From the IMG/VR virus record IMGVR_UViG_3300022682_000016, positions 26,313 to 90,312 of that record: 64,000 bases of DNA. One strand, 5' to 3'. Under the pieces are notes generated by a model. That model had not been told where the DNA came from. It saw only the letters and a program-made list of their open reading frames with translations, and ran no database searches. The position numbers were made by a program, and so were the translations under genes. This document shows positions 1-64,000 of the stretch, in pieces (position 1 is the stretch's first letter; each line of letters opens with the position of its first letter). The stretch comes from a virus.

Positions 1-1
1 A

Positions 2-808
2 GATCTGTCAGCAATTGTTAAACTTTATGACTTAGAAGACGCATGGACAGATACTTGGGGTGCTTCTATGGGTTTGGATTTGTATAGGACGTTCCTTCCA
101 GAGACTAAAGGTGCTGAAAATATGGCTGAACAAATACATGCTGATTTAGCCAGCGAGTTTCCTCCAGATGTTATAATCATAGATTCTATAGCAGTTACAC
201 AGCCCACAAAGGTTCAGGAAAAAGAAATTAAAGACAGATCCATGAAAGACAATCTTGGCCGGTCAGACTTCCTAACAAAATTCTTTGACGGATTGGTAGA
301 TGGATTCTATTATCCAAGCGCTGGAAAAGACGGTAAGCTTCCAAAAGGTTCTAAGTTTATGAAGCTTAAATATACACCTACTACAATACTATGTGTTAAT
401 CATGCAAAACAACGGACAAAAGTAGCTGGTGGACGCACAATTACTGAATGGTATTCTGTAGGTGGAGTATCTTTAGATTTCCACGCATCTATCCAGTTAA
501 TGGTTAGGAGAGCTGGTTTTGAAAAGACCGGTACAGTTATTACACATCAAAAAGTCAGTGTTTCTGCTGATAAAAATAAAGTAGCTCCCCCAAAAAAAAG
601 TTGTGAGGTGCTGTTGTCCTTTAAAGGCGGTATGGAACAGGTAGGTATTATAAACTACTACGCTATGGCTGAGGATAAGGGTTTAGCCACAAAGAACGGT
701 GCTTGGATATCTTCTCACCTATTACCGGATGGGAAAATACAAGGTATTGAAAACTTTAATAAGTTTGTAGAAGAAAACGAAGATCTAAAAGATATCTTCA
801 CAAAATAG
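2..808 (+). CDS. recA: RecA/UvsX-like recombinase (5'-truncated by the window edge)
   Basis: The frame is open from nt 2 (DLSAIVKLYDLEDAW..GASMGLDL, like RecA IDAEHAL). It has Walker B IIIDSIA, the GGxSLDFHASIQL motif, and KNKVAPP. Confidence 0.85.
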   Translation, partial: DLSAIVKLYDLEDAWTDTWGASMGLDLYRTFLPETKGAENMAEQIHADLASEFPPDVIIIDSIAVTQPTKVQEKEIKDRSMKDNLGRSDFLTKFFDGLVDGFYYPSAGKDGKLPKGSKFMKLKYTPTTILCVNHAKQRTKVAGGRTITEWYSVGGVSLDFHASIQLMVRRAGFEKTGTVITHQKVSVSADKNKVAPPKKSCEVLLSFKGGMEQVGIINYYAMAEDKGLATKNGAWISSHLLPDGKIQGIENFNKFVEENEDLKDIFTK

Positions 809-817
809 GTAATTTAT

Positions 818-2248
818 ATGAACCAAAGTATTACTAAAAAATTCAGACCTAAAAAGTTTTCTCAAGTAGTTGGTCAACGAGCAAGCACGTCTCGTATCGT
901 AGCAGCAATTGAGAAAGGTGTACTCCCTCCAGCATATCTATTCCCAGGTGTTCGTGGCTGCGGTAAGACAACCACTGCTCGCCTAGTAGCCATGTCTTTG
1001 AATTGTTCTAATAGAGAGGGTGTAGAGCCTTGCGGAACCTGTGTGGATTGTCAGGATATTATTAATGATCGATCCAATTATCTAATAGAATTGGATGGGG
1101 CCAGTAAAGGTGGAATTGATAATGTCCGATCACTGCAAGACTCTTTACGATATATAGTTCCTGACGGCCACTATAAGATCGTTGTTATTGATGAGGCTCA
1201 TGGGTTATCTACTCAAGCTTGGAACGCTACCTTAAAGATAATTGAGGAACCGCCTAAAAATGTGTTATTTATATTCTGCACCACAGAAATTCAAAAAGTC
1301 ATTGGTACTGTAAAAAGCAGATGTGTGTCTATCCAATTTCCCGGTGTAAACGACGATGTTATAAAAAATAATATTAAGGAAATATGTGCTTCAGAAAATG
1401 TGGATATAGAAGACAAAGCTATTGATCTTATTGCTAAAGAAGCTTTTGGAAGCATTCGTGATGCCCAGTCTATTTTAGAAGGCTTTATCAGAATGGGCAG
1501 TATTACTGCTGAAACTGTAAAGACTGTCTACCAAACAATTGACCCCACAACTGTTATAACATACTTTAATAACATCTTGTCTAAGGATATTAAACAAGCA
1601 TCGAACATGGCTAAGGGTTGGATGAGAATGGGAGTAGGTCCAGAGAATATTATTACAGCTTTATTGGAACATGTTAGAAACATGATAATGGATTTTAAAG
1701 TAGAAGATAAAACTGTAAAAGGACTCTTAAAATCACAAAGGCAAAAGATTGGGGATGCCCAAGTAGTCTCTTGGATAAGCTTTTTCTACGACCAACTTAA
1801 GTTTGTTAGAGAATATCCTATGGAGTACAGCTTAGTTTTGGATCTAATCACTATTAGACTTATAGATTCCTTAAGTAAAAAGAGTACAACAAAAAGTACT
1901 CGTACAAGCTCTAAAAATGAATCTCCCAAAACCGAACTGAAAGAATCAGAAACTCCAAATTCCCCAAATATCCCAAGTCATGAAGAAGTTTCTGTAGAAG
2001 TTATTAATGATATCCCATTAGATAAAGAAAAGGTATTTAGCCTACAACGTGCCTGTGAAGGCATCATTATAGAAACATTACCCAATTTTAAACGCATGAC
2101 TCTTAGGAACGGTAAAGGAACTGTGTTTGATATTGTATCAACTCCAGATTATGTTAAGAGTAACTATTATATTCTAGGATCTGATTTAGACAATGTTATA
2201 AATAATTACCCTGAAGGAATGAACACTTTTATAAAAATAAACACTTAA
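818..2248 (+). CDS. dnaX: DNA polymerase III gamma/tau-like clamp loader subunit
   Basis: KFRPKKF..VVGQ, Walker A GVRGCGKTT, Zn motif LNC..EPCGTCVDC, Walker B IDEAH, SRC motif, GSIRDA. Confidence 0.95.
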   Translation: MNQSITKKFRPKKFSQVVGQRASTSRIVAAIEKGVLPPAYLFPGVRGCGKTTTARLVAMSLNCSNREGVEPCGTCVDCQDIINDRSNYLIELDGASKGGIDNVRSLQDSLRYIVPDGHYKIVVIDEAHGLSTQAWNATLKIIEEPPKNVLFIFCTTEIQKVIGTVKSRCVSIQFPGVNDDVIKNNIKEICASENVDIEDKAIDLIAKEAFGSIRDAQSILEGFIRMGSITAETVKTVYQTIDPTTVITYFNNILSKDIKQASNMAKGWMRMGVGPENIITALLEHVRNMIMDFKVEDKTVKGLLKSQRQKIGDAQVVSWISFFYDQLKFVREYPMEYSLVLDLITIRLIDSLSKKSTTKSTRTSSKNESPKTELKESETPNSPNIPSHEEVSVEVINDIPLDKEKVFSLQRACEGIIIETLPNFKRMTLRNGKGTVFDIVSTPDYVKSNYYILGSDLDNVINNYPEGMNTFIKINT

Positions 2249-2261
2249 GGAGAATTTAACC

Positions 2262-3425
2262 ATGGTCCGGATAAACGTACAAAAATCTGACTTGTCAGAA
2301 GCAGCTGTACTACTTTCTCAAGTAGCAAACCTAAAGTCTCTAGGCGCCCCTCCTTCAGAAAGTTCTAGTGTGTATCTAACACCAACTACAATGATGTTGA
2401 TGAATAACAATGAGGCTAACAGCATTGTTATTGAAAACATCCCTATTGAAGTTGTAGACGGTGATATTAACAACCATATTGACACTGCATACATGATTAA
2501 TACAAAAAAGTTTGCAAGTATTATCAAAGGCTCCAAATCAATAATTAATATCTTAGTTACTGAAGATAAAATTGCTATTGGAGAAGGTAGTCGAAGATTT
2601 GATTTATCTATCTTCTGCACAGCCAGAAAAGAACTTCCTGAAATTCAGTTCTTTGATTATTCAGTAGACATTTCTAAAGTAGTTAAAAACCTTTCAGATG
2701 CAGACACGATCACGGCAAAATCATCCAACATTACAGAGTTGTCAGGAACATTGTTTACCGGAAACCATATGTATGCCAGTGATCGTATCTCAGCACTTTT
2801 TGTTGAGAATGGGGGGCTATTTGAAGGTGCTCCAGAAGATCTTACCGATTTAGTAATATCTACAGATCTTTTCAGTACCTGTTTATCTAAAACTAAGGAA
2901 AAAGAAGCTTTGGTAGGTTTCACAAATGATCAGGAAAGAGTAGTTCTCCAATTCGGTAACGTCACAATTGCAAAGCGGTTAATAGCCTCAAAGTTTCCTA
3001 AAGAACAGATGGAAGTCGCAGTTAAAAATGTTAAAAAGGGTATAGAGAGTAATTCCTTATCAGCCACAATAAACATAAAAGACTTTATGAATAAACTTAA
3101 AGAGATTCGGGAAATTGTGGAATCTGATGAATATTTTATTAAGATTCATAAAGAAAATTATATTGCTATTGAGAATAGTAATATAAAAAGTGGGGCGGAT
3201 GGGCAAGTCATTATAGATGCCCAAGTAGTAATGGGTAATGAATTTGGGGAATTTATTGGTGGAAAGTTTGCGTTTGATCATTTAGATCTCTTTAGCAAAT
3301 TGTTCTCATCAGAAAAAGAGGTTGTCTTATTCTCAGCACCTGGAAAAGTTGGTGGGGATATTATTCCACAATATTTAGCTGCTGAAGCAGGTGGAAAAAT
3401 ATTTTTCTGTACTCCTAGATCATAA
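2262..3425 (+). CDS. dnaN: Divergent sliding clamp (DnaN beta-like)
   Basis: 387 aa, directly after dnaX. ELSG...YASDR and RLIASKFP resemble beta-clamp motifs (L.G...VATD..R; RLIEGKFP). Confidence 0.7.
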   Translation: MVRINVQKSDLSEAAVLLSQVANLKSLGAPPSESSSVYLTPTTMMLMNNNEANSIVIENIPIEVVDGDINNHIDTAYMINTKKFASIIKGSKSIINILVTEDKIAIGEGSRRFDLSIFCTARKELPEIQFFDYSVDISKVVKNLSDADTITAKSSNITELSGTLFTGNHMYASDRISALFVENGGLFEGAPEDLTDLVISTDLFSTCLSKTKEKEALVGFTNDQERVVLQFGNVTIAKRLIASKFPKEQMEVAVKNVKKGIESNSLSATINIKDFMNKLKEIREIVESDEYFIKIHKENYIAIENSNIKSGADGQVIIDAQVVMGNEFGEFIGGKFAFDHLDLFSKLFSSEKEVVLFSAPGKVGGDIIPQYLAAEAGGKIFFCTPRS

Positions 3426-3454
3426 TTGATTAAGAAAGCTCTTTAATTTTATAT

Positions 3455-3521
3455 AAAGGGTTGGGCAGATCAGTACTTAAGATATGTTGGGTTTCTTAAT
3501 ACATCTGCCCAATTCCTTTTT
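3455..3521 (+). terminator. Long intergenic hairpin followed by a T-run (terminator or regulatory leader of the polymerase gene)
   Basis: TTGGGCAGAT (3461-3470) pairs with ATCTGCCCAA (3503-3512), inner TTAAGA/TCTTAA, then CCTTTTT. Confidence 0.55.
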
Positions 3522-3555
3522 CAACTCACATTAATATACCCCACAGGAGAATTTA

Positions 3556-6093
3556 ATGGGTCATAATAACAAGCCTTTAGTAAATCCTAAAGGATGCACT
3601 TTATGTTCATTAAGAGACCGGCAACCAAATACTAAAATTGTTCCTGGGTATGGTAATCACAATGCGGATATAATGTTTGTATGCGAGGCTCCTGGAAGTT
3701 TAGAGGCCCAAATGGGTCTCCCCTTCGTAGGAAGATCTGGTGAAGTCTTAGACGAACTTTTAAATAATGTAGGCCTATCCAGAGAAAATGTTTACATATC
3801 AAATGTTTGTAAATGTTGGCCTTGGGCAATATCAGTCAATAAACGTACAGGTGCGGAATCTTTTACTAACAGAACGCCCACAAATGATGAGCTAAAGATT
3901 TGTTCCAGATACTTAAAGGAAGAGATAGCCCTTGTTAAACCAAAGATTATTATACCTTTGGGAAGTTCTGCCTTAACAGCTTTGGAAGGTAAAAAATCTA
4001 AAATATCTAATAGAGCCGGAATACCATCTATTTATAGCACTGGTGGGGAAAAAGTTACTAATCTTTATAAAAACAGTCTAAGAACCTATATGATTCCTAC
4101 CTACCATCCCTCATTCATTCTTCGTAATGGAGGTGTAAAATCTAGTGTTAGTAGTGAGATAACAGTAATAGCTTCCGAAGTAATTAGACACCTTAAAAAA
4201 GCAAAAGAGTTATCTGAAAATAAGGAACTATTTGTTGAACACCAATACCGAGTAGTAGATACTAGAGAAAAGTTGGAAAAAGTTATAAGTATTATAAAAT
4301 CCAGAAAAGTCATGTCCTTTGATATTGAAACTACTGGCTTAGAAATCAATGCTAAAATACTTGGTATTGGTATCGGTTTAGGTGTTGGAATCGCTTGTTA
4401 TGTGCCTTTTCTAGTGCGGCCATTTATGGGAGATAGTTTAGTGTCTTTTTGGGATGATAAGGGTATCACAAAGGATGAAGTAGTAGAACGCCTAAAAGAT
4501 TTGTTTGGCGATACATCTATCCAAATGTCGGCTCATAATGCCAAATTTGATATGAGAGGTTTAGAAAAAGACTTGGGCATAGTCGTTAAGGGTCTTTTTT
4601 GGGATTCTATGTGCAGTGCTTATCTTATAAATGAAAATTCACCAAATGCTTTAGATATTCTTAAGAATCAATACATTGATTTATTAGGGTATTCAGATGC
4701 TTTTAAACGAGAAACGGATAATGGTAAGAATGCTTCAAAAGCATCTTTAAAAACTATTTCCAATTACTGTTGTGGAGACTGTGACGCAACTTATAGATTA
4801 ACAAAAGAGCATATTGAATTATTTAAAACAAAACCGAACTTAATGAATCTCATGATAAATTTCTATGTACCCATAATGGAGTTTATTAAAGATTTTGAAT
4901 ATGTAGGTGTCGAGTATAATGTAGAAAAAGCTAAAAGTATGCGGGAAGAGTATGAAAAAAAGTCTCAAAAGATGCTTGAAGATATTTATAAACATGTTGG
5001 ATGTAGGTTTAATCCCAGCTCTAATGATGAGTTACCAAAAGTACTGTTTAATATCTTAGGCTTAAAACATAGTAAGAAAACTGAATCGGGCAAACAGTCC
5101 ACAGACTCTGCAGTACTTGAGGATTTATCTAAAGAGCATATTGTACCCAAATTGATTATAGATTATAGGCATTTTGAAAAGATGCGCTCAACATATATGG
5201 ACAGCTTTATAAGAGTTGCTGACGAAAATAACCGACTGCATCTAGCTACAAGTCCTATTGGAACTATTACTGGAAGGCCTTCGAGTAAGGGTTTAATGAA
5301 CATACCAAAAGAGTTAAAGATTAAGAGTCTGTTTCAACCAAGAAAAGGGTGCGCATTTGTTCAAGGCGATTTATCCCAAGCAGAGGTTAGGTGTTTTGCC
5401 CATTATGCAAATGAGGAGATACTGAGAGATGCGTATGAAAAAGGTACGGTAGATGTTCACTGCTTATTAGCTTCTGAAGCTAACAATATCCCCTATGAAG
5501 AATTTATTCAAAGATACAATAATGGGGATAAAGACGTTGCTTTTATGAGGCAGGCAGCCAAATCGTTAGTTTTTGGAATCCTTTACGGAAGAGGTGCAAA
5601 ATCTATCGCACTTCAGCTAGGAATAGAGGTCAATGAAGCAGAAGCATTTATGAAAAAGTTTTTTGACCGGTTTACTAATTGTGACGCTTGGATAAAGAAT
5701 ACTCATGAACTGGTACACAAAACTGGAGAAGTTATGAATATTTTCGGGCGTGTTCGACACATCCCCGGAATATTCTCCAACGACTCTAACATAGTGGCCC
5801 GATCTGAAAGGCAGTCTGTAAACTCTATTATTCAGTCTACTGCTTCTGATATTACAATGTATTCACTTATAGAAATGCATGAATTCCTTAAAAAAGAGGA
5901 CTTTGATGCCAATATCGTATTAACTGTTTATGACAGTATTATTGTTGAAACACCTCATGAACATGTAGATTTTATAAGTAATAAGCTTGTAGAAGTTATG
6001 GAAAGAAAGCGTCACCCAGATTTTAGTATCCGTATGAAGGCAGATGTTGATTTATACTCTGCTTGGGGTGTTCCATACAAAAACTCCGCTTAG
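3556..6093 (+). CDS. polA: Family A DNA polymerase with N-terminal family-4 uracil-DNA glycosylase domain and 3'-5' exonuclease
   Basis: UDG4: CTLC, CEAPG..E..G.PFVG, NVCKC, YHPS. Exo: SFDIET, HNAKFD, YCCGD. Pol: TGRPSS, DLSQAEVR, KSLVFGILYG, TVYDS. Confidence 0.95.
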   Translation: MGHNNKPLVNPKGCTLCSLRDRQPNTKIVPGYGNHNADIMFVCEAPGSLEAQMGLPFVGRSGEVLDELLNNVGLSRENVYISNVCKCWPWAISVNKRTGAESFTNRTPTNDELKICSRYLKEEIALVKPKIIIPLGSSALTALEGKKSKISNRAGIPSIYSTGGEKVTNLYKNSLRTYMIPTYHPSFILRNGGVKSSVSSEITVIASEVIRHLKKAKELSENKELFVEHQYRVVDTREKLEKVISIIKSRKVMSFDIETTGLEINAKILGIGIGLGVGIACYVPFLVRPFMGDSLVSFWDDKGITKDEVVERLKDLFGDTSIQMSAHNAKFDMRGLEKDLGIVVKGLFWDSMCSAYLINENSPNALDILKNQYIDLLGYSDAFKRETDNGKNASKASLKTISNYCCGDCDATYRLTKEHIELFKTKPNLMNLMINFYVPIMEFIKDFEYVGVEYNVEKAKSMREEYEKKSQKMLEDIYKHVGCRFNPSSNDELPKVLFNILGLKHSKKTESGKQSTDSAVLEDLSKEHIVPKLIIDYRHFEKMRSTYMDSFIRVADENNRLHLATSPIGTITGRPSSKGLMNIPKELKIKSLFQPRKGCAFVQGDLSQAEVRCFAHYANEEILRDAYEKGTVDVHCLLASEANNIPYEEFIQRYNNGDKDVAFMRQAAKSLVFGILYGRGAKSIALQLGIEVNEAEAFMKKFFDRFTNCDAWIKNTHELVHKTGEVMNIFGRVRHIPGIFSNDSNIVARSERQSVNSIIQSTASDITMYSLIEMHEFLKKEDFDANIVLTVYDSIIVETPHEHVDFISNKLVEVMERKRHPDFSIRMKADVDLYSAWGVPYKNSA

Positions 6094-6103
6094 GAATGTT
6101 ATA

Positions 6104-6133
6104 TTGACAAGAATGTTTTTATTTTTTTATTTT
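6104..6133 (+). promoter_or_regulatory. sigma70-type promoter upstream of infA
   Basis: TTGACA (6104-6109), 18 nt spacer, TATTTT (6128-6133). Confidence 0.55.
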
Positions 6134-6140
6134 TGTTTAC

Positions 6141-6353
6141 ATGGCTAAAGAAGATCTCATTAAACTAGAAGGTAAGGTTATTGAAACCAAACCAAACATG
6201 TTTGTTATCGAATTAGATAACGGGCATAAAGTCTTAGGAACGCTGTCTGGAAAGATGCGCATGAACTTTATAAAAATAGTTCCTGGCGATACGGTTTGTG
6301 TAGAAGTGTCTCCATATGATCTTACCCGTGGTCGCATAACTTACCGAAAATAA
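6141..6353 (+). CDS. infA: Translation initiation factor IF-1
   Basis: MAKED.I.LEG.V.E..PN.F..ELDNGH.V...[26 protein letters not shown] is canonical IF-1. Confidence 0.97.
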
Positions 6354-6378
6354 TTCTTCAACAAAGGATGAACTGACA

Positions 6379-7518
6379 ATGGCTGAAGAATCCAAAAAAG
6401 CACTGGTGGCTAGACTAGTTGCTATAGGAGACCCGCATCTGCGCAGAACTGACCCATTAGGGGTTGTGGGTCCGGATGGTCGTAATACCCGTCTTAAAGA
6501 CAAATTGTCCGCATTAAAAGGTATCATAGATTATTCCATAGCTAATAACGCTACTCACATAATCTTTTTAGGTGATATTTTCGATTCTATTAACCCCCCG
6601 GACTGGTTAAAGAGATTGTTTTGGGAAACAGTTCTACCAGCCTACAAAAAGGGAATAAAGATACGAATAATTATCGGTAACCATGACCGAACAGAAAGTG
6701 ATAATTACAACTTTGCTTCTGACAATGTTATCTTACCTGAGAATATCCTTATCATACCTCATGAATCAATGGTTGAAAATATTCCTTTATCTGATAGAGA
6801 CCAGCCTTTTACAATAAAATATATTCCATATAAGAATAAAGGCGAAATAGAAGAAGATCTTAAATCACCTACAGATGCTACATTCGGACACTTTGAAATA
6901 GCCGGTGCGCAATTGGCACCAGACAATACAAAGATTCGTCACGGTATCGATGCTAAGGCTGTTCAGAGTAGACTTACTTGGTTAGGTCACATTCATAAAT
7001 TTCAAGAGTTTAGACCGGGATTCGCATTTATAGGTTCAACAGTTAAATGTGATTTTGGAGAAGTAAATAATCAAAAAGTTTTTGGGAAGTTGGATGTATT
7101 TTCTAATGGACAGATGAAACTCCAATATAATGAAATACCTCAAAGACCTATGTATCAATACGAAATCCATGAAGATGATCCAGATAATCTTTATATATCT
7201 GAACGAATACCTAAAGAGCTTACAGAAGAAGGTATTCTAATAAAATTTATATTTGTTGGGTCTCCTCAATGGATAAAATCTATAAACAAGGCAAAGTTTA
7301 CTAAGCGGTTTAAAAACGCTGTACGAGTAGTCACCAGTGACCGTAGATTAGATGTTGATCGGGTTGATACTGGTTTGGAGCACTCCTCAACAAAGATGGA
7401 AGACCGAGTACATATGTATGTTAAAGAGAAGAAAAAAGGAAAAGAATACCTTACCTCTGGTCTTGAAATTGTTAAAATTGCCCAAGAATTAGCTGAGGAG
7501 TCCGAAAATGAGGCTTAA
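6379..7518 (+). CDS. sbcD: SbcD/Mre11-like metallophosphoesterase nuclease
   Basis: GDPH, LGDIFD, GNHD, GHF, GHIH motifs; adjacent to SbcC. Confidence 0.9.
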   Translation: MAEESKKALVARLVAIGDPHLRRTDPLGVVGPDGRNTRLKDKLSALKGIIDYSIANNATHIIFLGDIFDSINPPDWLKRLFWETVLPAYKKGIKIRIIIGNHDRTESDNYNFASDNVILPENILIIPHESMVENIPLSDRDQPFTIKYIPYKNKGEIEEDLKSPTDATFGHFEIAGAQLAPDNTKIRHGIDAKAVQSRLTWLGHIHKFQEFRPGFAFIGSTVKCDFGEVNNQKVFGKLDVFSNGQMKLQYNEIPQRPMYQYEIHEDDPDNLYISERIPKELTEEGILIKFIFVGSPQWIKSINKAKFTKRFKNAVRVVTSDRRLDVDRVDTGLEHSSTKMEDRVHMYVKEKKKGKEYLTSGLEIVKIAQELAEESENEA

Positions 7519-9691
7519 AAATTTAGTCATAAATAACTTATACAGTTTTGGGGAAGGGGTTCTCTTCACATTTGTTTATAATGAAGAAAACTCAAAGACT
7601 CTTATTGTTGGTCAAAACAATGACGAATCAGGTGCAGACAGTAATGGTGCTGGAAAATCAAACACACTTAACGTTATTTTCTGGACCATAATTGGGGAAG
7701 TTTTCCAAAAAGAAAATGCTGATGACATTATACGTCGAGGAAAAAAGTCAGGGTCTGCAAAGTTAACCCTATTGGATGATAATGGTAAGGAATTGGTCAT
7801 TGAGCGTGGACGTGGGAAAGGTACTAAAAAATTTCTGAAGTTGTCCTATAATGGAGATAACAGAACATGTGATACAGACACCGCAACTCAGGCAGAACTT
7901 TTTAAACTTCTAAACATATCCCCAACATTAAAGGTATCTGAAGTCATCAACGACTTTGTAAATACTTGTTATTTCAGTTCCGACACTGTGAAAGGATTCA
8001 TGGCTAAGGAAGTAAAATCTAAGCAAAGATTTGAAATTATTGAGCGGTACCTTGGTCTGAAAAGATACTCCTATGCTTCTGAAGATGCTAAGAAAAAAAA
8101 GTCAGAAATACTTGCTAAGATAAATCCAATATTGGAAGATATTGCCCATAAACAAGAGTTCCTGACTAACAATCCTACAGCTGACTTGGAACAGCAAATT
8201 ATTGAAAAAGAGTCAGAAAAATCTAAACTAACCTCTGAGCTTGATTCGGTAACTAAGATGTTGGACAGTGTTCGGCAAAGGACGGAACTTGAAACATTAC
8301 TAGCTTCTAAGAACACCTTATTAGATACTACACGTTCCGGATTTGTCAGCCAGCTTCAAAATATGAAGAATGAAGTGGCCACATACGATGCTAATATTCA
8401 ACAAGCTAATGAAGCTGTCGAAACGTACAATAAAGAAAAAGAGGTTCTGGATAAAGCCGTAATAGCTATTACAGATGTAAAAATCAATCAGCAAGCAATA
8501 AATACTGAAATTTCTAATATAAACTCTGAAGTTATGAAGCTCAATTCCACTATTGGTGGATTAAATAACAATATACATAACATTAAAGGACAGCTTGCCA
8601 ATCATTATACCTGTCCAAAATGTAAATCAGCATTAATGTTAACTAACGATAAATTAGAAAATGTGGATGTTGATGCGTTGGCAAAGCAGTTAGTGGATTT
8701 AGAGAATAAAAGACTACAAATTTCAAACACTATTAAAGAACATCAGGAAAAGGTCCAGAACCTTACCCAACAGTCTAATGATCTTAATAACCAAATACAA
8801 AAAGTTTCTCACCAAGAAGCCGCATTTAAAAATTTACCCACACCTGACCAGTTAAAAACTGTTATTGATAATAACAATTTTAATAAAGACGAGGCTGTTA
8901 CGAAGTATAACAATACAGTAACCCATGCAGAAACTACAGTTGGTGCCTTAAAAAAGGAAATTGAGGATCTCACTGTAAAAGTAGATGCTTTAGGTAAGTC
9001 TGAAATGGGTGTCCCGGCAGTGACTGCCCAATCAGAAAAATTAAAGGGGGATATAAATACTATTCTTACAGATACTGGAAGGCTTACTGAACGTATTACC
9101 CACATTAATAAAACCTCTGAGGAGATTGAAAAGCTACAAAAGAACGTCTCCAAAAATAAAGCACTTGCAGACATGTATGGTTTCTGGGAAATTGGCTTTA
9201 GACAGATAAAGATGAATATCATAGATGAGTTCTTACCAGATTTTGAAGCTAAGGTGAATGACTATTTAGAACGTCTCAAAGTTAATATGAGTGTAGAGTT
9301 CGGAACACAGAAACGAAAAGCAAATGTCAGCAAAAAGGACATTGCTGAGGGCCGAGAGTTTAAAGAGGAATTTAATGTCACTGTTTATCGTGGAGAAGAA
9401 CTGCTGCCCTTCGGACTGTTATCTAAGGGACAACGTAGTCGAGTAGGATCTTGTGTAGGTATGGCACTTAGAGAAATGACAAAGGAACGAGGAAACAATC
9501 TATTCGACTTTTTCTTCTTAGATGAAATTGCAGATGCTTTAGATGAGAGTGGTCTTAGAGAATTGGTATCACTACTTGATGAAGTTCCTGGACAGAAATT
9601 GGTTATAAGTCATAATGAAGGGCTTAAAAACCTTATAGAAGATACTCTGACTGTCGAAATGACTAACGGTATCTCTACTGTTCAAAACTAA
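7508..9691 (+). CDS. sbcC: SbcC/Rad50-like SMC ATPase
   Basis: Walker A SNGAGKS, coiled coils with central zinc hook CPKC, signature LSKGQ, Walker B FFFLDE, ISH. Confidence 0.92.
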   Translation: MRLKNLVINNLYSFGEGVLFTFVYNEENSKTLIVGQNNDESGADSNGAGKSNTLNVIFWTIIGEVFQKENADDIIRRGKKSGSAKLTLLDDNGKELVIERGRGKGTKKFLKLSYNGDNRTCDTDTATQAELFKLLNISPTLKVSEVINDFVNTCYFSSDTVKGFMAKEVKSKQRFEIIERYLGLKRYSYASEDAKKKKSEILAKINPILEDIAHKQEFLTNNPTADLEQQIIEKESEKSKLTSELDSVTKMLDSVRQRTELETLLASKNTLLDTTRSGFVSQLQNMKNEVATYDANIQQANEAVETYNKEKEVLDKAVIAITDVKINQQAINTEISNINSEVMKLNSTIGGLNNNIHNIKGQLANHYTCPKCKSALMLTNDKLENVDVDALAKQLVDLENKRLQISNTIKEHQEKVQNLTQQSNDLNNQIQKVSHQEAAFKNLPTPDQLKTVIDNNNFNKDEAVTKYNNTVTHAETTVGALKKEIEDLTVKVDALGKSEMGVPAVTAQSEKLKGDINTILTDTGRLTERITHINKTSEEIEKLQKNVSKNKALADMYGFWEIGFRQIKMNIIDEFLPDFEAKVNDYLERLKVNMSVEFGTQKRKANVSKKDIAEGREFKEEFNVTVYRGEELLPFGLLSKGQRSRVGSCVGMALREMTKERGNNLFDFFFLDEIADALDESGLRELVSLLDEVPGQKLVISHNEGLKNLIEDTLTVEMTNGISTVQN

Positions 9692-9711
9692 GCTATTTTT
9701 GGGATTAAAAA

Positions 9712-10065
9712 ATGACCAATACCCGTTTAAGTACTCAGCAAATAACCGATATACTTATGTTGGTCAGTTCCCAAAATGGTGATGAAGTGATATCTTATAT
9801 TAATAAAATACTAAGCAAGGCCAGTACCGGTTTAGACACCTGCGCCAGACCATTAGCTATTCGTAGTAAAGATGATCAAAAACATGAGTGTTTTGCTGTA
9901 GGCTATTTAGAAAAGATACACGAATTTATCTGTGAAACCGATAAACGCTGTTCAAAAGAAGACACTATTAAAAAAACTATTGAATATATAAATAAGCTGA
10001 TCATTGAGATAGGCGCTTTCTTTACGGTACTTAAAGGCGGGTTTAGTGAACATTCACGAAGATAA
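9712..10065 (+). CDS. Hypothetical protein
   Basis: 117-aa ORF tightly packed in the operon. Confidence 0.55.
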   Translation: MTNTRLSTQQITDILMLVSSQNGDEVISYINKILSKASTGLDTCARPLAIRSKDDQKHECFAVGYLEKIHEFICETDKRCSKEDTIKKTIEYINKLIIEIGAFFTVLKGGFSEHSRR

Positions 10066-10378
10066 AAACGCTACTAGGTACACAATCCTCTTTGATAAGA
10101 AGTTGTATACAGCTATCAGGTCACAAGCTACTATTGAAAATCTAAAAGGGTACCAATATATAAATAAGGTATTAGCAGAAGCTTTGGGCAGGGATGTTCC
10201 AGAGTATATGATGCCCAAACATAATCGTAATAAAAAAGAAACCAAAACAAAGATCCATGATAAAGAACCTGTACAAAAGACAGATGAAAAGACGGATGAT
10301 CGGAAAGAAGCAGAAATAGACCAAAATGAAAGATTACAAAAGAACTATTTAGTACTTGGTGAAGAACAAATATTATGA
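10046..10378 (+). CDS. Putative ribbon-helix-helix DNA-binding protein
   Basis: RYTILFDKKLYTAIR...YINKVLAEAL fits the strand-helix-helix pattern; GTG start. Confidence 0.5.
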   Translation: MNIHEDKNATRYTILFDKKLYTAIRSQATIENLKGYQYINKVLAEALGRDVPEYMMPKHNRNKKETKTKIHDKEPVQKTDEKTDDRKEAEIDQNERLQKNYLVLGEEQIL

Positions 10379-11034
10379 AAACATTAAAAACATTTTTACA
10401 AGAGTCTGTTAGTCAACCGGGAGTATACCCTTGGTACCTGAAAGACATTACCCCAGATAAAGCATATAATTCAGTATCAACTCAATTATTATCTAATTAC
10501 AACAACTATTTAACCACATTAGAAACGCAATTCAAAAAAACAAAAGATGAGTCCTTAGCCGAGTTAGAAAAAACAAAAAATATTATCCAAAAAATACAGA
10601 GCTATAATCTAAAAGAATTGAAAGAAGAGTTATCAATTGATGTAAAGACTAACAAGAATATCTTAAAAAACATTATTAAAGAAAATTCAGAATATATTAA
10701 TTACATTAAAACCCTGTTACAAACCACAAAGCTAACAGAATCAAAAAACACTTTCATAACAGAACTAAATATTTATTACAAAAACTCTGTACCAAACATA
10801 ATTTCTACATATAATCAAAGTTTAAAACTATACAAAAAACAATATGCAGCATTAATAGATCCTGAAAATCTCCCAGAACCGGTTATAAAAGAACGGGTAG
10901 GTGCTAAATTAAATCTTCTTAAAAGACGCTTAGGGGAACTGGAAGAATCTATTGAGTATAGCAACGAAATGCTTATCAAAATAAATACGCAACGTGATAA
11001 TATCCTAGAAGCTACTAAAATTTTATCCAAATAG
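10375..11034 (+). CDS. Hypothetical coiled-coil protein
   Basis: 219 aa, ATGA overlap with the upstream gene, helical composition. Confidence 0.6.
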   Translation: MKTLKTFLQESVSQPGVYPWYLKDITPDKAYNSVSTQLLSNYNNYLTTLETQFKKTKDESLAELEKTKNIIQKIQSYNLKELKEELSIDVKTNKNILKNIIKENSEYINYIKTLLQTTKLTESKNTFITELNIYYKNSVPNIISTYNQSLKLYKKQYAALIDPENLPEPVIKERVGAKLNLLKRRLGELEESIEYSNEMLIKINTQRDNILEATKILSK

Positions 11035-11087
11035 TGGTTTCTAGGATTTATATCTAATTTAAAAAAATTCTTAAAAACAATATATTA

Positions 11088-11116
11088 TTGATTTTTTAGT
11101 GTTTTTTTGTTATTTT
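11088..11116 (+). promoter_or_regulatory. sigma70-type promoter (extended -10) for the nusG-like operon
   Basis: TTGATT, 17 nt spacer, TATTTT preceded by TGn; SD GAGG before the ATG at 11140. Confidence 0.5.
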
Positions 11117-11139
11117 GAATAAATAGAGGGTGATAACGC

Positions 11140-11706
11140 ATGGCATCAGACATAAAAATACATCATGATCTAAACTTTAGTAATGCCAGAAATCTTATAT
11201 GGTATACAGGAGTATATCTATGCCTACCTCGTATTTTTATGAGTATTGTCAGGAAAAAACTTGTGCATCACCCATTAGTTGAGTCTGTTTTAATCCCCTT
11301 GCAAGTCGTAACAGACCCGGTATCTAAAAGATCTATAAATATAAATATTACTGATCGGTACTTTTTTATAGGAACAAAAAAAGAACTAAATTCAGAAACG
11401 GACATTGGGTTAGGTGGGTACGCACATTCAATTACATTACTAAGAAATAGGGAAAAATCGGACACCCCTTCAAAAATAAATATTGAGTCAATTCAACATG
11501 TGATAAACACTCATATTCGGCAGCGGTATTCTAATATCCAAGAAGATGTGACTGTGCATATAACAGGAGGAACGTTTAAGGATTGGTATGGAGTTGTAGA
11601 AAAGAAAATTATATCTAATCCAGATACTGTTCATGTACGTTTTAATAGTGATGAGTATAGTTACAGCACTGATATGCCAACAGCCCTCTGCAAGACAACC
11701 TACTGA
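11140..11706 (+). CDS. NusG-family transcription elongation/antitermination factor
   Basis: N-terminal WY, VLIP and YFFI of the NGN domain; KOW motif VHITGGTFKDWYGVVE. Confidence 0.7.
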   Translation: MASDIKIHHDLNFSNARNLIWYTGVYLCLPRIFMSIVRKKLVHHPLVESVLIPLQVVTDPVSKRSININITDRYFFIGTKKELNSETDIGLGGYAHSITLLRNREKSDTPSKINIESIQHVINTHIRQRYSNIQEDVTVHITGGTFKDWYGVVEKKIISNPDTVHVRFNSDEYSYSTDMPTALCKTTY

Positions 11707-12383
11707 TGGAAATAGAGAACTCCCAATATCAGTATGTAGTTACAAATACTACAGACATCGAATTTAATGAAAAACTGATAGATGACTGTGACCATAATTC
11801 AATATTGCACAATATTTATAATGATCAGCTTGGTCAACGTATCCCCGATATTGAAAATGTTCGTCGTAATATCGAAACTCACCTCACTAAAGAAGAGCTT
11901 TTAGATTTCTCATTGTTTAGACAAACAAAACCAACCCAAAATCAAGGTAGTTCTCAGGGTAAAAGAAGACACAGTAATGAAATACATAAAGTATTTTTAT
12001 ACAATAATTTTGGTAAGGCTGTAAGTTCAGGGGCAATCACTAAGAAACGAAAACGCTTATTAAAAGTATTGGCCTGTGTAGGTGAGCTGTTACGATTCAA
12101 GCGCCAATATAACATGGACCAGACACTGAAAGATATACTCACTAAAAAACAATATATAGTTCTTATGATGTATGAACGTAGAATACTTCTCAAAGATATT
12201 GTTGAACGTTTAAAACTGGCCAAATGGAAAGAAGGTAGGCCGACTAATAGAACTGTCACTGTTAGGTTCTACTCAGCTTTAGATAAATTAAAGAAGTCAA
12301 ATAATCCAAACATAGCTAAATATCTGGTCTTATTAAAAGCTGTTCTCAAATTCTCAAGAAAATACCCCAAATCTAAACATTAA
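11706..12383 (+). CDS. Putative transcription regulator with sigma70 region-4-like HTH
   Basis: LTKKQYIVLMMY...LKDIVERL...TVTVRFYSALDKLKK; a similar earlier segment LTKEEL...ITKKRKRLLK; TGATG coupling to the nusG-like gene. Confidence 0.45.
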   Translation: MEIENSQYQYVVTNTTDIEFNEKLIDDCDHNSILHNIYNDQLGQRIPDIENVRRNIETHLTKEELLDFSLFRQTKPTQNQGSSQGKRRHSNEIHKVFLYNNFGKAVSSGAITKKRKRLLKVLACVGELLRFKRQYNMDQTLKDILTKKQYIVLMMYERRILLKDIVERLKLAKWKEGRPTNRTVTVRFYSALDKLKKSNNPNIAKYLVLLKAVLKFSRKYPKSKH

Positions 12384-12509
12384 ATTTTTTTATTTTTTTG
12401 TTGATTAACACATTAGTAATTATTTATTTAATAGTGTAAAAGTTTTTTTATAGAAAGCATACCCCAACCTCTGTGCTTATATTTAGTGACAACTTAACTA
12501 AGGACTATT

Positions 12510-12806
12510 ATGGCACGCAAGGATGGAACACCTCCAAATGTTAAAAGATTTACGGTTCAATTAGATGAGACTATGTATCGAGCAATTAAAAGTGTCTCTA
12601 ATTATATTATACGAACTGACACGGGTATAAATTGTAAAACTTATGAATTAATTAATAAAATTCTAATTGTTGGGCTTGATAATTGGACTAAAGATAAAAA
12701 TCTTTTAGAAGCTATCAAAGGTACAGAGGCTAATATTCAAGTGACTAAAAATCTGAAAATGTCTAAATTCAAGCACGCTAAAGCAATGGCAGCATTAATT
12801 CCATAG
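12510..12806 (+). CDS. Putative ribbon-helix-helix DNA-binding protein
   Basis: KRFTVQLDETMYRAIK...YELINKIL; SD AAGGA; resembles 10046..10378. Confidence 0.5.
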   Translation: MARKDGTPPNVKRFTVQLDETMYRAIKSVSNYIIRTDTGINCKTYELINKILIVGLDNWTKDKNLLEAIKGTEANIQVTKNLKMSKFKHAKAMAALIP

Positions 12807-12961
12807 TGACACAAAACACAAATGATTTAAATCTTCTTGAACTTTACTGTACCTGTGAGGCTTATTTAGGAATAGTCTCTGCTGGTTATGTAAAAGCTGT
12901 CCAATGCTATTGTGGTGAAGTAAATACAATAACACCGCCTTATCCGACTAATACAGATTAG
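12806..12961 (+). CDS. Small zinc-ribbon protein, Com-like (51 aa, not in the ORF track)
   Basis: GTG overlaps the upstream TAG. Translation MTQNTNDLNLLELYCTCEAYLGIVSAGYVKAVQCYCGEVNTITPPYPTNTD has CxC...CxC..N and fills the intergenic gap. Confidence 0.6.
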   Translation: MTQNTNDLNLLELYCTCEAYLGIVSAGYVKAVQCYCGEVNTITPPYPTNTD

Positions 12962-12970
12962 GGCTAAAAC

Positions 12971-13852
12971 ATGTTTTTTAGTAACTTATTAAAATTATCA
13001 GGGACTAGGGATGAATTAGTATCCAAATTATCTGATCAAATTAACAATATAAAATCACTGAATAGTGACTTAGAAAAGCAGCTGATAGAAGAACTTAAAA
13101 ATAGTTATCTTAAAAATAAGGCGCATACAATACAATTTGAATTGGCTCAGTATATACGTCTTAGAAGAAAACTTAACTTGATCAACATGCTTCCCCCAGA
13201 ATTAGGGTTATACTCAGAAGCTTTGGAAAACGCAGTTAAAGCTAAGTTATTAAAAGTTGGACGACTAAAAACCGATTCGGTAAAAGATATTGAAGCTGAG
13301 TACTACACTATTTTAGAGACTAAATGCCCAAAAAATGACCTCGCAGATATAAAATTAACTAACAATATGTTAGCCAATATTGGACACATCCTAACAACAT
13401 CGGAAACTGTTATAGAAATATCCAATAAATGGGTAGACTACGTGTATAAAAAAATATTTGTAGGACTACCTCATTACGACTTTATTGTAAAATGGTATCG
13501 GAAAACTTTTCGTAAAGATGCTTGGAATTTGGAAGTAGCTACCTACGTTAAATATTTAGCTCGCATAATGAAAGAGTCTGATCAGTTTTATGAGATAGTT
13601 AAAAAACCTATTAAGAGAGCCTGTAAGAGATACCGGGAAATTATTGGGGAGGTTCCTGGAATTGTAATTACAGACGTTGTCCCCAATAATGTGGATATAT
13701 TTGATTTTATGTCCAGCATTTGGTTACTGGAAAATTACCATCCCAAAGACAACTTATTAATAACCAAAATAAAGAACACGTTATCCCATAATAAAGAAGA
13801 TATCAGAAAACGAGAAGATGAAATAACTAGACTGGAACGGATCGAGGAATAA
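12971..13852 (+). CDS. Hypothetical protein
   Basis: 293 aa; TAATG overlap with the exonuclease gene. Confidence 0.65.
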   Translation: MFFSNLLKLSGTRDELVSKLSDQINNIKSLNSDLEKQLIEELKNSYLKNKAHTIQFELAQYIRLRRKLNLINMLPPELGLYSEALENAVKAKLLKVGRLKTDSVKDIEAEYYTILETKCPKNDLADIKLTNNMLANIGHILTTSETVIEISNKWVDYVYKKIFVGLPHYDFIVKWYRKTFRKDAWNLEVATYVKYLARIMKESDQFYEIVKKPIKRACKRYREIIGEVPGIVITDVVPNNVDIFDFMSSIWLLENYHPKDNLLITKIKNTLSHNKEDIRKREDEITRLERIEE

Positions 13853-14748
13853 TGGCTAATCAGCTTTACCTATTAGATGGTCATGCAATTATCTATAAAT
13901 ATTTCCATGGTTTTATTGATAACCCTCTTATTACAAGTAAGGGTTTAAATACCAGTGCTACTTGGGGAATGGCAAAAATAGTCACCACAATTCTTAAAAA
14001 CTACCCAGTAACACATATTGCAGTTATTTTTGATCCCCCCTACAAAAACTGGAGAAAACAGTATTATTCCGAATATAAAGCTAATCGAGAGCATAAAGAC
14101 GATGTTTCCCCACAATTGGACATGGCTTATCACATGCTAAAAACATGGGGCATCTTCACAGCTGCCTATAAACCTTTGGAAGCAGATGATGTTATCGGAA
14201 TATTAGCTAAGAAGGGCTATGAGGCCGGATATGACGTTGTAATTGTCTCAAAAGACAAAGACATGGCTCAAATGGTTAAAGATGGTCAGAACGGCTCTAT
14301 TCGACTCCTAGACCTTGGTAAAACTGTAGGTAAGGATACAGCTACCTTTATTGATTCTGAAGGTGTAAAAGAAAAGTTTGGTGTGTATCCTGATAAAATA
14401 CCTGAATTTTTGGCCATTCAAGGAGATAAATCTGATAATGTACCTGGAGTACCGGGAATCGGACCAAAAATAGCTGCTAAATACTTATCAGAATATGGCT
14501 CTATTGGTAATATTTACCAAAATCTGGATAAGCTGACAAAATCTAAAAAATCCAATTTTGAAAGTGCTAGAGAGACTATAAAAAGAGATTTAAAATTAGT
14601 CACCTTAGCATTAAAATACCAAATACCAGTCACACTGGACCAACTCAAAAAGCCTGCAACTGTCAATGGAGCCTTATTAGATCTCCTTGAAGAAGAGTAC
14701 GAGTTCTACTCAATTATCAAGGAATTGGCTGCACCTGACACGATATAA
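13852..14748 (+). CDS. Stand-alone 5'-3' exonuclease / flap endonuclease (Pol I N-terminal-like)
   Basis: LLDG, FD...WR...YKANR, EADD.IG, SKDKD..Q, GDKSDNVPGVPGIGPK.A (H3TH). Confidence 0.95.
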   Translation: MANQLYLLDGHAIIYKYFHGFIDNPLITSKGLNTSATWGMAKIVTTILKNYPVTHIAVIFDPPYKNWRKQYYSEYKANREHKDDVSPQLDMAYHMLKTWGIFTAAYKPLEADDVIGILAKKGYEAGYDVVIVSKDKDMAQMVKDGQNGSIRLLDLGKTVGKDTATFIDSEGVKEKFGVYPDKIPEFLAIQGDKSDNVPGVPGIGPKIAAKYLSEYGSIGNIYQNLDKLTKSKKSNFESARETIKRDLKLVTLALKYQIPVTLDQLKKPATVNGALLDLLEEEYEFYSIIKELAAPDTI

Positions 14749-14774
14749 AAAGTTTACATTTATCTAATTATTAG

Positions 14775-14803
14775 TTGACATTTCACAAAAATTAAGTTAT
14801 CTT
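14775..14803 (+). promoter_or_regulatory. Near-consensus sigma70 promoter for the moron pair
   Basis: TTGACA, 17 nt spacer, TATCTT; SD AGGAGG before the ATG at 14843. Confidence 0.65.
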
Positions 14804-14842
14804 TATATATAGATACAAACATAATCCCTTTAGGAGGTTTTT

Positions 14843-15952
14843 ATGAATAAGTCAGCTGTTTTTGTCATCGTCCTGTTAAACATTCTTAATGTCTGTGCCT
14901 TAGACATTAACATCTTTGGAGAACCGGAAAACCCGTGGGTACAGTGGTGTGGTGATTGGTCTTGGCGTACCAGCTTCCTTGGGCCAGACTCTTTTGCAGA
15001 TTCATTATCTGAAGATTTGAGTATCTATGCTAATAAAAGAGATGCTTACAGAACAGATGGTTATTCCGGAAACACATTTTCTACTCAGGTTTGGTTTAAA
15101 TTAATGCCAGATATAGCTGACACTATGACAGCTAAAAACTACCCTATTTATAAAGAGATTTATTACACAAATACGTCTCCTATCGAACTTTGGCTTACAG
15201 ACAGTGCTACTAAATTAAAATTATCAACTGTTAGTATACATACTAAAACTTCTGAATCATTTGAATCCTTAATAGATGATGAATGGCATTATGTCTCGGT
15301 TAATTCCTATGCAGGTGATCCTGAAATTGCTGAGGTTTTTCAAGGTCCGTGGGGTCCAGAAACAAGCTATTATAGCTATGACACAACAAAATTCTACGTT
15401 GATGGTCAGTTCATAAGTTCAAGTACTATCTGGAGGAGTGTAGAAAACTTATACCATTCACATACCTATCTATTAGGTGTTGGATGTAGTGATACAACTG
15501 ATAAAATTTTAAAGCCGGATTCTGCTTGGAATCCTGATAAAGGTTGGGTCGATGCTAGTCATTACTTCCCACGTTCAGAGTTTCCTGGTCGTATAGGTGC
15601 TTTGGAACTTGCCAGTGATGCTCGTTCTGAGCAATACATTATTAACCATTGGAACACCTACAAACCAACATCCTCAACTATGAAAACCACTGTAGCTATG
15701 CCTTCGGTAAATGCTCCTTTACTGTCAGTGTTCCCAAACCCTGCTATCAGTAATCCTACTTTTAGAGTAGACACAAATATTCCTAATGCTAAGGTAAATA
15801 TTTACAACATCTCAGGTAAGCTGATAGAATCATTAACGGTAAATAGCGGAAAACCTATCATATGGAGAAAGAACGTCTCATCAGGAACCTATTTCTGTCA
15901 GATGCTTAGTAGTTCTAAGTCGTCTACGGTTAAACTTCTTATCCAACGGTAA
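14843..15952 (+). CDS. Secreted protein with LamG/concanavalin-like domain and T9SS (Por) C-terminal sorting domain
   Basis: Sec signal peptide. LamG-like FSTQVWFK..EWHYVSV..FYVDGQ..FPGRI. CTD VFPNP...IYNISGKLI...SSGTYF...VKLLIQR. Confidence 0.8.
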   Translation: MNKSAVFVIVLLNILNVCALDINIFGEPENPWVQWCGDWSWRTSFLGPDSFADSLSEDLSIYANKRDAYRTDGYSGNTFSTQVWFKLMPDIADTMTAKNYPIYKEIYYTNTSPIELWLTDSATKLKLSTVSIHTKTSESFESLIDDEWHYVSVNSYAGDPEIAEVFQGPWGPETSYYSYDTTKFYVDGQFISSSTIWRSVENLYHSHTYLLGVGCSDTTDKILKPDSAWNPDKGWVDASHYFPRSEFPGRIGALELASDARSEQYIINHWNTYKPTSSTMKTTVAMPSVNAPLLSVFPNPAISNPTFRVDTNIPNAKVNIYNISGKLIESLTVNSGKPIIWRKNVSSGTYFCQMLSSSKSSTVKLLIQR

Positions 15953-15994
15953 TAGTCAATTTTTACCACCCTATATTTTTTAAAGGAGAATTTT

Positions 15995-16489
15995 ATGAAG
16001 CGTACAATTATCTCACTGGTCTTGTTTATGTTCTCAATTCCAATGGCTGCTAAGATTACTGGGACAGGTGGATTTTGGTTAGGGATGTCAAAAAAACAAG
16101 TCGAAAATGTTAGTATAAGATACGATAACCCTGAACGGAAAGAAAACAGCTATGTTATAGAAAATGTTACTATGCCCGGTGTAGCGTTACCTACAACAAT
16201 TTATATAAATTTTAATGAGTATATGAAAGTAAATAACATTAAAGTTGCACTTTTTGGTACCATGAATCAAATGTCATATACACTTGAATCTAAATATGGA
16301 GAATATACTGGTAGTTATAAAAAATTGGTAATGTTTTGTGGTGCAACAACTGTTAGATATTGGCATATTAATGGGCGAATATTAAAACTTTCAGATAGCG
16401 GAGGAAATAATATTTATATTGAATATTTAGATCATAAAGAGGCTAACCGGTTATTAAGAGAACTTAACAAACATAAAAGTGCTTTTTAA
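15995..16489 (+). CDS. Secreted/periplasmic hypothetical protein
   Basis: Signal peptide MKRTIISLVLFMFSIPMA; F.LGMSK.QV and L..KYG motifs; SD AAGGAG. Confidence 0.7.
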   Translation: MKRTIISLVLFMFSIPMAAKITGTGGFWLGMSKKQVENVSIRYDNPERKENSYVIENVTMPGVALPTTIYINFNEYMKVNNIKVALFGTMNQMSYTLESKYGEYTGSYKKLVMFCGATTVRYWHINGRILKLSDSGGNNIYIEYLDHKEANRLLRELNKHKSAF

Positions 16490-16501
16490 ATAATAAACTA
16501 T

Positions 16502-17110
16502 TTAAGGTGTATTAAATCCTGTCAAAGCAAAGAAAGAACCGTCTTTAACAGCCATTAATGGTGATCTGAATGGATCCATAATCGGTTTCTTATCCTCATC
16601 TAGTGGAGGTGTATATAAACACCCTAAAACAACTCCCTCAATGATTCCATTAGAATCCAGTGGCGGGTAATATGCATAACCATTATTAAGATTCACCTTA
16701 ACAATTGCTGAGCTTAGGTAAAATTCCACCTCCACCCGTCTTTTTGTTGGTCTGGGTAGACATATATGTGGATGGTCTTGATAGTCCAATAATGCCGGTT
16801 CTGAGCGTCTTCTAAGGCACAGATAACCAAATGCACCGACTGTTGAGAAGTCCAACTTTACCCATGTTCGGTCATCAACTGCTAATCGATTACCATACCC
16901 ATCATAAGCAACTCCTGAATTGACCAAGACATATCCATTATTAGTTTGTCCAAGAATCTCAAAATTCCCATCTGTTACAGAATTTTTAGGTGCTGTAAAT
17001 CCATTATAGGAACTGCTGCAAGAAGAACTTGAAAAGCTACTACTACTACAAGAAGAGCTTGAACAACTGGAAAATGATGAGCTTGATGAACTACTGCTAC
17101 TTGAAGACAT
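16502..17110 (-). CDS. Tail/baseplate-associated protein with N-terminal poly-Ser/Cys tract
   Basis: About 34-aa Ser tract, then VNSGVAYDGYGNRL (GxAxDxxG motif shared with 24807..25364); SD AAGGA. Confidence 0.7.
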   Translation of the reverse strand: MSSSSSSSSSSSFSSCSSSSCSSSSFSSSSCSSSYNGFTAPKNSVTDGNFEILGQTNNGYVLVNSGVAYDGYGNRLAVDDRTWVKLDFSTVGAFGYLCLRRRSEPALLDYQDHPHICLPRPTKRRVEVEFYLSSAIVKVNLNNGYAYYPPLDSNGIIEGVVLGCLYTPPLDEDKKPIMDPFRSPLMAVKDGSFFALTGFNTP

Positions 17111-17129
17111 TGTTTATTTCCTTAACTAT

Positions 17130-20100
17130 TTATCGTCTATCTACAATTCCGGGATATTTCATAAGACCTGTAAAGTGATTCCCAATAGCATTACGAGTAA
17201 GCTCCTCATAAGCTGTCATATCGTCCTGAGATAAAGCATATCCTCTATTAAATACAAATCTAGGAACACCTTTAAAAGGATCGTGTAAGAAGTCTTCTAT
17301 CTTTGAATCTGGTATGAATACCACACCTTCTTCAACAGCTGCCTCTGTAACAGTTCTTTCAAGAGCTGTAAAACTTGACCCAGAGACTGAGGAAGAAGAG
17401 CAGCTTGAAAAGCTGGAGGATGATGAGCTTAAAGAAGATGAACAACTACTACTAGATGATGGAGATTCACTAGAAGAACAACTACTGCTTGAGCAACTGG
17501 ATTCACTCATTGATGAGCTGGAACAGCTACTAAATGAGGAGGAACTTGATTCACTTGAGGATGAGCTGGAACAACTTAAACCACTACTTTCAGAAGATGA
17601 TGATTCACTGCTTGAAGAAGAACTGCTTGAGGAAGATGGGAAAATCCAGTTAGTGTTGCTCCCACCATCAACACTTGTTCCGTCTGAAGCATCAACTGCG
17701 CTACCAAAAGAAGCGTTACTGTTAGAAACATCCACATAGGTTACCGATGGACTTGATTCATCAATATCTAAATTCCAAGAACCTGATCCTAATGTTTGTA
17801 GAGTTAATAAGTTTCCTGAAGCACCATCCCAAGAAATAACATTAAAATTGAATGTTCCCGAGTTTGAAAAGGATACTGTATCACCTTCTCTAAGAGTCAT
17901 TAATCCAAAGGTAGAGAATGCAGATGTGAATGATATCGATAATTCTCCACCAGTTAAGGATTGTATATTTGGAAACACCGAGTTATCAAAATCGTAACTA
18001 CCATTAGCTGCAATTATAAATGTACCTGTAATACCTACAGACACAGTATCAAATGTAGCACCGCCTCTAAAGTAAACATTTGAACCGGCTGTTAAGGTAC
18101 AGTTGTCGAGATCCCAATTAGTAGCGTCTAAATATGCATTGGCCGTTGAGGTGATATTAGCAGTAGATGATAAGGTAGTTGCTTTTAAACCACCATTAGA
18201 AACATCCTCATCAACATTGAAGGTATATGAACTTCCTCCTGTTATTGATACAACACCTAAATTAGTATCTCTATCAGCTTTTATAGTAATGCTTGAAGTT
18301 AATGGGAATCTCCAAGTACCTCCAGTAGTTACAGTCGTTGGTCGTATTGTAGAACTTTCCTTAATAACTATTGTACCGGAAGATATATTTACAGAACCTC
18401 CAACAATACTTGAAGCATCCTCCACAGTAAGGGTTCGACCATTAATGTTAAGTGTTTGAGAATAACTCGAAAATGTTATAGAGTTACAATTAGCATCTGA
18501 GTGTATTGGGCAATCTCTAGTAGAATTACTATCAAAAATTACATCGTCAGATATTGTAGGAACACCTGCACCCCCAGAACCGCCAGAAACTACTGACCAA
18601 TTAAGTGGATCATTCCATGTTGGGTATGTTCCATCAGAAACGTAATACAAAGCACCAGTTGGACTCTGTGATGAAGATGATGAGGAACTTGGACTAGTAG
18701 ATGTACTACTACTTGAACAAGAACTGTTACTTTCTGATGAGGATGAACTGCTTGAACTCACACTTTCAGAAGATGATGAACTACTGGATGAATTACTACT
18801 TGAACTTGAACAAGAACTTGAACTAAAAGAACTGCTAGATGAACAAGAACTGGTGCTTTCAGAAGATGATGAACTACTGGATGAATTACTACTACTACTT
18901 GAACAAGAACCCACACTTTCAGAAGATGATGAACTACTGGATGAACTTATTGACGATATACTAGAAGAAGATGATGAGGATGAAGAAGATCCTACGAAAT
19001 CCCAGTTAGTGTTACCAGTACCATCAACGTTTGTTCCATCGGATGCATCCACCTCATTTGTAGCAGTAGAATCTTGTACTGCTACATAAGATACAGTCAT
19101 ACCGGCAGGGTTATCATAAAACCATTCAGACCCTGGTGTCGTGCTATTTAGAGTTACTAAATTGCCTGAGGTACCATCAATGTCACCAGCTGTGTAAGCA
19201 TCAATCTGAACAGTCTCTCCAGCAGTCACGTCTATAGCTTTTCCAGGTTCAATTAACCATCTATTGAAATGGGCAGTGTCAGCTATTACAGCTGTTCCTG
19301 TATGATTGAAAATTACGTCATAAAGAGTATTTCCTGCTGATGTTAATGTAGGGGCTGAACCTGTAAACGTTATTTGAGATGTGCCTGGATCTACGGTAGT
19401 TGTCCCAGTGTTAACCATGGTAAAAGCAGTAGAAATATTCCATATAGATGTCTGAAAGTTAATATTAGCTGTACCATTATTTAGTTGAATATATCTAGAT
19501 GTAGTTATTGTAGAACTTCCATAATTAGAAGTCTTTGTTGACAATGCTTGTCCTGCATAATCATTAATAGAATATCCAGTAGTAATATTATAATTACCAG
19601 TATTGAATTCAGTAACACAGGATGCATTGTTTATCTGATTATTAATGGTTAAATACCATATTGGAGCTGTGCCCTCACCAATATCATCAACTAAGGTATA
19701 TGTTACTGTACCAGCTATTGCTGAACCCACATATATAATAACCCCAGTAGTAGTATTTGGAACATCAATATTTACAGATCCTGCTGAAGTTGTATAAAAA
19801 TTAATTGTTTTATATCCAGTGTGACTTAATAATCCATTATTACTAACAAATGGGGTTCCCGTACCAGTAAGAATTAATGTCGTGGCATTACCTGCCATAT
19901 TTAATTCACCCGTAGCAGATGCAATTGTACAAACACCACCTATGTACAATGATGCAGTGCCTGTTACGGTTGTAGTTTTTCCTGCATAACCACAAGTTAC
20001 ATTATTAAACTTATTGGAATTATTAGTAGCTTTATCTATATCTAAATTACCAGTACCTTGAAGATCCAAGTTACAACCAGTAACTGCTAATGAACTTATT

Positions 20101-23100
20101 GTATTACCAATATGAAAGTCTCCATCGCCCGTCATCGTGATGGATCCGTCTAACGTTATTATGTCAGTTCCATCGATTGTTATATCGCTTACCGTTGTAA
20201 TTATTTGTCCGTTTTGGTCAAAGTCACCTGAATCTACTTCTAAAGTGTTTGCTGAAAATGCGTCTTGTAAGGTTATTCCTCCACCAGTATTATTTACTAA
20301 AGCAGTGTATAGAGATTGACCGAACATTGTTATGTCTTGATTAGTGGTTCCATCAAAAGTAACTGACGATGATCCAGAAGTAAGCGTGGTGATAGAACCT
20401 ATTGTCAAATCTCCTTCTACAGTCCATGTCGATGTCTGAAGGTTTATATCTAACGCAGTACCTGTCGATGCACCTAAAGTAGCAACAACAGTATCAACGG
20501 TAGAGGAGCCAAAGTTCACTTCTAATTCACCGCCAGCACCTTCGTTGTATATATCTATTTCTGAGGATGCTGTTAGGTTATAATTGTTTGTATTTACAGT
20601 AACTTTATGGCTATAGGCTGATATTCTAATATCAGGAGCTGTGATATTACCTGCTAGACTGTATGTGGGACCTCCTGACCCAAACCATTGTCTTAGATAC
20701 AGCCCATTAGTAGATGTCCCAGAAAATGTACATGCAGGTACACTTATTGTATCCCCACCTGACCCAAAATAACTAAGTATTAATCTTTTACCCCCATTAA
20801 TAGTGGCCGAAGGATCAATAGTCACTGTCGTAGTAGAGATAGTCCTTACAATTAGATCCGTAGTTATTGTAAGTGTTCCAGATCCTACCGTAAGATCAAC
20901 AGACACCCCCAAATTGTTACTTCCAGTATTTGTGGTAGTCTTTCCAGAGGCAGAACAGGTTATAGAGGCAAACCGTAAGCCAGCATCGTCTATGTCAAGA
21001 TTTCCAGTTCCTTGTAAATCAAGATCACAAGCTGTTAAATCAGAAGCTGCATCTGTTCCCGTTCCTATATGGAAATCACCATCAGCATCTAAAGTTAGAG
21101 CCGCATCTAGTGTAAGAACTCCTGTACCGTCATAGCTAAAGGAACCGGATACGTCTAATGTCTGGCCATTCTGATCAAAAGCTCCAGAATAGTTTGCGTC
21201 TGCTGTTAGTGATAAACAAACAGCTGATGTCGATAAGGTGCAATTTTCTGCACCACTATTAGTATCGAAATATACTGAGTCAGATGCTGTTGGGACACCT
21301 GCACCACCAGAACCCCCAGAAGTAGTTGCCCAATTGTTAGCATTGTCCCAATCGTTATCAGTATCATCATTTACCCAGTATCTTTCTAATGTATCAGAAG
21401 ATGAGGATGATGAGAAAGAAGATGTAGATTCACTAGAACTTGAACAAGAACTAAAACTGGAGCTAGAACTAGAACTTGAACAAGAACTAAAACTGGAGCT
21501 ACTACTAGAGCTAGAACTAGAAGAGGCTCCGGGACCAAAATCCCAATTAAGGTTTGACCCCGAATTAGTACTAGTTCCGTCTGTAGCATCAATGGTAACA
21601 CCACCAAATGCATCTGATAACTGAACATCTACATATGAAACCGCCATATCACCACCCCCACCTGGGGAGTTGGTGACTATAAGATTCCAATGAGTAGCTC
21701 CCGAAGCTCTAAGAACTATTATATCACTAGAAGCACCTATCCAATCCAATACATCTGCTTCTACAGTAATACCAGATGTAAATGTCACAGTAGCGAAAGG
21801 TCTAATATAAAAAGTATCACTAATCACAACATCACCAGTAATGTTCATATCCGGAGTGCTATCGTCACCGAGACTAAGCTTATATATTGTCTCACCATTA
21901 AAATCAATGTCACATGTGGTAGCAGTATCAAATAACCAAGTAACAACCGAATCAGAAATAGAAGCACCTGTCACAGTAAAATCATTTCTAATTGTTATTG
22001 TACCTCCATTAGCTGTTGTAAATGTGCCACTAGACAATGTAGACGCACCTGACAATCTGAGATCTGCACCTGATAGGCTAAAAGCCGCTCCTGAAAGATT
22101 AAGTGTATCCTCAAATGCAACAAATTCCTCCATAAAAAATGTACCGCCATTAAGTACGGCAGCCCCACTAACATATAATGGAGCATTACGATTAGAAAAA
22201 GTTCCTGAAGTAAGTGTTAAATTATCGCATCTATAATTAGTTGCGGAAGAATATCCATATACGGTAGAGCTACCTGCATCTATTTCTATATTACCTATAC
22301 TAACAATAAATCCATCAGGGAGATCAAATACTTGAATTCCGGATACAGGACCAAATACTATTAAACCAGAAGCATTCTTTGTAAAGTATGCGCCTGCTAT
22401 TGTAAAGGCTGAGTCAGCACCTATGAAATTTATTGTTTGGGCACCTTGAACAAATGACCCGCCATCAAAATCAACATCACCTTTACAAGTAATTGTGCCT
22501 GTACCTCCAGTAAAAGTACCTCCTGTAATGCGAAAACCTTCTGATGTCTTACCGTCAAAAATCCATGCTGCATTTCCTTGAGTTACAGATCCACCAGAAA
22601 GTAGAAATTTATATGTACTACCCCAAGTTATTGTAGAAGTTCCCCCAGTTCCTGATGAAGAGTTAAAAGATCCATTTGAACCTAACTCACTATATTGTGT
22701 ATCATGAGTAGTTGTAAAGTCGTATCCGTCCGTAACCCATGCTATGGTAGACCCAGAAGGTCCACATGTTAACGAGTCAAGTGTTACATTTTCACTTTGT
22801 GTAAGAGTAAATGTACCTGTACCACTGGCTGAATTTGACATTCTAACATGATTAGATAAACCAGAAACAAACCCTAAAATAGTGCCACTACCAGCTGCTG
22901 AGTTTTGAATTACTACATCCAAAGAACTATTTGTAATGTCCGAACCTGTTACAAAGTCTATTATGGTACCTTTAGATCCGGATCCTACAAAAGTAAGATT
23001 AACAATGTTAGTGTTATTAAAAGTACCACCATTAAGTACAAATGAATTAGAGAAATTAGTATTTGTAAACACTTCACAAGTGTAGCCAGAGTCTGCTATT

Positions 23101-24794
23101 TTAATGTCATAAAATGTACCACTAACAGAAAGTAGTGCTGAACGTTTAGCATATAAAGTTCCTGTTTCAGGAGTTACTGTACAACTAATATCCAAAGCAC
23201 TTCCTGCGCTGGTATTGTTTCCAGTAAGAGTACCGCTACCCATAATAAGAGTAAAACCAGCTTCTGATAAAGTAATATCACTCTCAACTGTCAAATTATT
23301 ATCATTAAGGTCCAGACTATTAGATGCACCAGCAGTATCATTTAAAGTATTACATACTCCATTAGAACTTAACGTACATGCTGGTGAATTATCGTCAAAA
23401 TACACATCGTTACTAGTTGTAGGAACACCTGCTCCTCCAGGACCGCCACTGTATGTTGACCAGTTATCCGATGTATTCCAGTCACTATCTGTATCACCTA
23501 CAAAATATCGATCATTAGGATCTGGAGAAGCAGAACTCGATGAAGAACATGAACTACTAAAACTTGAACTAGAAGAACATGAACTACTAAAACTTGAACT
23601 AGAAGAACATGAACTGAAGGAACTTGAACTATTACTACTACTAGAGGATGAGGAAGTTATAAATGTCCAGTTAGTATTATTTAGACTATTTGTACCATTA
23701 ATATCAGTAATATCATCACCAGAACTTGCGTCACTATCTTTAACGTCAACATAATACACATTGGTAGAACCAACACCATCACCTACATCTAAACTCCATT
23801 GATCTCCATCAGAATCTGATCTCAATGTTATTGGATTCCCATCGACACCTACCCAAGAAATGGCGTCAAATGTGAACGTATCTGTATTATTAAATTTACA
23901 AGAATTTCCAGGATTTAATGTAAACGTACCATCTACTCTAAACGATTCGTTAAACGTGACATCGCCCGTAGAGTCAGATGCTAATTCGAGGTCAAATATT
24001 ACCTCCCCATCACCAAAATCAATAGTAGTCGCATTTGAACCGTTATCTATAATCCACGTTTCATTTGTGTGGGTAATTGTTGAATCACTACTATTATCTA
24101 TAGTCCTAGCTGTTATAGAACCATTACCTCCCTGAAAGGTTAGGGTAGTAGATGCTCCCATAGTAAATGTATACACTACACTTAAATTGTATGTAAATGA
24201 ATTATTAAACTGAAATTCGCCAGAAACTATTGTAAAATAGTTACATAAAATATCACTACCAATATTGTATGGATCACTACCTCCCGATCGGTTAACATCT
24301 ATATTACCTAAGTTAGTACCACTAGCATCTGATATAGAATAAGCCCCATTAACTGAGTCTAATATTAATTTTCCAGATCCGCTAGTAAAAGTTGCATTTT
24401 CACCAATAGATACATTTCCCTTACATGTTGCTTGAGCGTTTCCCTGTATATACGTGACATCTACGCTATTACCAATACTTAGTAGAGAGTTATATGTTAT
24501 TGTTGAAGTACCTCCAGTTCCCGAATTAGAATCAAATGTACCTGCTGTTTGGGCAAAGAAACCTGCTAATGTCAAATTATAGCCATCAGTAGATATTGTG
24601 GCAGATGCATTTTGTATATACAGGGCATTAACAGACACATCCACATCAAAGGTACAATCGTTTGTTTGATCGAAGTAAACATTGTCGCTAACACCCGGTA
24701 TACTGGCACCTCCACTACCTCCTGAAGATGTGGACCAATTACCAGTATCGTTCCATGTATTATCAACAGCACCTATAAAATATCTATCAGCCAT
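17130..24794 (-). CDS. Giant modular adhesin-like tail/virion protein (2554 aa, four beta-rich modules each followed by a poly-Ser tract)
   Basis: Four modules start RY(F/W)...W...NW...SGG.GGA..P...D.V.FD and end YV.V..S.A......GT....N.NW.F. G/T/S/N-rich beta-solenoid composition; lies in the tail cluster. Confidence 0.8.
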   Translation of the reverse strand: MADRYFIGAVDNTWNDTGNWSTSSGGSGGASIPGVSDNVYFDQTNDCTFDVDVSVNALYIQNASATISTDGYNLTLAGFFAQTAGTFDSNSGTGGTSTITYNSLLSIGNSVDVTYIQGNAQATCKGNVSIGENATFTSGSGKLILDSVNGAYSISDASGTNLGNIDVNRSGGSDPYNIGSDILCNYFTIVSGEFQFNNSFTYNLSVVYTFTMGASTTLTFQGGNGSITARTIDNSSDSTITHTNETWIIDNGSNATTIDFGDGEVIFDLELASDSTGDVTFNESFRVDGTFTLNPGNSCKFNNTDTFTFDAISWVGVDGNPITLRSDSDGDQWSLDVGDGVGSTNVYYVDVKDSDASSGDDITDINGTNSLNNTNWTFITSSSSSSSNSSSSFSSCSSSSSFSSSCSSSSSFSSSCSSSSSASPDPNDRYFVGDTDSDWNTSDNWSTYSGGPGGAGVPTTSNDVYFDDNSPACTLSSNGVCNTLNDTAGASNSLDLNDNNLTVESDITLSEAGFTLIMGSGTLTGNNTSAGSALDISCTVTPETGTLYAKRSALLSVSGTFYDIKIADSGYTCEVFTNTNFSNSFVLNGGTFNNTNIVNLTFVGSGSKGTIIDFVTGSDITNSSLDVVIQNSAAGSGTILGFVSGLSNHVRMSNSASGTGTFTLTQSENVTLDSLTCGPSGSTIAWVTDGYDFTTTHDTQYSELGSNGSFNSSSGTGGTSTITWGSTYKFLLSGGSVTQGNAAWIFDGKTSEGFRITGGTFTGGTGTITCKGDVDFDGGSFVQGAQTINFIGADSAFTIAGAYFTKNASGLIVFGPVSGIQVFDLPDGFIVSIGNIEIDAGSSTVYGYSSATNYRCDNLTLTSGTFSNRNAPLYVSGAAVLNGGTFFMEEFVAFEDTLNLSGAAFSLSGADLRLSGASTLSSGTFTTANGGTITIRNDFTVTGASISDSVVTWLFDTATTCDIDFNGETIYKLSLGDDSTPDMNITGDVVISDTFYIRPFATVTFTSGITVEADVLDWIGASSDIIVLRASGATHWNLIVTNSPGGGGDMAVSYVDVQLSDAFGGVTIDATDGTSTNSGSNLNWDFGPGASSSSSSSSSSSFSSCSSSSSSSSFSSCSSSSESTSSFSSSSSSDTLERYWVNDDTDNDWDNANNWATTSGGSGGAGVPTASDSVYFDTNSGAENCTLSTSAVCLSLTADANYSGAFDQNGQTLDVSGSFSYDGTGVLTLDAALTLDADGDFHIGTGTDAASDLTACDLDLQGTGNLDIDDAGLRFASITCSASGKTTTNTGSNNLGVSVDLTVGSGTLTITTDLIVRTISTTTVTIDPSATINGGKRLILSYFGSGGDTISVPACTFSGTSTNGLYLRQWFGSGGPTYSLAGNITAPDIRISAYSHKVTVNTNNYNLTASSEIDIYNEGAGGELEVNFGSSTVDTVVATLGASTGTALDINLQTSTWTVEGDLTIGSITTLTSGSSSVTFDGTTNQDITMFGQSLYTALVNNTGGGITLQDAFSANTLEVDSGDFDQNGQIITTVSDITIDGTDIITLDGSITMTGDGDFHIGNTISSLAVTGCNLDLQGTGNLDIDKATNNSNKFNNVTCGYAGKTTTVTGTASLYIGGVCTIASATGELNMAGNATTLILTGTGTPFVSNNGLLSHTGYKTINFYTTSAGSVNIDVPNTTTGVIIYVGSAIAGTVTYTLVDDIGEGTAPIWYLTINNQINNASCVTEFNTGNYNITTGYSINDYAGQALSTKTSNYGSSTITTSRYIQLNNGTANINFQTSIWNISTAFTMVNTGTTTVDPGTSQITFTGSAPTLTSAGNTLYDVIFNHTGTAVIADTAHFNRWLIEPGKAIDVTAGETVQIDAYTAGDIDGTSGNLVTLNSTTPGSEWFYDNPAGMTVSYVAVQDSTATNEVDASDGTNVDGTGNTNWDFVGSSSSSSSSSSISSISSSSSSSSSESVGSCSSSSSNSSSSSSSSESTSSCSSSSSFSSSSCSSSSSNSSSSSSSSESVSSSSSSSSESNSSCSSSSTSTSPSSSSSSSQSPTGALYYVSDGTYPTWNDPLNWSVVSGGSGGAGVPTISDDVIFDSNSTRDCPIHSDANCNSITFSSYSQTLNINGRTLTVEDASSIVGGSVNISSGTIVIKESSTIRPTTVTTGGTWRFPLTSSITIKADRDTNLGVVSITGGSSYTFNVDEDVSNGGLKATTLSSTANITSTANAYLDATNWDLDNCTLTAGSNVYFRGGATFDTVSVGITGTFIIAANGSYDFDNSVFPNIQSLTGGELSISFTSAFSTFGLMTLREGDTVSFSNSGTFNFNVISWDGASGNLLTLQTLGSGSWNLDIDESSPSVTYVDVSNSNASFGSAVDASDGTSVDGGSNTNWIFPSSSSSSSSSSESSSSESSGLSCSSSSSSESSSSSFSSCSSSSMSESSCSSSSCSSSESPSSSSSCSSSLSSSSSSFSSCSSSSVSGSSFTALERTVTEAAVEEGVVFIPDSKIEDFLHDPFKGVPRFVFNRGYALSQDDMTAYEELTRNAIGNHFTGLMKYPGIVDRR
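18763..18945. repeat. Three copies of a 30-bp repeat inside a poly-Ser tract
   Basis: CTTTCAGAAGATGATGAACTACTGGATGAA at 18763, 18856 and 18916. Confidence 0.85.
21432..21501. repeat. 36-bp-period tandem repeat in a poly-Ser tract
   Basis: ACTAGAACTTGAACAAGAACTAAAACTGGAGCTA at 21432 and 21468. Confidence 0.85.
23542..23615. repeat. 30-bp tandem repeat (about 2.5 copies) encoding SSSFSSSCSS units
   Basis: GAAGAACATGAACTACTAAAACTTGAACTA x2 plus a partial copy. Confidence 0.85.
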
Positions 24795-24806
24795 AATTTA
24801 CTACTC

Positions 24807-25364
24807 CTAAGAACCGTCTCTCATTTTTAGGTACGGTGAACGATTCTCTGTTTGATCAACTTCGTAACTAACACCCGATATTGTTAATTTAGCAATAACT
24901 AATCCATCCCCACCACTGGGGTATATCTTCCCAGCAGAGTTTGTAGATATTGAAAGGTCTACAAAAAACTCAAGTCCAATAGCAGTTTCTACAGCTAAAC
25001 GCTCACCTGTATAAGGATGTATCCTGTAATCAATATTTTTAGGATAAGCCTTAACACATAAGTATCCTGAAGTATAACCTGTACCAGAAGCGGGGAATGA
25101 TAATTTATATGCAGAAGATGCTGGATGATACAACCTCCTCCCCTGCTGATCAAAACCAACACCTTGAGATATTGTTATAGACTGACCAGTAATGTTACCG
25201 ACAACCATGCCAAAAGCAAACCCCGGATTCTCTATAAAATCTTTTGTCCTGTCAGCAAGTTCGGTATTAAAGTACTGTGCTAAAGCATTTAGCATATCCG
25301 CAGTAACATCATAACCATGATGAAAATTTATTGTTGATATTTGTCTAGTATTTTCTAAAACCAT
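24807..25364 (-). CDS. Baseplate/tail-fibre attachment protein
   Basis: F..GY....D.L....Y...PG..FG..V...ISQGVGFDQQGRRL, a motif typical of myophage/eCIS baseplate-fibre proteins. Confidence 0.6.
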   Translation of the reverse strand: MVLENTRQISTINFHHGYDVTADMLNALAQYFNTELADRTKDFIENPGFAFGMVVGNITGQSITISQGVGFDQQGRRLYHPASSAYKLSFPASGTGYTSGYLCVKAYPKNIDYRIHPYTGERLAVETAIGLEFFVDLSISTNSAGKIYPSGGDGLVIAKLTISGVSYEVDQTENRSPYLKMRDGS

Positions 25365-25366
25365 AA

Positions 25367-28300
25367 TTACACCCTTTTGAGAAATTTATGGTATAAATGT
25401 CCAAATCTATACGGCTTGTCTTCTGGTTGATATTTAAAGACGTCTACCAAACCATTATACCTTCTAATATTCTTTATAGCATCACTCAAAACACCTAAGT
25501 TGAAATCAGAGTATTCATCCTGTGTTGAATCTCCAGAAATATCAACAAAATTACCGGTAGAAGCCATTGGCAACATGACTTCAGTCTTATATAAGTAGTC
25601 ATTCTCTATTTGTGAAAACAGTCCGTTACCTATACGATTACAGCCTTCTAAATCATAAACACTGTCACTGTCACTAACAGCCCTCCCTAACAATATGTAA
25701 TCATATTGATATTGGTAAGTAACAATAACGTCTCCTATTGTAGATACACTGTCAGAAGCATTAAGGTTTATAATATCTAATGAATTAGTATCCCGTTCAG
25801 CAAAATTATTAAGAGTTCCAGATGCTGTAGACACAAATTTAGGGGCAATACCATCCGAGTCTTCATCCTCAGTCATATAGGATGGGTATTCAGAAGGTGC
25901 TGTGGCAGGCGTTGTCTGAACACCTGTGTGATAAACTCTTATAATAGATCCTGATGTAGGAACTCTTGAAAGTTTTACATATTTATCCCCAGAATAACTT
26001 ATAGAGGATATGGTGGCTGTCACAGTCTCATCAGACAATAATCTAATAGTTTCTCCAACAGAAAAACTTTTAAGCTGCATAGAAACATTTAAAGTTTTAT
26101 TAGTTACAGATGATAGTTCACCAACAGCTTTTGAAGTTTCACCATATAACTTAACACCAAATGTAAATTCAGCTGGCGGTGCAGAAGATAGTATTAATGA
26201 AACATTTGATGAGTACTTAATGTCCTCTTGATAAATTCGCTCATGAACTGTTTTTATATAACTGATAGGTTCTTGAGAAGACTCTTTTACTAACAATCTC
26301 CCATATCGAGTAGTACCATCAATGTAGTAGTATTTTATAGAGTCTGGGCTAACAGTATGAAAACCTTGAGCATGTTTCTCCCAACTAATTTTAGGTTTTA
26401 GAGTAGAGTTTGTATGCCCCTTAATACTTATAAGAGATCTATTACTATAACTTTCAGCAGTTAGCATGAAGCCGGTCTCTAATATGTTCTCAGGATCTTC
26501 TCCCATATTAAGTCTGGAAACTTCATACTTATAAATATCTTGAATAATGTCTGTAACATCAATAGAAGCCCAAGCAGGTGAATCTATACTTATTTTAGGA
26601 ATATAAAACTCTTTCAAAAATACAGCATCTGAAGAAGTTTTAGCACCGTCCGTACCCCAATCTTTAGTAACCCAATCTTCTGGTATGTTGGTATATTCTT
26701 CAGTTAAGGCATCCCAAGAATATCCTCCAGAGATACTTTCCTGATCCCTATAGTTCCAACAAACTTTGGAAGTATCATACTTCTTTCTTATTCGGTATAA
26801 CCGAAGATAACCAGCTTCTGAAGAATGGTTAATAAATATCTTTAAAACTGCTCTCTTTGTCCACTCCATCTTAGAAGTGGTAAGATTTATTTTAAATAAT
26901 ATTCTCTTTTCACCAGATAATGAGATCTCAGTAGCGGCCCCATCGTAGTAACTTACCCCTTCCGAAGAATCATCTCTAGCAATTATAAGGTCATCACTCT
27001 CCATATCGTCCCAAGCATCTTTTTGTGTAGCACTGCTCGGAACAGTTCCTCCAGAAGGTGGGAAAGTTACGGTAGGGTCAATTGCAGAGATAGTGGCACT
27101 GAAATTGGCATTGTCTGTACCTGTAATTTCGTAACTGGCAGCGTCTTTAAGCTGGAAAGATTTTGAGTACATCTTTACTAAAGAGTCTTCCCAACCAATC
27201 CATGGACTGTGCATACGAAGAAGAATTCCATCATGTCCACTAATATATGGGATTAGACCTGTTCCCGGACTTCCTCCAGAGTTGTTTACAGTAACAATAG
27301 AGTTTGCTACAGAGTTCCAACTAAACAAATCAATAACATTATTAGCTGTAGTAGCTCCTCCAGAACCTAATCGAACATTGAATAGATAGGAATACGGATT
27401 TTCAGGAGAACTTCCTAAAACTTGTAAATCTCCACTAGCGTATGGGCTGTTTGAGGTATACCAGATAGTTGCCCAAAATCTATCATCATTAAGTAAGAAC
27501 TCTAAACCATTATCTGGAGTAGCTAAAGAACTACTTGGATTAACATATCCTGCATAAGGGTCGCCTGTGGATGGCATGACATACAACTTATGCTCTCTAT
27601 CAGACTTAAACCAATGTTGTTTATAGTACTCTAAAATAGTTTGAGTAGTAATACCCAAAGTGTTTTGACATGCTTGAGTAATTCCAGCCATCTTACCAAC
27701 ATTATCCTGATTAGTAAAACTGCTTTTTAGCATGTCTTTATATTTAACAAATCCCTGACTAGTTTCCTGAGCCTTTAAAGGCTGTAGTCCTAAAAGATTT
27801 CCGAAGGAATACCAAAGATCTGCCAAAGATATATCTTTTTGGTCAGACACTACCGGTTTAAAACCTTTTGTATAGATTTGAGAATAATCTATAAACTTAT
27901 CAGCAACTACTTGAAAGTATTTTTCATAAAGAGTTAAAAACTGACTGGCATATGCCATTAGAAAAGTATGGATAAGGTAGGCGTTTACATGAACAGTATC
28001 TCCAGTAGCACCAGTACTTTCTTGTATAGATGTTAGTTTGGAATGTTTTTTATCCATTAAGAAACTGATTTCTCGTTTAGAATAAAGTGCTGACGAGTCC
28101 GCAGGTTCTGTGTGAGCTACGGACCCATCAACAAAAACATTAAAACCGTCTAACATTCGACAAGTTGTTTGCCATAAATGCTCAACATTTGAGGAAAAAT
28201 GTGCAGCTTCTGTGCGATCATAAATACGAGTACCTGGAAGACCTGAGAGTAGGAACTGAAAAAACTTATTTGAATAAGTATCTCTAGGCTCAAAACCTAA

Positions 28301-28687
28301 TGAAGTCACCACCTTTGCAGCTAAAGGTACTGTATAGTTTGAAGTGTTTGTAACAACACCTAAAGCATCTAATCTAACAAACCTTATTCTGTAATAGTAC
28401 ACTGATGAAACGTCTACATCGCTATCTGTGTACTCATCCGTAGTGGCCCATTTTTGGGAAGCTACCAAGGTCCAAGTATCCAAATCAGTACTTCTATAAA
28501 CCTGAGCATACAGGTCAGATGCACTGTCACTAGTATTTCTATGTTTTGCCCAATGAATATATACCTGACCATCACTGGTAGGCACAACTGTAAAACTTTG
28601 AGGCACTATTATAGAAACTACTAAATCTGCCTCGAATAGGTAGTCTGGAAGATTTGGAGTAGCTGTTTCATATGTAAAATGAGCCAT
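25367..28687 (-). CDS. Large baseplate wedge/tail protein with FnIII-like N-terminus and DNRLRE-like domain
   Basis: VYIHW...VYRS...YTD...YYYRI (FnIII). RILFK...AVLKIF...LYRI...VCWNYR...WGTDGA (DNRLRE-like). Lies in the baseplate cluster. Confidence 0.6.
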   Translation of the reverse strand: MAHFTYETATPNLPDYLFEADLVVSIIVPQSFTVVPTSDGQVYIHWAKHRNTSDSASDLYAQVYRSTDLDTWTLVASQKWATTDEYTDSDVDVSSVYYYRIRFVRLDALGVVTNTSNYTVPLAAKVVTSLGFEPRDTYSNKFFQFLLSGLPGTRIYDRTEAAHFSSNVEHLWQTTCRMLDGFNVFVDGSVAHTEPADSSALYSKREISFLMDKKHSKLTSIQESTGATGDTVHVNAYLIHTFLMAYASQFLTLYEKYFQVVADKFIDYSQIYTKGFKPVVSDQKDISLADLWYSFGNLLGLQPLKAQETSQGFVKYKDMLKSSFTNQDNVGKMAGITQACQNTLGITTQTILEYYKQHWFKSDREHKLYVMPSTGDPYAGYVNPSSSLATPDNGLEFLLNDDRFWATIWYTSNSPYASGDLQVLGSSPENPYSYLFNVRLGSGGATTANNVIDLFSWNSVANSIVTVNNSGGSPGTGLIPYISGHDGILLRMHSPWIGWEDSLVKMYSKSFQLKDAASYEITGTDNANFSATISAIDPTVTFPPSGGTVPSSATQKDAWDDMESDDLIIARDDSSEGVSYYDGAATEISLSGEKRILFKINLTTSKMEWTKRAVLKIFINHSSEAGYLRLYRIRKKYDTSKVCWNYRDQESISGGYSWDALTEEYTNIPEDWVTKDWGTDGAKTSSDAVFLKEFYIPKISIDSPAWASIDVTDIIQDIYKYEVSRLNMGEDPENILETGFMLTAESYSNRSLISIKGHTNSTLKPKISWEKHAQGFHTVSPDSIKYYYIDGTTRYGRLLVKESSQEPISYIKTVHERIYQEDIKYSSNVSLILSSAPPAEFTFGVKLYGETSKAVGELSSVTNKTLNVSMQLKSFSVGETIRLLSDETVTATISSISYSGDKYVKLSRVPTSGSIIRVYHTGVQTTPATAPSEYPSYMTEDEDSDGIAPKFVSTASGTLNNFAERDTNSLDIINLNASDSVSTIGDVIVTYQYQYDYILLGRAVSDSDSVYDLEGCNRIGNGLFSQIENDYLYKTEVMLPMASTGNFVDISGDSTQDEYSDFNLGVLSDAIKNIRRYNGLVDVFKYQPEDKPYRFGHLYHKFLKRV

Positions 28688-28696
28688 TATGATTCC

Positions 28697-29014
28697 TTAT
28701 ACAAAATAAGCTGTCAAAATAGACCGCATACGATTTTTTTCGTCTTCCGATAAATCACTCTTATTAGCCATCTCAACCAAAACATCTTTAACCATTTTAA
28801 GAACGGCAACACGTCTATGAACAGTTAACTCTTCAGTTGTAATAGCTGCATCAATAAGAGTAGCAATATGTTCTCCAGAGCCACCCTTTCTAAATGCGTT
28901 AAAAGCATTTAATAAGAAATTATCATGGATATTAAAATCTTTAGGGTTTATAGAACTATTGTCATTAGACGAGATAATCTTGTCCAGACACTTCTTTATG
29001 TCACCAGCTTTCAT
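28697..29014 (-). CDS. Hypothetical protein
   Basis: 105 aa; SD AAGGA. Confidence 0.6.
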   Translation of the reverse strand: MKAGDIKKCLDKIISSNDNSSINPKDFNIHDNFLLNAFNAFRKGGSGEHIATLIDAAITTEELTVHRRVAVLKMVKDVLVEMANKSDLSEDEKNRMRSILTAYFV

Positions 29015-29030
29015 ATTATTCCTTTAATGT

Positions 29031-29375
29031 TTATTCCTTATTAGGAATTGTTTCGGCCTCTTTAACTTTTTCATATAGCTTCATAAGCAATCGCCCATAG
29101 GTGACAGTTGCTAATCCAGCAGAGCTATCCAAACAAGACATACAAATAGCATGCTCGCTTTCTTTAAGAATAAGTTCCGTATCAGAAAATGTAATAGACT
29201 CTCCAGGACCTTGTGGAGTATCAACAATCGATTTAGTAGCATTCTCCTCTAATTTATCCATAATAGGAGATCGCTCCCGAACATCCTGCATTGTAAGCCC
29301 TCTTTGTGGGTTACCTTGGTTAAGAGTATCGTAAAGGTTTTTAACCTCATCCTTTGTCAGTTTCACTTTTTTCAT
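29031..29375 (-). CDS. Hypothetical protein, possible fibre chaperone
   Basis: Small helical protein immediately downstream of a tail fibre; SD AAGGA. Confidence 0.5.
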   Translation of the reverse strand: MKKVKLTKDEVKNLYDTLNQGNPQRGLTMQDVRERSPIMDKLEENATKSIVDTPQGPGESITFSDTELILKESEHAICMSCLDSSAGLATVTYGRLLMKLYEKVKEAETIPNKE

Positions 29376-29420
29376 AGTTCATCCTTTTTGTTAAGTAATG
29401 TATTAGTTATAGGATTTACA

Positions 29421-31706
29421 TTATGTCATAGCATTCCAAAGTGTAGATCCATCTTGATTTATATATAAGTATCCATTAGAGGGGCACCACACCATTGCAC
29501 CTATGGGAGCAGCTGTTGTTGGTGGTGATGATACCACAGGTATCTTCCAATAGGAATCAGAATTAGAGTTAAACGTACCAAAAACACACGTTCTGTTTGC
29601 ACTAGTAAAGCCCACATTAGAAGTAGCGAAATCGTGTGCAAACACTACATAATCATTATGGATAAGTGCTACTCTATCCCCTGTTAAATCAATTCTTTCG
29701 TTAATATTATCGTTTACATATGCATATATATGAGTATCTTTACATACAACTCTACCAATAGTAGCACCAGCTGGATTTTTAGTGTATAAATCTATTTGTC
29801 TATCTACCATATTAAAATAAGTGTCAGAACTGACACTAATGTTTGAAGAGGTATTAGTAAGTGATAACGTCTGGAATCCATTAATATATCCCCGTAACTC
29901 ATTAGCGTACACCCCAAAAAAATTATTTATATCTTTGTATATTACAGTAAATAAGGAAGATACTCTAAATCTTAAATGGCCACTTAAATATGCGGATATA
30001 TATGAAGTTGTGGATTCTACGTAATTTCCTGAAGTACTTATGTCATACCCAACTTTAACATAACTACTTTTCATGTCAATAGCTAACTTTGAGTCAGTAT
30101 AAGCACTTAGTTGATTATCAGCATTAGTAGCTTCCCAATACGTATTTGCGGAAGTATGTGTTCGTATATATGAGGACGTAGCTAATATTCTTGGATAAGT
30201 AGAGGAATCAAAAGCTAAATAGGTACCACTTGTTAAAGCATAGAGTTTTAATTTTGAATCTACCACAACAAAAGTACTTAGAGAGTTAGATCCAAAATAA
30301 GTAGTGTCAATGTCATAACCTATACGTTGGTCAGTACTATTTACTTTAAATCTTTGTAAAGTTGACGCGGATCCTGTTTTAGAATACATTGAAATTTCGT
30401 CACCAGTATTAATGGTTAAAAATGTGTATGCAGAGGTTAATAATTGAATAGTGGCAGAAGTTGTTTTTATATAAGGATAAGTTGACGTATCAACACCTAT
30501 ATAAACATTGGCATTCGTTAAATTAATTCTAGTTTTACCAGCAAGAGATACTGTTGTTGAAATACCTAAATTCATATCTATGGCATGTTTAGTACCCGAA
30601 TTAAGAATATCGGGGCCAATAGCAGCTTGTGATGCTGAAGATAATACAGTTGTATTTGATCCTACTTGAATCCTAGCACCTACAGAACCTTTAACATCTA
30701 AATTATATGATGGCGTATTAGCTGCACTTGAATATGTCCAATTACCAATACCTGCAATTCTATTACCACTACCATCTACAAAACCATGAATAACAGTTTT
30801 CTCTTTTATAGAATTGGCAGCTGGAATAGTGGTTCCTGGGACATTATCAAAACTTCTTACATGTATATTGTCTGTGTCATAATTAACAGCAATCTTAAAC
30901 TCTGTCCAAACCCCATTAAGAGCTATCTCACCACCATCAGATCCAAAGTCGTTAGATCTGGATATATTATAAGCATCGTCAGTAAGTTTTATAACCCAAG
31001 AATTATCGGATGTTTTATAAGCCGGTACTTTATTCCAAACAATGTATTCTGAACCATCAGCACTTGAGTAAAAAACATTAAACCTAGCTACAAGTTTAAG
31101 GTTTTGACCAGAGTCTGCATACGCAGGAACAACTGAAACTTCTTCCACAAGTTCTGATATAGTATCTGGAAGACTTGTTAATTTTAAATACATTGTTGAT
31201 TCATCGGAAGAACCGCCAAACTCTTCTGAAAGAACAGTGCCACCTGCAAATGCTAAGTTATCTGAAATAGACTCAGTACTACCCAAAGAAGCTTTAACCA
31301 ATTGTTTTAAGTTTGGATCACTGATGTCCGTTCTATCAACAATAACAGCTGCTCTTTGAAAACTTCCCAAAGAACTGTCAGATGATGGTCTTGCTACAAC
31401 ACTATATAAAGTAGTTCCTAAATTACCAGAAGTTGTGCCATCTAAATTAAGACGTTCAAAATCGTATTCGCCCGGTCTTAGAGTAGCATCTGCAATAGTT
31501 GCTGACACTTGAGCACCGTCTTCATCAACTACCCGTGTAGCTTTCGTAACAGTACCATATTGAAAAACAGCATTATCACCACCAGCAGTAGGGTCTGGTT
31601 TTATCTCAATACGACCTTCATATAGCAGAAGTTCTAAATCATTCTTAGGTAGATAGTTATCCGAATCTTGGACAACTACTGTATAATTTCTGTATAGGGT
31701 AGGCAT
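29421..31706 (-). CDS. Tail fibre protein
   Basis: Follows baseplate J. Repetitive beta-strand shaft (STYP and GYDI repeats); tip PPTTAAPIGAMVW...LYIN...W. Confidence 0.7.
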   Translation of the reverse strand: MPTLYRNYTVVVQDSDNYLPKNDLELLLYEGRIEIKPDPTAGGDNAVFQYGTVTKATRVVDEDGAQVSATIADATLRPGEYDFERLNLDGTTSGNLGTTLYSVVARPSSDSSLGSFQRAAVIVDRTDISDPNLKQLVKASLGSTESISDNLAFAGGTVLSEEFGGSSDESTMYLKLTSLPDTISELVEEVSVVPAYADSGQNLKLVARFNVFYSSADGSEYIVWNKVPAYKTSDNSWVIKLTDDAYNISRSNDFGSDGGEIALNGVWTEFKIAVNYDTDNIHVRSFDNVPGTTIPAANSIKEKTVIHGFVDGSGNRIAGIGNWTYSSAANTPSYNLDVKGSVGARIQVGSNTTVLSSASQAAIGPDILNSGTKHAIDMNLGISTTVSLAGKTRINLTNANVYIGVDTSTYPYIKTTSATIQLLTSAYTFLTINTGDEISMYSKTGSASTLQRFKVNSTDQRIGYDIDTTYFGSNSLSTFVVVDSKLKLYALTSGTYLAFDSSTYPRILATSSYIRTHTSANTYWEATNADNQLSAYTDSKLAIDMKSSYVKVGYDISTSGNYVESTTSYISAYLSGHLRFRVSSLFTVIYKDINNFFGVYANELRGYINGFQTLSLTNTSSNISVSSDTYFNMVDRQIDLYTKNPAGATIGRVVCKDTHIYAYVNDNINERIDLTGDRVALIHNDYVVFAHDFATSNVGFTSANRTCVFGTFNSNSDSYWKIPVVSSPPTTAAPIGAMVWCPSNGYLYINQDGSTLWNAMT

Positions 31707-31722
31707 AGCAACTACTCCTTAA

Positions 31723-33318
31723 TTAAATTCCGCCAGAAGAGGCTGTAAAGTTTGAAAGATTGGCTGCGCTGTATTCAAATAAAACATCATATAACGAAGC
31801 GTATTGATTACTTAGAATAGTGGAGGGGTCACTTAAGTCTCCAGTAACAGTATTTACAACAAAAAAGGTATCTCTATCATAAGAAATTACACCGTCTGTG
31901 CGTAGAATTATCTCAGCAATGTCAGAATGAGTAATATCCTCACCAATCTGTTTTCTAGCATATTGACGACCAAATGTTGTGGTACCTCCATTAAAATATG
32001 TAGATATGTTTTCAGAAACATTTTCTTGAACATCTGAAGCTGCGTATCCAAAAGCTGTTTGAATCTCGACAATAACTCTAATAGGAATATCTGCGGCTTT
32101 TCTAACAAGAACTGAAGGACCGATCATCTTTTCTTCAGTATCATCAAAAACACTTTGAAGCTTATATGGATTCCTATCATAGTTATAAAGAACTTTTAAT
32201 TTACGCTGATAACTTGAAGTGTTTAAAGCCATCTTTATCCTAATCTTATCATTGGCTTTAGGAGATCCAGAAAATGTATTAGTATCCTGAACAATTGATA
32301 CAACTGTATTGGTTCCATCAGGAACTACTTGTTCTTCAGTGCCTCCAAGTGTGTATATAAATATTGTCGGAGTTATTGTTGAAATCATAGGTTGGTTCTT
32401 AGGTATGAAATCAAACTGTTCCTCATCAGCATTATTAGCCTCTCCGGGCCAATACATAGTCTCTTCTATAAGCTCTGTATCATTTGATGAAAATTGTGTA
32501 AAGACGTCACACACCGATCCGATATAAACTGATTCATCATCAATATCCTCATCCAAAGCTATAGAATCATCTACATAAGATTCAGCTTCAGCAATTCTCT
32601 CAAAAGCAGCTTTGGATCCATTCACTCTTTGTGTCCACACATCCTGAGCACGGTTTATTAAATCTAAATCAGATTCTATGTCTGTACCTCCATTAATGGC
32701 TTGTTGATTAGAACAATATGAAAAGTTTGTTGGTTTAGGGGTAACAGTTGTTATTGATCCGGCAACTGCATTGGTACTGTATCCTGTGGACCCTGCTTGG
32801 ATAGGTATTTTTACATAATACAGACCCAAACTTGAATTAAATGTTGGGACGACATCAGATACCGAACTTGTTGGGTAATAGCTAAGTCCAGATTTACTGA
32901 TAAATTCTGTGCCGTTATTCCAAGATACCGGAGCGGCATCTGTTAAGAATACGGTAACATTTCCGGAAGAGGCAGTTCCTGAATTTCTAGTAATTCCCCA
33001 ATCACTAACATAAGCGTCTAATCGAGCAGATAGTAAATCATCAACATCATCAATAGAATAGGGTGTCCCATCCTGTTTGAACCCTAAAATAGATGCTAAA
33101 GAAGTCTTAAATGCTGTATCATTAATTACTGATATAAATTTTGTAAGGTTACGGGTACGGTCTTCTAACTCCAATAACACTTCATAACGATAAAACTCAT
33201 TTGAAGGAGCATCTACAACAACGTCATACTCTGTATCACCGGCAACTAACCTGACATCTGATCTAAGATCCAGAATGGAGTCTACTATTTCTTGTTTTAT
33301 ACTGGCTAGGCTTCTCAT
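31723..33318 (-). CDS. Baseplate J-like wedge protein
   Basis: LD....WGITR..GT..SG.V.V, A...G...N...G.I, N...I.GGTD.ESD..L..R are Baseplate_J hallmarks. Confidence 0.9.
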   Translation of the reverse strand: MRSLASIKQEIVDSILDLRSDVRLVAGDTEYDVVVDAPSNEFYRYEVLLELEDRTRNLTKFISVINDTAFKTSLASILGFKQDGTPYSIDDVDDLLSARLDAYVSDWGITRNSGTASSGNVTVFLTDAAPVSWNNGTEFISKSGLSYYPTSSVSDVVPTFNSSLGLYYVKIPIQAGSTGYSTNAVAGSITTVTPKPTNFSYCSNQQAINGGTDIESDLDLINRAQDVWTQRVNGSKAAFERIAEAESYVDDSIALDEDIDDESVYIGSVCDVFTQFSSNDTELIEETMYWPGEANNADEEQFDFIPKNQPMISTITPTIFIYTLGGTEEQVVPDGTNTVVSIVQDTNTFSGSPKANDKIRIKMALNTSSYQRKLKVLYNYDRNPYKLQSVFDDTEEKMIGPSVLVRKAADIPIRVIVEIQTAFGYAASDVQENVSENISTYFNGGTTTFGRQYARKQIGEDITHSDIAEIILRTDGVISYDRDTFFVVNTVTGDLSDPSTILSNQYASLYDVLFEYSAANLSNFTASSGGI

Positions 33319-33329
33319 TTAAAAATCTC

Positions 33330-33809
33330 CTACACTACCGAGATTGGGACATCGGTAGTAGACTGTGTTCGTATAGACATTTGAACCTTACTCTTGGTTG
33401 GATCACTAGGATCTTCTGTAACAACTAATTTACCCATAGTATTTATTAAGTCGTTACCTTCAAGATTCTGTTTTTCAGCCTGTTCATCTATTAGTAGTTT
33501 TTTTGCTAATATGGCCATACTAATATCCATAAATAAACTACCTCGTCGTACTAATATATCCTTCTCCCCAATTAAAGAGTATATATTAGTACCTAGTCCA
33601 TTCGGTTGTTTTTCCGTAAATACATTCTTAAGTGTTGTCTGAACCACAGCATCTTGATCCCTAATAACTTTTAATTTACCATTACCATCTAGATCCCAAT
33701 CACAATAACGCCAATCTTCTGGATTAGATGTAGAATCCCCAAAAAGTATTTCTAAAGGATTCTGTCCTTCGTAGTTTACTAACTGAAAATATTTTTTAGG
33801 TGATGCCAT
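33330..33809 (-). CDS. gp25/gpW-like baseplate wedge subunit
   Basis: DWDLDGNGKL..I...DAVVQ.....FTEK...GT....LIG; upstream of J. Confidence 0.65.
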   Translation of the reverse strand: MASPKKYFQLVNYEGQNPLEILFGDSTSNPEDWRYCDWDLDGNGKLKVIRDQDAVVQTTLKNVFTEKQPNGLGTNIYSLIGEKDILVRRGSLFMDISMAILAKKLLIDEQAEKQNLEGNDLINTMGKLVVTEDPSDPTKSKVQMSIRTQSTTDVPISVV

Positions 33810-33818
33810 GTCTATGCC

Positions 33819-34436
33819 TTAGTTATAATTAATTGTTCCAGCAGCTGATCCAGTAAATGATGCTGTACCAACAACACCGGCAGCGGCGGGTACTGTAATA
33901 GTTCCAGATAAACCTGTTACAATATAAGGTTCCAAAATAGACCAAGAATCTTCAAAGCTGGTCGGTTTTGTATTTAACATATCTGTCTGACATAACGGAC
34001 CTTGAGCAGCCATTGCCGGAAAAGTAACTACACCAGCACCACTTAAGGTTCCTATAGATGATGGATCCCATCCCGTTATGGTTGCTACCGGTGCAGCTAA
34101 CCATGTAGCTAACACTGAAAAGAAAAGTGGTATCCCGGCACCGGGTACTGTAGATCCTGTAGAAATAGAACTCAATAAAGAAGTTTTTAACACAGATGCG
34201 CTAAGGTATGTAATATCAACCGTACAGGATCCAGAATATGGTGAAGGAGGTGTTGGAGGTGTGATAACACCAGTAACTGTGCAGACTATAGTCGCATTAG
34301 TATCTGTATCAGAAACATAGCTATAAATACTATTAGCCACAGCCTCATAGGCTGAGTCCTGCCATTGAGACGTTCCTAAAGAAGCCCAATCAATGCTAGA
34401 TAGTTCATTAACTATAGAATCTTTTAAATTACCCAT
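33819..34436 (-). CDS. Virion structural protein downstream of the spike
   Basis: T/S/G-rich; A.SIYSYV motif; position between the spike and the gp25-like gene. Confidence 0.55.
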   Translation of the reverse strand: MGNLKDSIVNELSSIDWASLGTSQWQDSAYEAVANSIYSYVSDTDTNATIVCTVTGVITPPTPPSPYSGSCTVDITYLSASVLKTSLLSSISTGSTVPGAGIPLFFSVLATWLAAPVATITGWDPSSIGTLSGAGVVTFPAMAAQGPLCQTDMLNTKPTSFEDSWSILEPYIVTGLSGTITVPAAAGVVGTASFTGSAAGTINYN

Positions 34437-34447
34437 TATTTGTTATA

Positions 34448-36022
34448 CTAACATCTCACTTTTGTGTTACCAACAGCCAAGGGCGCTCCGGTAAATAAAC
34501 AATTAGGTAAATTTGCACATAATTGTTTATTGGGATTATCTCCTAATTCAACAGAAGCCCCAGATATAGACACTGTCCCACCTGCGGTCACATTAGCATC
34601 TCCATCAACTATAACATTAATATTACCAGTAAGTTTAAGATCTAAATTAGATTTAGAATCTAATTCTACAGAACCTTCCGGAGAAACTTTTAATTTAAAA
34701 TTGTAATCAGAACTTGAACCTCCACCAGCTTTTATATACGTCTCAACAGTACCATCTGGAGAAACTTTATTGTCATAAGTAGCTGTTCCTGCAGAGGTGT
34801 CCTCATTTATTCTGAGTCTTGCAGTTCCGTCTGATAAATATTCTCTATGTACCCAGTTTTTAGTATTTACAGAACCGTCTGAAAGAAGCATCGTGGTCTT
34901 TATCTTAAAGTCATCGTTACCACCAACAAATGTAAGATTGTCTCCCACAATACGTCTATTAACGTGTCTGGGTATGAATTCTTTTAAATCACCAGAATCA
35001 GTAATAGTATTTACATATCCATAAGTAGTTTCTGTTGGGCCTATAATTGTTTGGGCACGATCCTGCTTTACAGAGTAAGTTGTTCCAGACTCTGTCTGCC
35101 CATCTGAATTTTCTGAATATTTACGAATAACTACTGGTACAAATTTCCATTTGTCAAATCTTGGGAGTAATCCCCTACTAACAGTTCTGTTAGGATCTTT
35201 ATCTCCTGCAATTTTAAATTGCTTTACCCGCTGTTGGTATTGAACAAGATTTAATGCTTGGGGAGCAAACGGTTCTTCCTGGTTAGCTAAATTTGACTCG
35301 TCACTTTGGACATCATCATAATAAGAGTCCTGTTCAGAAATAGTTGTGAGGTCTGATACATCATTTTGACCACTATCTATACGACCCATAGTTGTTAAAA
35401 ATTCATGTTCCGGATTTCGTGATAATGATACTATTCGACCAAACTTATCAAAAAAGGTTTCTCCACCGGGGTACTGAATAATCCTACCCGTGTCTTCATT
35501 TAATGTACTTTCAGATTGTGAAGATTTATCATATTGATTATCTGCAAAGGGGTAGTCACCTAATGCTCCTGGTGAGTTTGCCATTGCACTTCTTATAATA
35601 CGTTCACCGCTATCTAACAAGTGAGATTTACTAAACAACTGCTTATTATATGTGTCAATAGTACACCCATCCAATATAACTGGGATTTGAACATTTAATC
35701 TATTCATCCAAGCAATAACTACTCTATCACCCCAATTTAGGCATCGTTGACTCTGAGCAGCAAAACCAAAATCTGTTATATGATATACCGAATCTAAACC
35801 AATACCTCGATCAAGTTCTACAGTGTATGTACCATCCCAAATATTTTGCCCCTTATTGCCTTCAGGACCATTAACTTCAGCTGCACCTAAATCTTCTGTT
35901 AGTCCATCTACAGCAATAAAGTTCCTACCTCTAATAGTGCCTTCTTCTAAAGTTATGTTATTAGGCATTATAACATTGCTAAAAGCTTCTGAAGCACTAA
36001 ACATTTGGAGAAGCCTCCTCAA
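34448..36022 (-). CDS. Baseplate central spike (gpV/gp5-like)
   Basis: OB-like GDRVVIAW...PVIL; C-terminal beta-helix repeats (GNINVIVDGDANVTAGG); Cys-containing tip CANLPNCLFTGAP. Confidence 0.7.
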   Translation of the reverse strand: MRRLLQMFSASEAFSNVIMPNNITLEEGTIRGRNFIAVDGLTEDLGAAEVNGPEGNKGQNIWDGTYTVELDRGIGLDSVYHITDFGFAAQSQRCLNWGDRVVIAWMNRLNVQIPVILDGCTIDTYNKQLFSKSHLLDSGERIIRSAMANSPGALGDYPFADNQYDKSSQSESTLNEDTGRIIQYPGGETFFDKFGRIVSLSRNPEHEFLTTMGRIDSGQNDVSDLTTISEQDSYYDDVQSDESNLANQEEPFAPQALNLVQYQQRVKQFKIAGDKDPNRTVSRGLLPRFDKWKFVPVVIRKYSENSDGQTESGTTYSVKQDRAQTIIGPTETTYGYVNTITDSGDLKEFIPRHVNRRIVGDNLTFVGGNDDFKIKTTMLLSDGSVNTKNWVHREYLSDGTARLRINEDTSAGTATYDNKVSPDGTVETYIKAGGGSSSDYNFKLKVSPEGSVELDSKSNLDLKLTGNINVIVDGDANVTAGGTVSISGASVELGDNPNKQLCANLPNCLFTGAPLAVGNTKVRC

Positions 36023-38342
36023 GAATATCGTTGCTTTTTATCTCACCCTGACTATTTACAGGATTTATGGTATTAAAAGAAGCAATCCCATTTTCAAACC
36101 CGAAAGCACTTGGTTCTGCAAATATGGCTGTCCATGGCATTTCTAATGTTTTATGCATCGGATGCCCATAGGAAAGATTTAATGTAGTGCTATGAATACT
36201 TCCCTGTGACCATGAATTAGTAATACCCATAATCATGTAGGACTTCATTCGTAACGGATTTATAAATGTGCGGCCAACTTGTAGTTCAGGTCTGTGATTT
36301 AGTTGAATTGTCCCACTGTCTGCTTGAGAATTTACACGTTCCCTAACAGCTGCTGACTGATAAGATAATACCCTAGCTCCAACTACATTATTAGGCCACC
36401 GCACATTATAGATGTTTTGGGTTTGGTATCTTCTAACACCTAATTTTGCCAATGTATCAAAATCTGCCACAGATACGCCGTGCATAGCTGCTGTTGAGAA
36501 TAAGAGATTATCACTAGATTTTTCTAAATATGGAAATACAGCATCTGTAGCAGTTATAGTTACTAACGGAGCCTCATCAATAGAAGTATTAAAACTTATA
36601 AAATCATCATGCGTTAATATATAATTTTTACCATGAAATAGTACCGTATTCCAAACATAATCCGGTCCATCAGATAATGAATCAAGGTTAATAACTTCTT
36701 TCGGTTCTACAGTAGCATTTTTAAAATCTTTTAAAGGATCTATTGACGAGTTTATGGTTTCTTTACCAACAATAACTTCAGCACCAGGTATTAGATGATA
36801 GGTGTTTCTTCCATTTCTAGTAACAGGTTTAAATACTGCTGTATTATTTGGATAGTTATTTAATTTTTTTAATTCTTCCACACTCGTTTTTCTAACACCA
36901 TTATTATTGGCAAATCCATACAAAGTTGGAATTGGGGGACCACTTACAAAAGCAGTTATGTTTCTAGGGGGTGTTTTATCATTCTTTGGCGGTTGCCTAT
37001 GTCGTATAGCTGTAGCAGTACTCCTACCACCATATTTTTCTAAGTTAGGGAAAGCGTTGTATTTTGGAAGTTCTATGATCATATTTCCATTAGCATCGAA
37101 ATATTTATAAGCAAACATCTTTGCTACTATATCTGAAATAATCTCATCTGCTGATTTTAGAGAATCCTTATAAAGGGATAGTCCCTTTGATAAAAGTTTA
37201 TGTATAAAAATATTATCAAATTCCCTTATAAGAGGATCTACAAAAATCTTCTTTTGCCCTCTGTCAGACTTTGTTGAAGATTTGTCATACATATAACTTC
37301 TAGTCTCTAACCCATATGGTTTAATAAAGTTTTCGGGATTCATATTTTCTACAGAGTCTATATACTGAAACGAATCTATGTCAAAGTCTCCACCAGCATA
37401 TTGAGTAGATCCCCTTCTGCTTGAAATACCGTTATAGGTGTACACTTTAGAAGTATCAAATCTAAAAGCCTCGACACCTACAGTATCTCCAAATTTTTCT
37501 AATGTCCAAAGTTCTTGTGCAGTCCTTACTATCTCAAGTATTATATCCACTACACTTTTAAATTTTTCAGCACCAAATATATTTTGAAATGCAGCATTTT
37601 TTGCAGATTGTAAGTTAGCCTCAGTTGAATACACAAATTCTCTTAGAGGAGATGCTGCCTCTTGACTAGAAAATCTATTCCAACCACTCACTAAAGATAC
37701 GTTGTCTAATAATGCAGATAAATCTCTACAGCCTATTGTAAGACTCTGGTCGCCCGTCTTTGTGCAATTATCACCTACTCTGGAAACAACTCCCGTAAAA
37801 CCTGCATACCAAAAACCATCCTGACCTTTGTAGTCTACAAATATAGGATCAAACAAGTCAAGAAATGGTAATGCGTACACAATACCTTCACGAATAACAC
37901 TTGAAACATTTCTAGTATCTTCAGAAAGCGATCCTCCAGATCTGTTATAATCTTTAAAATTACCCTTATCATAAGAAATAGGATCAAATTCTGATTTATT
38001 TATGACTAAATCGTTCCAAATATCATGAAAAAAGTTTGACCGTCCTTTTTTTGATAGTGTGGTCATAAAGTCTTTTGCTTTGTCATTAGTGTTAGATAGT
38101 CCAGTATACAAATTGTTAAATTCTTTTATCGCATCATCAGAGATATACCTCATTAGAGAGCTTTTAAAATTTGGAAATATTATTGTGGCAGTTCCTTGAC
38201 CACTATTAGAAAGTGTTGTATTAATCTGTGTAAACCCTAATATCTCTACAAATCTTCTATTATTACCAAATACAGGATCCTTTATATAGGCTAACACTCT
38301 AGCATTTGGGTTTTGTCTTTCAGAAGTTGCGTTCTTTGCCAT
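35997..38342 (-). CDS. Baseplate hub (gp27-like) with LysM-like insert
   Basis: FTGVV.RV....L.I.CRD, YFDANGN, RPELQVG....Y.I..I...W....TTL.L.YG. LysM-like TLYGFA...SVEELKKLN. Confidence 0.7.
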   Translation of the reverse strand: MAKNATSERQNPNARVLAYIKDPVFGNNRRFVEILGFTQINTTLSNSGQGTATIIFPNFKSSLMRYISDDAIKEFNNLYTGLSNTNDKAKDFMTTLSKKGRSNFFHDIWNDLVINKSEFDPISYDKGNFKDYNRSGGSLSEDTRNVSSVIREGIVYALPFLDLFDPIFVDYKGQDGFWYAGFTGVVSRVGDNCTKTGDQSLTIGCRDLSALLDNVSLVSGWNRFSSQEAASPLREFVYSTEANLQSAKNAAFQNIFGAEKFKSVVDIILEIVRTAQELWTLEKFGDTVGVEAFRFDTSKVYTYNGISSRRGSTQYAGGDFDIDSFQYIDSVENMNPENFIKPYGLETRSYMYDKSSTKSDRGQKKIFVDPLIREFDNIFIHKLLSKGLSLYKDSLKSADEIISDIVAKMFAYKYFDANGNMIIELPKYNAFPNLEKYGGRSTATAIRHRQPPKNDKTPPRNITAFVSGPPIPTLYGFANNNGVRKTSVEELKKLNNYPNNTAVFKPVTRNGRNTYHLIPGAEVIVGKETINSSIDPLKDFKNATVEPKEVINLDSLSDGPDYVWNTVLFHGKNYILTHDDFISFNTSIDEAPLVTITATDAVFPYLEKSSDNLLFSTAAMHGVSVADFDTLAKLGVRRYQTQNIYNVRWPNNVVGARVLSYQSAAVRERVNSQADSGTIQLNHRPELQVGRTFINPLRMKSYMIMGITNSWSQGSIHSTTLNLSYGHPMHKTLEMPWTAIFAEPSAFGFENGIASFNTINPVNSQGEIKSNDILEEASPNV

Positions 38343-38350
38343 TGTAAATC

Positions 38351-39235
38351 CTAAGCACTTGCATAGTCAGGTGCCTGACTATATGCGGCTTTTGAGTTAG
38401 TATCCGGAATATTTGATTTACCTTCAAAGTCTGAAGAGAATTGATGCCCATATCTTGAAACCATAGCATTAAAAAATTTAGAAAACTCATACTGTGATGT
38501 TGTATGTACCATCATATCTGGGTATATGCGGAGCTGCATTTCATAATTTATTATCCAAGGATTTTCAGCATCTTGAGAATAGTTAAAACTAACAAATTTA
38601 CCCACATATATATCCATATCATGTGCAATAACAATGTCACTATTAACCTGATTATAAAAATATTCAAGTTGCCTAAATTTTATCCAAGCTGTAGACAATT
38701 TAGGGTACCTAGCCATTGTTTCTGTTGGTAATTTAGTCGCAGATCCAGACAATCTCATAAAATCTCTAGGTAACGTACATCCAGACACCCCAGAAAAAGA
38801 CAATGTTGGTGCAGTGTTTCTATAAGTATTGATAATTGTTAAATCAGATGCTTCATTAATAGCTTGAAGCTTTGCGTGATTCATACGCATATTCTGAGGG
38901 TTTATTAAAAATTTATAGTACCACATCTTACCAGATACGAATAATGCCTCAGCAACCACGGCTTCTAAAGCCGTACTGGCTGACTGTGCTGTAGAAGTGA
39001 GGACGTTGGTTGCTAAAATCTTACCAATAAATGCAGCTGTGTTTTTAGCATATTCCGGATTAAGGACTTTTTTACCATTCTTCTCTATAAACTGATCATC
39101 TGTAGGAATACTAGAAGACGATCCAAACATATTCAATACTCTAGACAATGGCATTATAAGCATAGTATGCATACGAGAAAATATTTCTCTAACTCCAAAA
39201 TCAGGTGCTTGTATTCTATCTTTTAAATTAGCCAT
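38351..39235 (-). CDS. Tail tube initiator / baseplate protein
   Basis: FLINPQNM, L.FSG.SG, Y.GKF.SF....DAENPW...Y; position after the tape measure. Confidence 0.65.
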   Translation of the reverse strand: MANLKDRIQAPDFGVREIFSRMHTMLIMPLSRVLNMFGSSSSIPTDDQFIEKNGKKVLNPEYAKNTAAFIGKILATNVLTSTAQSASTALEAVVAEALFVSGKMWYYKFLINPQNMRMNHAKLQAINEASDLTIINTYRNTAPTLSFSGVSGCTLPRDFMRLSGSATKLPTETMARYPKLSTAWIKFRQLEYFYNQVNSDIVIAHDMDIYVGKFVSFNYSQDAENPWIINYEMQLRIYPDMMVHTTSQYEFSKFFNAMVSRYGHQFSSDFEGKSNIPDTNSKAAYSQAPDYASA

Positions 39236-39247
39236 AATATTTTATTT

Positions 39248-41998
39248 TTAAAAGTTCATATTACGCACATTATCAGGTACATGAATCGTGTTAACCCCAT
39301 TTAATTTAGACGCCACCTTTTCTAATTGATTCATTGTTCTTAGAGCAGATGTCTCAACCATTTGCAATTTACGAAAATTCCTGGAAGCTTCTAAGGCATC
39401 AGCAGCCATTTGTTGAGCAATTTTAAGGTTATCACCCAAACCTTTATTCCAGTTCTTTACAGAAGTATCAAATTTATTAACACTGACTTTCATATTGTCA
39501 CCAGCTTTAGCAGCGTCTGGTAACACGTCTTTAATATTAATACCGCCACCACCACCCTGTAAAAAAGAATCTAATATAAACTGTAACCCAGAACCCCAAG
39601 ATTGTATATTAGAGTCAAATATGGAACCAGACATTCTCTTAAACATTGCAAGCTGATCTGCTAATGAACCTCCGCCTTGTTGGATCATACCTTGAACATT
39701 TGAGGACATTAGTTGACCCATACTAGACAACGCTTCACTTTTTGATATACCAGCCATACTCCCACCGGCTGCCTGTAATAGTGCTTCAGAAGGTTTTGCA
39801 TCTTTGTTCCCTGCCCATTCCATAAACTGTGGGATAAGGACGTCAACTCCACCCAATGTTCCGGCACTACTGAATATTTTACCTAATACTCCCCCTGCGG
39901 TTTTTAATTGGGATAACATTAAACCACGCATACCTTCACTAGCACCTCCAGGACCTTTCATAATAGTCCCTAAATCTTGCAATGATACTGAGCCTGTACG
40001 GAGATGTTCATTAAATGATACTAATAAGGCATTTGACGCTTGTTGGTCATAACCATATTGACGGTTTATTTTTGAAAGTTGTTCAGATTGTGAAGCTAAT
40101 TCAGAAAATCGGACATTTGTATTACTAACTATTTTTGCTAATGTCTCAAATTGGACACTTGCTTCAGAACCGGTTGTTTGCATAACATCCATTTGAGTAC
40201 GCATTATTTTTGCGTATTCTCCAGGATCAATCTGACCCTTAGCAATCATACCTCCAATCATATTTAGAGATTTTGCAGCTTCATCTGATGCTTTTTTAGG
40301 ATCGTCGAACATGTCCCGAATACCGGTAGACATAGCCTGATGCCATTGAGCGACTTTGGATGTTGGTTCACCGACAGCCTTACCAAGTCGTATAAAGTGA
40401 TCTACCAATGCCGAAGTCTCGCCAGGAAGCATATTAAAATTTTCAGCGTATTCTTTCATTAGACCAGTAACTTCTGGCCATGTCGTAGCACCATCTGCGA
40501 CAGCTTTAGTGAATTTAGCAGTAACCTCTGCCCCAGCGGCTAATGATTTTTCAGCATCTTTACTTACTGCTAAATAGGATTTAGAGATATCCATCATAGC
40601 CTTAACAGCTTCAGGTCCCGACCCACCCCATCTACGGGCAGATTCTTCAACAGTGTCAACCCATCCAGCTGCTGATTCGGAAGATTGATTAAATTGCTCT
40701 CTTAAGGGTTTCATAGCGCTCTTTAAAGCACCTAAATCACGAGTACCCTCATCAACTTTTAACGCAAAATCTCTTAAGCCTTTAGAAGCAAATTCTCTTG
40801 CCTCTTCATAACCACCTTTAGATGTTTCTAAAATGGATTCCTCTATAGCATCTCTTGTTTTTCGTATGGATACCGATCCTCGAATATTATATATAGCGTC
40901 CCCAATAACACTCGTCAGATGTTCTTGTATTTGTGCATATGTAGCGCTTTGAGATTTTAATTTAACATATTCAGCAGTAAGATCTTCTGCTGATATTCGA
41001 TTATGCCTTATAGCTGGATAAAGATCTTTAAGGATCAGATTCATTTCTTCATAAGATCCTCCAAGATGCGCTGATTTTTTAACAGTAGAATCTATTATAC
41101 TAAACCACTCATTAGTACTTGCTCCAGCAGTTCTAGCACTATTAGCTATAGCTCCAAAAATGTTTTCCATCTCATCAGATGTTCTGTGTGTAGTCCTACT
41201 CATATTACTAAGCATCTTAGATGCGTTTTCAAACCCAACACCAGCATCGTAAGCAGCTTCTGGAAGCCATTTAAAAACTTTAACAAGTTCTTCCCCTCTA
41301 ATACCACCCAACCCAAACATAGTACCCGCACCACGGGTGAGTTCTTCTTCAGTCCCTTGAGCTTCTTTTATAAAAGGTATTGGCAAACTTGCCCATAGCA
41401 TACTTTTTCTTATTTGCGAAGCGTTAGACGACCCACCAACACCTTCATCCATACCCATACCACCTGTACGGGTAATGCTACGCATCATACTAACTGTTTT
41501 TGCAGCCTCTTTCGCTAAGACACCACCAATACCTAACGCAAGTTTGCCAATACCAGGTGGAATTATTTTTTCTAGTTGACCGAATAAAGCCCCTACAGGG
41601 TCTTTAACTGCACGTTGTACGTTTGATAACGCTTTAGCACTGCTATCAGTACTTTTAGTGGGTAAATCTTTTTTTTGTTTATCCTGCTCGTTTGTTTGAC
41701 TCTGTAATTCTTTTGTAATTTCTTTCTGAGTGTCTAAAGAATCCTTAGTAAGTCTGGATACTTGTTGGGCATTTGTTATTATCTGACTAGTAATTTCTCT
41801 ATACATTACCATATTCATAAGCATGTCACGTTGCTCTGTACTGGTACTTTTCATGTAGTCTAATAACTTCTCGTTACTCTGACCGGCTTTAGACATGTGA
41901 TCCGCAATTTCCATAGAACTCTGTACAATGTCATTTAACAATTGTATAGTGTCATCATCTGCGCCTACGTTAATACTTCCTAATGGTTGTTCAGCCAT
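39248..41998 (-). CDS. Tape measure protein
   Basis: 916 aa, helical and A/G/S/M-rich, downstream of the tube and chaperones. Confidence 0.8.
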   Translation of the reverse strand: MAEQPLGSINVGADDDTIQLLNDIVQSSMEIADHMSKAGQSNEKLLDYMKSTSTEQRDMLMNMVMYREITSQIITNAQQVSRLTKDSLDTQKEITKELQSQTNEQDKQKKDLPTKSTDSSAKALSNVQRAVKDPVGALFGQLEKIIPPGIGKLALGIGGVLAKEAAKTVSMMRSITRTGGMGMDEGVGGSSNASQIRKSMLWASLPIPFIKEAQGTEEELTRGAGTMFGLGGIRGEELVKVFKWLPEAAYDAGVGFENASKMLSNMSRTTHRTSDEMENIFGAIANSARTAGASTNEWFSIIDSTVKKSAHLGGSYEEMNLILKDLYPAIRHNRISAEDLTAEYVKLKSQSATYAQIQEHLTSVIGDAIYNIRGSVSIRKTRDAIEESILETSKGGYEEAREFASKGLRDFALKVDEGTRDLGALKSAMKPLREQFNQSSESAAGWVDTVEESARRWGGSGPEAVKAMMDISKSYLAVSKDAEKSLAAGAEVTAKFTKAVADGATTWPEVTGLMKEYAENFNMLPGETSALVDHFIRLGKAVGEPTSKVAQWHQAMSTGIRDMFDDPKKASDEAAKSLNMIGGMIAKGQIDPGEYAKIMRTQMDVMQTTGSEASVQFETLAKIVSNTNVRFSELASQSEQLSKINRQYGYDQQASNALLVSFNEHLRTGSVSLQDLGTIMKGPGGASEGMRGLMLSQLKTAGGVLGKIFSSAGTLGGVDVLIPQFMEWAGNKDAKPSEALLQAAGGSMAGISKSEALSSMGQLMSSNVQGMIQQGGGSLADQLAMFKRMSGSIFDSNIQSWGSGLQFILDSFLQGGGGGINIKDVLPDAAKAGDNMKVSVNKFDTSVKNWNKGLGDNLKIAQQMAADALEASRNFRKLQMVETSALRTMNQLEKVASKLNGVNTIHVPDNVRNMNF

Positions 41999-42001
41999 AT
42001 A

Positions 42002-42424
42002 TTAAGATCTCTTTAATATTTTAGAAATTGCTTTTTTATCAGATTCGGATAATCTTGAACGTTCATAATCTCGCATAACTTTTTCATGCTTAGACACTAA
42101 TTGCTTAGAGGTATCTGGATCTTTCATTTCCAATTTTGATTCCTCATCTTTAAGCTTACGGTACAGTTCCGGTTCTATAAAAAATGAAAGCCTATCTGTC
42201 ATAGACTTTAATAATTCAGAATTAAATTTCCTAGACTCGTTTTCTTCAGAAACTATCAGTTTATAGTACAAAAACCGTCTAACAGGATTACGCATCTCTC
42301 TACGAAATCCCGGATCAAATAAACTTTTATAACCCAAAGACTTCATAACTTTGAACTGCATTAGTAGTTCTTTGTTATCGATAGTGTTAATAGGTAATTC
42401 TGTATACCCTGCTTTAGGTAACAA
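42002..42424 (-). CDS. Tail assembly chaperone-like protein
   Basis: Located between the tube chaperone and the tape measure; TTG start with SD AAGGAG. Confidence 0.55.
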   Translation of the reverse strand: MLPKAGYTELPINTIDNKELLMQFKVMKSLGYKSLFDPGFRREMRNPVRRFLYYKLIVSEENESRKFNSELLKSMTDRLSFFIEPELYRKLKDEESKLEMKDPDTSKQLVSKHEKVMRDYERSRLSESDKKAISKILKRS

Positions 42425-42436
42425 GTCTATGTCTCC

Positions 42437-43174
42437 TTATGAAGTATAAGGTTGTTGTTTCGGACTACCTACAGATGGAACATCTACTGTACCCTCATTA
42501 TCTATAGTATCATCAGCTTTAGGTTTTGTAGTACCCTCAACTGCTTCTGAAAATGCGTTTGCTAATTCAGCTTCCTGCTTCTCCCTGCCTTTAGAATGTT
42601 CTTTAAATAGTTTTGTATGAGGATCATCTACAGGTTCTTCTTGAGAAGGTGCTTCTGGCTCCTCTTTAATCACAGGTTCTTGAGGAGCAGGCTTCTTAAT
42701 ATCACTTAACTGTTCAATAGCTTCCATAACATGCATATTGCGAAGCATTTCTTTTTCTGAATATTTAGCATCTAAGTATTCTATTTGGGCATCTGACATA
42801 CGAGAAAGTATTGCCCAAAGCTCTCTCTGAGCAGGAATATTAGACTCATCACTGTAATCTCTATCATCAATGGATTGAATAGATTTATGAAGCTTTAGCC
42901 GCCTCATAACCCTGACACGAAGAAGTGCATCAGAAGAGTATTGAGTAGTCTTTTTTAATAAATCTATATGATCTTCATCCCATAATATGGCCATTTCAAC
43001 AGTGTACTGTTTACCATTAGTTCCGAGCACCTGAATAGGTTCCTGAAGTTGACCATAATTGACAAGATCAAGGAGATCCGACTCCCGAAGTTGTTTATCG
43101 TCTTCAGGAGTCAGATCAAATAATATATCAGAAGCTTTTCTATTTTCCTGTTCAGCTAAAATACTACCAGCCAT
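42437..43174 (-). CDS. Tail assembly chaperone
   Basis: DLVNYG...., L..SI.SID, L......IEYL...Y pattern; follows the tube gene. Confidence 0.6.
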   Translation of the reverse strand: MAGSILAEQENRKASDILFDLTPEDDKQLRESDLLDLVNYGQLQEPIQVLGTNGKQYTVEMAILWDEDHIDLLKKTTQYSSDALLRVRVMRRLKLHKSIQSIDDRDYSDESNIPAQRELWAILSRMSDAQIEYLDAKYSEKEMLRNMHVMEAIEQLSDIKKPAPQEPVIKEEPEAPSQEEPVDDPHTKLFKEHSKGREKQEAELANAFSEAVEGTTKPKADDTIDNEGTVDVPSVGSPKQQPYTS

Positions 43175-43222
43175 GGGTCATCCTTTCCTATAACAATTTT
43201 AGGCGGTAGAGTTATCCCAACT

Positions 43223-43831
43223 CTACACGTTACTGGCTACATAACCTACAGAAATATTACCATTATCAGCTACAGCTGCGTTACCCAAGTTAATTGGTAC
43301 GGCCATACTGCTCAGTGTACAATTCTTGTACACACCAACAATATTACCATTAGCCGCATCTGATTCAGTAACTTTGAATCCTGGAGCACTGCTAACTGTG
43401 GACGGGTACGAGTGACGAACAACAATATCAAATGGAATATTTTGTTGGTCAAGCGACATAAGAAGCTGAATACCCGCAATACGTCCAGCTGAAGCACCGA
43501 CACCAATCTCACCCGCATCAATAGTTGCTCCGGCTCTGTTAGTACCTAAATCTTCAGTATTAGCAGTATTAGAGTACACATAGAAACCGTTAAAGCCTAA
43601 TGTAGGTGCATCTGGTGTCACCACGGTATCAACAGCAATACCAGCATCTACAGAATTAAGGTGTCGAATCTGAGTAACGGTTCTGCTATGGTTGATGTTT
43701 ACCTGATTAAGAAACCCGATGTGAGCGTCCCCGTCAAAGAACACATCAAAACAAGTTGACATCGCAACGTATTTTGACGCTGACTGCGGAACTCCCCCAA
43801 CTTTATTTTGGTCAGAAATTATTCCTGCCAT
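43223..43831 (-). CDS. Tail tube protein
   Basis: IGFL..V....SR....IR.L, SL.QQ.IPFDI, YKNC...S; follows the sheath gene. Confidence 0.8.
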   Translation of the reverse strand: MAGIISDQNKVGGVPQSASKYVAMSTCFDVFFDGDAHIGFLNQVNINHSRTVTQIRHLNSVDAGIAVDTVVTPDAPTLGFNGFYVYSNTANTEDLGTNRAGATIDAGEIGVGASAGRIAGIQLLMSLDQQNIPFDIVVRHSYPSTVSSAPGFKVTESDAANGNIVGVYKNCTLSSMAVPINLGNAAVADNGNISVGYVASNV

Positions 43832-43858
43832 GTTTTATCTCCTTTATTTAGTTCAGCA

Positions 43859-45706
43859 TTAACCTGCAATGTCAAAACCCCATTCAAACTTAATAACGTT
43901 TGTTGGGTAGATTGGTTTATAATTGAAACGCACATACACCCAAGTAGGATTGGTAGTATCTTGCTGAACACTCGGATCTGTATAGCTCCGAATAATCTGA
44001 TCACGGACAAGTGCATTCAAACTGTCCTTAACAGTCTTATTAACACCTGTTAATAATGTGTCAGTAAGTTTCTTACCAATAAACTTGGAGTGGTTATCAC
44101 GAAGAACTTTAGCCATATAAGCTTCTGCCATGACAATGGACATTTCAGAATCTTCAACACTTGCCTGAGAAAGTGTTAGTCCGTGACGAACAAACAAATT
44201 ATTGAATCGGTCTTCAAGAACTAATCCACCTGCGGCAGCAATGGTGTCTTTGCGAGTATCTGTCCACAAAGCAACACTACCTTCTTCTCCGGAAGAAATA
44301 CCATAAACCTGTTTGTTTGTAGCAGGAACGGCAGGGTCTGACAAATTAGCAACCATGCCCATAGTGGCGATTGCATGCCAAGGACCATCGACTGCCTGAT
44401 TCAAGGTATAAGGCGTGGTATCTGTAATACCGGCAATACTGTTATATTTATCAACAGTGTTTTGCCAAGAATCCACATGAGGTTTACCGCCATCTGTAAC
44501 AACATATACACAGCGATTAGAACCGTTAAGAGCTAACAGTTTATCAGTAAGTGTAGATACGTTTGTATCAGCCATTACATCAGAGGTAGTGCTGACAAAG
44601 CAGAACCGTTCTTTAGCATTTTCTACTGAACTCATATCTTCACAATGAGCAACTAAAGTTTCGTTCACAGTGTCACTGGAAGAAGAGGTTGAGATAAGGA
44701 CAAGTTCTTGAATAGATTCGCAAGCAGCGATAGCGTCTTGGAAACCAGTAATTTCACCTGTAGAAACTTGAGGAGCAACCGCATACATTGACCCAGCAGC
44801 GTTTCCAACTCCAGCAGGCCCCATAACGAGACGAGCAGCATTTGAAATTTCTGAACCAATACCGTGATACTGTTGTACAGTTTCAGTATCGAAGAATCTT
44901 TGAGGAGAATTGTAAGTATAAGAAGAATAAGTGTAGGTAACATAAACATAATCACCGTTAGCGGGAGTATGTTTAGTGGTATTACTCGAAGGAAGTGTTA
45001 CAGCACCTGCTGATATTGCAGCTGTAAGAGTAGCACTCACAGTTGTTCCAGTAAGAGTTGCCGGAGTTGGGGTCTGCAATGCCCACTGAGCAGCAGTACC
45101 ACTACTGGGTTTTGCATAAATAAGGTAATTGTTAGCGTTACGAACCTTACCCCATTTAACAATAATGGATGCGGAACCACTTGCAACTGCCAATTGTGTA
45201 GTAGCAGCTATTGTCGTATTATTATTAGCATCTCTAGCAACAATAGCAATGTCATAAGTATCAGCAGCAATAGACCCGCCAGTACTTTCAGTAACACTAT
45301 CAAATTCAGGAGGAAAGATAGTAGGTGCACCAGTAAAATTAAGAATGCCAGTTGTTTTATCAACTGTAAAGTCTGTGCCTTCTAAATATTCACGCTTATT
45401 TGGGTTGTTGTGATCAGTAGACACTGATAATATTTCAACAACAGGAAGGCGAGGAATAGCAGATGTCTTGTAGGTAGCACTGTTATAGGTTATCTTGTCA
45501 TAGTTTAGAGTGTCACCACCCTGAACCATTTGACCATTGATGTAGATATTTTCTTCATCACCCGAATTGTTAGCTGTACGAGCAACTGACATTGTCCGAC
45601 CCAATGTCTTAGCAATAACTGCCGGAATAAAAAAGTTTGTGTTTCCTAACGGAGTTCCAGGAAGACCTGTGCGTTCCGTAAGTACTGAGGGTTTTTGATA
45701 GGGCAT
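43859..45706 (-). CDS. Contractile tail sheath protein
   Basis: MPYQKPSV, H...MS.....ER, P.TNK...G, VRHGLT, FIGKK, V.F.Y.P.YP.N.I. Confidence 0.9.
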   Translation of the reverse strand: MPYQKPSVLTERTGLPGTPLGNTNFFIPAVIAKTLGRTMSVARTANNSGDEENIYINGQMVQGGDTLNYDKITYNSATYKTSAIPRLPVVEILSVSTDHNNPNKREYLEGTDFTVDKTTGILNFTGAPTIFPPEFDSVTESTGGSIAADTYDIAIVARDANNNTTIAATTQLAVASGSASIIVKWGKVRNANNYLIYAKPSSGTAAQWALQTPTPATLTGTTVSATLTAAISAGAVTLPSSNTTKHTPANGDYVYVTYTYSSYTYNSPQRFFDTETVQQYHGIGSEISNAARLVMGPAGVGNAAGSMYAVAPQVSTGEITGFQDAIAACESIQELVLISTSSSSDTVNETLVAHCEDMSSVENAKERFCFVSTTSDVMADTNVSTLTDKLLALNGSNRCVYVVTDGGKPHVDSWQNTVDKYNSIAGITDTTPYTLNQAVDGPWHAIATMGMVANLSDPAVPATNKQVYGISSGEEGSVALWTDTRKDTIAAAGGLVLEDRFNNLFVRHGLTLSQASVEDSEMSIVMAEAYMAKVLRDNHSKFIGKKLTDTLLTGVNKTVKDSLNALVRDQIIRSYTDPSVQQDTTNPTWVYVRFNYKPIYPTNVIKFEWGFDIAG

Positions 45707-45727
45707 ATAAAGTCTCCTTTACAGTAA

Positions 45728-46426
45728 TTATTTCAGCGAAGTTTCAGGTGGAGTTGGGACATTTCTAATAGTGTCTATATCCACAGTGTTAATCTTCATA
45801 TATTGACGCCACTCTGATCGGATAGGAAGTGTTAGAGGTATTCTATAAACTTCTCCACCCACATTTGTTCCGGTTACCCGAGTAGCGTTTGCAAAACGTA
45901 TCCTAGCCTGATCAATAATCATTTGCTTAGTTTGTAAACGATTAGGGATATACTGCATAATTCCTAAGAATACCAAATCGGCAAGTTCGTGAACACTGGA
46001 TTTTCCAGAATCGTATATCTCCAATGTTGTATTCATAAGCACCTGACCGCCATATACATCAAATATCTCATCACCATAAGTATCTTTACCTATCCGATTA
46101 CCTAAACTTATCGGCATAGACTCGGCAGGCATTGATTTAACAACAATTTGAGGAAGTCCTATAGTATCAGGAGTAAATTCATCTAAAACTGTTACTTGTT
46201 TATGAACTTTACCTAATCTCGTATTGAGTGCCTTAGTAAGATCATTGGATTGAAAATAATCTTGAAGAACTGTTATTAAGTAATCAGATACCTGATAGGA
46301 CAGACCAAAAATGAAAGTGGTGCTATAATAATTATTAACATCTGACCGATCGTCTCCAGTAGTGTTTATTTTAGTTACTAAAGTATCTCCAGCTAATCCA
46401 CTGGCTGGAAATTGATTAATAGCCAT
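45728..46426 (-). CDS. Tail terminator/completion protein
   Basis: V.DEF......LPQIVVKS, LADLV; directly upstream of the sheath gene. Confidence 0.6.
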   Translation of the reverse strand: MAINQFPASGLAGDTLVTKINTTGDDRSDVNNYYSTTFIFGLSYQVSDYLITVLQDYFQSNDLTKALNTRLGKVHKQVTVLDEFTPDTIGLPQIVVKSMPAESMPISLGNRIGKDTYGDEIFDVYGGQVLMNTTLEIYDSGKSSVHELADLVFLGIMQYIPNRLQTKQMIIDQARIRFANATRVTGTNVGGEVYRIPLTLPIRSEWRQYMKINTVDIDTIRNVPTPPETSLK

Positions 46427-46429
46427 AAA

Positions 46430-46855
46430 TTAGGTAATCTCCGTAGGAGGTGTTCCAGACCAGCCACTATCATTTGCCAATATGTATGTAATAATCGAAT
46501 TTATCTTATCTTTTAAAGTAGTGCTATCATTCTCAGAACAGGCTAATTCGTCCCCACCTAATTTTGGTAAAACAACAAATCTACTATAACCAGTTACTAT
46601 CTGAGGACGAAGTCCGGCTCTATAAGCCACCACTACATAAGTCCCATAAGAAACATCGGCAAAAGTATACTGTCCATCACCCTCTTCTGTAGCTGATATC
46701 GTATCCCCATCAGAATCAGTAGCTCGGGTACCTGTTATGGTATAATCGCTATTAACAGTTATTGGGTATTCGTACAGATGTAGGGTAAGGTCTTCCTGAC
46801 CGTACCTGGTGTATCGATCCTCAATTGCTACTGTAAAACGTGTTCTTGCTGCCAT
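46430..46855 (-). CDS. Small virion protein (prealbumin/Ig-like), paralogous to the tail-fibre N-terminus
   Basis: DGQYTFADVSYGTYVVVA motif; aligns by eye with aa ~1-105 of 29421..31706. Confidence 0.6.
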   Translation of the reverse strand: MAARTRFTVAIEDRYTRYGQEDLTLHLYEYPITVNSDYTITGTRATDSDGDTISATEEGDGQYTFADVSYGTYVVVAYRAGLRPQIVTGYSRFVVLPKLGGDELACSENDSTTLKDKINSIITYILANDSGWSGTPPTEIT

Positions 46856-46927
46856 ATTTCTCCAATTAGAGACACTATAGTCCCCTACCCTTGTATGTGG
46901 TGTTGAATTGGGTATATACTTTTTAGA

Positions 46928-47353
46928 CTAAAAACTTTGATTTTTTATTAGATTTAACAGACCTTTTTCTTTTATGTGAGATAGTATCTTCTTTAAGATA
47001 TTTTCTGGAAGGTCTGAGGAGCCTAACTCTTTATAAGGTTTGTACACAGGTTCTTTTATTGATGTATGCTCAATATCATCAATAGACATGGATTCTGGTA
47101 AAAGAAGTCCGCTCAAATCTAAAACTAGATTAGGAATTATAAGTTCATCATCAGAAATATCTGGCAATAGTACATATAAATTTATAGAGTCATCTTTGTT
47201 AATATCGTATCTAATGTTATATTTATTATTATCAATATTTACCCAAAACGTCTTAGTTTTATATTCTTTTAGATTCTTAGATGTTTGGGTAATATTATGT
47301 CTAATAGCTTTATATACAGAGTCTTTATCAATATTAACATCTAGTTTAAACAT
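46928..47353 (-). CDS. Hypothetical protein (AT-rich)
   Basis: 141-aa ORF on the module strand. Confidence 0.55.
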   Translation of the reverse strand: MFKLDVNIDKDSVYKAIRHNITQTSKNLKEYKTKTFWVNIDNNKYNIRYDINKDDSINLYVLLPDISDDELIIPNLVLDLSGLLLPESMSIDDIEHTSIKEPVYKPYKELGSSDLPENILKKILSHIKEKGLLNLIKNQSF

Positions 47354-47444
47354 TTTTATGTAATTAGATTATTGACCTATTATGATTTATGTAGTCAATA
47401 TGTGATGCTGTATTATCTAAACTTTCTTCTTGCATAACCTACCA

Positions 47445-48419
47445 TTAAAATCTTGCATATATTAGAGCCTGTACATTATTTAATCTTTCTTCATCTGTTA
47501 CCGGAGTTATTTCAAGCTCATAGGCTCCTCTGTCTGGAGCTGCGCCTTGTGGACGGCTGGTGCCTATTATATCTTCATCTGTTGCTGTACCCGAAGCTGC
47601 ATTAGCTAGTATTGCTTCTGATAATTCCGTCGGAGTTGCTGCTCTTGCTGACATAACTGACAGTGTATCTGATAATGCTTGAATAACTTGGTCTGTAAGA
47701 TTTGGATCTGTATCAACGACAGAATTTGTTGCGGGATTTATAAATGACAGTGTTACGTCTCCTGCACCGTAATTATAAAATGTGCAACTGTCTAAATAAT
47801 ATTCTAATGAAGCATCAATAGCAATATCAGTATCTCTAAAAACACAAAATAACGTATTATTAATTCGTATAAGCTGTTGGGGTGATTCTCCAAGAATGAT
47901 GGAAGCTTCGTTCTTAACAATAAATATAGAACAATTATTAAAACCGCCTTCAGTCTGTGACGATGGTCCACCAATAAATATGTATCTGCTGGTCAAGTAA
48001 ATCAAACAATTATTATACACTGGCCAAATAGCACCAGATGTTCCATTATTTATCTCACATAAAGTGTAATCATTTTCAAGTACAAGGTTGTCAAAGGAAA
48101 TTACTGCAGTTGTGTTCGGTATGGCCGAGTTTACTGATCGTTCATAAAATCTTCCAACTAATGTAGCGGGGGTGCTGCGTTCACTTGGGTCTGTCTGTAT
48201 GGTAATATTAAAATCATTAAACACTAAATCATCACCAGTGAGATTATAGTACTGATTGATTACGCCAAAAGATTCACCGCCTTGTACATTAAGCGTAACG
48301 TGATCCGTTAGCCCACCCATTTGGCTAACAAGAACGCTTATGGCAACAAATGCATCATCTAAAGTAGTATAATCTCCTGGTATTGCTGCCCCAGCCTTTC
48401 TGAGTGTTATAGTTGTCAT
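47445..48419 (-). CDS. Beta-helix (pectin-lyase-like) virion protein
   Basis: GDYTTL..A start, NNC repeats, C-terminal DIIGTSRPQGAAPDRGAYE. Confidence 0.65.
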   Translation of the reverse strand: MTTITLRKAGAAIPGDYTTLDDAFVAISVLVSQMGGLTDHVTLNVQGGESFGVINQYYNLTGDDLVFNDFNITIQTDPSERSTPATLVGRFYERSVNSAIPNTTAVISFDNLVLENDYTLCEINNGTSGAIWPVYNNCLIYLTSRYIFIGGPSSQTEGGFNNCSIFIVKNEASIILGESPQQLIRINNTLFCVFRDTDIAIDASLEYYLDSCTFYNYGAGDVTLSFINPATNSVVDTDPNLTDQVIQALSDTLSVMSARAATPTELSEAILANAASGTATDEDIIGTSRPQGAAPDRGAYELEITPVTDEERLNNVQALIYARF

Positions 48420-48429
48420 AGCAATCTTT

Positions 48430-50034
48430 CTATGTTAAAACCGATTCTACAGAGGTTAAATTTGCACCTGAGTAACTATACGTTTTTGTTTCTGTTATAC
48501 TTAATTGGACATACACTGTCTCCTCAGTAGTAACTTGCTTACTACCATTATACGTAAATGTCTTCGTTGACACCAATGTTCCTTTTCCGCTGTCTGTGTA
48601 TTTCGTTGCTGTGGCTATCGTACCATCACCGTTATATGTATATTCTATGTATTCAGAAATGGCTATGCCTTTTTTCTGTTGGGCTAAATAATCTAGGGCT
48701 TTTTGTAGGGTGTCAGGAGTTATCAACCAATGCGCAAGAGTAGTCGGCGTAAATTTTGAATTACCTAGATACTGATTATATACAAAAGACCCAGATCCTT
48801 GCATAAAATTTGCAGGTAGTATGCCTATAAAATTGTCATAAGATGAATCTATTGTATCGCCGGTGCCTGTATAATAAGGGTAAAATGTGACCTGAGTTCC
48901 TGTAGCATTTTCTCTAGCAACAAATGTATTAACAGTTGTCGGAACAAACGCATCATTGGCTTGGGAATCAACATATAAAAACCTAACCTCACCGCTTGGA
49001 GTTGCCCCATCATTTGGTCCCATCGACACATTATTACCCTTAACCACAGTTTGTCCAATACCGTGGTCATTGGTGTTTGTATAAATAATATTAAATATGG
49101 AATTAAATGTGTTCCCAAAATAGCCAATGAACGTATTATTTATAATTGTATAATAAGGGATGTCATCATTAGATATATTACATAAACAAGCAACACCAAA
49201 AACATCCGTAGATAAATTTATAGAACTTCCAGCTATGTTAATGAGACAATTAGTAGCGTCCCAATAACTGTGGGTAGCAGAATCCATATTAATTAAATAC
49301 CTATCAATACCGCTATCACCGCTAAAAATAGGGAACCAATAAAAATAACAGTTATTTGTTATAAGCCTAAAAGCCCCACCAGTCCCTTTTATTAATTGTA
49401 GGTGATGTGTAGAAACACCAAAATTAACATCTATAAATCGTAAATGACAGTTTTGTAAACTAAGCGTTGTCCCACCACCTCCCTGAAATATAGCAAAGTC
49501 TGCTGGAGTAAATACACCTCCAGGGCCATCTGGTATAGACACAAAAAGCACATCTCTAAATTCGAGAGATATGTAAGACAATGTGAAAACTGGACTGGTA
49601 GTATCTTGGGGAATAGATATTCTGACAGATGCCACCACGCTATCACCGCTAGTATATTTACCTGCTTGAACGTCTTGTGGGGAATAGGCTTGTATAACAA
49701 TAGAAGTGAGGGCAGAAGCACTTGACGTTAGTGTGATTTGTCTATCAATTGTATAATCACCCGCATCCATTAATATTAGTACTGTATGGTAAGTCAAGTC
49801 TTTAGATAGCTGATTGGCCGCTTCTAAAGCATCTGGTAAGTTATCATAATCAGCCCACGTTAGATCAGACCCAACCCTTATTACATTATTTGCTTTTTCC
49901 GTACTTTCTTCAATAATAAGACCAGTTCCTGTAAATCTTGGAACTTTACCAGCAGTAGCGTTCCCACTACCGGGAACTGAGGAAAAACCTATTCGTTTAG
50001 GAAGCTCAGTATTTACAAAATCTTCAAAAGCCAT
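48430..50034 (-). CDS. Tailspike/fibre-like beta-helix protein
   Basis: DY..L.DAL.AA...ILMDAGDY, NC/NN beta-helix repeats, C-terminal YTYNGDG/FTYNG repeats. Confidence 0.65.
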   Translation of the reverse strand: MAFEDFVNTELPKRIGFSSVPGSGNATAGKVPRFTGTGLIIEESTEKANNVIRVGSDLTWADYDNLPDALEAANQLSKDLTYHTVLILMDAGDYTIDRQITLTSSASALTSIVIQAYSPQDVQAGKYTSGDSVVASVRISIPQDTTSPVFTLSYISLEFRDVLFVSIPDGPGGVFTPADFAIFQGGGGTTLSLQNCHLRFIDVNFGVSTHHLQLIKGTGGAFRLITNNCYFYWFPIFSGDSGIDRYLINMDSATHSYWDATNCLINIAGSSINLSTDVFGVACLCNISNDDIPYYTIINNTFIGYFGNTFNSIFNIIYTNTNDHGIGQTVVKGNNVSMGPNDGATPSGEVRFLYVDSQANDAFVPTTVNTFVARENATGTQVTFYPYYTGTGDTIDSSYDNFIGILPANFMQGSGSFVYNQYLGNSKFTPTTLAHWLITPDTLQKALDYLAQQKKGIAISEYIEYTYNGDGTIATATKYTDSGKGTLVSTKTFTYNGSKQVTTEETVYVQLSITETKTYSYSGANLTSVESVLT

Positions 50035-52151
50035 TATACAGTCTCCTCAAGTATAACCGCTGCTTCTCCGGAAGTGTTACTGACAGCATTGGCTTGGTCT
50101 TTATTGAACCATAAGTTCCCTGTTGGATTAGCTACTCCGGTAGGTTCTGTTATAGTAAACTTATCAACCTCATTGGTTGTGTCTGTACTATAAGTAAATA
50201 TGGTTCCACCATTGGGACCACCTCCACCTTTAGATAGGTTTTCGCAAACAAGTTTGGAAGTATCATAAACCTGCGTACCTATAGAAGCTTCTCTATTTGG
50301 CCAAGCAGCTACAGTAAGGGTTCTTTGCGTAAATCCACCAAGGACATAATCCGCACCACTATTAATAACTGTTACAACTTTACCTGCCAAGTTGGTAGAG
50401 GACAGATTAGTAAATGTAAAAGTACCCTTAGTATCAGAGTCTGCCACAAGCATGGATCTTGTCCAATTACTTGGTCCCCCTGTAAACCCAGCTCCTTGCC
50501 AAGTACCTTCACCAGCTCCTAAATCATCTAAGGTAGGAGCTTCTATTAATCTTTGAGAACTTGCAATTGTTATAGAGTAAGATTCTCCAGCATTAGAGCT
50601 TCGTAGTCGTGTATATGGAGTACTAATGTTAATCACTTGATCAGAATGTGCTATGTAAACCACTGCCTGTCTTGTAGTAGAAGCTGCGTTGGTAGTTTTA
50701 GTAGCTACCACTCTAAAGTTATTAATAGATATATTATAGTTACCTGCAATACGGGTAGCTGACTTGGCAGGCTCATAAGTACTGGAATTAGCAATAGACA
50801 ATTGTGAATTTGGTGAATCGTAAGCAACTGTACCGGTACCTGTTGGGAATGAGATTGTATGATTAACAGTTACAGATTCAGAATCTTTAATAGCTTCTTG
50901 AGAAGCTGGATAATCAATATTTCCCTGAGAAATTGAGGATATTACTGGGTAGTCATTGTTAAGTTCAACAGTACCTGACGCGTCTCCTGTATGGAAATCT
51001 GTAGCCACTACATAATCACCCCAGAAATTGTTAGATTCTGCTCGACAACGGATTCTAACAGTCTGTTCAGCAATTGTTCCTGAACCCCTATCAGAAATAG
51101 TTATAGCAACTGTATGACTAGTTCCTGGAGTAAGGGATGTTGTTTGAGCCTGCGCAGCTTGATAATTAACAACCTCTACCCTATCACAAGCAACATCTGT
51201 AGTGAAGGTTATATTGAATGTATCACCCTCTTTAAGTTCTGTTTGAGAACCTGGGTAACCATCTGTAAACTGTAGATCAGTGACTTGCGCACCAGCAGCC
51301 ACAGTTACTGGAACAGTATAAGGTTCTGGATTATCCTCATGCTCTGCGGAAAGTTCAGAAGCCCCATTAAGATCAATAGCTATACTTCCTACCCAGTGTC
51401 CTTGAGAATTAAGACTTAAATCAGAAGGATCAATATCATTACCGTTTATGGAAAGTCTAGGTACATAGTGAGAATACCCAGTAAAGGCTAATACTTCCAC
51501 TGTTATAAGATCAGTATCTGTAGAAAATCCAGTTAAGGTATACCCATCCTCATAAGTCTTATCTCCAACATTACCGACACCAGTTGCGGACACATCCGTT
51601 ATAAACACGGCCCCATTAGTATCTGCCGCATCTCTCGACCTGGAAGAAGAACTACATGAAGAACTAAAACTGGAACTGTGGCTAGAACTACAACTTGAAG
51701 AACTACTAAAGTTCTCATCTGAGGAACTGGATGAGGAACTGAAGCTTGATGAACTAAAACTTGAAGAACTGAAGCTGGATGAACAGCTACTAAAACTGGA
51801 AGAACTGAAGCTGGCACTGTGAGAACTTGAGCTATATATTAGTGGAGTTCCGGTATAATCCCTTCCAACACCGATACCTGTTCTTGTAGTATATGCTTGT
51901 GGAGCCACACCACCCAAAATATTGTAAGGTCTTACAGTTGGCCATGACCCACCTTTACCAATATTAACAGCAGCAGCTGTTCCCCGAGCAATTAGATAAT
52001 CAGGAATCTCATTAGGAACACCCAAAGCTGAAGAACAGCTGGGAGAGCTACTAAATGAACTAGATGATGAGCTAGACATTGAAGAACTACAGCTACTAAA
52101 AGAACTGGATGAGAAACTACTGGAAGAAGATGAAGATGACGAACTAGCCAT
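50034..52151 (-). CDS. Virion structural protein with two N-terminal poly-Ser/Cys tracts
   Basis: Ser tracts at aa ~3-41 and ~106-171, followed by Ig-like beta-rich domains. Confidence 0.7.
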   Translation of the reverse strand: MASSSSSSSSSSFSSSSFSSCSSSMSSSSSSSFSSSPSCSSALGVPNEIPDYLIARGTAAAVNIGKGGSWPTVRPYNILGGVAPQAYTTRTGIGVGRDYTGTPLIYSSSSHSASFSSSSFSSCSSSFSSSSFSSSSFSSSSSSSDENFSSSSSCSSSHSSSFSSSCSSSSRSRDAADTNGAVFITDVSATGVGNVGDKTYEDGYTLTGFSTDTDLITVEVLAFTGYSHYVPRLSINGNDIDPSDLSLNSQGHWVGSIAIDLNGASELSAEHEDNPEPYTVPVTVAAGAQVTDLQFTDGYPGSQTELKEGDTFNITFTTDVACDRVEVVNYQAAQAQTTSLTPGTSHTVAITISDRGSGTIAEQTVRIRCRAESNNFWGDYVVATDFHTGDASGTVELNNDYPVISSISQGNIDYPASQEAIKDSESVTVNHTISFPTGTGTVAYDSPNSQLSIANSSTYEPAKSATRIAGNYNISINNFRVVATKTTNAASTTRQAVVYIAHSDQVINISTPYTRLRSSNAGESYSITIASSQRLIEAPTLDDLGAGEGTWQGAGFTGGPSNWTRSMLVADSDTKGTFTFTNLSSTNLAGKVVTVINSGADYVLGGFTQRTLTVAAWPNREASIGTQVYDTSKLVCENLSKGGGGPNGGTIFTYSTDTTNEVDKFTITEPTGVANPTGNLWFNKDQANAVSNTSGEAAVILEETV

Positions 52152-53005
52152 TACAACATACCTCCAAGAATATTATTATGTCTATGACCCTGTCTTCTAG
52201 TAGGCTCCACAATAGGTGGTGTTGAGAATCTATAAGCCATATCATATAATTGCATCTTTTCCAAATTAAAGCTTTGGGCAGTTATATACCCCTGTATCTT
52301 TCTCTGTTTTACATTACGAACTCTGAATCGTTCATTATGTTGACGTACAAGAATATCACCCTCTGTAAGGCGTGGGTAAGTAGATATAATACCTGTAGTA
52401 GGTTCATCAATAGTGATACCATTAGAGTTACCAACCAATTTTTTAGGATTTGATCTTACTCTACAGTAAACATTCTCTATAAGCTCAAATCCTCCTTTAT
52501 ACCCATGCCCCAAACATGAGGGGCAGTTTGCATCTACTTTGCGAGTACGAACATCTATACAGTCACAATATTCACCTGCCCATTTACGAACAAGAAAGTG
52601 AACAACTTCAGCAGCTGAGAATCTTGTAGGATCTAACTGCATATTTGTTCGAGAACGTATAGTGGGTGCTACAAATTGTTGTATACCGTGTAAAGGTGTT
52701 TCAAAGGTTTCAGAAAGAGATTTTGATAATGGGTACTCATCCCCATTTTGAAGAACTGGTATAACTTTATAAAACCACTGAACTTTCTGATTTGCAACTG
52801 CTTCACCAGTAAATCCCCTATCCTGAAAATAGTTTACCTGTATTATTTTACTATTTATTTTATACCAATCATTAGGATCGTCACTTCTTTCTTCTGCACG
52901 GTAAATATTGTAACCTTGAACATTTCTAACATGCATCCAAGCAAGATCTACTAAATAGTTACCAGCTTGAGTAGTTGGACGGCTAACAATAAGTTTAAAA
53001 TCCAT
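52151..53005 (-). CDS. Neck/head-closure protein with FnIII-like and Zn-binding domain
   Basis: LAW....GYNIYR...FYKV; CDC...CPSCLGHGY.GG; P.L.EGDILV. Confidence 0.65.
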   Translation of the reverse strand: MDFKLIVSRPTTQAGNYLVDLAWMHVRNVQGYNIYRAEERSDDPNDWYKINSKIIQVNYFQDRGFTGEAVANQKVQWFYKVIPVLQNGDEYPLSKSLSETFETPLHGIQQFVAPTIRSRTNMQLDPTRFSAAEVVHFLVRKWAGEYCDCIDVRTRKVDANCPSCLGHGYKGGFELIENVYCRVRSNPKKLVGNSNGITIDEPTTGIISTYPRLTEGDILVRQHNERFRVRNVKQRKIQGYITAQSFNLEKMQLYDMAYRFSTPPIVEPTRRQGHRHNNILGGML

Positions 53006-53700
53006 TAGTTAGATTTCCTTTTCAGGAGTTTCGACACTGCTAGAGAAAAACACTCTTTAACAGAAAGTTCTTTTAGTATCTCATGTTTAAAATCATGTTT
53101 AGCTGTAGCTCTAACCTCATTCTCTAATCTTACTCTATATTTCTCTCTTAAGAAAACATCCCAATCAAATAATGTACCAGGATCTACTTTCATAACTGAT
53201 TTTTTCTTAATACCAAGATCTACGGCTATTTGACCAGAGATCCAATCATGGCCTACCCATTGCTCAATATGCCCTAAATTTTGATTATTAACGTAATCTT
53301 CAATAAATACTGCTAAATTAGCAAGAGATTGATATTGTGGAGTTGTGTATTTATCTCCAGCTTTACAAACCAATTCAACACCTATTGAATCATGATTAAT
53401 ATTTTCCATATACTCTGGAATAGCTATTACTGATTTTCCAGCATGCCAAGCAGTGTCCTCTAAACGAACAAGCTGCCATATATTTCCTTCACGATCAATT
53501 ATATAATGACATGAAAATTGGTATTTTGGACCTTCCTCATCAAATATCTTTAAGACGCCTTCCATATTGTAAGGATCTTGCTCATACCCCTCCATATTTT
53601 TAGCGCTTACAAAGTGTATAACACCAAATTTTATTGGTCTTTCATGTCCTTTAGTATAACTTGGGACGAAATGTTCCTGAACAGCTATTGCGGTATTCAT
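53005..53700 (-). CDS. N-acetylmuramoyl-L-alanine amidase (Amidase_2/AmpD-like endolysin)
   Basis: VIH, SCHYII, AWHAG, N..SIGVEL, VGH..I, K.DPG. Confidence 0.92.
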   Translation of the reverse strand: MNTAIAVQEHFVPSYTKGHERPIKFGVIHFVSAKNMEGYEQDPYNMEGVLKIFDEEGPKYQFSCHYIIDREGNIWQLVRLEDTAWHAGKSVIAIPEYMENINHDSIGVELVCKAGDKYTTPQYQSLANLAVFIEDYVNNQNLGHIEQWVGHDWISGQIAVDLGIKKKSVMKVDPGTLFDWDVFLREKYRVRLENEVRATAKHDFKHEILKELSVKECFSLAVSKLLKRKSN

Positions 53701-56216
53701 AACACATCTTTCAAAGAGTTTATAACCTTAGTTACATAATCATCATAACCTTTACCGTCTAACTCATCACTAACTGGGACTGATCCATAATCATCGGCCT
53801 CGTCTGATTTTTCTGATAAGGTGTCTCCTTCTGGAGATTCGTTTATTTCACCCGGACCTATGTTCATCATATCTTGAAGACGTTTAACCATTAGCGGTGA
53901 TGTATTGTAAAAACCTTTATAAGAGTCTGGGTCGTAGTAATCGTAATTGTCCCCAAGGTTACCAAGGAATTTATCTCGAACATCGTTAAATATTCCGGAT
54001 GGAGTGTTGTACGCATACCCATCTTGATCAAATGCTTTCTTTATAGTATTTAAAGATGCTCGTATATCAGCATCCTCTGGATCAAACTTACCAGTGTTTC
54101 CGATAGCAGATTTTATTTGATTAGGAGAAAATACTGCATAACCCCAAGTAGATTGTCCTGGTGCTTCTTTAACAGTGTAACCGTCATAACCATTTTCCTG
54201 CAACCAAGATACAAACTGTTTTGATTCTCTAGCATCATAATTACCGATAGCTATTGCATCTGAAAAATTATAAGCATCATCCTCTGAAAAATCATAATTA
54301 TTAATCAAGTAATTCCTGAACGAAACCAACTCATTAGAGTCTTCATCTACCTTATCAAATAATTTTTCTACTTTTAAATAAACTGGATATATATTAGCTC
54401 CTTTAGCATATGCATAACCACCAGCAAACTCAGGATTTGGGGTAAAGAATAGCTGTTGCTGAGTTGGTTCTGAGTCTACTCCTGATTTAAACGAGGGCTT
54501 AAATTCAGAAAATGATTCATGAGTCCCATGGTAAACAACTAAAGGATTACCGTCCTCATCAACTACTTTACTATCCCCAAACCATGCTTTGAACTCTGGA
54601 GAGTCTGTAATTGAGGCTGTGAGTGTGTTTTTAATAGGTATGACTGTACCGTCACCCAATGTAATGTCTAATAACTTAATAGGACTTCCAGAAAGCACTC
54701 TTAGTTCATATTCATCTCTACCTTGAAATTCTGCTGCTGCTGATATAGTTCCATAAATATCAACGTATTCTTTGCCAACTATACCATGCAAAATAATAGT
54801 TTCTCCAGGGTCACTGAGAGAATGGTAAGGTCTAGCACCTTCTTTATTATAAGACCAGTATAAACCTAATCCATCACTCTCTTTATTTTTTGAAACTCCA
54901 CGTTTTATATCGTCTATAAAACTCTCAACATCTCGTACTTTAATAGCCCTCCAAATTTCAAATTCATTAGCACTGTAAAAATCCTCTGGAAGCCTAATTC
55001 CGTTAAAAAACTCTTCTAAAGAGTTTCTCAATATAATATTAGCCTCATCATCTAAATTATCTTTGTCGATGTTTGTAAAATCAGTATTATAAAACACATC
55101 ATCCAAAATTTGTCCAAAAGTATCAGATTCTGTAGCAGCTAAAAGTCCCTCCACAACAACATTATTAGCATCCTTTCCAAGCATATCAGAAATAATAAGC
55201 TTTACATTATCAGTATCATATAAATAATCAGAAATATAGTTCTGAATACTGGATATATCCGAATTGTCAGAATAAACAACAGAAGATCTATTTTTAGAAG
55301 TTTTCAAGACAGATGCTACTGTTTCTAAGTAGTCTTCAAGATCGCCCAAGTCATCAAACTCTTTATAAGGTTTTTCAAGCCTGTCAAGAAGTTCCTTTTC
55401 GTGTTCAGTACCTTCCCCACCTTTATAAAATACGACTTCATCGGACAAAAGCATATTAGCTACTTCATCATAGATATTGACCTCAGCTTCCCAATCTTCA
55501 TCAACAGGATCTATTAAAATCATAGTATCCTTAAATTCTTCTACTATGTCATCACGCCAGTCAGTGGTTTCACCACCAAGAAAAACAATTGGATCACCGT
55601 AAACAGTCCCGTCTTCGGAAAGGTTATTAGACTCCTTATCAGAATCAGCCACATCTTCTATAACCTCAACAGATTCCTTTTCAGGTTCATAACCTTCTAA
55701 GTAAAGATCTTCTGTAGTTCCATCAGGGTTACTGAGAATAAGTTTTGTTATTTCCCACTCAAAAGGTTCTACCTCTTCATCTTTAAGGCGTACTCCGGGC
55801 TGCATATATGCAATTGTAATGTGAGGCTTATACTCTGGATGAGAATCCTTATTTGGAAGTTCCTCTTTAAGAGTGTTATGCAGTTTGGTTAGCTGTTCAG
55901 ATTCAACAGGTACAATAGCAACTGTATTATCATTATCAAAATAATCAACTTTACCAGAACTTTTTATTTTAATAGGTTCTGTAAAATATTCTTTAATAGT
56001 ATCTTTACACGCCTTATCAGGATTAATTCCATATAAAACTGTTATATGAGTGTCAGTTTCTACCCCATTCATAGTTTCTTCTTGAGGATAAAGGTCCCCT
56101 TCATCTATAGTAGGCGCAATATCTTTTAAAAGTATGCGTCTAAGTTCATCCGGAACAGGAGCATAGATACAGCCATGCTCGTAATTAGCTGTTACTGTAT
56201 TCCTAAACATATTCAT
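53697..56216 (-). CDS. Polyvalent protein: 2H phosphoesterase + NDT-like + R-S-ExE ART-like + ART-PolyVal-like domains
   Basis: HITVLYG/PHITIAY; VFLGG...WR...IDPV..DW; IWR..YWS..EYE; FKAWFGDSKVVD..GNPLVVYHGT..FFT...YA..YPVYL..GYDG...VFSPNQIKS. Confidence 0.8.
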   Translation of the reverse strand: MNMFRNTVTANYEHGCIYAPVPDELRRILLKDIAPTIDEGDLYPQEETMNGVETDTHITVLYGINPDKACKDTIKEYFTEPIKIKSSGKVDYFDNDNTVAIVPVESEQLTKLHNTLKEELPNKDSHPEYKPHITIAYMQPGVRLKDEEVEPFEWEITKLILSNPDGTTEDLYLEGYEPEKESVEVIEDVADSDKESNNLSEDGTVYGDPIVFLGGETTDWRDDIVEEFKDTMILIDPVDEDWEAEVNIYDEVANMLLSDEVVFYKGGEGTEHEKELLDRLEKPYKEFDDLGDLEDYLETVASVLKTSKNRSSVVYSDNSDISSIQNYISDYLYDTDNVKLIISDMLGKDANNVVVEGLLAATESDTFGQILDDVFYNTDFTNIDKDNLDDEANIILRNSLEEFFNGIRLPEDFYSANEFEIWRAIKVRDVESFIDDIKRGVSKNKESDGLGLYWSYNKEGARPYHSLSDPGETIILHGIVGKEYVDIYGTISAAAEFQGRDEYELRVLSGSPIKLLDITLGDGTVIPIKNTLTASITDSPEFKAWFGDSKVVDEDGNPLVVYHGTHESFSEFKPSFKSGVDSEPTQQQLFFTPNPEFAGGYAYAKGANIYPVYLKVEKLFDKVDEDSNELVSFRNYLINNYDFSEDDAYNFSDAIAIGNYDARESKQFVSWLQENGYDGYTVKEAPGQSTWGYAVFSPNQIKSAIGNTGKFDPEDADIRASLNTIKKAFDQDGYAYNTPSGIFNDVRDKFLGNLGDNYDYYDPDSYKGFYNTSPLMVKRLQDMMNIGPGEINESPEGDTLSEKSDEADDYGSVPVSDELDGKGYDDYVTKVINSLKDVL

Positions 56217-56320
56217 TTTTTGAACCTCTCTATAGACATAAAACCATCCTTAGATCTAGTCTCTTTATTAAAAAAATCAGTTGACTTAATGATTTTACAT
56301 CTTGTACATATTTTTTTCAT
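56213..56320 (-). pseudogene. 35-aa remnant of the N-terminal zinc finger of a homing endonuclease
   Basis: MKKICTRCKIIKSTDFFNKETRSKDGFMSIERFKK*; matches K.C..C...K....F......KDG but lacks the second CxxC and the nuclease domain; ATGA overlap with the polyvalent gene. Confidence 0.6.
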
Positions 56321-56358
56321 AGTTTAAACTATTAATACCTCATAAATGATTGATTTTA

Positions 56359-57210
56359 TTAACCATAGAAAACTCTGCTCATGTGAGGTAGAAGCGATAA
56401 TGTCCTCTGATAGTACATGGGAAATCGTCCAGACGCCATTCCGATCGGCTTGACAGCGTGCCACATAAAGTCTCTTTTCCACGTCTTAATGGCTAATATC
56501 CACTGCTGTCTCAATGTCTGCGCATTTTGGAAAAAGGGTGTTCTATCAATATTCAGCGACAATTCATCATTATAATTAAATCTATTCCACTGAGCAAACA
56601 CACCGGCAGCTTCTAACGCACATACAAAACCGCCAGTAACTATTAAATCATGAGCCTCTGAAAATCCTTGCTCCCAAGTAATATTCATTGGTTGAGGTGG
56701 TTCTTGTCCAACTTTTAAACGAGCATTATCAAGACAACTGTACAATTCACCGTCTGTCCAACGTACACGCATATTGTCATCAATAAGGTACCTACTAGCT
56801 CTCTTATCCCAAAGTTTGGCTCTTAGAACACCTATAAAGTATTGTTCAATATTAGTTTCAGCAGAGGTAAAGGATAATTGATGATTAACTGGGCCAATCC
56901 CAGTTGCAGAACCAGAAAATGTAAATACATATGTCCCGGCATCCATACCGGTTGTTAGAAAACAATAATGCCACACACCAATAGAGTCATCTACCCTACT
57001 AAGAGGAACTAAAACTTTTTCAGGTGTGTATGGGTTACCGTCTTTTGTAACAGTTACGGAATAGGTAGTAGGGTCAAAATATTGATTAGTAGTAGGATCT
57101 ATCCAATCAATATTAACCTCAACGTGGTCTTTATTTACAGAGATACCTTGAGTATTTATACCCTGTAATTGATTTCCAGGACTTGTTGAAAGACTGTTAT
57201 CTGAGGACAT
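56359..57210 (-). CDS. Head-tail adaptor/neck protein
   Basis: Ig-like N-terminus, then LR.KL.D...RWTD.EL...L...PP, F.YND..L.IDR. Confidence 0.65.
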   Translation of the reverse strand: MSSDNSLSTSPGNQLQGINTQGISVNKDHVEVNIDWIDPTTNQYFDPTTYSVTVTKDGNPYTPEKVLVPLSRVDDSIGVWHYCFLTTGMDAGTYVFTFSGSATGIGPVNHQLSFTSAETNIEQYFIGVLRAKLWDKRASRYLIDDNMRVRWTDGELYSCLDNARLKVGQEPPQPMNITWEQGFSEAHDLIVTGGFVCALEAAGVFAQWNRFNYNDELSLNIDRTPFFQNAQTLRQQWILAIKTWKRDFMWHAVKPIGMASGRFPMYYQRTLSLLPHMSRVFYG

Positions 57211-57218
57211 AAAAGACC

Positions 57219-57370
57219 CCTGGTTTATCCAACTTATAAAAAGTTAGAATGGCCCCCTTCAAAACCTTTAAGTGGATTTCGTGCTTCCCAGAAACCAGTT
57301 TCGTATTTCAAGAAATCCTGAAATACCAGAGCCGGTCTCTCCACACGCTTTAACGACAAACCCTGCCGCA
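57219..57370 (-). ncRNA. Putative omega/reRNA scaffold of TnpB
   Basis: Overlaps the tnpB 3' end; nested stems GAGACCGG/CTGGTTTC and GTATTTCA/TGAAATAC. The location is as established for TnpB elements. Confidence 0.55.
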
Positions 57371-58417
57371 TAATATTTTGTGCTGCATTTAAATCTCTGT
57401 CAATTTCAATTCCACATTCGCATTTGAAAACCCTGTCACTGAGATTCATATCATTAACAGAACCACAATCAAAACACAACTTTGTACTTGGGAAAAACCT
57501 ATTTATAACATGAACTCTTTTACATTTGTATTCAAGCTGTCTGCGTGCCTCTCGGAACGAAACGTCAGCAATAGCTTTTGCTAATTTGTGATTTCGCAAC
57601 ATACCAGAAGTATTTAAATCTTCAAGACAAACATCTATATAATTATTGGCAATATATCTTGAAAATTTATGAATTGCATCACTCCTGTAATTACTAATCC
57701 TAATATGTAGTCGTTGAAGCGTGGTTTTTACTTTACGGAAACTATTAGAACCCCTTACCTTTCTTGACAAAGATTTGTTTAGCAACCTTAAACGATGTGA
57801 AAATTTCTCGATTATTCTAGGATTTTCAAAAACAATACCATCAGACAATGTAGCGAATTTTGATACGCCAAAGTCAATACCAATAGGTTTAACAGCTTGG
57901 TTTTTAATATCACCTTTGTTATCAACTTCAACGCTAATCGAAATAAACCACCAATTAGCCTTTCGAGATACTACAGCAGAAACAATCTTGCCATCATATC
58001 GCAACGATTCTGTCATTTTAACCCAGCCTAATTTTGGGACTTTCACTTTATTATTATCAATGGATAACACTGTACCAGAAATATAAAACGAATCATGTAC
58101 CCCTTTCTTTTTAAATCTAGGATATCCTTTTTTAGTTTTAAAAAACCTTTTAAACGCACTATCAAGATTTCTAAACGCTTGGTCAGGTGCCCATTTTGTA
58201 ACATCATAAACAAACGGAAATTCAGCACGTTTTATGGAATTAAATTGTTTTTTACTCCAAAAGCAGTGGGTTTTCCTCCGCTTTCATATAAAAACTTCCA
58301 TTTTGCAAGCCCCCAATTATAAGCAAGCCTTGCACAGCCACATGCTTTTGCAAAATATGTAGACTGCACATTATTTGGAGACAGACGTATTTTATGACTT
58401 CTTTGTATTGTATTCAT
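57234..58417 (-). CDS. tnpB: TnpB RNA-guided endonuclease, split by a single -1 frameshift (about 394 aa if joined)
   Basis: HKIRLSPNN...ACGCARLAYNWGL, then after the shift KQFNSIK..FPF..V.K.APDQAF...GYPRFKKK; RuvC GIDFG, LEDL, DRDLNAA; Zn finger CFDC/CEC. Confidence 0.9.
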
Positions 58418-58468
58418 ATAAAGTTTTTATAACTATTTATAAGTTTAAACTAAACAGCTTTAACCTCC

Positions 58469-58672
58469 TTACAGTTTCAGCCCCCTCTTAATTGTGGAGA
58501 CTAGCTTAGCGATACTTGCTCTACCAAGGTTTTCAGTATTCCAACGATAATGATCTTCATACTCATCCATTACCGTTGTTCTTGGTGGAACCCGATCTTC
58601 TCGTCGTTCATTTTCTCGGAGCTGGGTATTATTAAACTCCAAATTATCATAAAGAACCGAGTCTTTACGCAT
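58469..58672 (-). CDS. Hypothetical protein
   Basis: 67 aa; TAATG coupling to the upstream gene. Confidence 0.6.
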   Translation of the reverse strand: MRKDSVLYDNLEFNNTQLRENERREDRVPPRTTVMDEYEDHYRWNTENLGRASIAKLVSTIKRGLKL

Positions 58673-60402
58673 TAAACAGTGGTCTCCATAACTTGAGTTA
58701 TTTCAGTACCGGATGGAACTACTACAGAGTTTCCAGCATCGTCTTTTGCTACAATTGCGGGTTCTGAAGAACCAGCCATCTGACTAACATTGTCCACTGT
58801 AAGTGTCATAGGTTGTCCAGTGGTCTGGTCATTTACCTGAATCTGTGTTCCTGGAGTCATTTCGGCAAACAACTTTTTAGATTGTTTTGTCCGTCTTTTT
58901 CCAGTAAGGGCAGATATTAAAGAACTGATAACATTACGAGGACTCTCACCTTTAGAGATTCGATTAGCATAAACACCTAAATCTTCTTCAGAAAACTCTG
59001 GAGTGTCATCATCTTCATCCTTCGTAGCATAGCTACCACAAATTGCAAGTTCTACCTTATCATTCATATTAACCATGATAGATTCTAATTTGCAATTACC
59101 AGTTTTTTCTTTATCATAGTTTATACAGTTAGTAACTGAACACTCTAATACTGTCCGATCCTTATCCTTATCTGAAGATGAATCATCTGCAAGGTCATCC
59201 AAATCTTCTGACAACTCTGCTATCTTTTTAGAAGCTTCTGAAATCCCATTAAAATTAAGAACTGCGTTTCCCTGAAAAGCATCAGTCACGATTTTTTCCA
59301 TAGCAGGAACAGCTTTATTAATCACCTTCTGTATACCTTTACTATCAGCACCTTCAATTGTAAAGGAAATGGTGCTACTACCAGCAGTCTTCTTAGACGC
59401 TTCTGTGGAGTTGTTTTTTAATAACTGATCTTTAAGAGATTCCAATGATGAAAAGAACTCTTCATTAACATTTAACCATTTAGTCTGGCCATTTTCTGAT
59501 CTAATCTGAACAGTTGCTGGATAGTTACCTATTGGAAGAACAGATGATAGTTCATTTTCATAATACCCCGCTGTCTTCTTAGAAGCCTGTTTAGATACAT
59601 CTTCTTTAGATTTATTTGTACGATATAACAGTAAATTTTGGTAATTTTCAAATTCGCCGTTATTATCTTTAGAAAAGTTTTCTGCTTCTTTCATTTGATC
59701 CCAGTTAAATCTTTTAATAGTTCCGTCAGGTAACGTAACTTTAAATGGGTTTCCTTTTACAGTCTCTACAAAATCTTCATATAACGGAGTGCTTATGTTA
59801 GGGTTATTTCTGTGTTCCTCCACAAAAGCATCATACATATCCTGTACCATATCATCAAAAGATAGTCCTCTAGTATCCGTCACTTCAGCAATCTTTTTAG
59901 ATGAACGTTTTTCAACAGGATCTTTTTCACCAGCATCCAAAACTTTCTTAATTTTAGGATCTACCTTTTCCTTCATAGGTTCAGCTACCGATTCTTTCTC
60001 AGTTTTTCGGTCAGAGGTATTTGGATGTTTGTTTTCGTTCTTATTCCGTTCACGAATATCTTTTTGTTCTTCTGTAGTAGGTTCAACTTTATCAACACCA
60101 TAAATCTTATCTTGACCCTCAGAAGCAATTGCAGTCTCTTTTCCAGAAAGCCCGAATAAAGTACCCAATTGATCAGATACCTGCTTAGGAGCCTCTCCAT
60201 TAACTACTGAAATACAGGTCTTAATAGCTGCGATATCATTTACAGAGGCACCTTTTAGAAATGTATAAGATTCATTATCACTTAAAGCAATGGACAATAC
60301 TTTAAGCTGATCAGTAGTCGGATTTTTAGTTCCAGCCTTAACAGCTTTTTTAATAAGATTAACAACTGAGGTTTTTTTAAGGACTTCCATAATATTCTCC
60401 AA
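58672..60402 (-). CDS. Head-region modular protein with five SKKxA repeats and a DUF1540-like Cys domain
   Basis: SSKKIA, ASKKTA, ASKKTA, ASKKIA, QSKKLFA; C.V.NC..Y....C....I.V......A.C..Y. Confidence 0.7.
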   Translation of the reverse strand: MENIMEVLKKTSVVNLIKKAVKAGTKNPTTDQLKVLSIALSDNESYTFLKGASVNDIAAIKTCISVVNGEAPKQVSDQLGTLFGLSGKETAIASEGQDKIYGVDKVEPTTEEQKDIRERNKNENKHPNTSDRKTEKESVAEPMKEKVDPKIKKVLDAGEKDPVEKRSSKKIAEVTDTRGLSFDDMVQDMYDAFVEEHRNNPNISTPLYEDFVETVKGNPFKVTLPDGTIKRFNWDQMKEAENFSKDNNGEFENYQNLLLYRTNKSKEDVSKQASKKTAGYYENELSSVLPIGNYPATVQIRSENGQTKWLNVNEEFFSSLESLKDQLLKNNSTEASKKTAGSSTISFTIEGADSKGIQKVINKAVPAMEKIVTDAFQGNAVLNFNGISEASKKIAELSEDLDDLADDSSSDKDKDRTVLECSVTNCINYDKEKTGNCKLESIMVNMNDKVELAICGSYATKDEDDDTPEFSEEDLGVYANRISKGESPRNVISSLISALTGKRRTKQSKKLFAEMTPGTQIQVNDQTTGQPMTLTVDNVSQMAGSSEPAIVAKDDAGNSVVVPSGTEITQVMETTV

Positions 60403-60409
60403 TTTTTAG

Positions 60410-61129
60410 TTAAGCATCTTCTACAACAGTTTCTGGACCTGGAGCTTCTTTACCTTCAGGAACACTTTGTTCTGGACTTAGTGCTGATGTTAACCCAACT
60501 ACTTTTAATAGTGCTTGCCTAACATCAGGTACTTGAACATCATCACCTCCCGGAAGGTCTTCAAATAACTCTTGAAAAACAGTTTCTTTTTCTTCAGGAG
60601 AAAGGCCGTTGCCACCAGCCTGCTCTAAACGATACTGAAACTCTGACGCAAACTCATTATTATCTACAAACACACCCACATTTATAGCAGATCTTTCTGG
60701 AGATAAATAAGCAACACCATCTGTAATATTTATAGTATCCTGTTCAGATACTGCGTGTATGGTAGAATCTCTACTAGCAGGATCCATACCAACGTATTCT
60801 TCCAAAGACTCTAATGATACTTCCGCAGGGTCATCAGCTTTTATAGTGTATAACAAAGTCGCATTATTTATTGATGGGACTTTTCCAGAGGAATCCGTAT
60901 TAGATTCAATAGCTGACGATTTTAACATACTGGCAATTTGAGGATCAACACTATCGGCAATCATACTAGGTATTCGAGCATCCTCCACACGCATAGGCTC
61001 TTCTGAGTCCATATACACAGGATCTCTACCAAATAGGTCCCTAAACTTTTCAGTAAGGGCTTCTTTTATAATAGCACTTGAAAGATATTCCACATCAGCT
61101 GATGGCTTAGTATCGGCAATAATTCTCAT
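60410..61129 (-). CDS. Acidic hypothetical protein (head region)
   Basis: 239 aa; SD AAGGGA. Confidence 0.65.
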   Translation of the reverse strand: MRIIADTKPSADVEYLSSAIIKEALTEKFRDLFGRDPVYMDSEEPMRVEDARIPSMIADSVDPQIASMLKSSAIESNTDSSGKVPSINNATLLYTIKADDPAEVSLESLEEYVGMDPASRDSTIHAVSEQDTINITDGVAYLSPERSAINVGVFVDNNEFASEFQYRLEQAGGNGLSPEEKETVFQELFEDLPGGDDVQVPDVRQALLKVVGLTSALSPEQSVPEGKEAPGPETVVEDA

Positions 61130-61145
61130 AGATGTCCCTTATTCT

Positions 61146-61181
61146 AAAAAGGCAGTGCTTACCTATTAAATAAACACTGCC
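61146..61181 (-). terminator. Probable intrinsic terminator
   Basis: GGCAGTG/CACTGCC stem followed by TTTTT on the minus strand. Confidence 0.55.
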
Positions 61182-61210
61182 CTTAATAACTTACTAAGCA
61201 GTATGCAGAA

Positions 61211-61990
61211 TTATACTCTGGAAGGAGCCTGTCCGTGCTTCTTCAATTTACGAGAAGCAAGCGTCTTTTTAAGGAGCTTTTCTTCTCGTTTAGCTTCACG
61301 AGCCTCTAATTCTGCAAAACGATCATCAAAATCATTTTGTGCCGTATCTTCAAACATGGTGCCTTTTGAATACTTAGTCTTTTTAGGAACTTTAAAGGCT
61401 AATCCTTCTTCTTCCGAAGATAATGGTACAAGAATGGGGCGACCGCCAACACCATTCAAATCAGTAGCTGCATGACGAAGTCCTTTAGACCGATTAATTT
61501 CTTGTGGAGTATAAAAATCTGTTAAGACAACCACTTCTCCAGGCTGAAATGTAAGCCCCATATCGTCATCATTTGTTTTCATGTCCGGAACAACCAAAAA
61601 TTTATCTGATTGATTCTGCACAATAACATACCGAGGTTCTACTTGGACCATCATGTGATCCATAACTGTAGCGTTAGGATTACCAGTAGCAGGTAAAGGG
61701 GTACGTTTCTCAAGACTTGAAGCTAAGGCAGCATCTTCAGCAGCCTTTTGAGCAACTTTGTCTGGGTCAATTGTGTAAGATTTTTGTTCCGGGGCAATAG
61801 ACTCTTCTTTAATAACTGTAGTTTCTACAGAAGAGGGAGTTTTAGTAACTTCTAAAGTTTGAGTCTCTTTGATAGAGGATGCAACAGGCTCAGGCTTCTG
61901 AACCGATTCATTAAGGGTAGTTTTGGAAGTTTCGGAGATCCCTTCTTGGGCTACTCCATCTTCCTTAATGGTTTGTTGGTTGCACTGCAT
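61211..61990 (-). CDS. Hypothetical protein downstream of the major capsid gene
   Basis: 259 aa, disordered N-terminal half; SD AAGGAGGT. Confidence 0.7.
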   Translation of the reverse strand: MQCNQQTIKEDGVAQEGISETSKTTLNESVQKPEPVASSIKETQTLEVTKTPSSVETTVIKEESIAPEQKSYTIDPDKVAQKAAEDAALASSLEKRTPLPATGNPNATVMDHMMVQVEPRYVIVQNQSDKFLVVPDMKTNDDDMGLTFQPGEVVVLTDFYTPQEINRSKGLRHAATDLNGVGGRPILVPLSSEEEGLAFKVPKKTKYSKGTMFEDTAQNDFDDRFAELEAREAKREEKLLKKTLASRKLKKHGQAPSRV

Positions 61991-62038
61991 GGGCTTACCT
62001 CCTTATGGGTAATAAAATGTTAATGTTTAAATTGATGA

Positions 62039-62057
62039 GGGGGTCTTAAAGACCCCC
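62039..62057 (-). terminator. Hairpin after the major capsid gene
   Basis: GGGGGTCT-TAA-AGACCCCC; the U-tail is weak. Confidence 0.5.
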
Positions 62058-62084
62058 AACACCAACATATTAAGAGGAGTATTC

Positions 62085-62978
62085 TTAACCAGCTGTGTTA
62101 AAAGTTCCCTTTGCAACAGCTTTGCCATTGTGTACAGTCATGGCTAGAAGCTCATAACCAACAAAACCAAGTTGCAAATTGTCCGGATCATCAGCGGGGA
62201 TAACATCCACGTCACGACGAATAGGAGTCCAAGCTGTGAATTCCGGTTCAGCGATGATGTAGAAAGTACCGCTAGTGACTTGGTCATTGATATAAATATC
62301 AGCATCCCAAATGCTTCCAAGATAACCGGATTTACGGATTTCTTCACGGGCAACATTATCGATGTCCTGATACTGCCAACGACGAATACCTTGGATGCCG
62401 TAAGGAGACATCAAGATACTCTTAACACGCAGACGATGACGTTCAACCTGAGTAAATGCACGGGCAAGAGCGTCTTTGGTCAGGTAGGTAGAAATGACCG
62501 TAGTTGTGTTAACCTGCTGAGAAGCAGTTTCTAACAGAGAGAAACCATAAAGGTCTTCACGAAGGGCCATACCCTGTTCCAAACGTTCTTTAACACGTTT
62601 CATTACCTGGTATAAACGTTTATAAAGTTCAGCGTAAGGGACTTTAGGACGAACAACGATTTCAAATTCTTCGAGTTCGGTACGTTCAACCTCAACTTCG
62701 ATAATACGAGTAGTACCATTGCGGCCAATTTTGACAGCGGTAAACTCATCAATATCGTTGTCGTAGATGATAGGCATTCCATCAGGCCAGCCTTCAACAA
62801 CGCTGAAACGACGATAAATACCAATGTAGTCCAGATACTTCCGAACAGGAGAAGCCAAGTTAGCAGCGATTTTATGAAGACCTGTGGGGGACTTCATCGC
62901 AGCCTGAAGGTCGGCTTCTTTCCGCATCATCGAAGCTTTAGCAGCTTCGCGTTTTGTAGATGCTTGTTTAGTAATCAT
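62085..62978 (-). CDS. Major capsid protein (short HK97-fold type)
   Basis: LA.PVR..LDY.GI.RR...VE..PDG....YD.D, FEIV..P.V...EL..R, ED..GF.LL, GYLG.IW.A.I, GFVGYE; strong SD GGAGGT. Confidence 0.85.
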   Translation of the reverse strand: MITKQASTKREAAKASMMRKEADLQAAMKSPTGLHKIAANLASPVRKYLDYIGIYRRFSVVEGWPDGMPIIYDNDIDEFTAVKIGRNGTTRIIEVEVERTELEEFEIVVRPKVPYAELYKRLYQVMKRVKERLEQGMALREDLYGFSLLETASQQVNTTTVISTYLTKDALARAFTQVERHRLRVKSILMSPYGIQGIRRWQYQDIDNVAREEIRKSGYLGSIWDADIYINDQVTSGTFYIIAEPEFTAWTPIRRDVDVIPADDPDNLQLGFVGYELLAMTVHNGKAVAKGTFNTAG

Positions 62979-63052
62979 TTAAAACCTCCGTGGTTTTGTT
63001 TAGTTGTATGTGTACGTCTGCCGATTTCGGTTCAGACTAGTTTCTTCCGAAA

Positions 63053-63845
63053 TCAAACTGTTTGTTCAAATTCTTTTATATATTTCGCAATTCTTAAATG
63101 AGTCTTTATATCCCCATCATTCTTAATCCTATTAGCTCTATAACTAATTACAGAACAGTTCTCTTTTGTGTACCCTAAAGTTGGATCTAAACGATCCAAA
63201 GAAGGTGAATTATTAGTCATGATACCCACACCTCTTTTAATGGGTATAGAAAGTATTGGGCATATCGCAGGTACTTTAATATCATTTTTACGTAAAGTAC
63301 AGGGAACATTTAATGTTCTCGATCTACGTTTAGCTCCCCAATACAATTTATTTATTAACTGTTTATCATTAGATTGATACTTCAACGACAATTTTTTGTC
63401 ATGCGTAGACATGTATCGGACAACAGCTAGGTGTTCATCAGCAGTTGCATCATTTTTTATCATATTAGCTTTTTTTGATATGACAGCAATGTTATTGGGA
63501 ACATATCCTAATTTTGGGTTAATTCTATCTAGTGAAGGACCAAACATTCCATTACCAACTACTAAAGGTACTCCTAATATTGGACAAATATCTGGTATTT
63601 TTACATCATTTTTTGTTATAGTAAACAAAAGATTACCTTTACGAGCACGTTTACGAGCATCTTTTAACATCAACGTAACAGGATTAGATCTTCTACGTTG
63701 TTTAGCATATTCTCTAGCTAACTTTCTTTTAGTATCATTTTTTTTATCTGATCGCATACATTCTTTGCAAGTATTACGTCTACCGTCTACACACTCATAC
63801 GATATGTAGAATTCAGACAATACCTTTGTTTCTCTGCATCTAATA
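63053..63845 (-). CDS. Tandem-domain HNH-like (His-Me) endonuclease, N-terminus apparently interrupted by a TnpB element
   Basis: Two copies of A..RA...CPIL..P....PSLDR..P.LGY...N..VIS..AN.IKND. The frame extends upstream of the called TTG (63820) as IRCRETKVLSEFY...DG....CKEC. Confidence 0.8.
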
Positions 63846-63975
63846 GTTGTGGAAAGTATAGAAATTCATTCCATGACTTTCCTCGACGCTTCGTCGGGAT
63901 TAGCTCCGGGAAGCAAGCTTCCCGGAGTCTTACAATCTCTCCACGTCTGTAATTCCGCATCAACTCCTACGGAGA
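63846..63975 (-). ncRNA. Putative omega/reRNA scaffold and right end of the second TnpB element
   Basis: Perfect stem CTCCGGGAAG-CTTG-CTTCCCGGAG (63904-63927), CGACG-AAG-CGTCG hairpin, end ...TTTCCACAAC. Confidence 0.6.
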
Positions 63976-64000
63976 TCTTTAAAATATTCTTAGCAGCGTT
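63866..64000 (-). CDS. tnpB: C-terminus of a second TnpB (continues beyond the window; not in the ORF track)
   Basis: NAAKNILKISVGVDAELQTWRDCKTPGSLLPGANPDEASRKVME*; NAA.NIL is the RuvC-III motif. Confidence 0.8.
   Translation of the reverse strand, partial: NAAKNILKISVGVDAELQTWRDCKTPGSLLPGANPDEASRKVME

Follow-up and report, generated by a model that had tools for sequence, protein, structure and literature searches.

A probable polyvalent effector protein of five modules encoded in the structural operon of an uncultured G-like phage

P0001 is probably a phage polyvalent effector, that is, a single late-operon polypeptide in which unrelated enzyme modules are combined to target host nucleotide and NAD processes. 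The window analyzed here is a 64,000-nucleotide stretch (positions 26,313 to 90,312) of IMG/VR virus record IMGVR_UViG_3300022682_000016, and all coordinates of the gene and its neighbors (Table 1) refer to it. The P0001 open reading frame is real; it forms a singleton cluster on the 90,312-bp record, its full-length chain is 95 kDa, and its source is an uncultured large myovirus of the G-like phage lineage. Direct support covers the reading frame, the families and folds to which the domains belong, conserved residues of catalytic type, synteny, and the shuffling of modules among relatives. An earlier reading of this DNA (here, the original prediction) had proposed an anti-defense-like polyvalent protein of four enzymes within the head/neck operon, cut into separate enzymes. 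Its domains, its operon placement, and its polyvalent filing, the last based on the ART-PolyVal hallmark and four enzyme-type domains, were borne out, and the cutting into four enzymes was not.

Table 1. Coordinates of the P0001 modules, junctions, and neighboring genes in the 64,000-nucleotide window
Feature	Position	Strand	Details
Sheath-like gene	43859-45706		
Sheath-like gene	50034-52151		
Downstream flank, unnamed, 284 aa	52151..53005	(-)	68% identical to L014, 72% to L082, 63% to L083, 56% to L086
Amidase_2 cell-wall amidase gene	53005..53700	(-)	PF01510, 78.2 bits; start overlaps P0001 stop (53697-53700)
Polyvalent protein gene P0001	53697..56216	(-)	839 aa plus stop
Module 5, conserved acidic C-terminal module	53700..54032	(-)	aa 729-839; GNLGDN.DY.D ... 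PGK.Y.D
Junction NTIKKA728, then F	54030..54050	(-)	Sole KK(x)A-type site in P0001
Module 4, ART-PolyVal (H-Y-D type ART of polyvalent proteins)	54054..54596	(-)	aa 541-721; PF18760
KNTLTA534, then S	54612..54632	(-)	Between module 3 and ART-PolyVal
Module 3, small ADP-ribosyltransferase-like beta core	54618..54965	(-)	aa 418-533; R423/S455/E502-x-E504; no Pfam family
Helical subdomain	55005..55268	(-)	aa 317-404; five helices
Module 2, nucleoside deoxyribosyltransferase/DNPH1-like (DrHyd) Rossmannoid	55299..55595	(-)	aa 208-306; GGEGTEHE273
Module 1, 2H phosphoesterase, Acb1-like	55692..56186	(-)	aa 11-175; Pfam, phrog_755, motifs H57-I-T/H132-I-T
RNTVTA10, then N	56184..56204	(-)	Ahead of 2H domain
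Shine-Dalgarno-like GAGAGG	56225..56230	(-)	8 nt before ATG at 56216; read from sequence
Upstream flank, unnamed 283-aa virion-operon protein	56359..57210	(-)	64% identical to L014 9073-9981
Major head protein	62085-62978		phrog_2522, E 1.4e-49

Enzyme-type modules

All four enzyme-like segments of the original prediction could be assigned as proposed, the ADP-ribosyltransferase fold of module 3 as a probable one, through Pfam and PHROG matches, fold matches, and conserved residues. The fifth, C-terminal conserved module, the helical subdomain, and the minus-strand orientation of the gene had been overlooked.

Module 1 matched phrog_755 in a PHROG search and contains both catalytic H-x-T motifs of the 2H fold. 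The generic Pfam model 2_5_RNA_ligase2 (PF13563; 40 bits, cutoff 27) and the Acb1 model (PF23474; 35.9 bits over aa 53 to 148, above the curated cutoff of 27) match the same stretch. Among PDB sequences, the top matches were Acb1 chains at nonsignificant levels (7t26_A, E 0.12; 9q2g_A, E 0.46). Acb1 (PF23474; PDB 7t26 and 9q2g), a 2H phosphodiesterase with which phage T4 and its relatives counter CBASS, has the 2H fold and two H-x-T motifs in common with module 1. Acb1 stands alone, at about 150 aa, whereas module 1 is the first part of a structural-operon fusion, matches the generic 2',5' RNA ligase model just as well, and is usually paired with a nucleoside deoxyribosyltransferase (NDT)-like domain. 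Module 1 would most likely open the 3'-5'/cyclic phosphodiester bonds of cyclic-oligonucleotide immune signals, or else 2',3'-cyclic phosphates.

Structure models cover aa 196 to 312 and 313 to 540, corresponding to modules 2 and 3. The first of these is confident, and its fold match is to the NDT-type Rossmannoid fold. Across 16 sequences E273 was invariant and T270 nearly so, with 13 further invariant positions in the module, and E273 lies where helix 73-84 of the model begins. E273, in the GTxxE turn after strand 3, is the putative equivalent of the NDT/DNPH1 nucleophile. PF15891 gave no match in P0001 at an E value of 1 or below, short of the 30-bit Pfam cutoff; module 2 relatives scored 17.8 to 27.9 bits against it, and precomputed Pfam tables list it for five of six short relatives. 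The known NDT, DNPH1 (Rcl), and MilB N-glycosidases (PF15891 and relatives) have about 150 aa and five strands, whereas module 2 has about 100 aa and four strands, lies below the Pfam cutoff, and is fused into a phage effector. Viral DrHyd domains in a 2022 survey were ADP-ribosyl-cyclase versions only (PMC9503650). Six short proteins were recovered with module 2 as the sole query, and five of them also have 2H Pfam domains. Since module 2 nearly always travels with 2H in relatives, it probably acts on a nucleotide in the 2H pathway; though shortened, it keeps GTxxE, the putative nucleophile motif, and is predicted to bind nucleotides or cleave N-glycosidic bonds in the pathway of module 1.

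The helical subdomain always precedes module 3 in the closest relatives, and both lie in the second model (aa 313 to 540), which is confident and gave fold matches. In this model, strand 106-115 contains R423, strand 141-143 contains S455, and E502-x-E504 falls at strand 192-195, in the motif order of R-S-E ADP-ribosyltransferases (ARTs), i.e., Arg on strand 1, Ser (STS) on strand 2, and [QE]-x-E before strand 5. In an alignment of typed segments from seven sequences, the Arg and the second Glu were invariant, the first Glu was E or Q, and the Ser was S or A; the conserved residues were R423, G451, W454, and E504. The best structural matches were TreTu/TreX (Rhs toxins), ART toxins of small size from bacteria, and the catalytic cores of cholera and pertussis toxins (A1/S1), which have R, S, and ExE in the same order on strands 1, 2, and 5; identity to cholera toxin A1 reached 20% over 100 aligned residues. 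No Pfam or PHROG match was found for aa 313 to 540, so module 3 belongs to no named ART family by sequence. Its profile gave only chance matches among PDB sequences, and a word-based search with aa 313 to 540 returned the query itself as the sole match.

Phage T4 Alt is a head-packaged R-S-E ADP-ribosyltransferase that is made late, is believed to be borne in the capsid, is injected with the DNA, and first acts in the next cell. Alt and module 3 have the R/S/ExE arrangement in common but no detectable sequence relation, and module 3 is far smaller (about 115 aa). Unlike Alt, P0001 has no N-terminal capsid-targeting sequence and no L/I-x-E protease site.

Module 4 matched ART-PolyVal (PF18760) with 90.9 bits against a cutoff of 31.2, over profile positions 1 to 140 of 140. 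H563 on strand 1 and D678 on strand 5, conserved in 97% and 100% of 150 sampled ART-PolyVal domains, respectively, are both present in P0001. As judged from its sequence, module 4 belongs to the H-Y-D clade (Tox-ART-HYD2). The R-S-E-type core of module 3, and module 4 as a second ART type, would use NAD+ to modify host macromolecules.

A 2H domain next to ART folds could also be read as an RNA-end repair kit, in which 2H opens the 2',3'-cyclic phosphate ends that RNase effectors or anticodon nucleases of the host leave behind, while an ART-fold domain processes the 2'-phosphate in the manner of Tpt1/KptA. 2H enzymes and the ART-fold KptA do cooperate in RNA repair (PMC9503650), and Foldseek gave Tpt1 (8tfi, E 0.89) as one of several weak matches for module 3. 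However, P0001 has no ligase, kinase, or CCA-adding domain, and polyvalent-type 2H domains were never seen with RNA ligases by Iyer et al. (PMC5512222). The R-S-ExE of module 3 is like that of protein-modifying ARTs, the H-Y-D clade of module 4 is not of the KptA type, and the NDT-like partner has no role in such a kit. We consider RNA repair very improbable.

A slot in the structural operon

The gene lies in the head-to-tail part of the structural operon, as originally proposed, with the major head protein on one side and the sheath-like genes on the other. Synteny was compared in L014, L082, L083, and L086. In L014 and L086, the slot between homologues of the 283-aa and 284-aa flanking proteins is filled by a polyvalent gene, while the short contigs L082 and L083 make only its downstream side visible. 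The upstream counterpart in L086 (1122-1979) is a 285-aa product whose likeness to the 283-aa protein was judged by eye and is unscored; the 284-aa flank of L086 was recovered by an alignment-based scan, a single-sequence scan having given nothing. The position after the polyvalent gene is held by an Amidase_2 homologue in L082, Amidase_3 in L083, and DUF5675 in L086. The slots of all four hold differently shuffled modules, and P0001 modules recur in other orders in five further proteins (P0002, P0003, P0005, P0025, and P0056). At an E value of 0.001 or below, 15,039 proteins matched, most of them giant proteins with multiple ARTs and as long as 7,334 aa. Relatives of the 2H and ART-PolyVal modules occur in fusions with Mu-type portal and MuF head domains (P0014, P0007, P0011, and P0013). 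The nearest isolate by capsid protein is Phage G (37% identity), in which no gene order comparable to the P0001 region was seen.

The slot of P0001 is fixed between two conserved structural-operon genes, with related phages inserting other module shuffles into it. Because of this fixed slot with shuffled contents, P0001 is most likely synthesized alongside the virion proteins, packaged in the particle, and delivered to the cell together with the DNA. Polyvalent proteins, H-Y-D ARTs, and 2H-MuF/portal fusions have been described as virion-delivered early effectors (PMC5512222; PMC9503650). For P0001 itself we infer packaging and injection, and likewise the substrates and the anti-defense role.

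Alternatively, P0001 may be an unpackaged, cytoplasmic late enzyme that is coexpressed with structural proteins and, at a late stage in the cell that made it, quenches nucleotide signaling and modifies proteins of the host. Structural proteins are the trigger of many abortive-infection systems. The domain evidence applies to this alternative too, P0001 has no recognizable packaging domain, L014 and L086 do without module 5, and the translationally coupled amidase gene, possibly an endolysin, would be a typical late cytoplasmic product. Against it, portal and MuF head proteins carry relatives of 2H and ART-PolyVal as fusions, and the slot lies between conserved virion-operon genes wherever both flanks are visible in related phages, a context taken as packaging in published analyses (PMC5512222, PMC9503650). 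We regard the cytoplasmic alternative as unlikely and favor a virion-carried protein.

The C-terminal module and proteolytic cleavage

Module 5 is common to P0003, P0002, P0056, P0025, and P0005, as well as to L082 and L083, and its position is always C-terminal. It had no Pfam or PHROG match, and in Atlas only TM scores of 0.33 or below. No relatives of the module were found in IMG/VR and only two short metagenome contigs elsewhere; a second copy was not found in the phage's own record, nor the module in the L014 or L086 records. On sequence grounds, P0001 is a polyvalent protein whose module 5 is a conserved module of no known family.

The joint in front of module 5 bears on the proposal that P0001 is a processed polyprotein, in which a head maturation protease cuts the NT[VL]TA and IKKA joints and frees four enzymes inside the capsid. 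KK(x)A sites are enriched in the neighboring 576-aa head-operon protein (5 sites versus 0.84 expected, P = 0.003) and in the putative prohead protease of the syntenic phage L014 (phrog_18299, E 4e-8; SSKKKTAAK, P = 0.007). IKKA728 falls exactly at the ART-PolyVal/module 5 joint, where K-x-[AS] occurs in six of six relatives with module 5. The pattern [ILV][TK]A occurs only twice in P0001, both times at domain borders, and h-[TK]-A-[DNS]-like ends follow module 3 in P0002, P0137, and P0053.

Other observations argue against processing. The original prediction held that the protease of the SKKxA protein cuts at related boundary motifs; IKKA728 does resemble KK(x)A, but the NTVTA and NTLTA strings lack KK, and the likeness of RNTVTAN to KNTLTAS is within chance in a comparison with shuffled sequences. 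The single KK(x)A site in P0001 compares with 0.29 expected (P = 0.24), and since it is the only one, cutting there would detach the C-terminal module only. No such motif lies between modules 1 and 2 or between modules 2 and 3. An Ala 4 to 5 residues before a conserved G-C is common in the 2H domains of relatives, and its retention even where the 2H domain opens the protein (P0056 and P0090) points to a structural role and not to a site of cleavage. The phage's own protease is off the contig, and that of L014 was identified weakly, without a Pfam match. The idea that P0001 is cut into separate enzymes is weak and not supported, and we judge a processed polyprotein decidedly improbable.

Place among polyvalent proteins

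P0001 adds a new member of unusual composition to the already known phage polyvalent effector proteins. It has four enzyme-type domains in a viral record, ART-PolyVal among them, and a virion/late gene location. Like the proteins that Iyer et al. (2017; PMC5512222) described from phages and conjugative elements, it combines several unrelated enzyme domains in one polypeptide, including ART-PolyVal, their hallmark domain, and 2H, a listed component; its gene lies among virion genes, and modules are shuffled between relatives. It differs from that set in being small (839 aa), in having no peptidase, helicase, methylase, or MuF part, and in adding an NDT/DrHyd-like domain, an R-S-E-like ART core, and a conserved C-terminal module without a name.

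Three further readings are speculative. The NDT-like and 2H modules may work as a fixed pair in two steps, first linearizing an immune signal made of nucleotides and then stripping off its base; module 3 may be the founder of an unnamed minimal R-S-E ART family in polyvalent proteins, contrary to the 2017 survey; and module 5 (111 residues) may be a detachable head-loading tag that is cut at K-K-A by a capsid protease. That all three hold jointly is improbable. If the tag reading is true, the cargo of the P0001 phage lineage would be readable from sequence.

Polyvalent proteins are regarded as the earliest phage products that host defenses encounter, and to our knowledge almost none has been experimentally tested. 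P0001 is a convenient entry point because it can be expressed whole and unites an Acb1-type enzyme, its nearly always cotraveling NDT-like partner, and two ART types. It could open the questions of which signals (CBASS, Pycsar, type III CRISPR, or Thoeris) are destroyed by effectors borne in the virion, what these effectors modify, and whether cutting takes place in the capsid. With its shuffled contents, the conserved slot would mark an exchangeable site for counter-defense cargo in the G-like phage lineage.

Domain composition of the polyvalent protein

The original prediction had described a multienzyme polyvalent protein within the head/neck operon. The interval named does contain one open reading frame (ORF), but it lies on the minus strand. 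A GAGAGG site is found 8 nt before the ATG of this gene, which encodes the 839-aa protein P0001. All motifs named in the prediction were in place, both those assigned to enzymes (HIT at residues 57 and 132, VFLGG at 211, R423 in IWRA, S455 in YWSY, and E502-Y-E504) and the other strings (EFKAWFG at 541, NTVTA at 6-10, NTLTA at 530-534, DIRAS at 717, and NTIKKA at 723-728). The spacer before the gene is occupied by a 35-aa ORF (MKKICTRCKIIK...) with a CxxC motif, whose TGA stop overlaps the P0001 start codon (ATGA). This small ORF resembles the zinc-ribbon start, or a leftover, of a homing-endonuclease gene.

Two of the predicted domains were recognized by Pfam, and PHROGs agreed with both assignments. 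Residues 53-148 belong to the 2H superfamily, scoring 40 bits for 2_5_RNA_ligase2 and 35.9 bits for Acb1 (cutoff of 27 for each); the two top matches among PDB sequences were also Acb1 proteins, although weak (E values of 0.12 and 0.46). Residues 553-711 matched the ART-PolyVal profile over its full length (90.9 bits; cutoff of 31.2). Alignment with 150 sampled ART-PolyVal domains showed that P0001 retains the His (H563) and Asp (D678) conserved in 97% and 100% of them, in keeping with the H-Y-D active site reported for the clade (PMC5512222).

The nucleoside deoxyribosyltransferase (NDT)-like call for module 2 (residues 208-306) was upheld by structure; Pfam gave no match for P0001 in this region. 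Foldseek matches of the AlphaFold model (pLDDT of 86.6) were mostly nucleoside 2′-deoxyribosyltransferases, DNPH1/Rcl, MilB, and YtoQ, and module 2 relatives scored 17.8 to 27.9 bits on Pfam Nuc_deoxyri_tr2, just below the cutoff. At about 100 aa and four strands, this is a shortened version of the domain. Fourteen positions were invariant among P0001 and 15 relatives. The invariant E273, in GGEGTEHE, starts the helix after strand 3, presumably where NDT and DNPH1 have their nucleophilic Glu. In an unbiased search of short proteins with module 2 alone, 5 of 6 matches also carried a 2H domain and, therefore, the NDT-like/2H pair is a real, recurring unit. No description of this pair turned up in literature searches, whether on Acb1 with deoxyribosyltransferases or broader in scope.

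Module 3 (residues 313-540) had no relative in Pfam, PHROG, or PDB sequences. The stretch is common to six proteins from the representative search and is duplicated in two of them. Its model, built from a seven-row alignment (pLDDT of 84.9), consists of a five-helix bundle (residues 317-404) followed by a beta core (residues 418-533). R423, G451, W454, and E504 are invariant; position 502 holds either E or Q, and position 455 either S or A. The R/S/E residues fall on model strands 106-115, 141-143, and 192-195, in the strand 1/strand 2/strand 5 arrangement of R-S-E ADP-ribosyltransferases (ARTs). BFVD added matches to small uncharacterized phage proteins, e.g., a Phi92_gp246-like protein (E value of 7e-6). 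We read module 3, with fairly good confidence as to fold, as an unnamed, minimal R-S-E-type ART-like domain; ART activity is predicted with less confidence.

Module 5 (residues 729-839), which the prediction had not described, is acidic and conserved (GNLGDN.DY.D ... PGK.Y.D), and Pfam, PHROG, and the Atlas yielded no family or fold for it. It was C-terminal every time, in relatives P0002, P0003, P0005, P0025, and P0056 and in two metagenome contigs. Of the relatives, P0056 (304 aa) has the simplest makeup, with 2H and module 5 alone.

A HMMER search of 1.84 billion representatives returned 15,039 proteins matching P0001 at E values of ≤0.001, the majority of them giant multi-ART proteins, the longest reaching 7,334 aa; none shared the P0001 architecture. 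The closest, P0002, carries, in this order, NDT-like, SprT-like, 2H, module 3, and module 5 segments. The order in P0025 is NDT-like, 2H, module 3, and module 5, and the C-terminal part of P0003 runs from NDT-like through two unknown segments and 2H to module 5. In other relatives, 2H or ART-PolyVal is fused to Mu-type portal and MuF head domains.

Slot in the head operon

The gene lies between the major head protein and sheath-like genes, in agreement with the predicted head/neck placement. The 90,312-bp IMG/VR contig is 49% complete (CheckV). The nearest isolates by major head protein are Bacillus phage G (gp27, 37% identity) and then Tunturiibacter phage Tunturi_5 (31%). With gp27 as the nearest cultured relative, the sequence suggests a large, distantly G-like myovirus with a genome about twice the contig's length.

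Features of the window and of slots in related loci
Locus	Feature	Coordinates	Strand	Remarks
Window	255-aa protein	63053-63820	minus	upstream of major head gene
Window	Major head protein	62085-62978	minus	phrog_2522, E 1.4e-49
Window	Two unnamed proteins	to 60410	minus	downstream of major head protein
Window	576-aa "SKKxA" protein	58672-60402	minus	
Window	Broken TnpB	57234-58417	minus	278-aa body, 57234-58070; 61-aa N-terminal piece, 58232-58417
Window	Unnamed 283-aa protein	56359-57210	minus	flank
Window	35-aa ORF	56213-56320	minus	
Window	Polyvalent protein P0001	53697-56216	minus	839 aa, single ORF
Window	Amidase_2	53005-53700	minus	overlaps polyvalent gene
Window	Unnamed 284-aa protein	52151-53005	minus	flank
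Window	Sheath-like	50034-52151	minus	phrog_15433, E 8e-117
Window	Sheath-like	43859-45706	minus	phrog_2839, E 2e-23
L082	Module 3, module 5			
L082	Amidase_2 homologue	674-1402		
L082	284-aa homologue			
L083	Module 5			
L083	Amidase_3	290-1039		
L083	284-aa homologue			
L086	285-aa flank protein			likeness by eye
L086	GIY-YIG-like	1996-3135		379 aa, by eye
L086	551-aa protein			NDT-like + zincin motif
L086	DUF5675	4890-5519		
L086	GIY-YIG-like	5521-6957		478 aa, by eye
L086	359-aa protein			homologue of 284-aa flank

In a syntenic 132-kb IMG/VR contig (L014; capsid protein 85% identical, flanks 64% and 68%), the position exactly between the same flanks is taken by a polyvalent protein of 1,069 aa that has NDT-like and 2H domains along with copies of ART-PolyVal; neither module 5 nor an amidase is present in that slot. 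Together with the slot of L086 and its downstream side in the short contigs L082 and L083, this indicates that the slot is conserved and its cargo exchangeable. The two homing-endonuclease-like genes flanking the L086 cargo, which have long basic repeats, may help explain the exchange.

The gene directly after the polyvalent gene belongs to unrelated families in these phages (Amidase_2 here and in L082, Amidase_3 in L083, and DUF5675 in L086), and L014 has none there. Amidase_2 versus Amidase_3, with the same job, looks like nonorthologous displacement of a cell wall hydrolase. Other differences from L014 were seen nearby. The TnpB-like gene (OrfB_IS605 and Cas12f TNB domains) is split and sits with the head genes on one side and the 283-aa flank on the other, where L014 has no such insert. 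L014 has a homologue of the 43859-45706 sheath-like gene only, and nothing in the L014 stretch examined corresponds to the block 47445-52151 (705-aa sheath-like, 534-aa, and 324-aa genes). Similarity between the 576-aa protein and its 348-aa L014 homologue (7903-8949) is confined to the N-terminal 170 aa (48%) and the last 160 aa (30%) of the 576-aa protein, whose middle modules are therefore exchangeable as well. The 255-aa protein contains two copies of ICPILG.P...SLDR..P..GY...N..VIS..AN..KND and looks like a tandem HNH-type endonuclease.

Candidate cleavage sites

The proposal that a protease cuts P0001 into four separate enzymes was not borne out. RNTVTAN and KNTLTAS score 24 by BLOSUM62, while shuffled P0001 averages 9.6 such pairs with a mean best score of 28; the likeness alone is therefore at chance level. 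The "DIRA" string marks the conserved end of ART-PolyVal. The Ala preceding 2H is kept in most relatives, including P0056 and P0090, which begin with 2H, and this argues for a structural element over a cut site.

What survives of the boundary motifs is IKKA728/F, the one KK(x)A site in P0001, directly before module 5. KK(x)A sites are more frequent than expected in the 576-aa protein (5 versus 0.84; P = 0.003) and in the L014 441-aa putative prohead protease (phrog_18299, E value of 4e-8; SSKKKTAAK; P = 0.007), and K-x-[AS] occurs at the module 5 junction in 6/6 relatives. At most, these sequences, the one point in favor of processing, suggest that cleavage could remove module 5. They do not support four released enzymes, and a processed polyprotein is quite unlikely. 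Module 5 is also missing from the L014 and L086 records.

Novelty and probable role

The slot, the module shuffling, and the portal/MuF fusions of relatives match published polyvalent proteins, bearing out that label, and in the published picture such proteins are virion-borne early effectors (PMC5512222; PMC9503650). The class of P0001 is already known. New details are the R-S-E-like ART core within polyvalent proteins, the tie of a DrHyd/NDT-like domain to a 2H domain in phages, and the unnamed C-terminal module. A 2017 survey placed no Alt/VIP2-clade R-S-E ARTs in polyvalent proteins (PMC5512222), and only ARC-type DrHyd was found in viruses by a 2022 survey (PMC9503650).

We somewhat favor a late-made polyvalent effector, probably carried in the virion; a late cytoplasmic enzyme that is not packaged is an unlikely reading. 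As an effector, P0001 would use its Acb1-like 2H domain and NDT-like partner on nucleotide signals or cyclic-phosphate species, an RNA-repair kit being highly improbable, and its two ART-type domains would modify host targets using NAD+.

Follow-up and report, generated by a model that had tools for sequence, protein, structure and literature searches.

How should a viral protein be read that consists of unrelated small domains, is encoded among head genes and carries nearly the same basic peptide at every domain junction? The question is raised by a gene in a 64,000-nucleotide stretch of viral DNA (the window; positions 26,313 to 90,312 of IMG/VR record IMGVR_UViG_3300022682_000016), for which an earlier note had suggested a head polyprotein processed by the prohead protease. 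Based on sequence comparison, structure prediction and gene context, we lean on balance towards a similar answer: the protein would be a capsid-loaded cassette polyprotein that is cut at the motif by the prohead protease. The gene itself can be read, with slightly better than even confidence, as a modular carrier of internal head proteins, in which conserved ends frame variable, mostly orphan cassettes.

The cassette gene and its repeated motif

The gene and all of its features lie on the minus strand. The open reading frame of 576 aa described before (58672..60402, from a TTG at 60402) exists, but translation probably starts four codons further in, at the ATG at 60390, which yields a CDS of 572 aa (58672..60390). 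This start is assigned because a GGAG is found 6 nt upstream of the ATG, all close homologues start at MEILKK (homologues and the database record begin MEV/MEILKK), and the record is 572 aa long. Residue numbers below refer to the 576-aa TTG numbering.

Each junction of the protein carries S-K-K-[T/I]-A or the variant K-K-[L/M/F]-x-A-E, and five SKK(x)xA[E/G] motifs were recovered at positions that agree with the approximate ones given earlier. Motif 1 (SSKKIAE, S168-KKIA-E173; 59884..59901) forms the junction between region N2 and cassette B, where every family member has a string of the K-[KT]-x-A type. It is followed by motif 2 (ASKKTAG, S274-KKTA-G279; 59566..59583), motif 3 (ASKKTAG, S336-KKTA-G341; 59380..59397), in which K337, K338 and A340 are invariant in alignment A1, and motif 4 (ASKKIAE, S391-KKIA-E396; 59215..59232). 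Motif 5 (QSKKLFAE, S508-KKLFA-E514; 58861..58881) is a variant of the class KK[LMF]x[AS][ED]; its junction reads KKMAE, KKAAE or KKFSE in orthologues, and strings of this class are also found in the protease orthologues, at their conserved N-terminal site (see below).

The pattern SKK.{1,2}A[EG] occurs five times in the cassette protein and at most twice in any of 200,000 composition-preserving shuffles (no match in 197,902, one in 2,087, two in 11). Across the 90-kb contig, all open reading frames of 50 aa or more together contain just three further matches to [SA]KK.{1,2}A. Within the window gene the motif codons vary at synonymous sites (TCT AAR AAG AYW GCN), and similarity between the DNA copies is only 63-76% across some 30 nt; hence the motif is conserved mainly at the protein level in this gene, as had been proposed.

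Domain architecture

The N-terminal module N1 (aa 5-67; 60202..60390) is a four-helix module conserved in 26 family members, modelled with a pLDDT of 93-97 (helices 11-22, 30-39, 43-50 and 54-67). N1 makes up the first half of the family-defining N-terminal region. The adjoining region N2 (aa 68-167; 59902..60201; GxxFG...KHPxTSDRKT...EPLKEK) is charged and conserved in sequence, with T129, S130 and D131 among its invariant residues, yet it is predicted to be disordered (pLDDT 38-58). It is flanked by motifs on both sides in P0020, P0021, P0026 and the L006 member, and is a candidate propeptide or prohead-targeting region. A likeness of N2 to repeats of the putative scaffold via the string EKVDP was rejected (BLASTP E 0.4-0.6).

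Cassette B (aa 174-273; 59584..59883) is an alpha/beta bead (pLDDT about 80 for residues 181-250) that is unique to the window phage's copy. It is missing from P0002, P0003 and P0005, is replaced by an unrelated cassette in P0004, and was the best-matching stretch for no protein among 1.84 billion representatives. Cassette C (aa 280-335; 59398..59565; YYENELSSVLP...; pLDDT 74-92) is a small widespread domain, common to the target, P0002, P0003, P0004 and P0011. It also forms stand-alone proteins of 56-160 aa (P0028-P0036), which start 0-3 residues from the end point of the motif. The ESM Atlas gave no usable matches for cassette C or for the N-terminal region. Cassette D (aa 342-390; 59233..59379) is a small helical bead (helix 354-376, pLDDT 60-73), absent in P0003, P0004 and P0005.

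Cassette E (aa 397-507; 58882..59214) combines an acidic linker, a Cys4 bead and a conserved helical hairpin, YANRISKGESPRNV. The bead had been described as DUF1540-like. The four cysteines (C421, C426, C437 and C455) are indeed invariant and the bead is modelled with a pLDDT of about 91, but the DUF1540 (PF07561) match over residues 420-455 is sub-threshold (18.0 bits against a Pfam cut-off of 22.1, E 0.0032). The Cys4 part is missing in P0008, P0012, P0014-P0017 and P0022 and is thus itself cassette-like. The chain ends with cassette F (aa 515-576; 58675..58860), a beta-barrel of Tudor/SH3-like shape (strands 520-570, pLDDT 80-95), which is kept in nearly all family members and represents the second family-defining module. 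Foldseek against the PDB provided weak Tudor matches for this barrel (TM by target 0.7-0.78, E>0.01) and none at E<=0.001 for the whole target model. Homology of the barrel with the Tudor-like C-terminal barrel of the protease was unsupported (hhalign probability 0.2). No family was assigned to the target by Pfam, PHROGs or NCBIfam, and tblastn against 50,697 phage genomes gave no match.

In the AlphaFold model motif 1 is located in a segment of pLDDT<50 (158-178), motif 2 at the end of another (258-278) and motif 3 within a third (330-351). Together with motif 5 they fall in linkers of pLDDT<50 between beads of pLDDT 75-95. The notion that the motifs separate folded domains is thus in line with the model for four of the five, but not for motif 4, the only one predicted within a helix (384-406, pLDDT about 59-73), and its accessibility is accordingly less clear.

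Family members and cassette turnover

The family comprises about 26 members of 216-929 aa, in which the N-terminal 168-170 aa or so and the C-terminal barrel of ~60 aa are kept. Close orthologues of 322-476 aa retain both ends and carry 0-3 differing middle cassettes bounded by [SA][SA]KKTA[GAD]. Orthologue comparison, suggested in the earlier note as a check, reveals that whole inter-motif segments are gained, lost and swapped among family members exactly at [SAG][SA]KK[TIV]A. Minimal members (e.g. P0006, P0007, P0010 and P0022) have degenerate K-T-A or K-K-A-G strings only. The relaxed motif has 49 matches across the family where 10.7 are expected, within-gene counts being inflated since repeated junctions can be inherited by copy-and-paste with the cassettes. 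Cassettes are common to family members and to other motif-bearing head-block proteins. A Pfam search of ten cassette-rich relatives yielded DUF5661 only, in P0021. Profile searches of viral contigs returned none with A1, and L004, L005 and L006 with A3 and the capsid protein.

Genomic context

Counting downstream from the major capsid protein gene (62085..62978, minus strand; phrog_2522, E 1.4e-49), the cassette gene is the third, and it hence falls within the head-morphogenesis module. The capsid protein is 37% identical to Bacillus phage G gp27; judged by sequence, it assigns the cassette gene to the head module and this uncultured jumbo phage to a phage-G-like clade. Its host may belong to the Bacteroidota. 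The order of the capsid gene, the genes for proteins of 259 and 239 aa, the cassette gene and the genes for proteins of 67 and 283 aa is kept in L001, L002, L004 and L006.

The 259-aa head-module protein (61211..61990, minus strand) carries KKTLA[SG] 14 residues from its C-terminus, as LLKKTLAS in the window, KKTLAS in L001 and KKTLAG in L004, and is a possible further substrate. This variant is the only such string in the other head proteins of the window's contig, in which no strict motif was found. Similar motifs had also been suggested near the N-termini of the capsid protein and of a neighbour. The capsid strings TKQA and AKA, each followed by S, are present but are no instances of the motif: the latter lies within the conserved REA..RKEA helix of the N-arm and reads LQK or LQR in orthologues of 50-63% identity. 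A capsid N-terminal cleavage motif (AAKAS) was rejected on grounds of this conserved-helix position and of its loss in those orthologues. Likewise, the neighbour's MRIIA-D string exists, but it contains no lysine and shows no conservation as a motif.

Three genes downstream of the cassette gene, an 839-aa polyvalent protein is encoded (53697..56216, minus strand) with a 2H/Acb1-like phosphoesterase and an ART-PolyVal domain (Pfam PF18760, E 1.6e-25; PF13563, E 5e-10; PF23474, E 7.5e-9), i.e. at least two distinct domains of the polyvalent repertoire in one chain. This class is predicted to be delivered by the virion (PMC5512222).

The contig of the window breaks off a short way upstream of the capsid gene, so that the protease, scaffold and portal genes are off the contig; it shows no terminal overlap indicative of circularity and no protease within its first 26 kb. 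The link between protease and motif is therefore drawn for the window phage from its relatives.

Distribution of the motif in head blocks

A 132-kb relative has eight copies of the canonical motif, all of them in its head block (where 0.08 are expected, P=5e-14), and none in the other 29,400 aa; for the strict pattern, 16 matches in the head block compare with 1.19 expected, and one is found elsewhere. The anticipated enrichment in head genes is thus evident in this relative, whose tail and replication genes are devoid of the canonical motif, but it does not extend to the strict motif in the window's other head proteins. Upstream of the capsid gene, the head proteins of L005 and L006 give 11 matches against 1.17 expected. 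The motif is also present in the relatives' putative scaffold and in other carrier proteins, including carriers near the portal. Among the large head-block proteins of G001, Pfam and PHROGs recognised the portal and unnamed families only.

Phage G has related strings in gp19, the protease (VKTAAK), gp20 (LKKTAL) and gp21 (IKKTAK), and its 24.8-kb head region holds six motif matches where 0.92 are expected. Virion proteomics of phage G used fully tryptic searches and did not report cleavage sites (PMC12484599).

The prohead protease of close relatives

Relatives with an 85-88% identical capsid protein have a prohead protease gene upstream of it. The product matches phrog_18299 (head maturation protease, E 4e-8) and, by BLASTP, phage G gp19 (1e-13), which is annotated as head maturation protease (PMC12484599). 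With VIA-align, its best structural match is T4 gp21 (5jbl_A; Z 9.1, rmsd 2.9 Å, 139/165 residues, spanning residues 9-297 of the protease model). Foldseek did not recover T4 gp21, and phmmer against PDB sequences found no match. H94 and S208 are invariant in 29 orthologues. As judged from model and alignment, the relatives' protease is of the T4 gp21/assemblin fold with a conserved His and Ser.

The catalytic core is bracketed by the motif. A KK[LMF][AS][ED] site before the core is kept in 29/29 orthologues and is predicted to lie inside a helix, not a linker. After the core follows a basic, length-variable linker that ends in KKxA-Y, likewise kept in 29/29, with residues 294-340 predicted to be disordered.

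Proposed processing and its alternatives

In the reading towards which we lean, the whole chain would be co-assembled into the prohead via its conserved ends, and the gp21-fold protease would recognise and cut the motif. The profile of 38 KK[TIVAML]A instances reads A/S/G at -2, S/A at -1, then K, K, T/I/V and A, followed by a variable residue (E, A, G, S, Q or D). As conservation stops at Ala, the scissile bond would most likely follow this residue, with six predicted pieces of 168, 106, 62, 55, 118 and 63 aa. Characterised gp21-type proteases cleave after Glu, not Ala. At the same motif, the protease would trim itself, the putative scaffold and the other carriers. The freed small proteins would stay associated with the DNA and may accompany it into the host, and new cargo could be added or exchanged by recombination at the junction. 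A more far-reaching version is tentative and possible rather than probable: any small SKKTA-flanked domain placed between a conserved N-terminal loading module and the C-terminal barrel would be packed as plug-and-play cargo, freed by a gp21-fold protease of a hitherto undescribed basic, Ala-ending specificity, and delivered as an early-acting (e.g. anti-defence) protein, with the junction as a recombination patch for cargo trade.

The motif might also be cut in an assembly or scaffold-type factor, the pieces of which are broken down and exit the capsid either ahead of DNA packaging or while it proceeds, with no delivery. We consider this unlikely. It is true that cleaved scaffold fragments leave the head in T4 and HK97, that the conserved N2 is charged and disordered like scaffolding and core proteins, and that the motif is common to the putative scaffold and the protease; moreover, the minimal members have no cassettes, which implies a core function without need of cargo. 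However, cassettes that are folded, diverse, fast-exchanged and mostly orphan fit conflict-type cargo better than scaffold filler, and one of them is a stand-alone gene in other contexts. The relatives already have a separate scaffold-like gene of ~750 aa between their protease and capsid genes, and a polyvalent ART/2H protein of the injected class is encoded near the cassette gene.

Quite unlikely, too, is a motif that merely provides a flexible inter-domain joint and recombination patch in an intact, uncleaved multi-domain chain. The copies in the window gene differ synonymously and are only as alike as given above, and the same peptide is found in unrelated proteins: in linkers of the protease (29 orthologues), in the putative scaffold and in portal-proximal carriers. 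Apart from the motif, those linkers vary in both length and sequence, and the motif is confined to the head block; its recurrence in unrelated head-block proteins argues for a common trans-acting reader rather than shared descent. Conversely, the L001 junction DPVEKRAAKKTA is a 36-nt DNA repeat whose three copies are 81-97% identical, which is direct evidence that copying took place at the DNA level, and polyvalent proteins are often delivered uncleaved (PMC5512222).

A third alternative is that SKKxA is a binding site (for the capsid inner surface, the scaffold, protease docking or DNA), with the copies raising avidity for head incorporation, as short targeting peptides are used by encapsulin and T4 cargo. 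This is very improbable: the motif is basic, repeated and limited to head-block proteins, but it sits precisely at every domain boundary and directly before domain starts, is kept in cassette-free members at the two fixed junctions only, and brackets the protease core as autoprocessing sites do, a placement that a pure binding role leaves unexplained.

Relation to known systems

A capsid-loaded cassette polyprotein cut by the prohead protease would share several traits with known head proteins. T4 IPI, IPII, IPIII and Alt carry a capsid-targeting sequence and are cleaved by gp21 after L/I-x-E. The T4 internal proteins are small and fast-evolving. An N-terminal tag directs them into the prohead, a gp21-fold protease releases them, and they are injected along with the DNA; the gp21 fold is also that of the relatives' protease here (Z 9.1). 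Whereas each has a gene of its own and a tag of ~10 aa, several cargo domains are joined here in one chain with a different motif, and a conserved, motif-ended N-terminal module of ~168 aa is present in 26/26 members, in addition to the C-terminal barrel.

The prohead proteases of SPN3US and phiKZ cleave head proteins of their own phage at multiple copies of a motif (PMC10052503), and many of the resulting products remain in the head and are ejected (PMC10052503; PMC5694885). Inner-body and ejection proteins are cut by gp175 or gp245 at S/A/G-x-E, propeptides are long and N-terminal, and the protease also cuts itself. The likeness lies in jumbo-phage head proteins that are encoded near head genes and carry several copies of one short motif. 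In contrast to these systems, the motif here is basic (S-K-K-T/I-A, not x-x-Glu) with cleavage predicted from sequence, the phage belongs to a phage-G-like lineage and has a capsid protein of HK97 type and 297 aa, and the motif separates exchangeable folded cassettes rather than serving propeptide shredding only.

Polyvalent proteins are highly mosaic multi-domain chains whose genes lie among those for virion proteins, and co-delivery with the DNA is predicted for them (PMC5512222); some, such as P1 DdrB and DarA, are proteolytically processed (Iyer, Burroughs, Anand, de Souza, Aravind 2017; PMC5512222). The cassette family resembles them in its mosaic, variable architecture among relatives and its location beside virion genes. 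Unlike polyvalent proteins, the target consists of beads of 50-120 aa, and Pfam, PHROGs and NCBIfam recognised no effector or enzymatic domain of the polyvalent repertoire in it; instead of an in-built MPTase, the prohead protease would do the processing, at a repeated linker motif.

Conclusions

Novelty lies here in the basic KKxA motif and in the phage-G-like lineage that carries it. If the motif is cut, this would amount to a new specificity, K-K-x-A rather than x-x-Glu, for prohead proteases of the gp21/assemblin fold, and to a simple sequence rule for predicting which head proteins are processed in phage-G-like jumbo and huge phages, of which a single cultured member is known. If it is not, the family would stand out as a remarkably clear example of domains being shuffled at a fixed linker. 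Cleavage would further mean that the loading of variable small proteins as a cassette polyprotein occurs in a lineage outside the T4-like and phiKZ-like phages. The motif and the conserved ends would then lend themselves as a template for packing foreign proteins into capsids, and the pool of orphan domains of 50-120 aa would be a source of candidate injected early effectors.

The target ORF, its motifs and its predicted fold

The minus-strand ORF 58672..60402 (576 aa from a TTG), a candidate cassette polyprotein, was confirmed to be present, with five motifs at the positions proposed in an earlier note: SKKIAE at S168 (motif 1), SKKTAG at S274 and S336 (motifs 2 and 3), SKKIAE at S391 (motif 4) and SKKLFAE at S508 (motif 5). 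The pattern SKK.{1,2}A[EG] thus counted reaches five in the target vs a maximum of two in any of 200,000 composition-preserving shuffles. The TTG is located within a GGAG Shine-Dalgarno sequence, 6 nt ahead of an ATG at 60390, and all close homologues begin at the equivalent Met; the protein therefore probably starts at this ATG and comprises 572 aa.

An AlphaFold2 model built on the family alignment has a mean pLDDT of 70.6 and six confident beads: the four-helix bead N1 (residues 11-67, pLDDT 93-97), cassettes B (181-250), C (280-328) and D (354-376), bead E (421-500; a Cys4 bead plus a helical hairpin) and the β-barrel F (515-570). Of the proposed DUF1540-like Cys4 domain, the Cys4 bead is confirmed, all four Cys being invariant; its DUF1540 match falls under the Pfam threshold. 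The expectation that the motifs avoid folded domains is borne out for motifs 1, 2, 3 and 5, found between beads in linkers of pLDDT <50, but not for motif 4, which is placed inside a moderately confident helix (384-406). Segment N2 (68-167) shows strong sequence conservation, yet is predicted to be disordered, a pattern typical of a region that would fold on a partner.

Family and cassette turnover

An exhaustive HMMER search over 1.84 billion representatives returned 36 matches for the target family, 26 of them proteins of 216-929 aa with a common N-terminal region of ~165 aa; a C-terminal domain of ~60 aa is also common to nearly all of these 26. The four closest orthologues (322-476 aa) contain between zero and three middle cassettes, some in common with the target (e.g. 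cassette C, YYENELSSVLP...) and others unrelated. Gain or loss of whole inter-motif segments, which the earlier note had asked of orthologues, is thus seen, and every boundary reads [SAG][SA]KK[TIV]A[GAED]. Larger members (P0011, P0020, P0021, P0026 and that of viral locus L006) have up to seven motif junctions, and in some larger members the N2 stretch is motif-flanked on both sides. The profile of 38 instances runs A/S/G, S/A, K, K, T/I/V, A, followed by a variable residue, and relaxed matches in the family number 49 vs 10.7 expected. Cassette C also occurs stand-alone, in proteins of 56-160 aa that start within a few residues of the motif end in the polyprotein, and cassettes are further shared with non-family head-block proteins of a relative. 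For target cassettes B and D, the same search gave no match as best-scoring stretch.

In viral locus L001, the DPVEKRAAKKTA junction is a 36-nt DNA repeat (three copies, 81-97% identity), direct evidence that cassettes are relocated or copied through recombination at this site. This repeat speaks for one of the main rival readings, according to which the target is an uncleaved multi-domain protein and the junction a recombination patch only. On the other side stand the motif copies of the target, which have TCT-AAR-AAG in common, differ at synonymous positions and are only 63-76% alike over ~30 nt of DNA; it is thus chiefly the protein sequence that is conserved in the target, as had been claimed.

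Genomic setting

The window ends a linear virus record of 90,312 bp, of which it makes up the final 64 kb; a check for circularity was negative. Only ~1 kb of contig remains on the upstream side of the capsid gene, leaving the portal, protease and scaffold genes of this phage off contig. The minus-strand genes run HNH endonuclease, capsid protein, 259-aa protein, 239-aa protein, target, 67-aa ORF, broken IS605 TnpB, 283-aa protein and 839-aa polyvalent protein. For the capsid protein (62085..62978), the PHROG match is the major head protein family (E 1.4e-49), and identity to gp27 of Bacillus phage G (497 kb) is 37%; a tail sheath gene is found downstream.

The ATG of the 67-aa ORF (58469-58672, minus strand) overlaps the target TAA by one base (TAATG), so that translation of the two may be coupled; a 68-aa counterpart exists in locus L002, and a search for a family of this ORF found none. 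The 67-aa and 283-aa genes are adjacent in the relatives L002 and L004 and separated here by the IS200/IS605-type TnpB (57234-58417, minus strand), broken into a 61-aa N-terminal fragment (58232..58417) and a 278-aa OrfB_IS605/Cas12f-TNB fragment (57234..58070), both on the minus strand; an intact 392-aa paralogue is encoded elsewhere on the same contig (C1:9021-10199). The polyvalent protein (53697-56216, minus strand) combines an N-terminal 2H phosphoesterase (Acb1/2'-5' RNA ligase-like) with a C-terminal ART-PolyVal ADP-ribosyltransferase. Its 1109-aa homologue in L004 differs in domain order and features three ART-PolyVal copies, a nucleoside 2-deoxyribosyltransferase-like domain and a 2H domain.

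Directly upstream of the capsid gene is a two-domain HNH/endonuclease VII-like gene (63053-63820, minus strand). The same spot is empty in L004 and is taken in L006 by a 446-aa TnpB-like gene (L006:8525-9865) between the decoration-like and capsid genes, and looks like a mobile-element hot spot. Within the last 180 bases of the window (63821-64000, minus strand) is the 3'-terminal part of an ORF (...NPDEASRKVME*), unlike the decoration-like gene of relatives at this position.

The prohead protease of relatives

Synteny is the same in two IMG/VR relatives, G001 (132 kb, containing L004 and L005) and L006 (28 kb), whose capsid proteins are 85-88% identical. Both extend further upstream of the capsid gene and there encode a small decoration-like protein, a charged putative scaffold of ~750 aa and a protein of 441-462 aa. 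Four lines of evidence identify the last of these as a prohead protease. Among PHROG families, it matches head maturation protease (E 4e-8), and it is homologous (1e-13) to phage G gp19, annotated as head maturation protease (PMC12484599). The top structural match of its model among 48,161 PDB representatives is T4 gp21 (Z 9.1, rmsd 2.9 Å, 139/165 residues), and no variation is seen at His94 and Ser208 across 29 orthologues (46-56% identity to the first sequence).

Two motif sites are conserved in these 29 orthologues. Site 1, [AS]xKK[LMF][AS][ED], immediately precedes the catalytic core and is the same variant as target motif 5; site 2 follows directly after the invariant GGKAGGEGADKDAKLLEVF, in a basic linker of variable length (residues 294-340, predicted disordered) that always ends KKxA-Y. 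In T4 gp21 and phiKZ gp175, autoprocessing sites bracket the catalytic domain. The two sites described here bracket it as well and look like the autoprocessing sites of other prohead proteases; self-cleavage is described for that of SPN3US (PMC10052503).

A small Tudor/KOW/SH3-like barrel after a motif site ends both the protease (L006:4276-5664, residues 370-423) and the target (58675-58860), and could be a common prohead-anchoring module. The target domain has weak Tudor/SH3-like matches only, and no sequence homology between the two barrels was found (hhalign probability 0.2).

Motif distribution

Enrichment in head-module genes, predicted in the earlier note, was observed in G001 (complete 132-kb record, 159 ORFs), whose head block at 34.5-67 kb starts with the scaffold and protease, includes the portal and ends in several large proteins with no known function. 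The canonical [SAGT][SAT]KK[TIV]A occurs eight times in this block vs 0.08 expected (P=5e-14), and is absent from both the tail plus downstream-head block and the remaining 65 kb; for the looser [SATG]KK[TIVLMA][AS], the numbers are 16 (1.19 expected), zero and one, respectively. In L005 and L006 combined, 11 matches vs 1.17 expected lie in head proteins encoded upstream of the capsid gene. The contig that includes the window has the strict pattern in the target and in one unrelated protein outside the window only.

Two motif-like strings proposed previously were not supported. The capsid AKA|S is part of a conserved N-arm element (REA..RKEA) and reads LQK or LQR in orthologues of 50-63% identity, and MRIIA|D of the 239-aa neighbour is devoid of lysines and varies among relatives. 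The N-terminus of the 259-aa neighbour just after the capsid gene (61211-61990, minus strand) is of low complexity, and 14 residues from the C-terminal end of this protein is a conserved string, ...EKLLKKTLA[SG]R..., in which KKTLA[SG] may be a further protease site of a KKxxA variant. A TKKAAS string is also present close to the C-terminus of the G001 portal (L010:7490-10642, minus strand; G001 47490-50642; 1050 aa), in which residues ~390-760 match PHROG families of ribonucleotide reductase and thymidylate synthase, suggesting an intein or inserted domain.

Phage G (L003 5549-8437) carries VKTAAK in gp19 (protease), LKKTAL in gp20 and IKKTAK in gp21, suggesting that the motif is old in the phage-G-like lineage; 24.8 kb of this phage gave six matches vs 0.92 expected. 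The C-terminus of phage G gp21 contains AGKKFSEL, which is like the last junction of the target family. Phage G is cultured and thus usable for testing the motif.

Interpretation

One picture accounts best for the architecture, the turnover of cassettes and a motif distribution that is head-restricted and associated with the protease: the motif would be read in trans by a single factor, most plausibly the prohead protease. In this case the target would be a polyprotein loaded into the capsid, and cleavage after Ala would release six pieces of 168, 106, 62, 55, 118 and 63 aa. We place the cut here because conservation stops at Ala and the next residue is variable; the related assemblin proteases have A|S as their scissile bond. 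Cleavage one position further on is also conceivable, as three of the five motifs in the target contain I-A-E or L-A-E, which resemble the T4 L/I-x-E site. Alternatively, the motif may serve binding rather than cleavage, a further main rival; the likeness of the protease sites to autoprocessing sites speaks against this.

If cleavage by the prohead protease does take place, the fragments could be lost afterwards, i.e. a scaffold-like role, the remaining main rival. The orphan, fast-changing cassettes and the neighbouring polyvalent protein are hints of head retention and injection, which may be envisaged purely by analogy to T4 internal proteins and the ejection proteins of SPN3US/phiKZ (PMC10052503).

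Mosaic virion-delivered polyvalent proteins are known (PMC5512222), as is multi-site processing of head proteins by the prohead protease in phiKZ and SPN3US (PMC10052503) and in T4. The T4 head site is L/I-x-E, whereas the motif at which cleavage is proposed here is a basic K-K-x-A. What is new is this motif, its association with a gp21-fold protease of the phage-G-like lineage, and the insertion of cassettes in a fixed frame of a putative N-terminal loading module and a C-terminal barrel.
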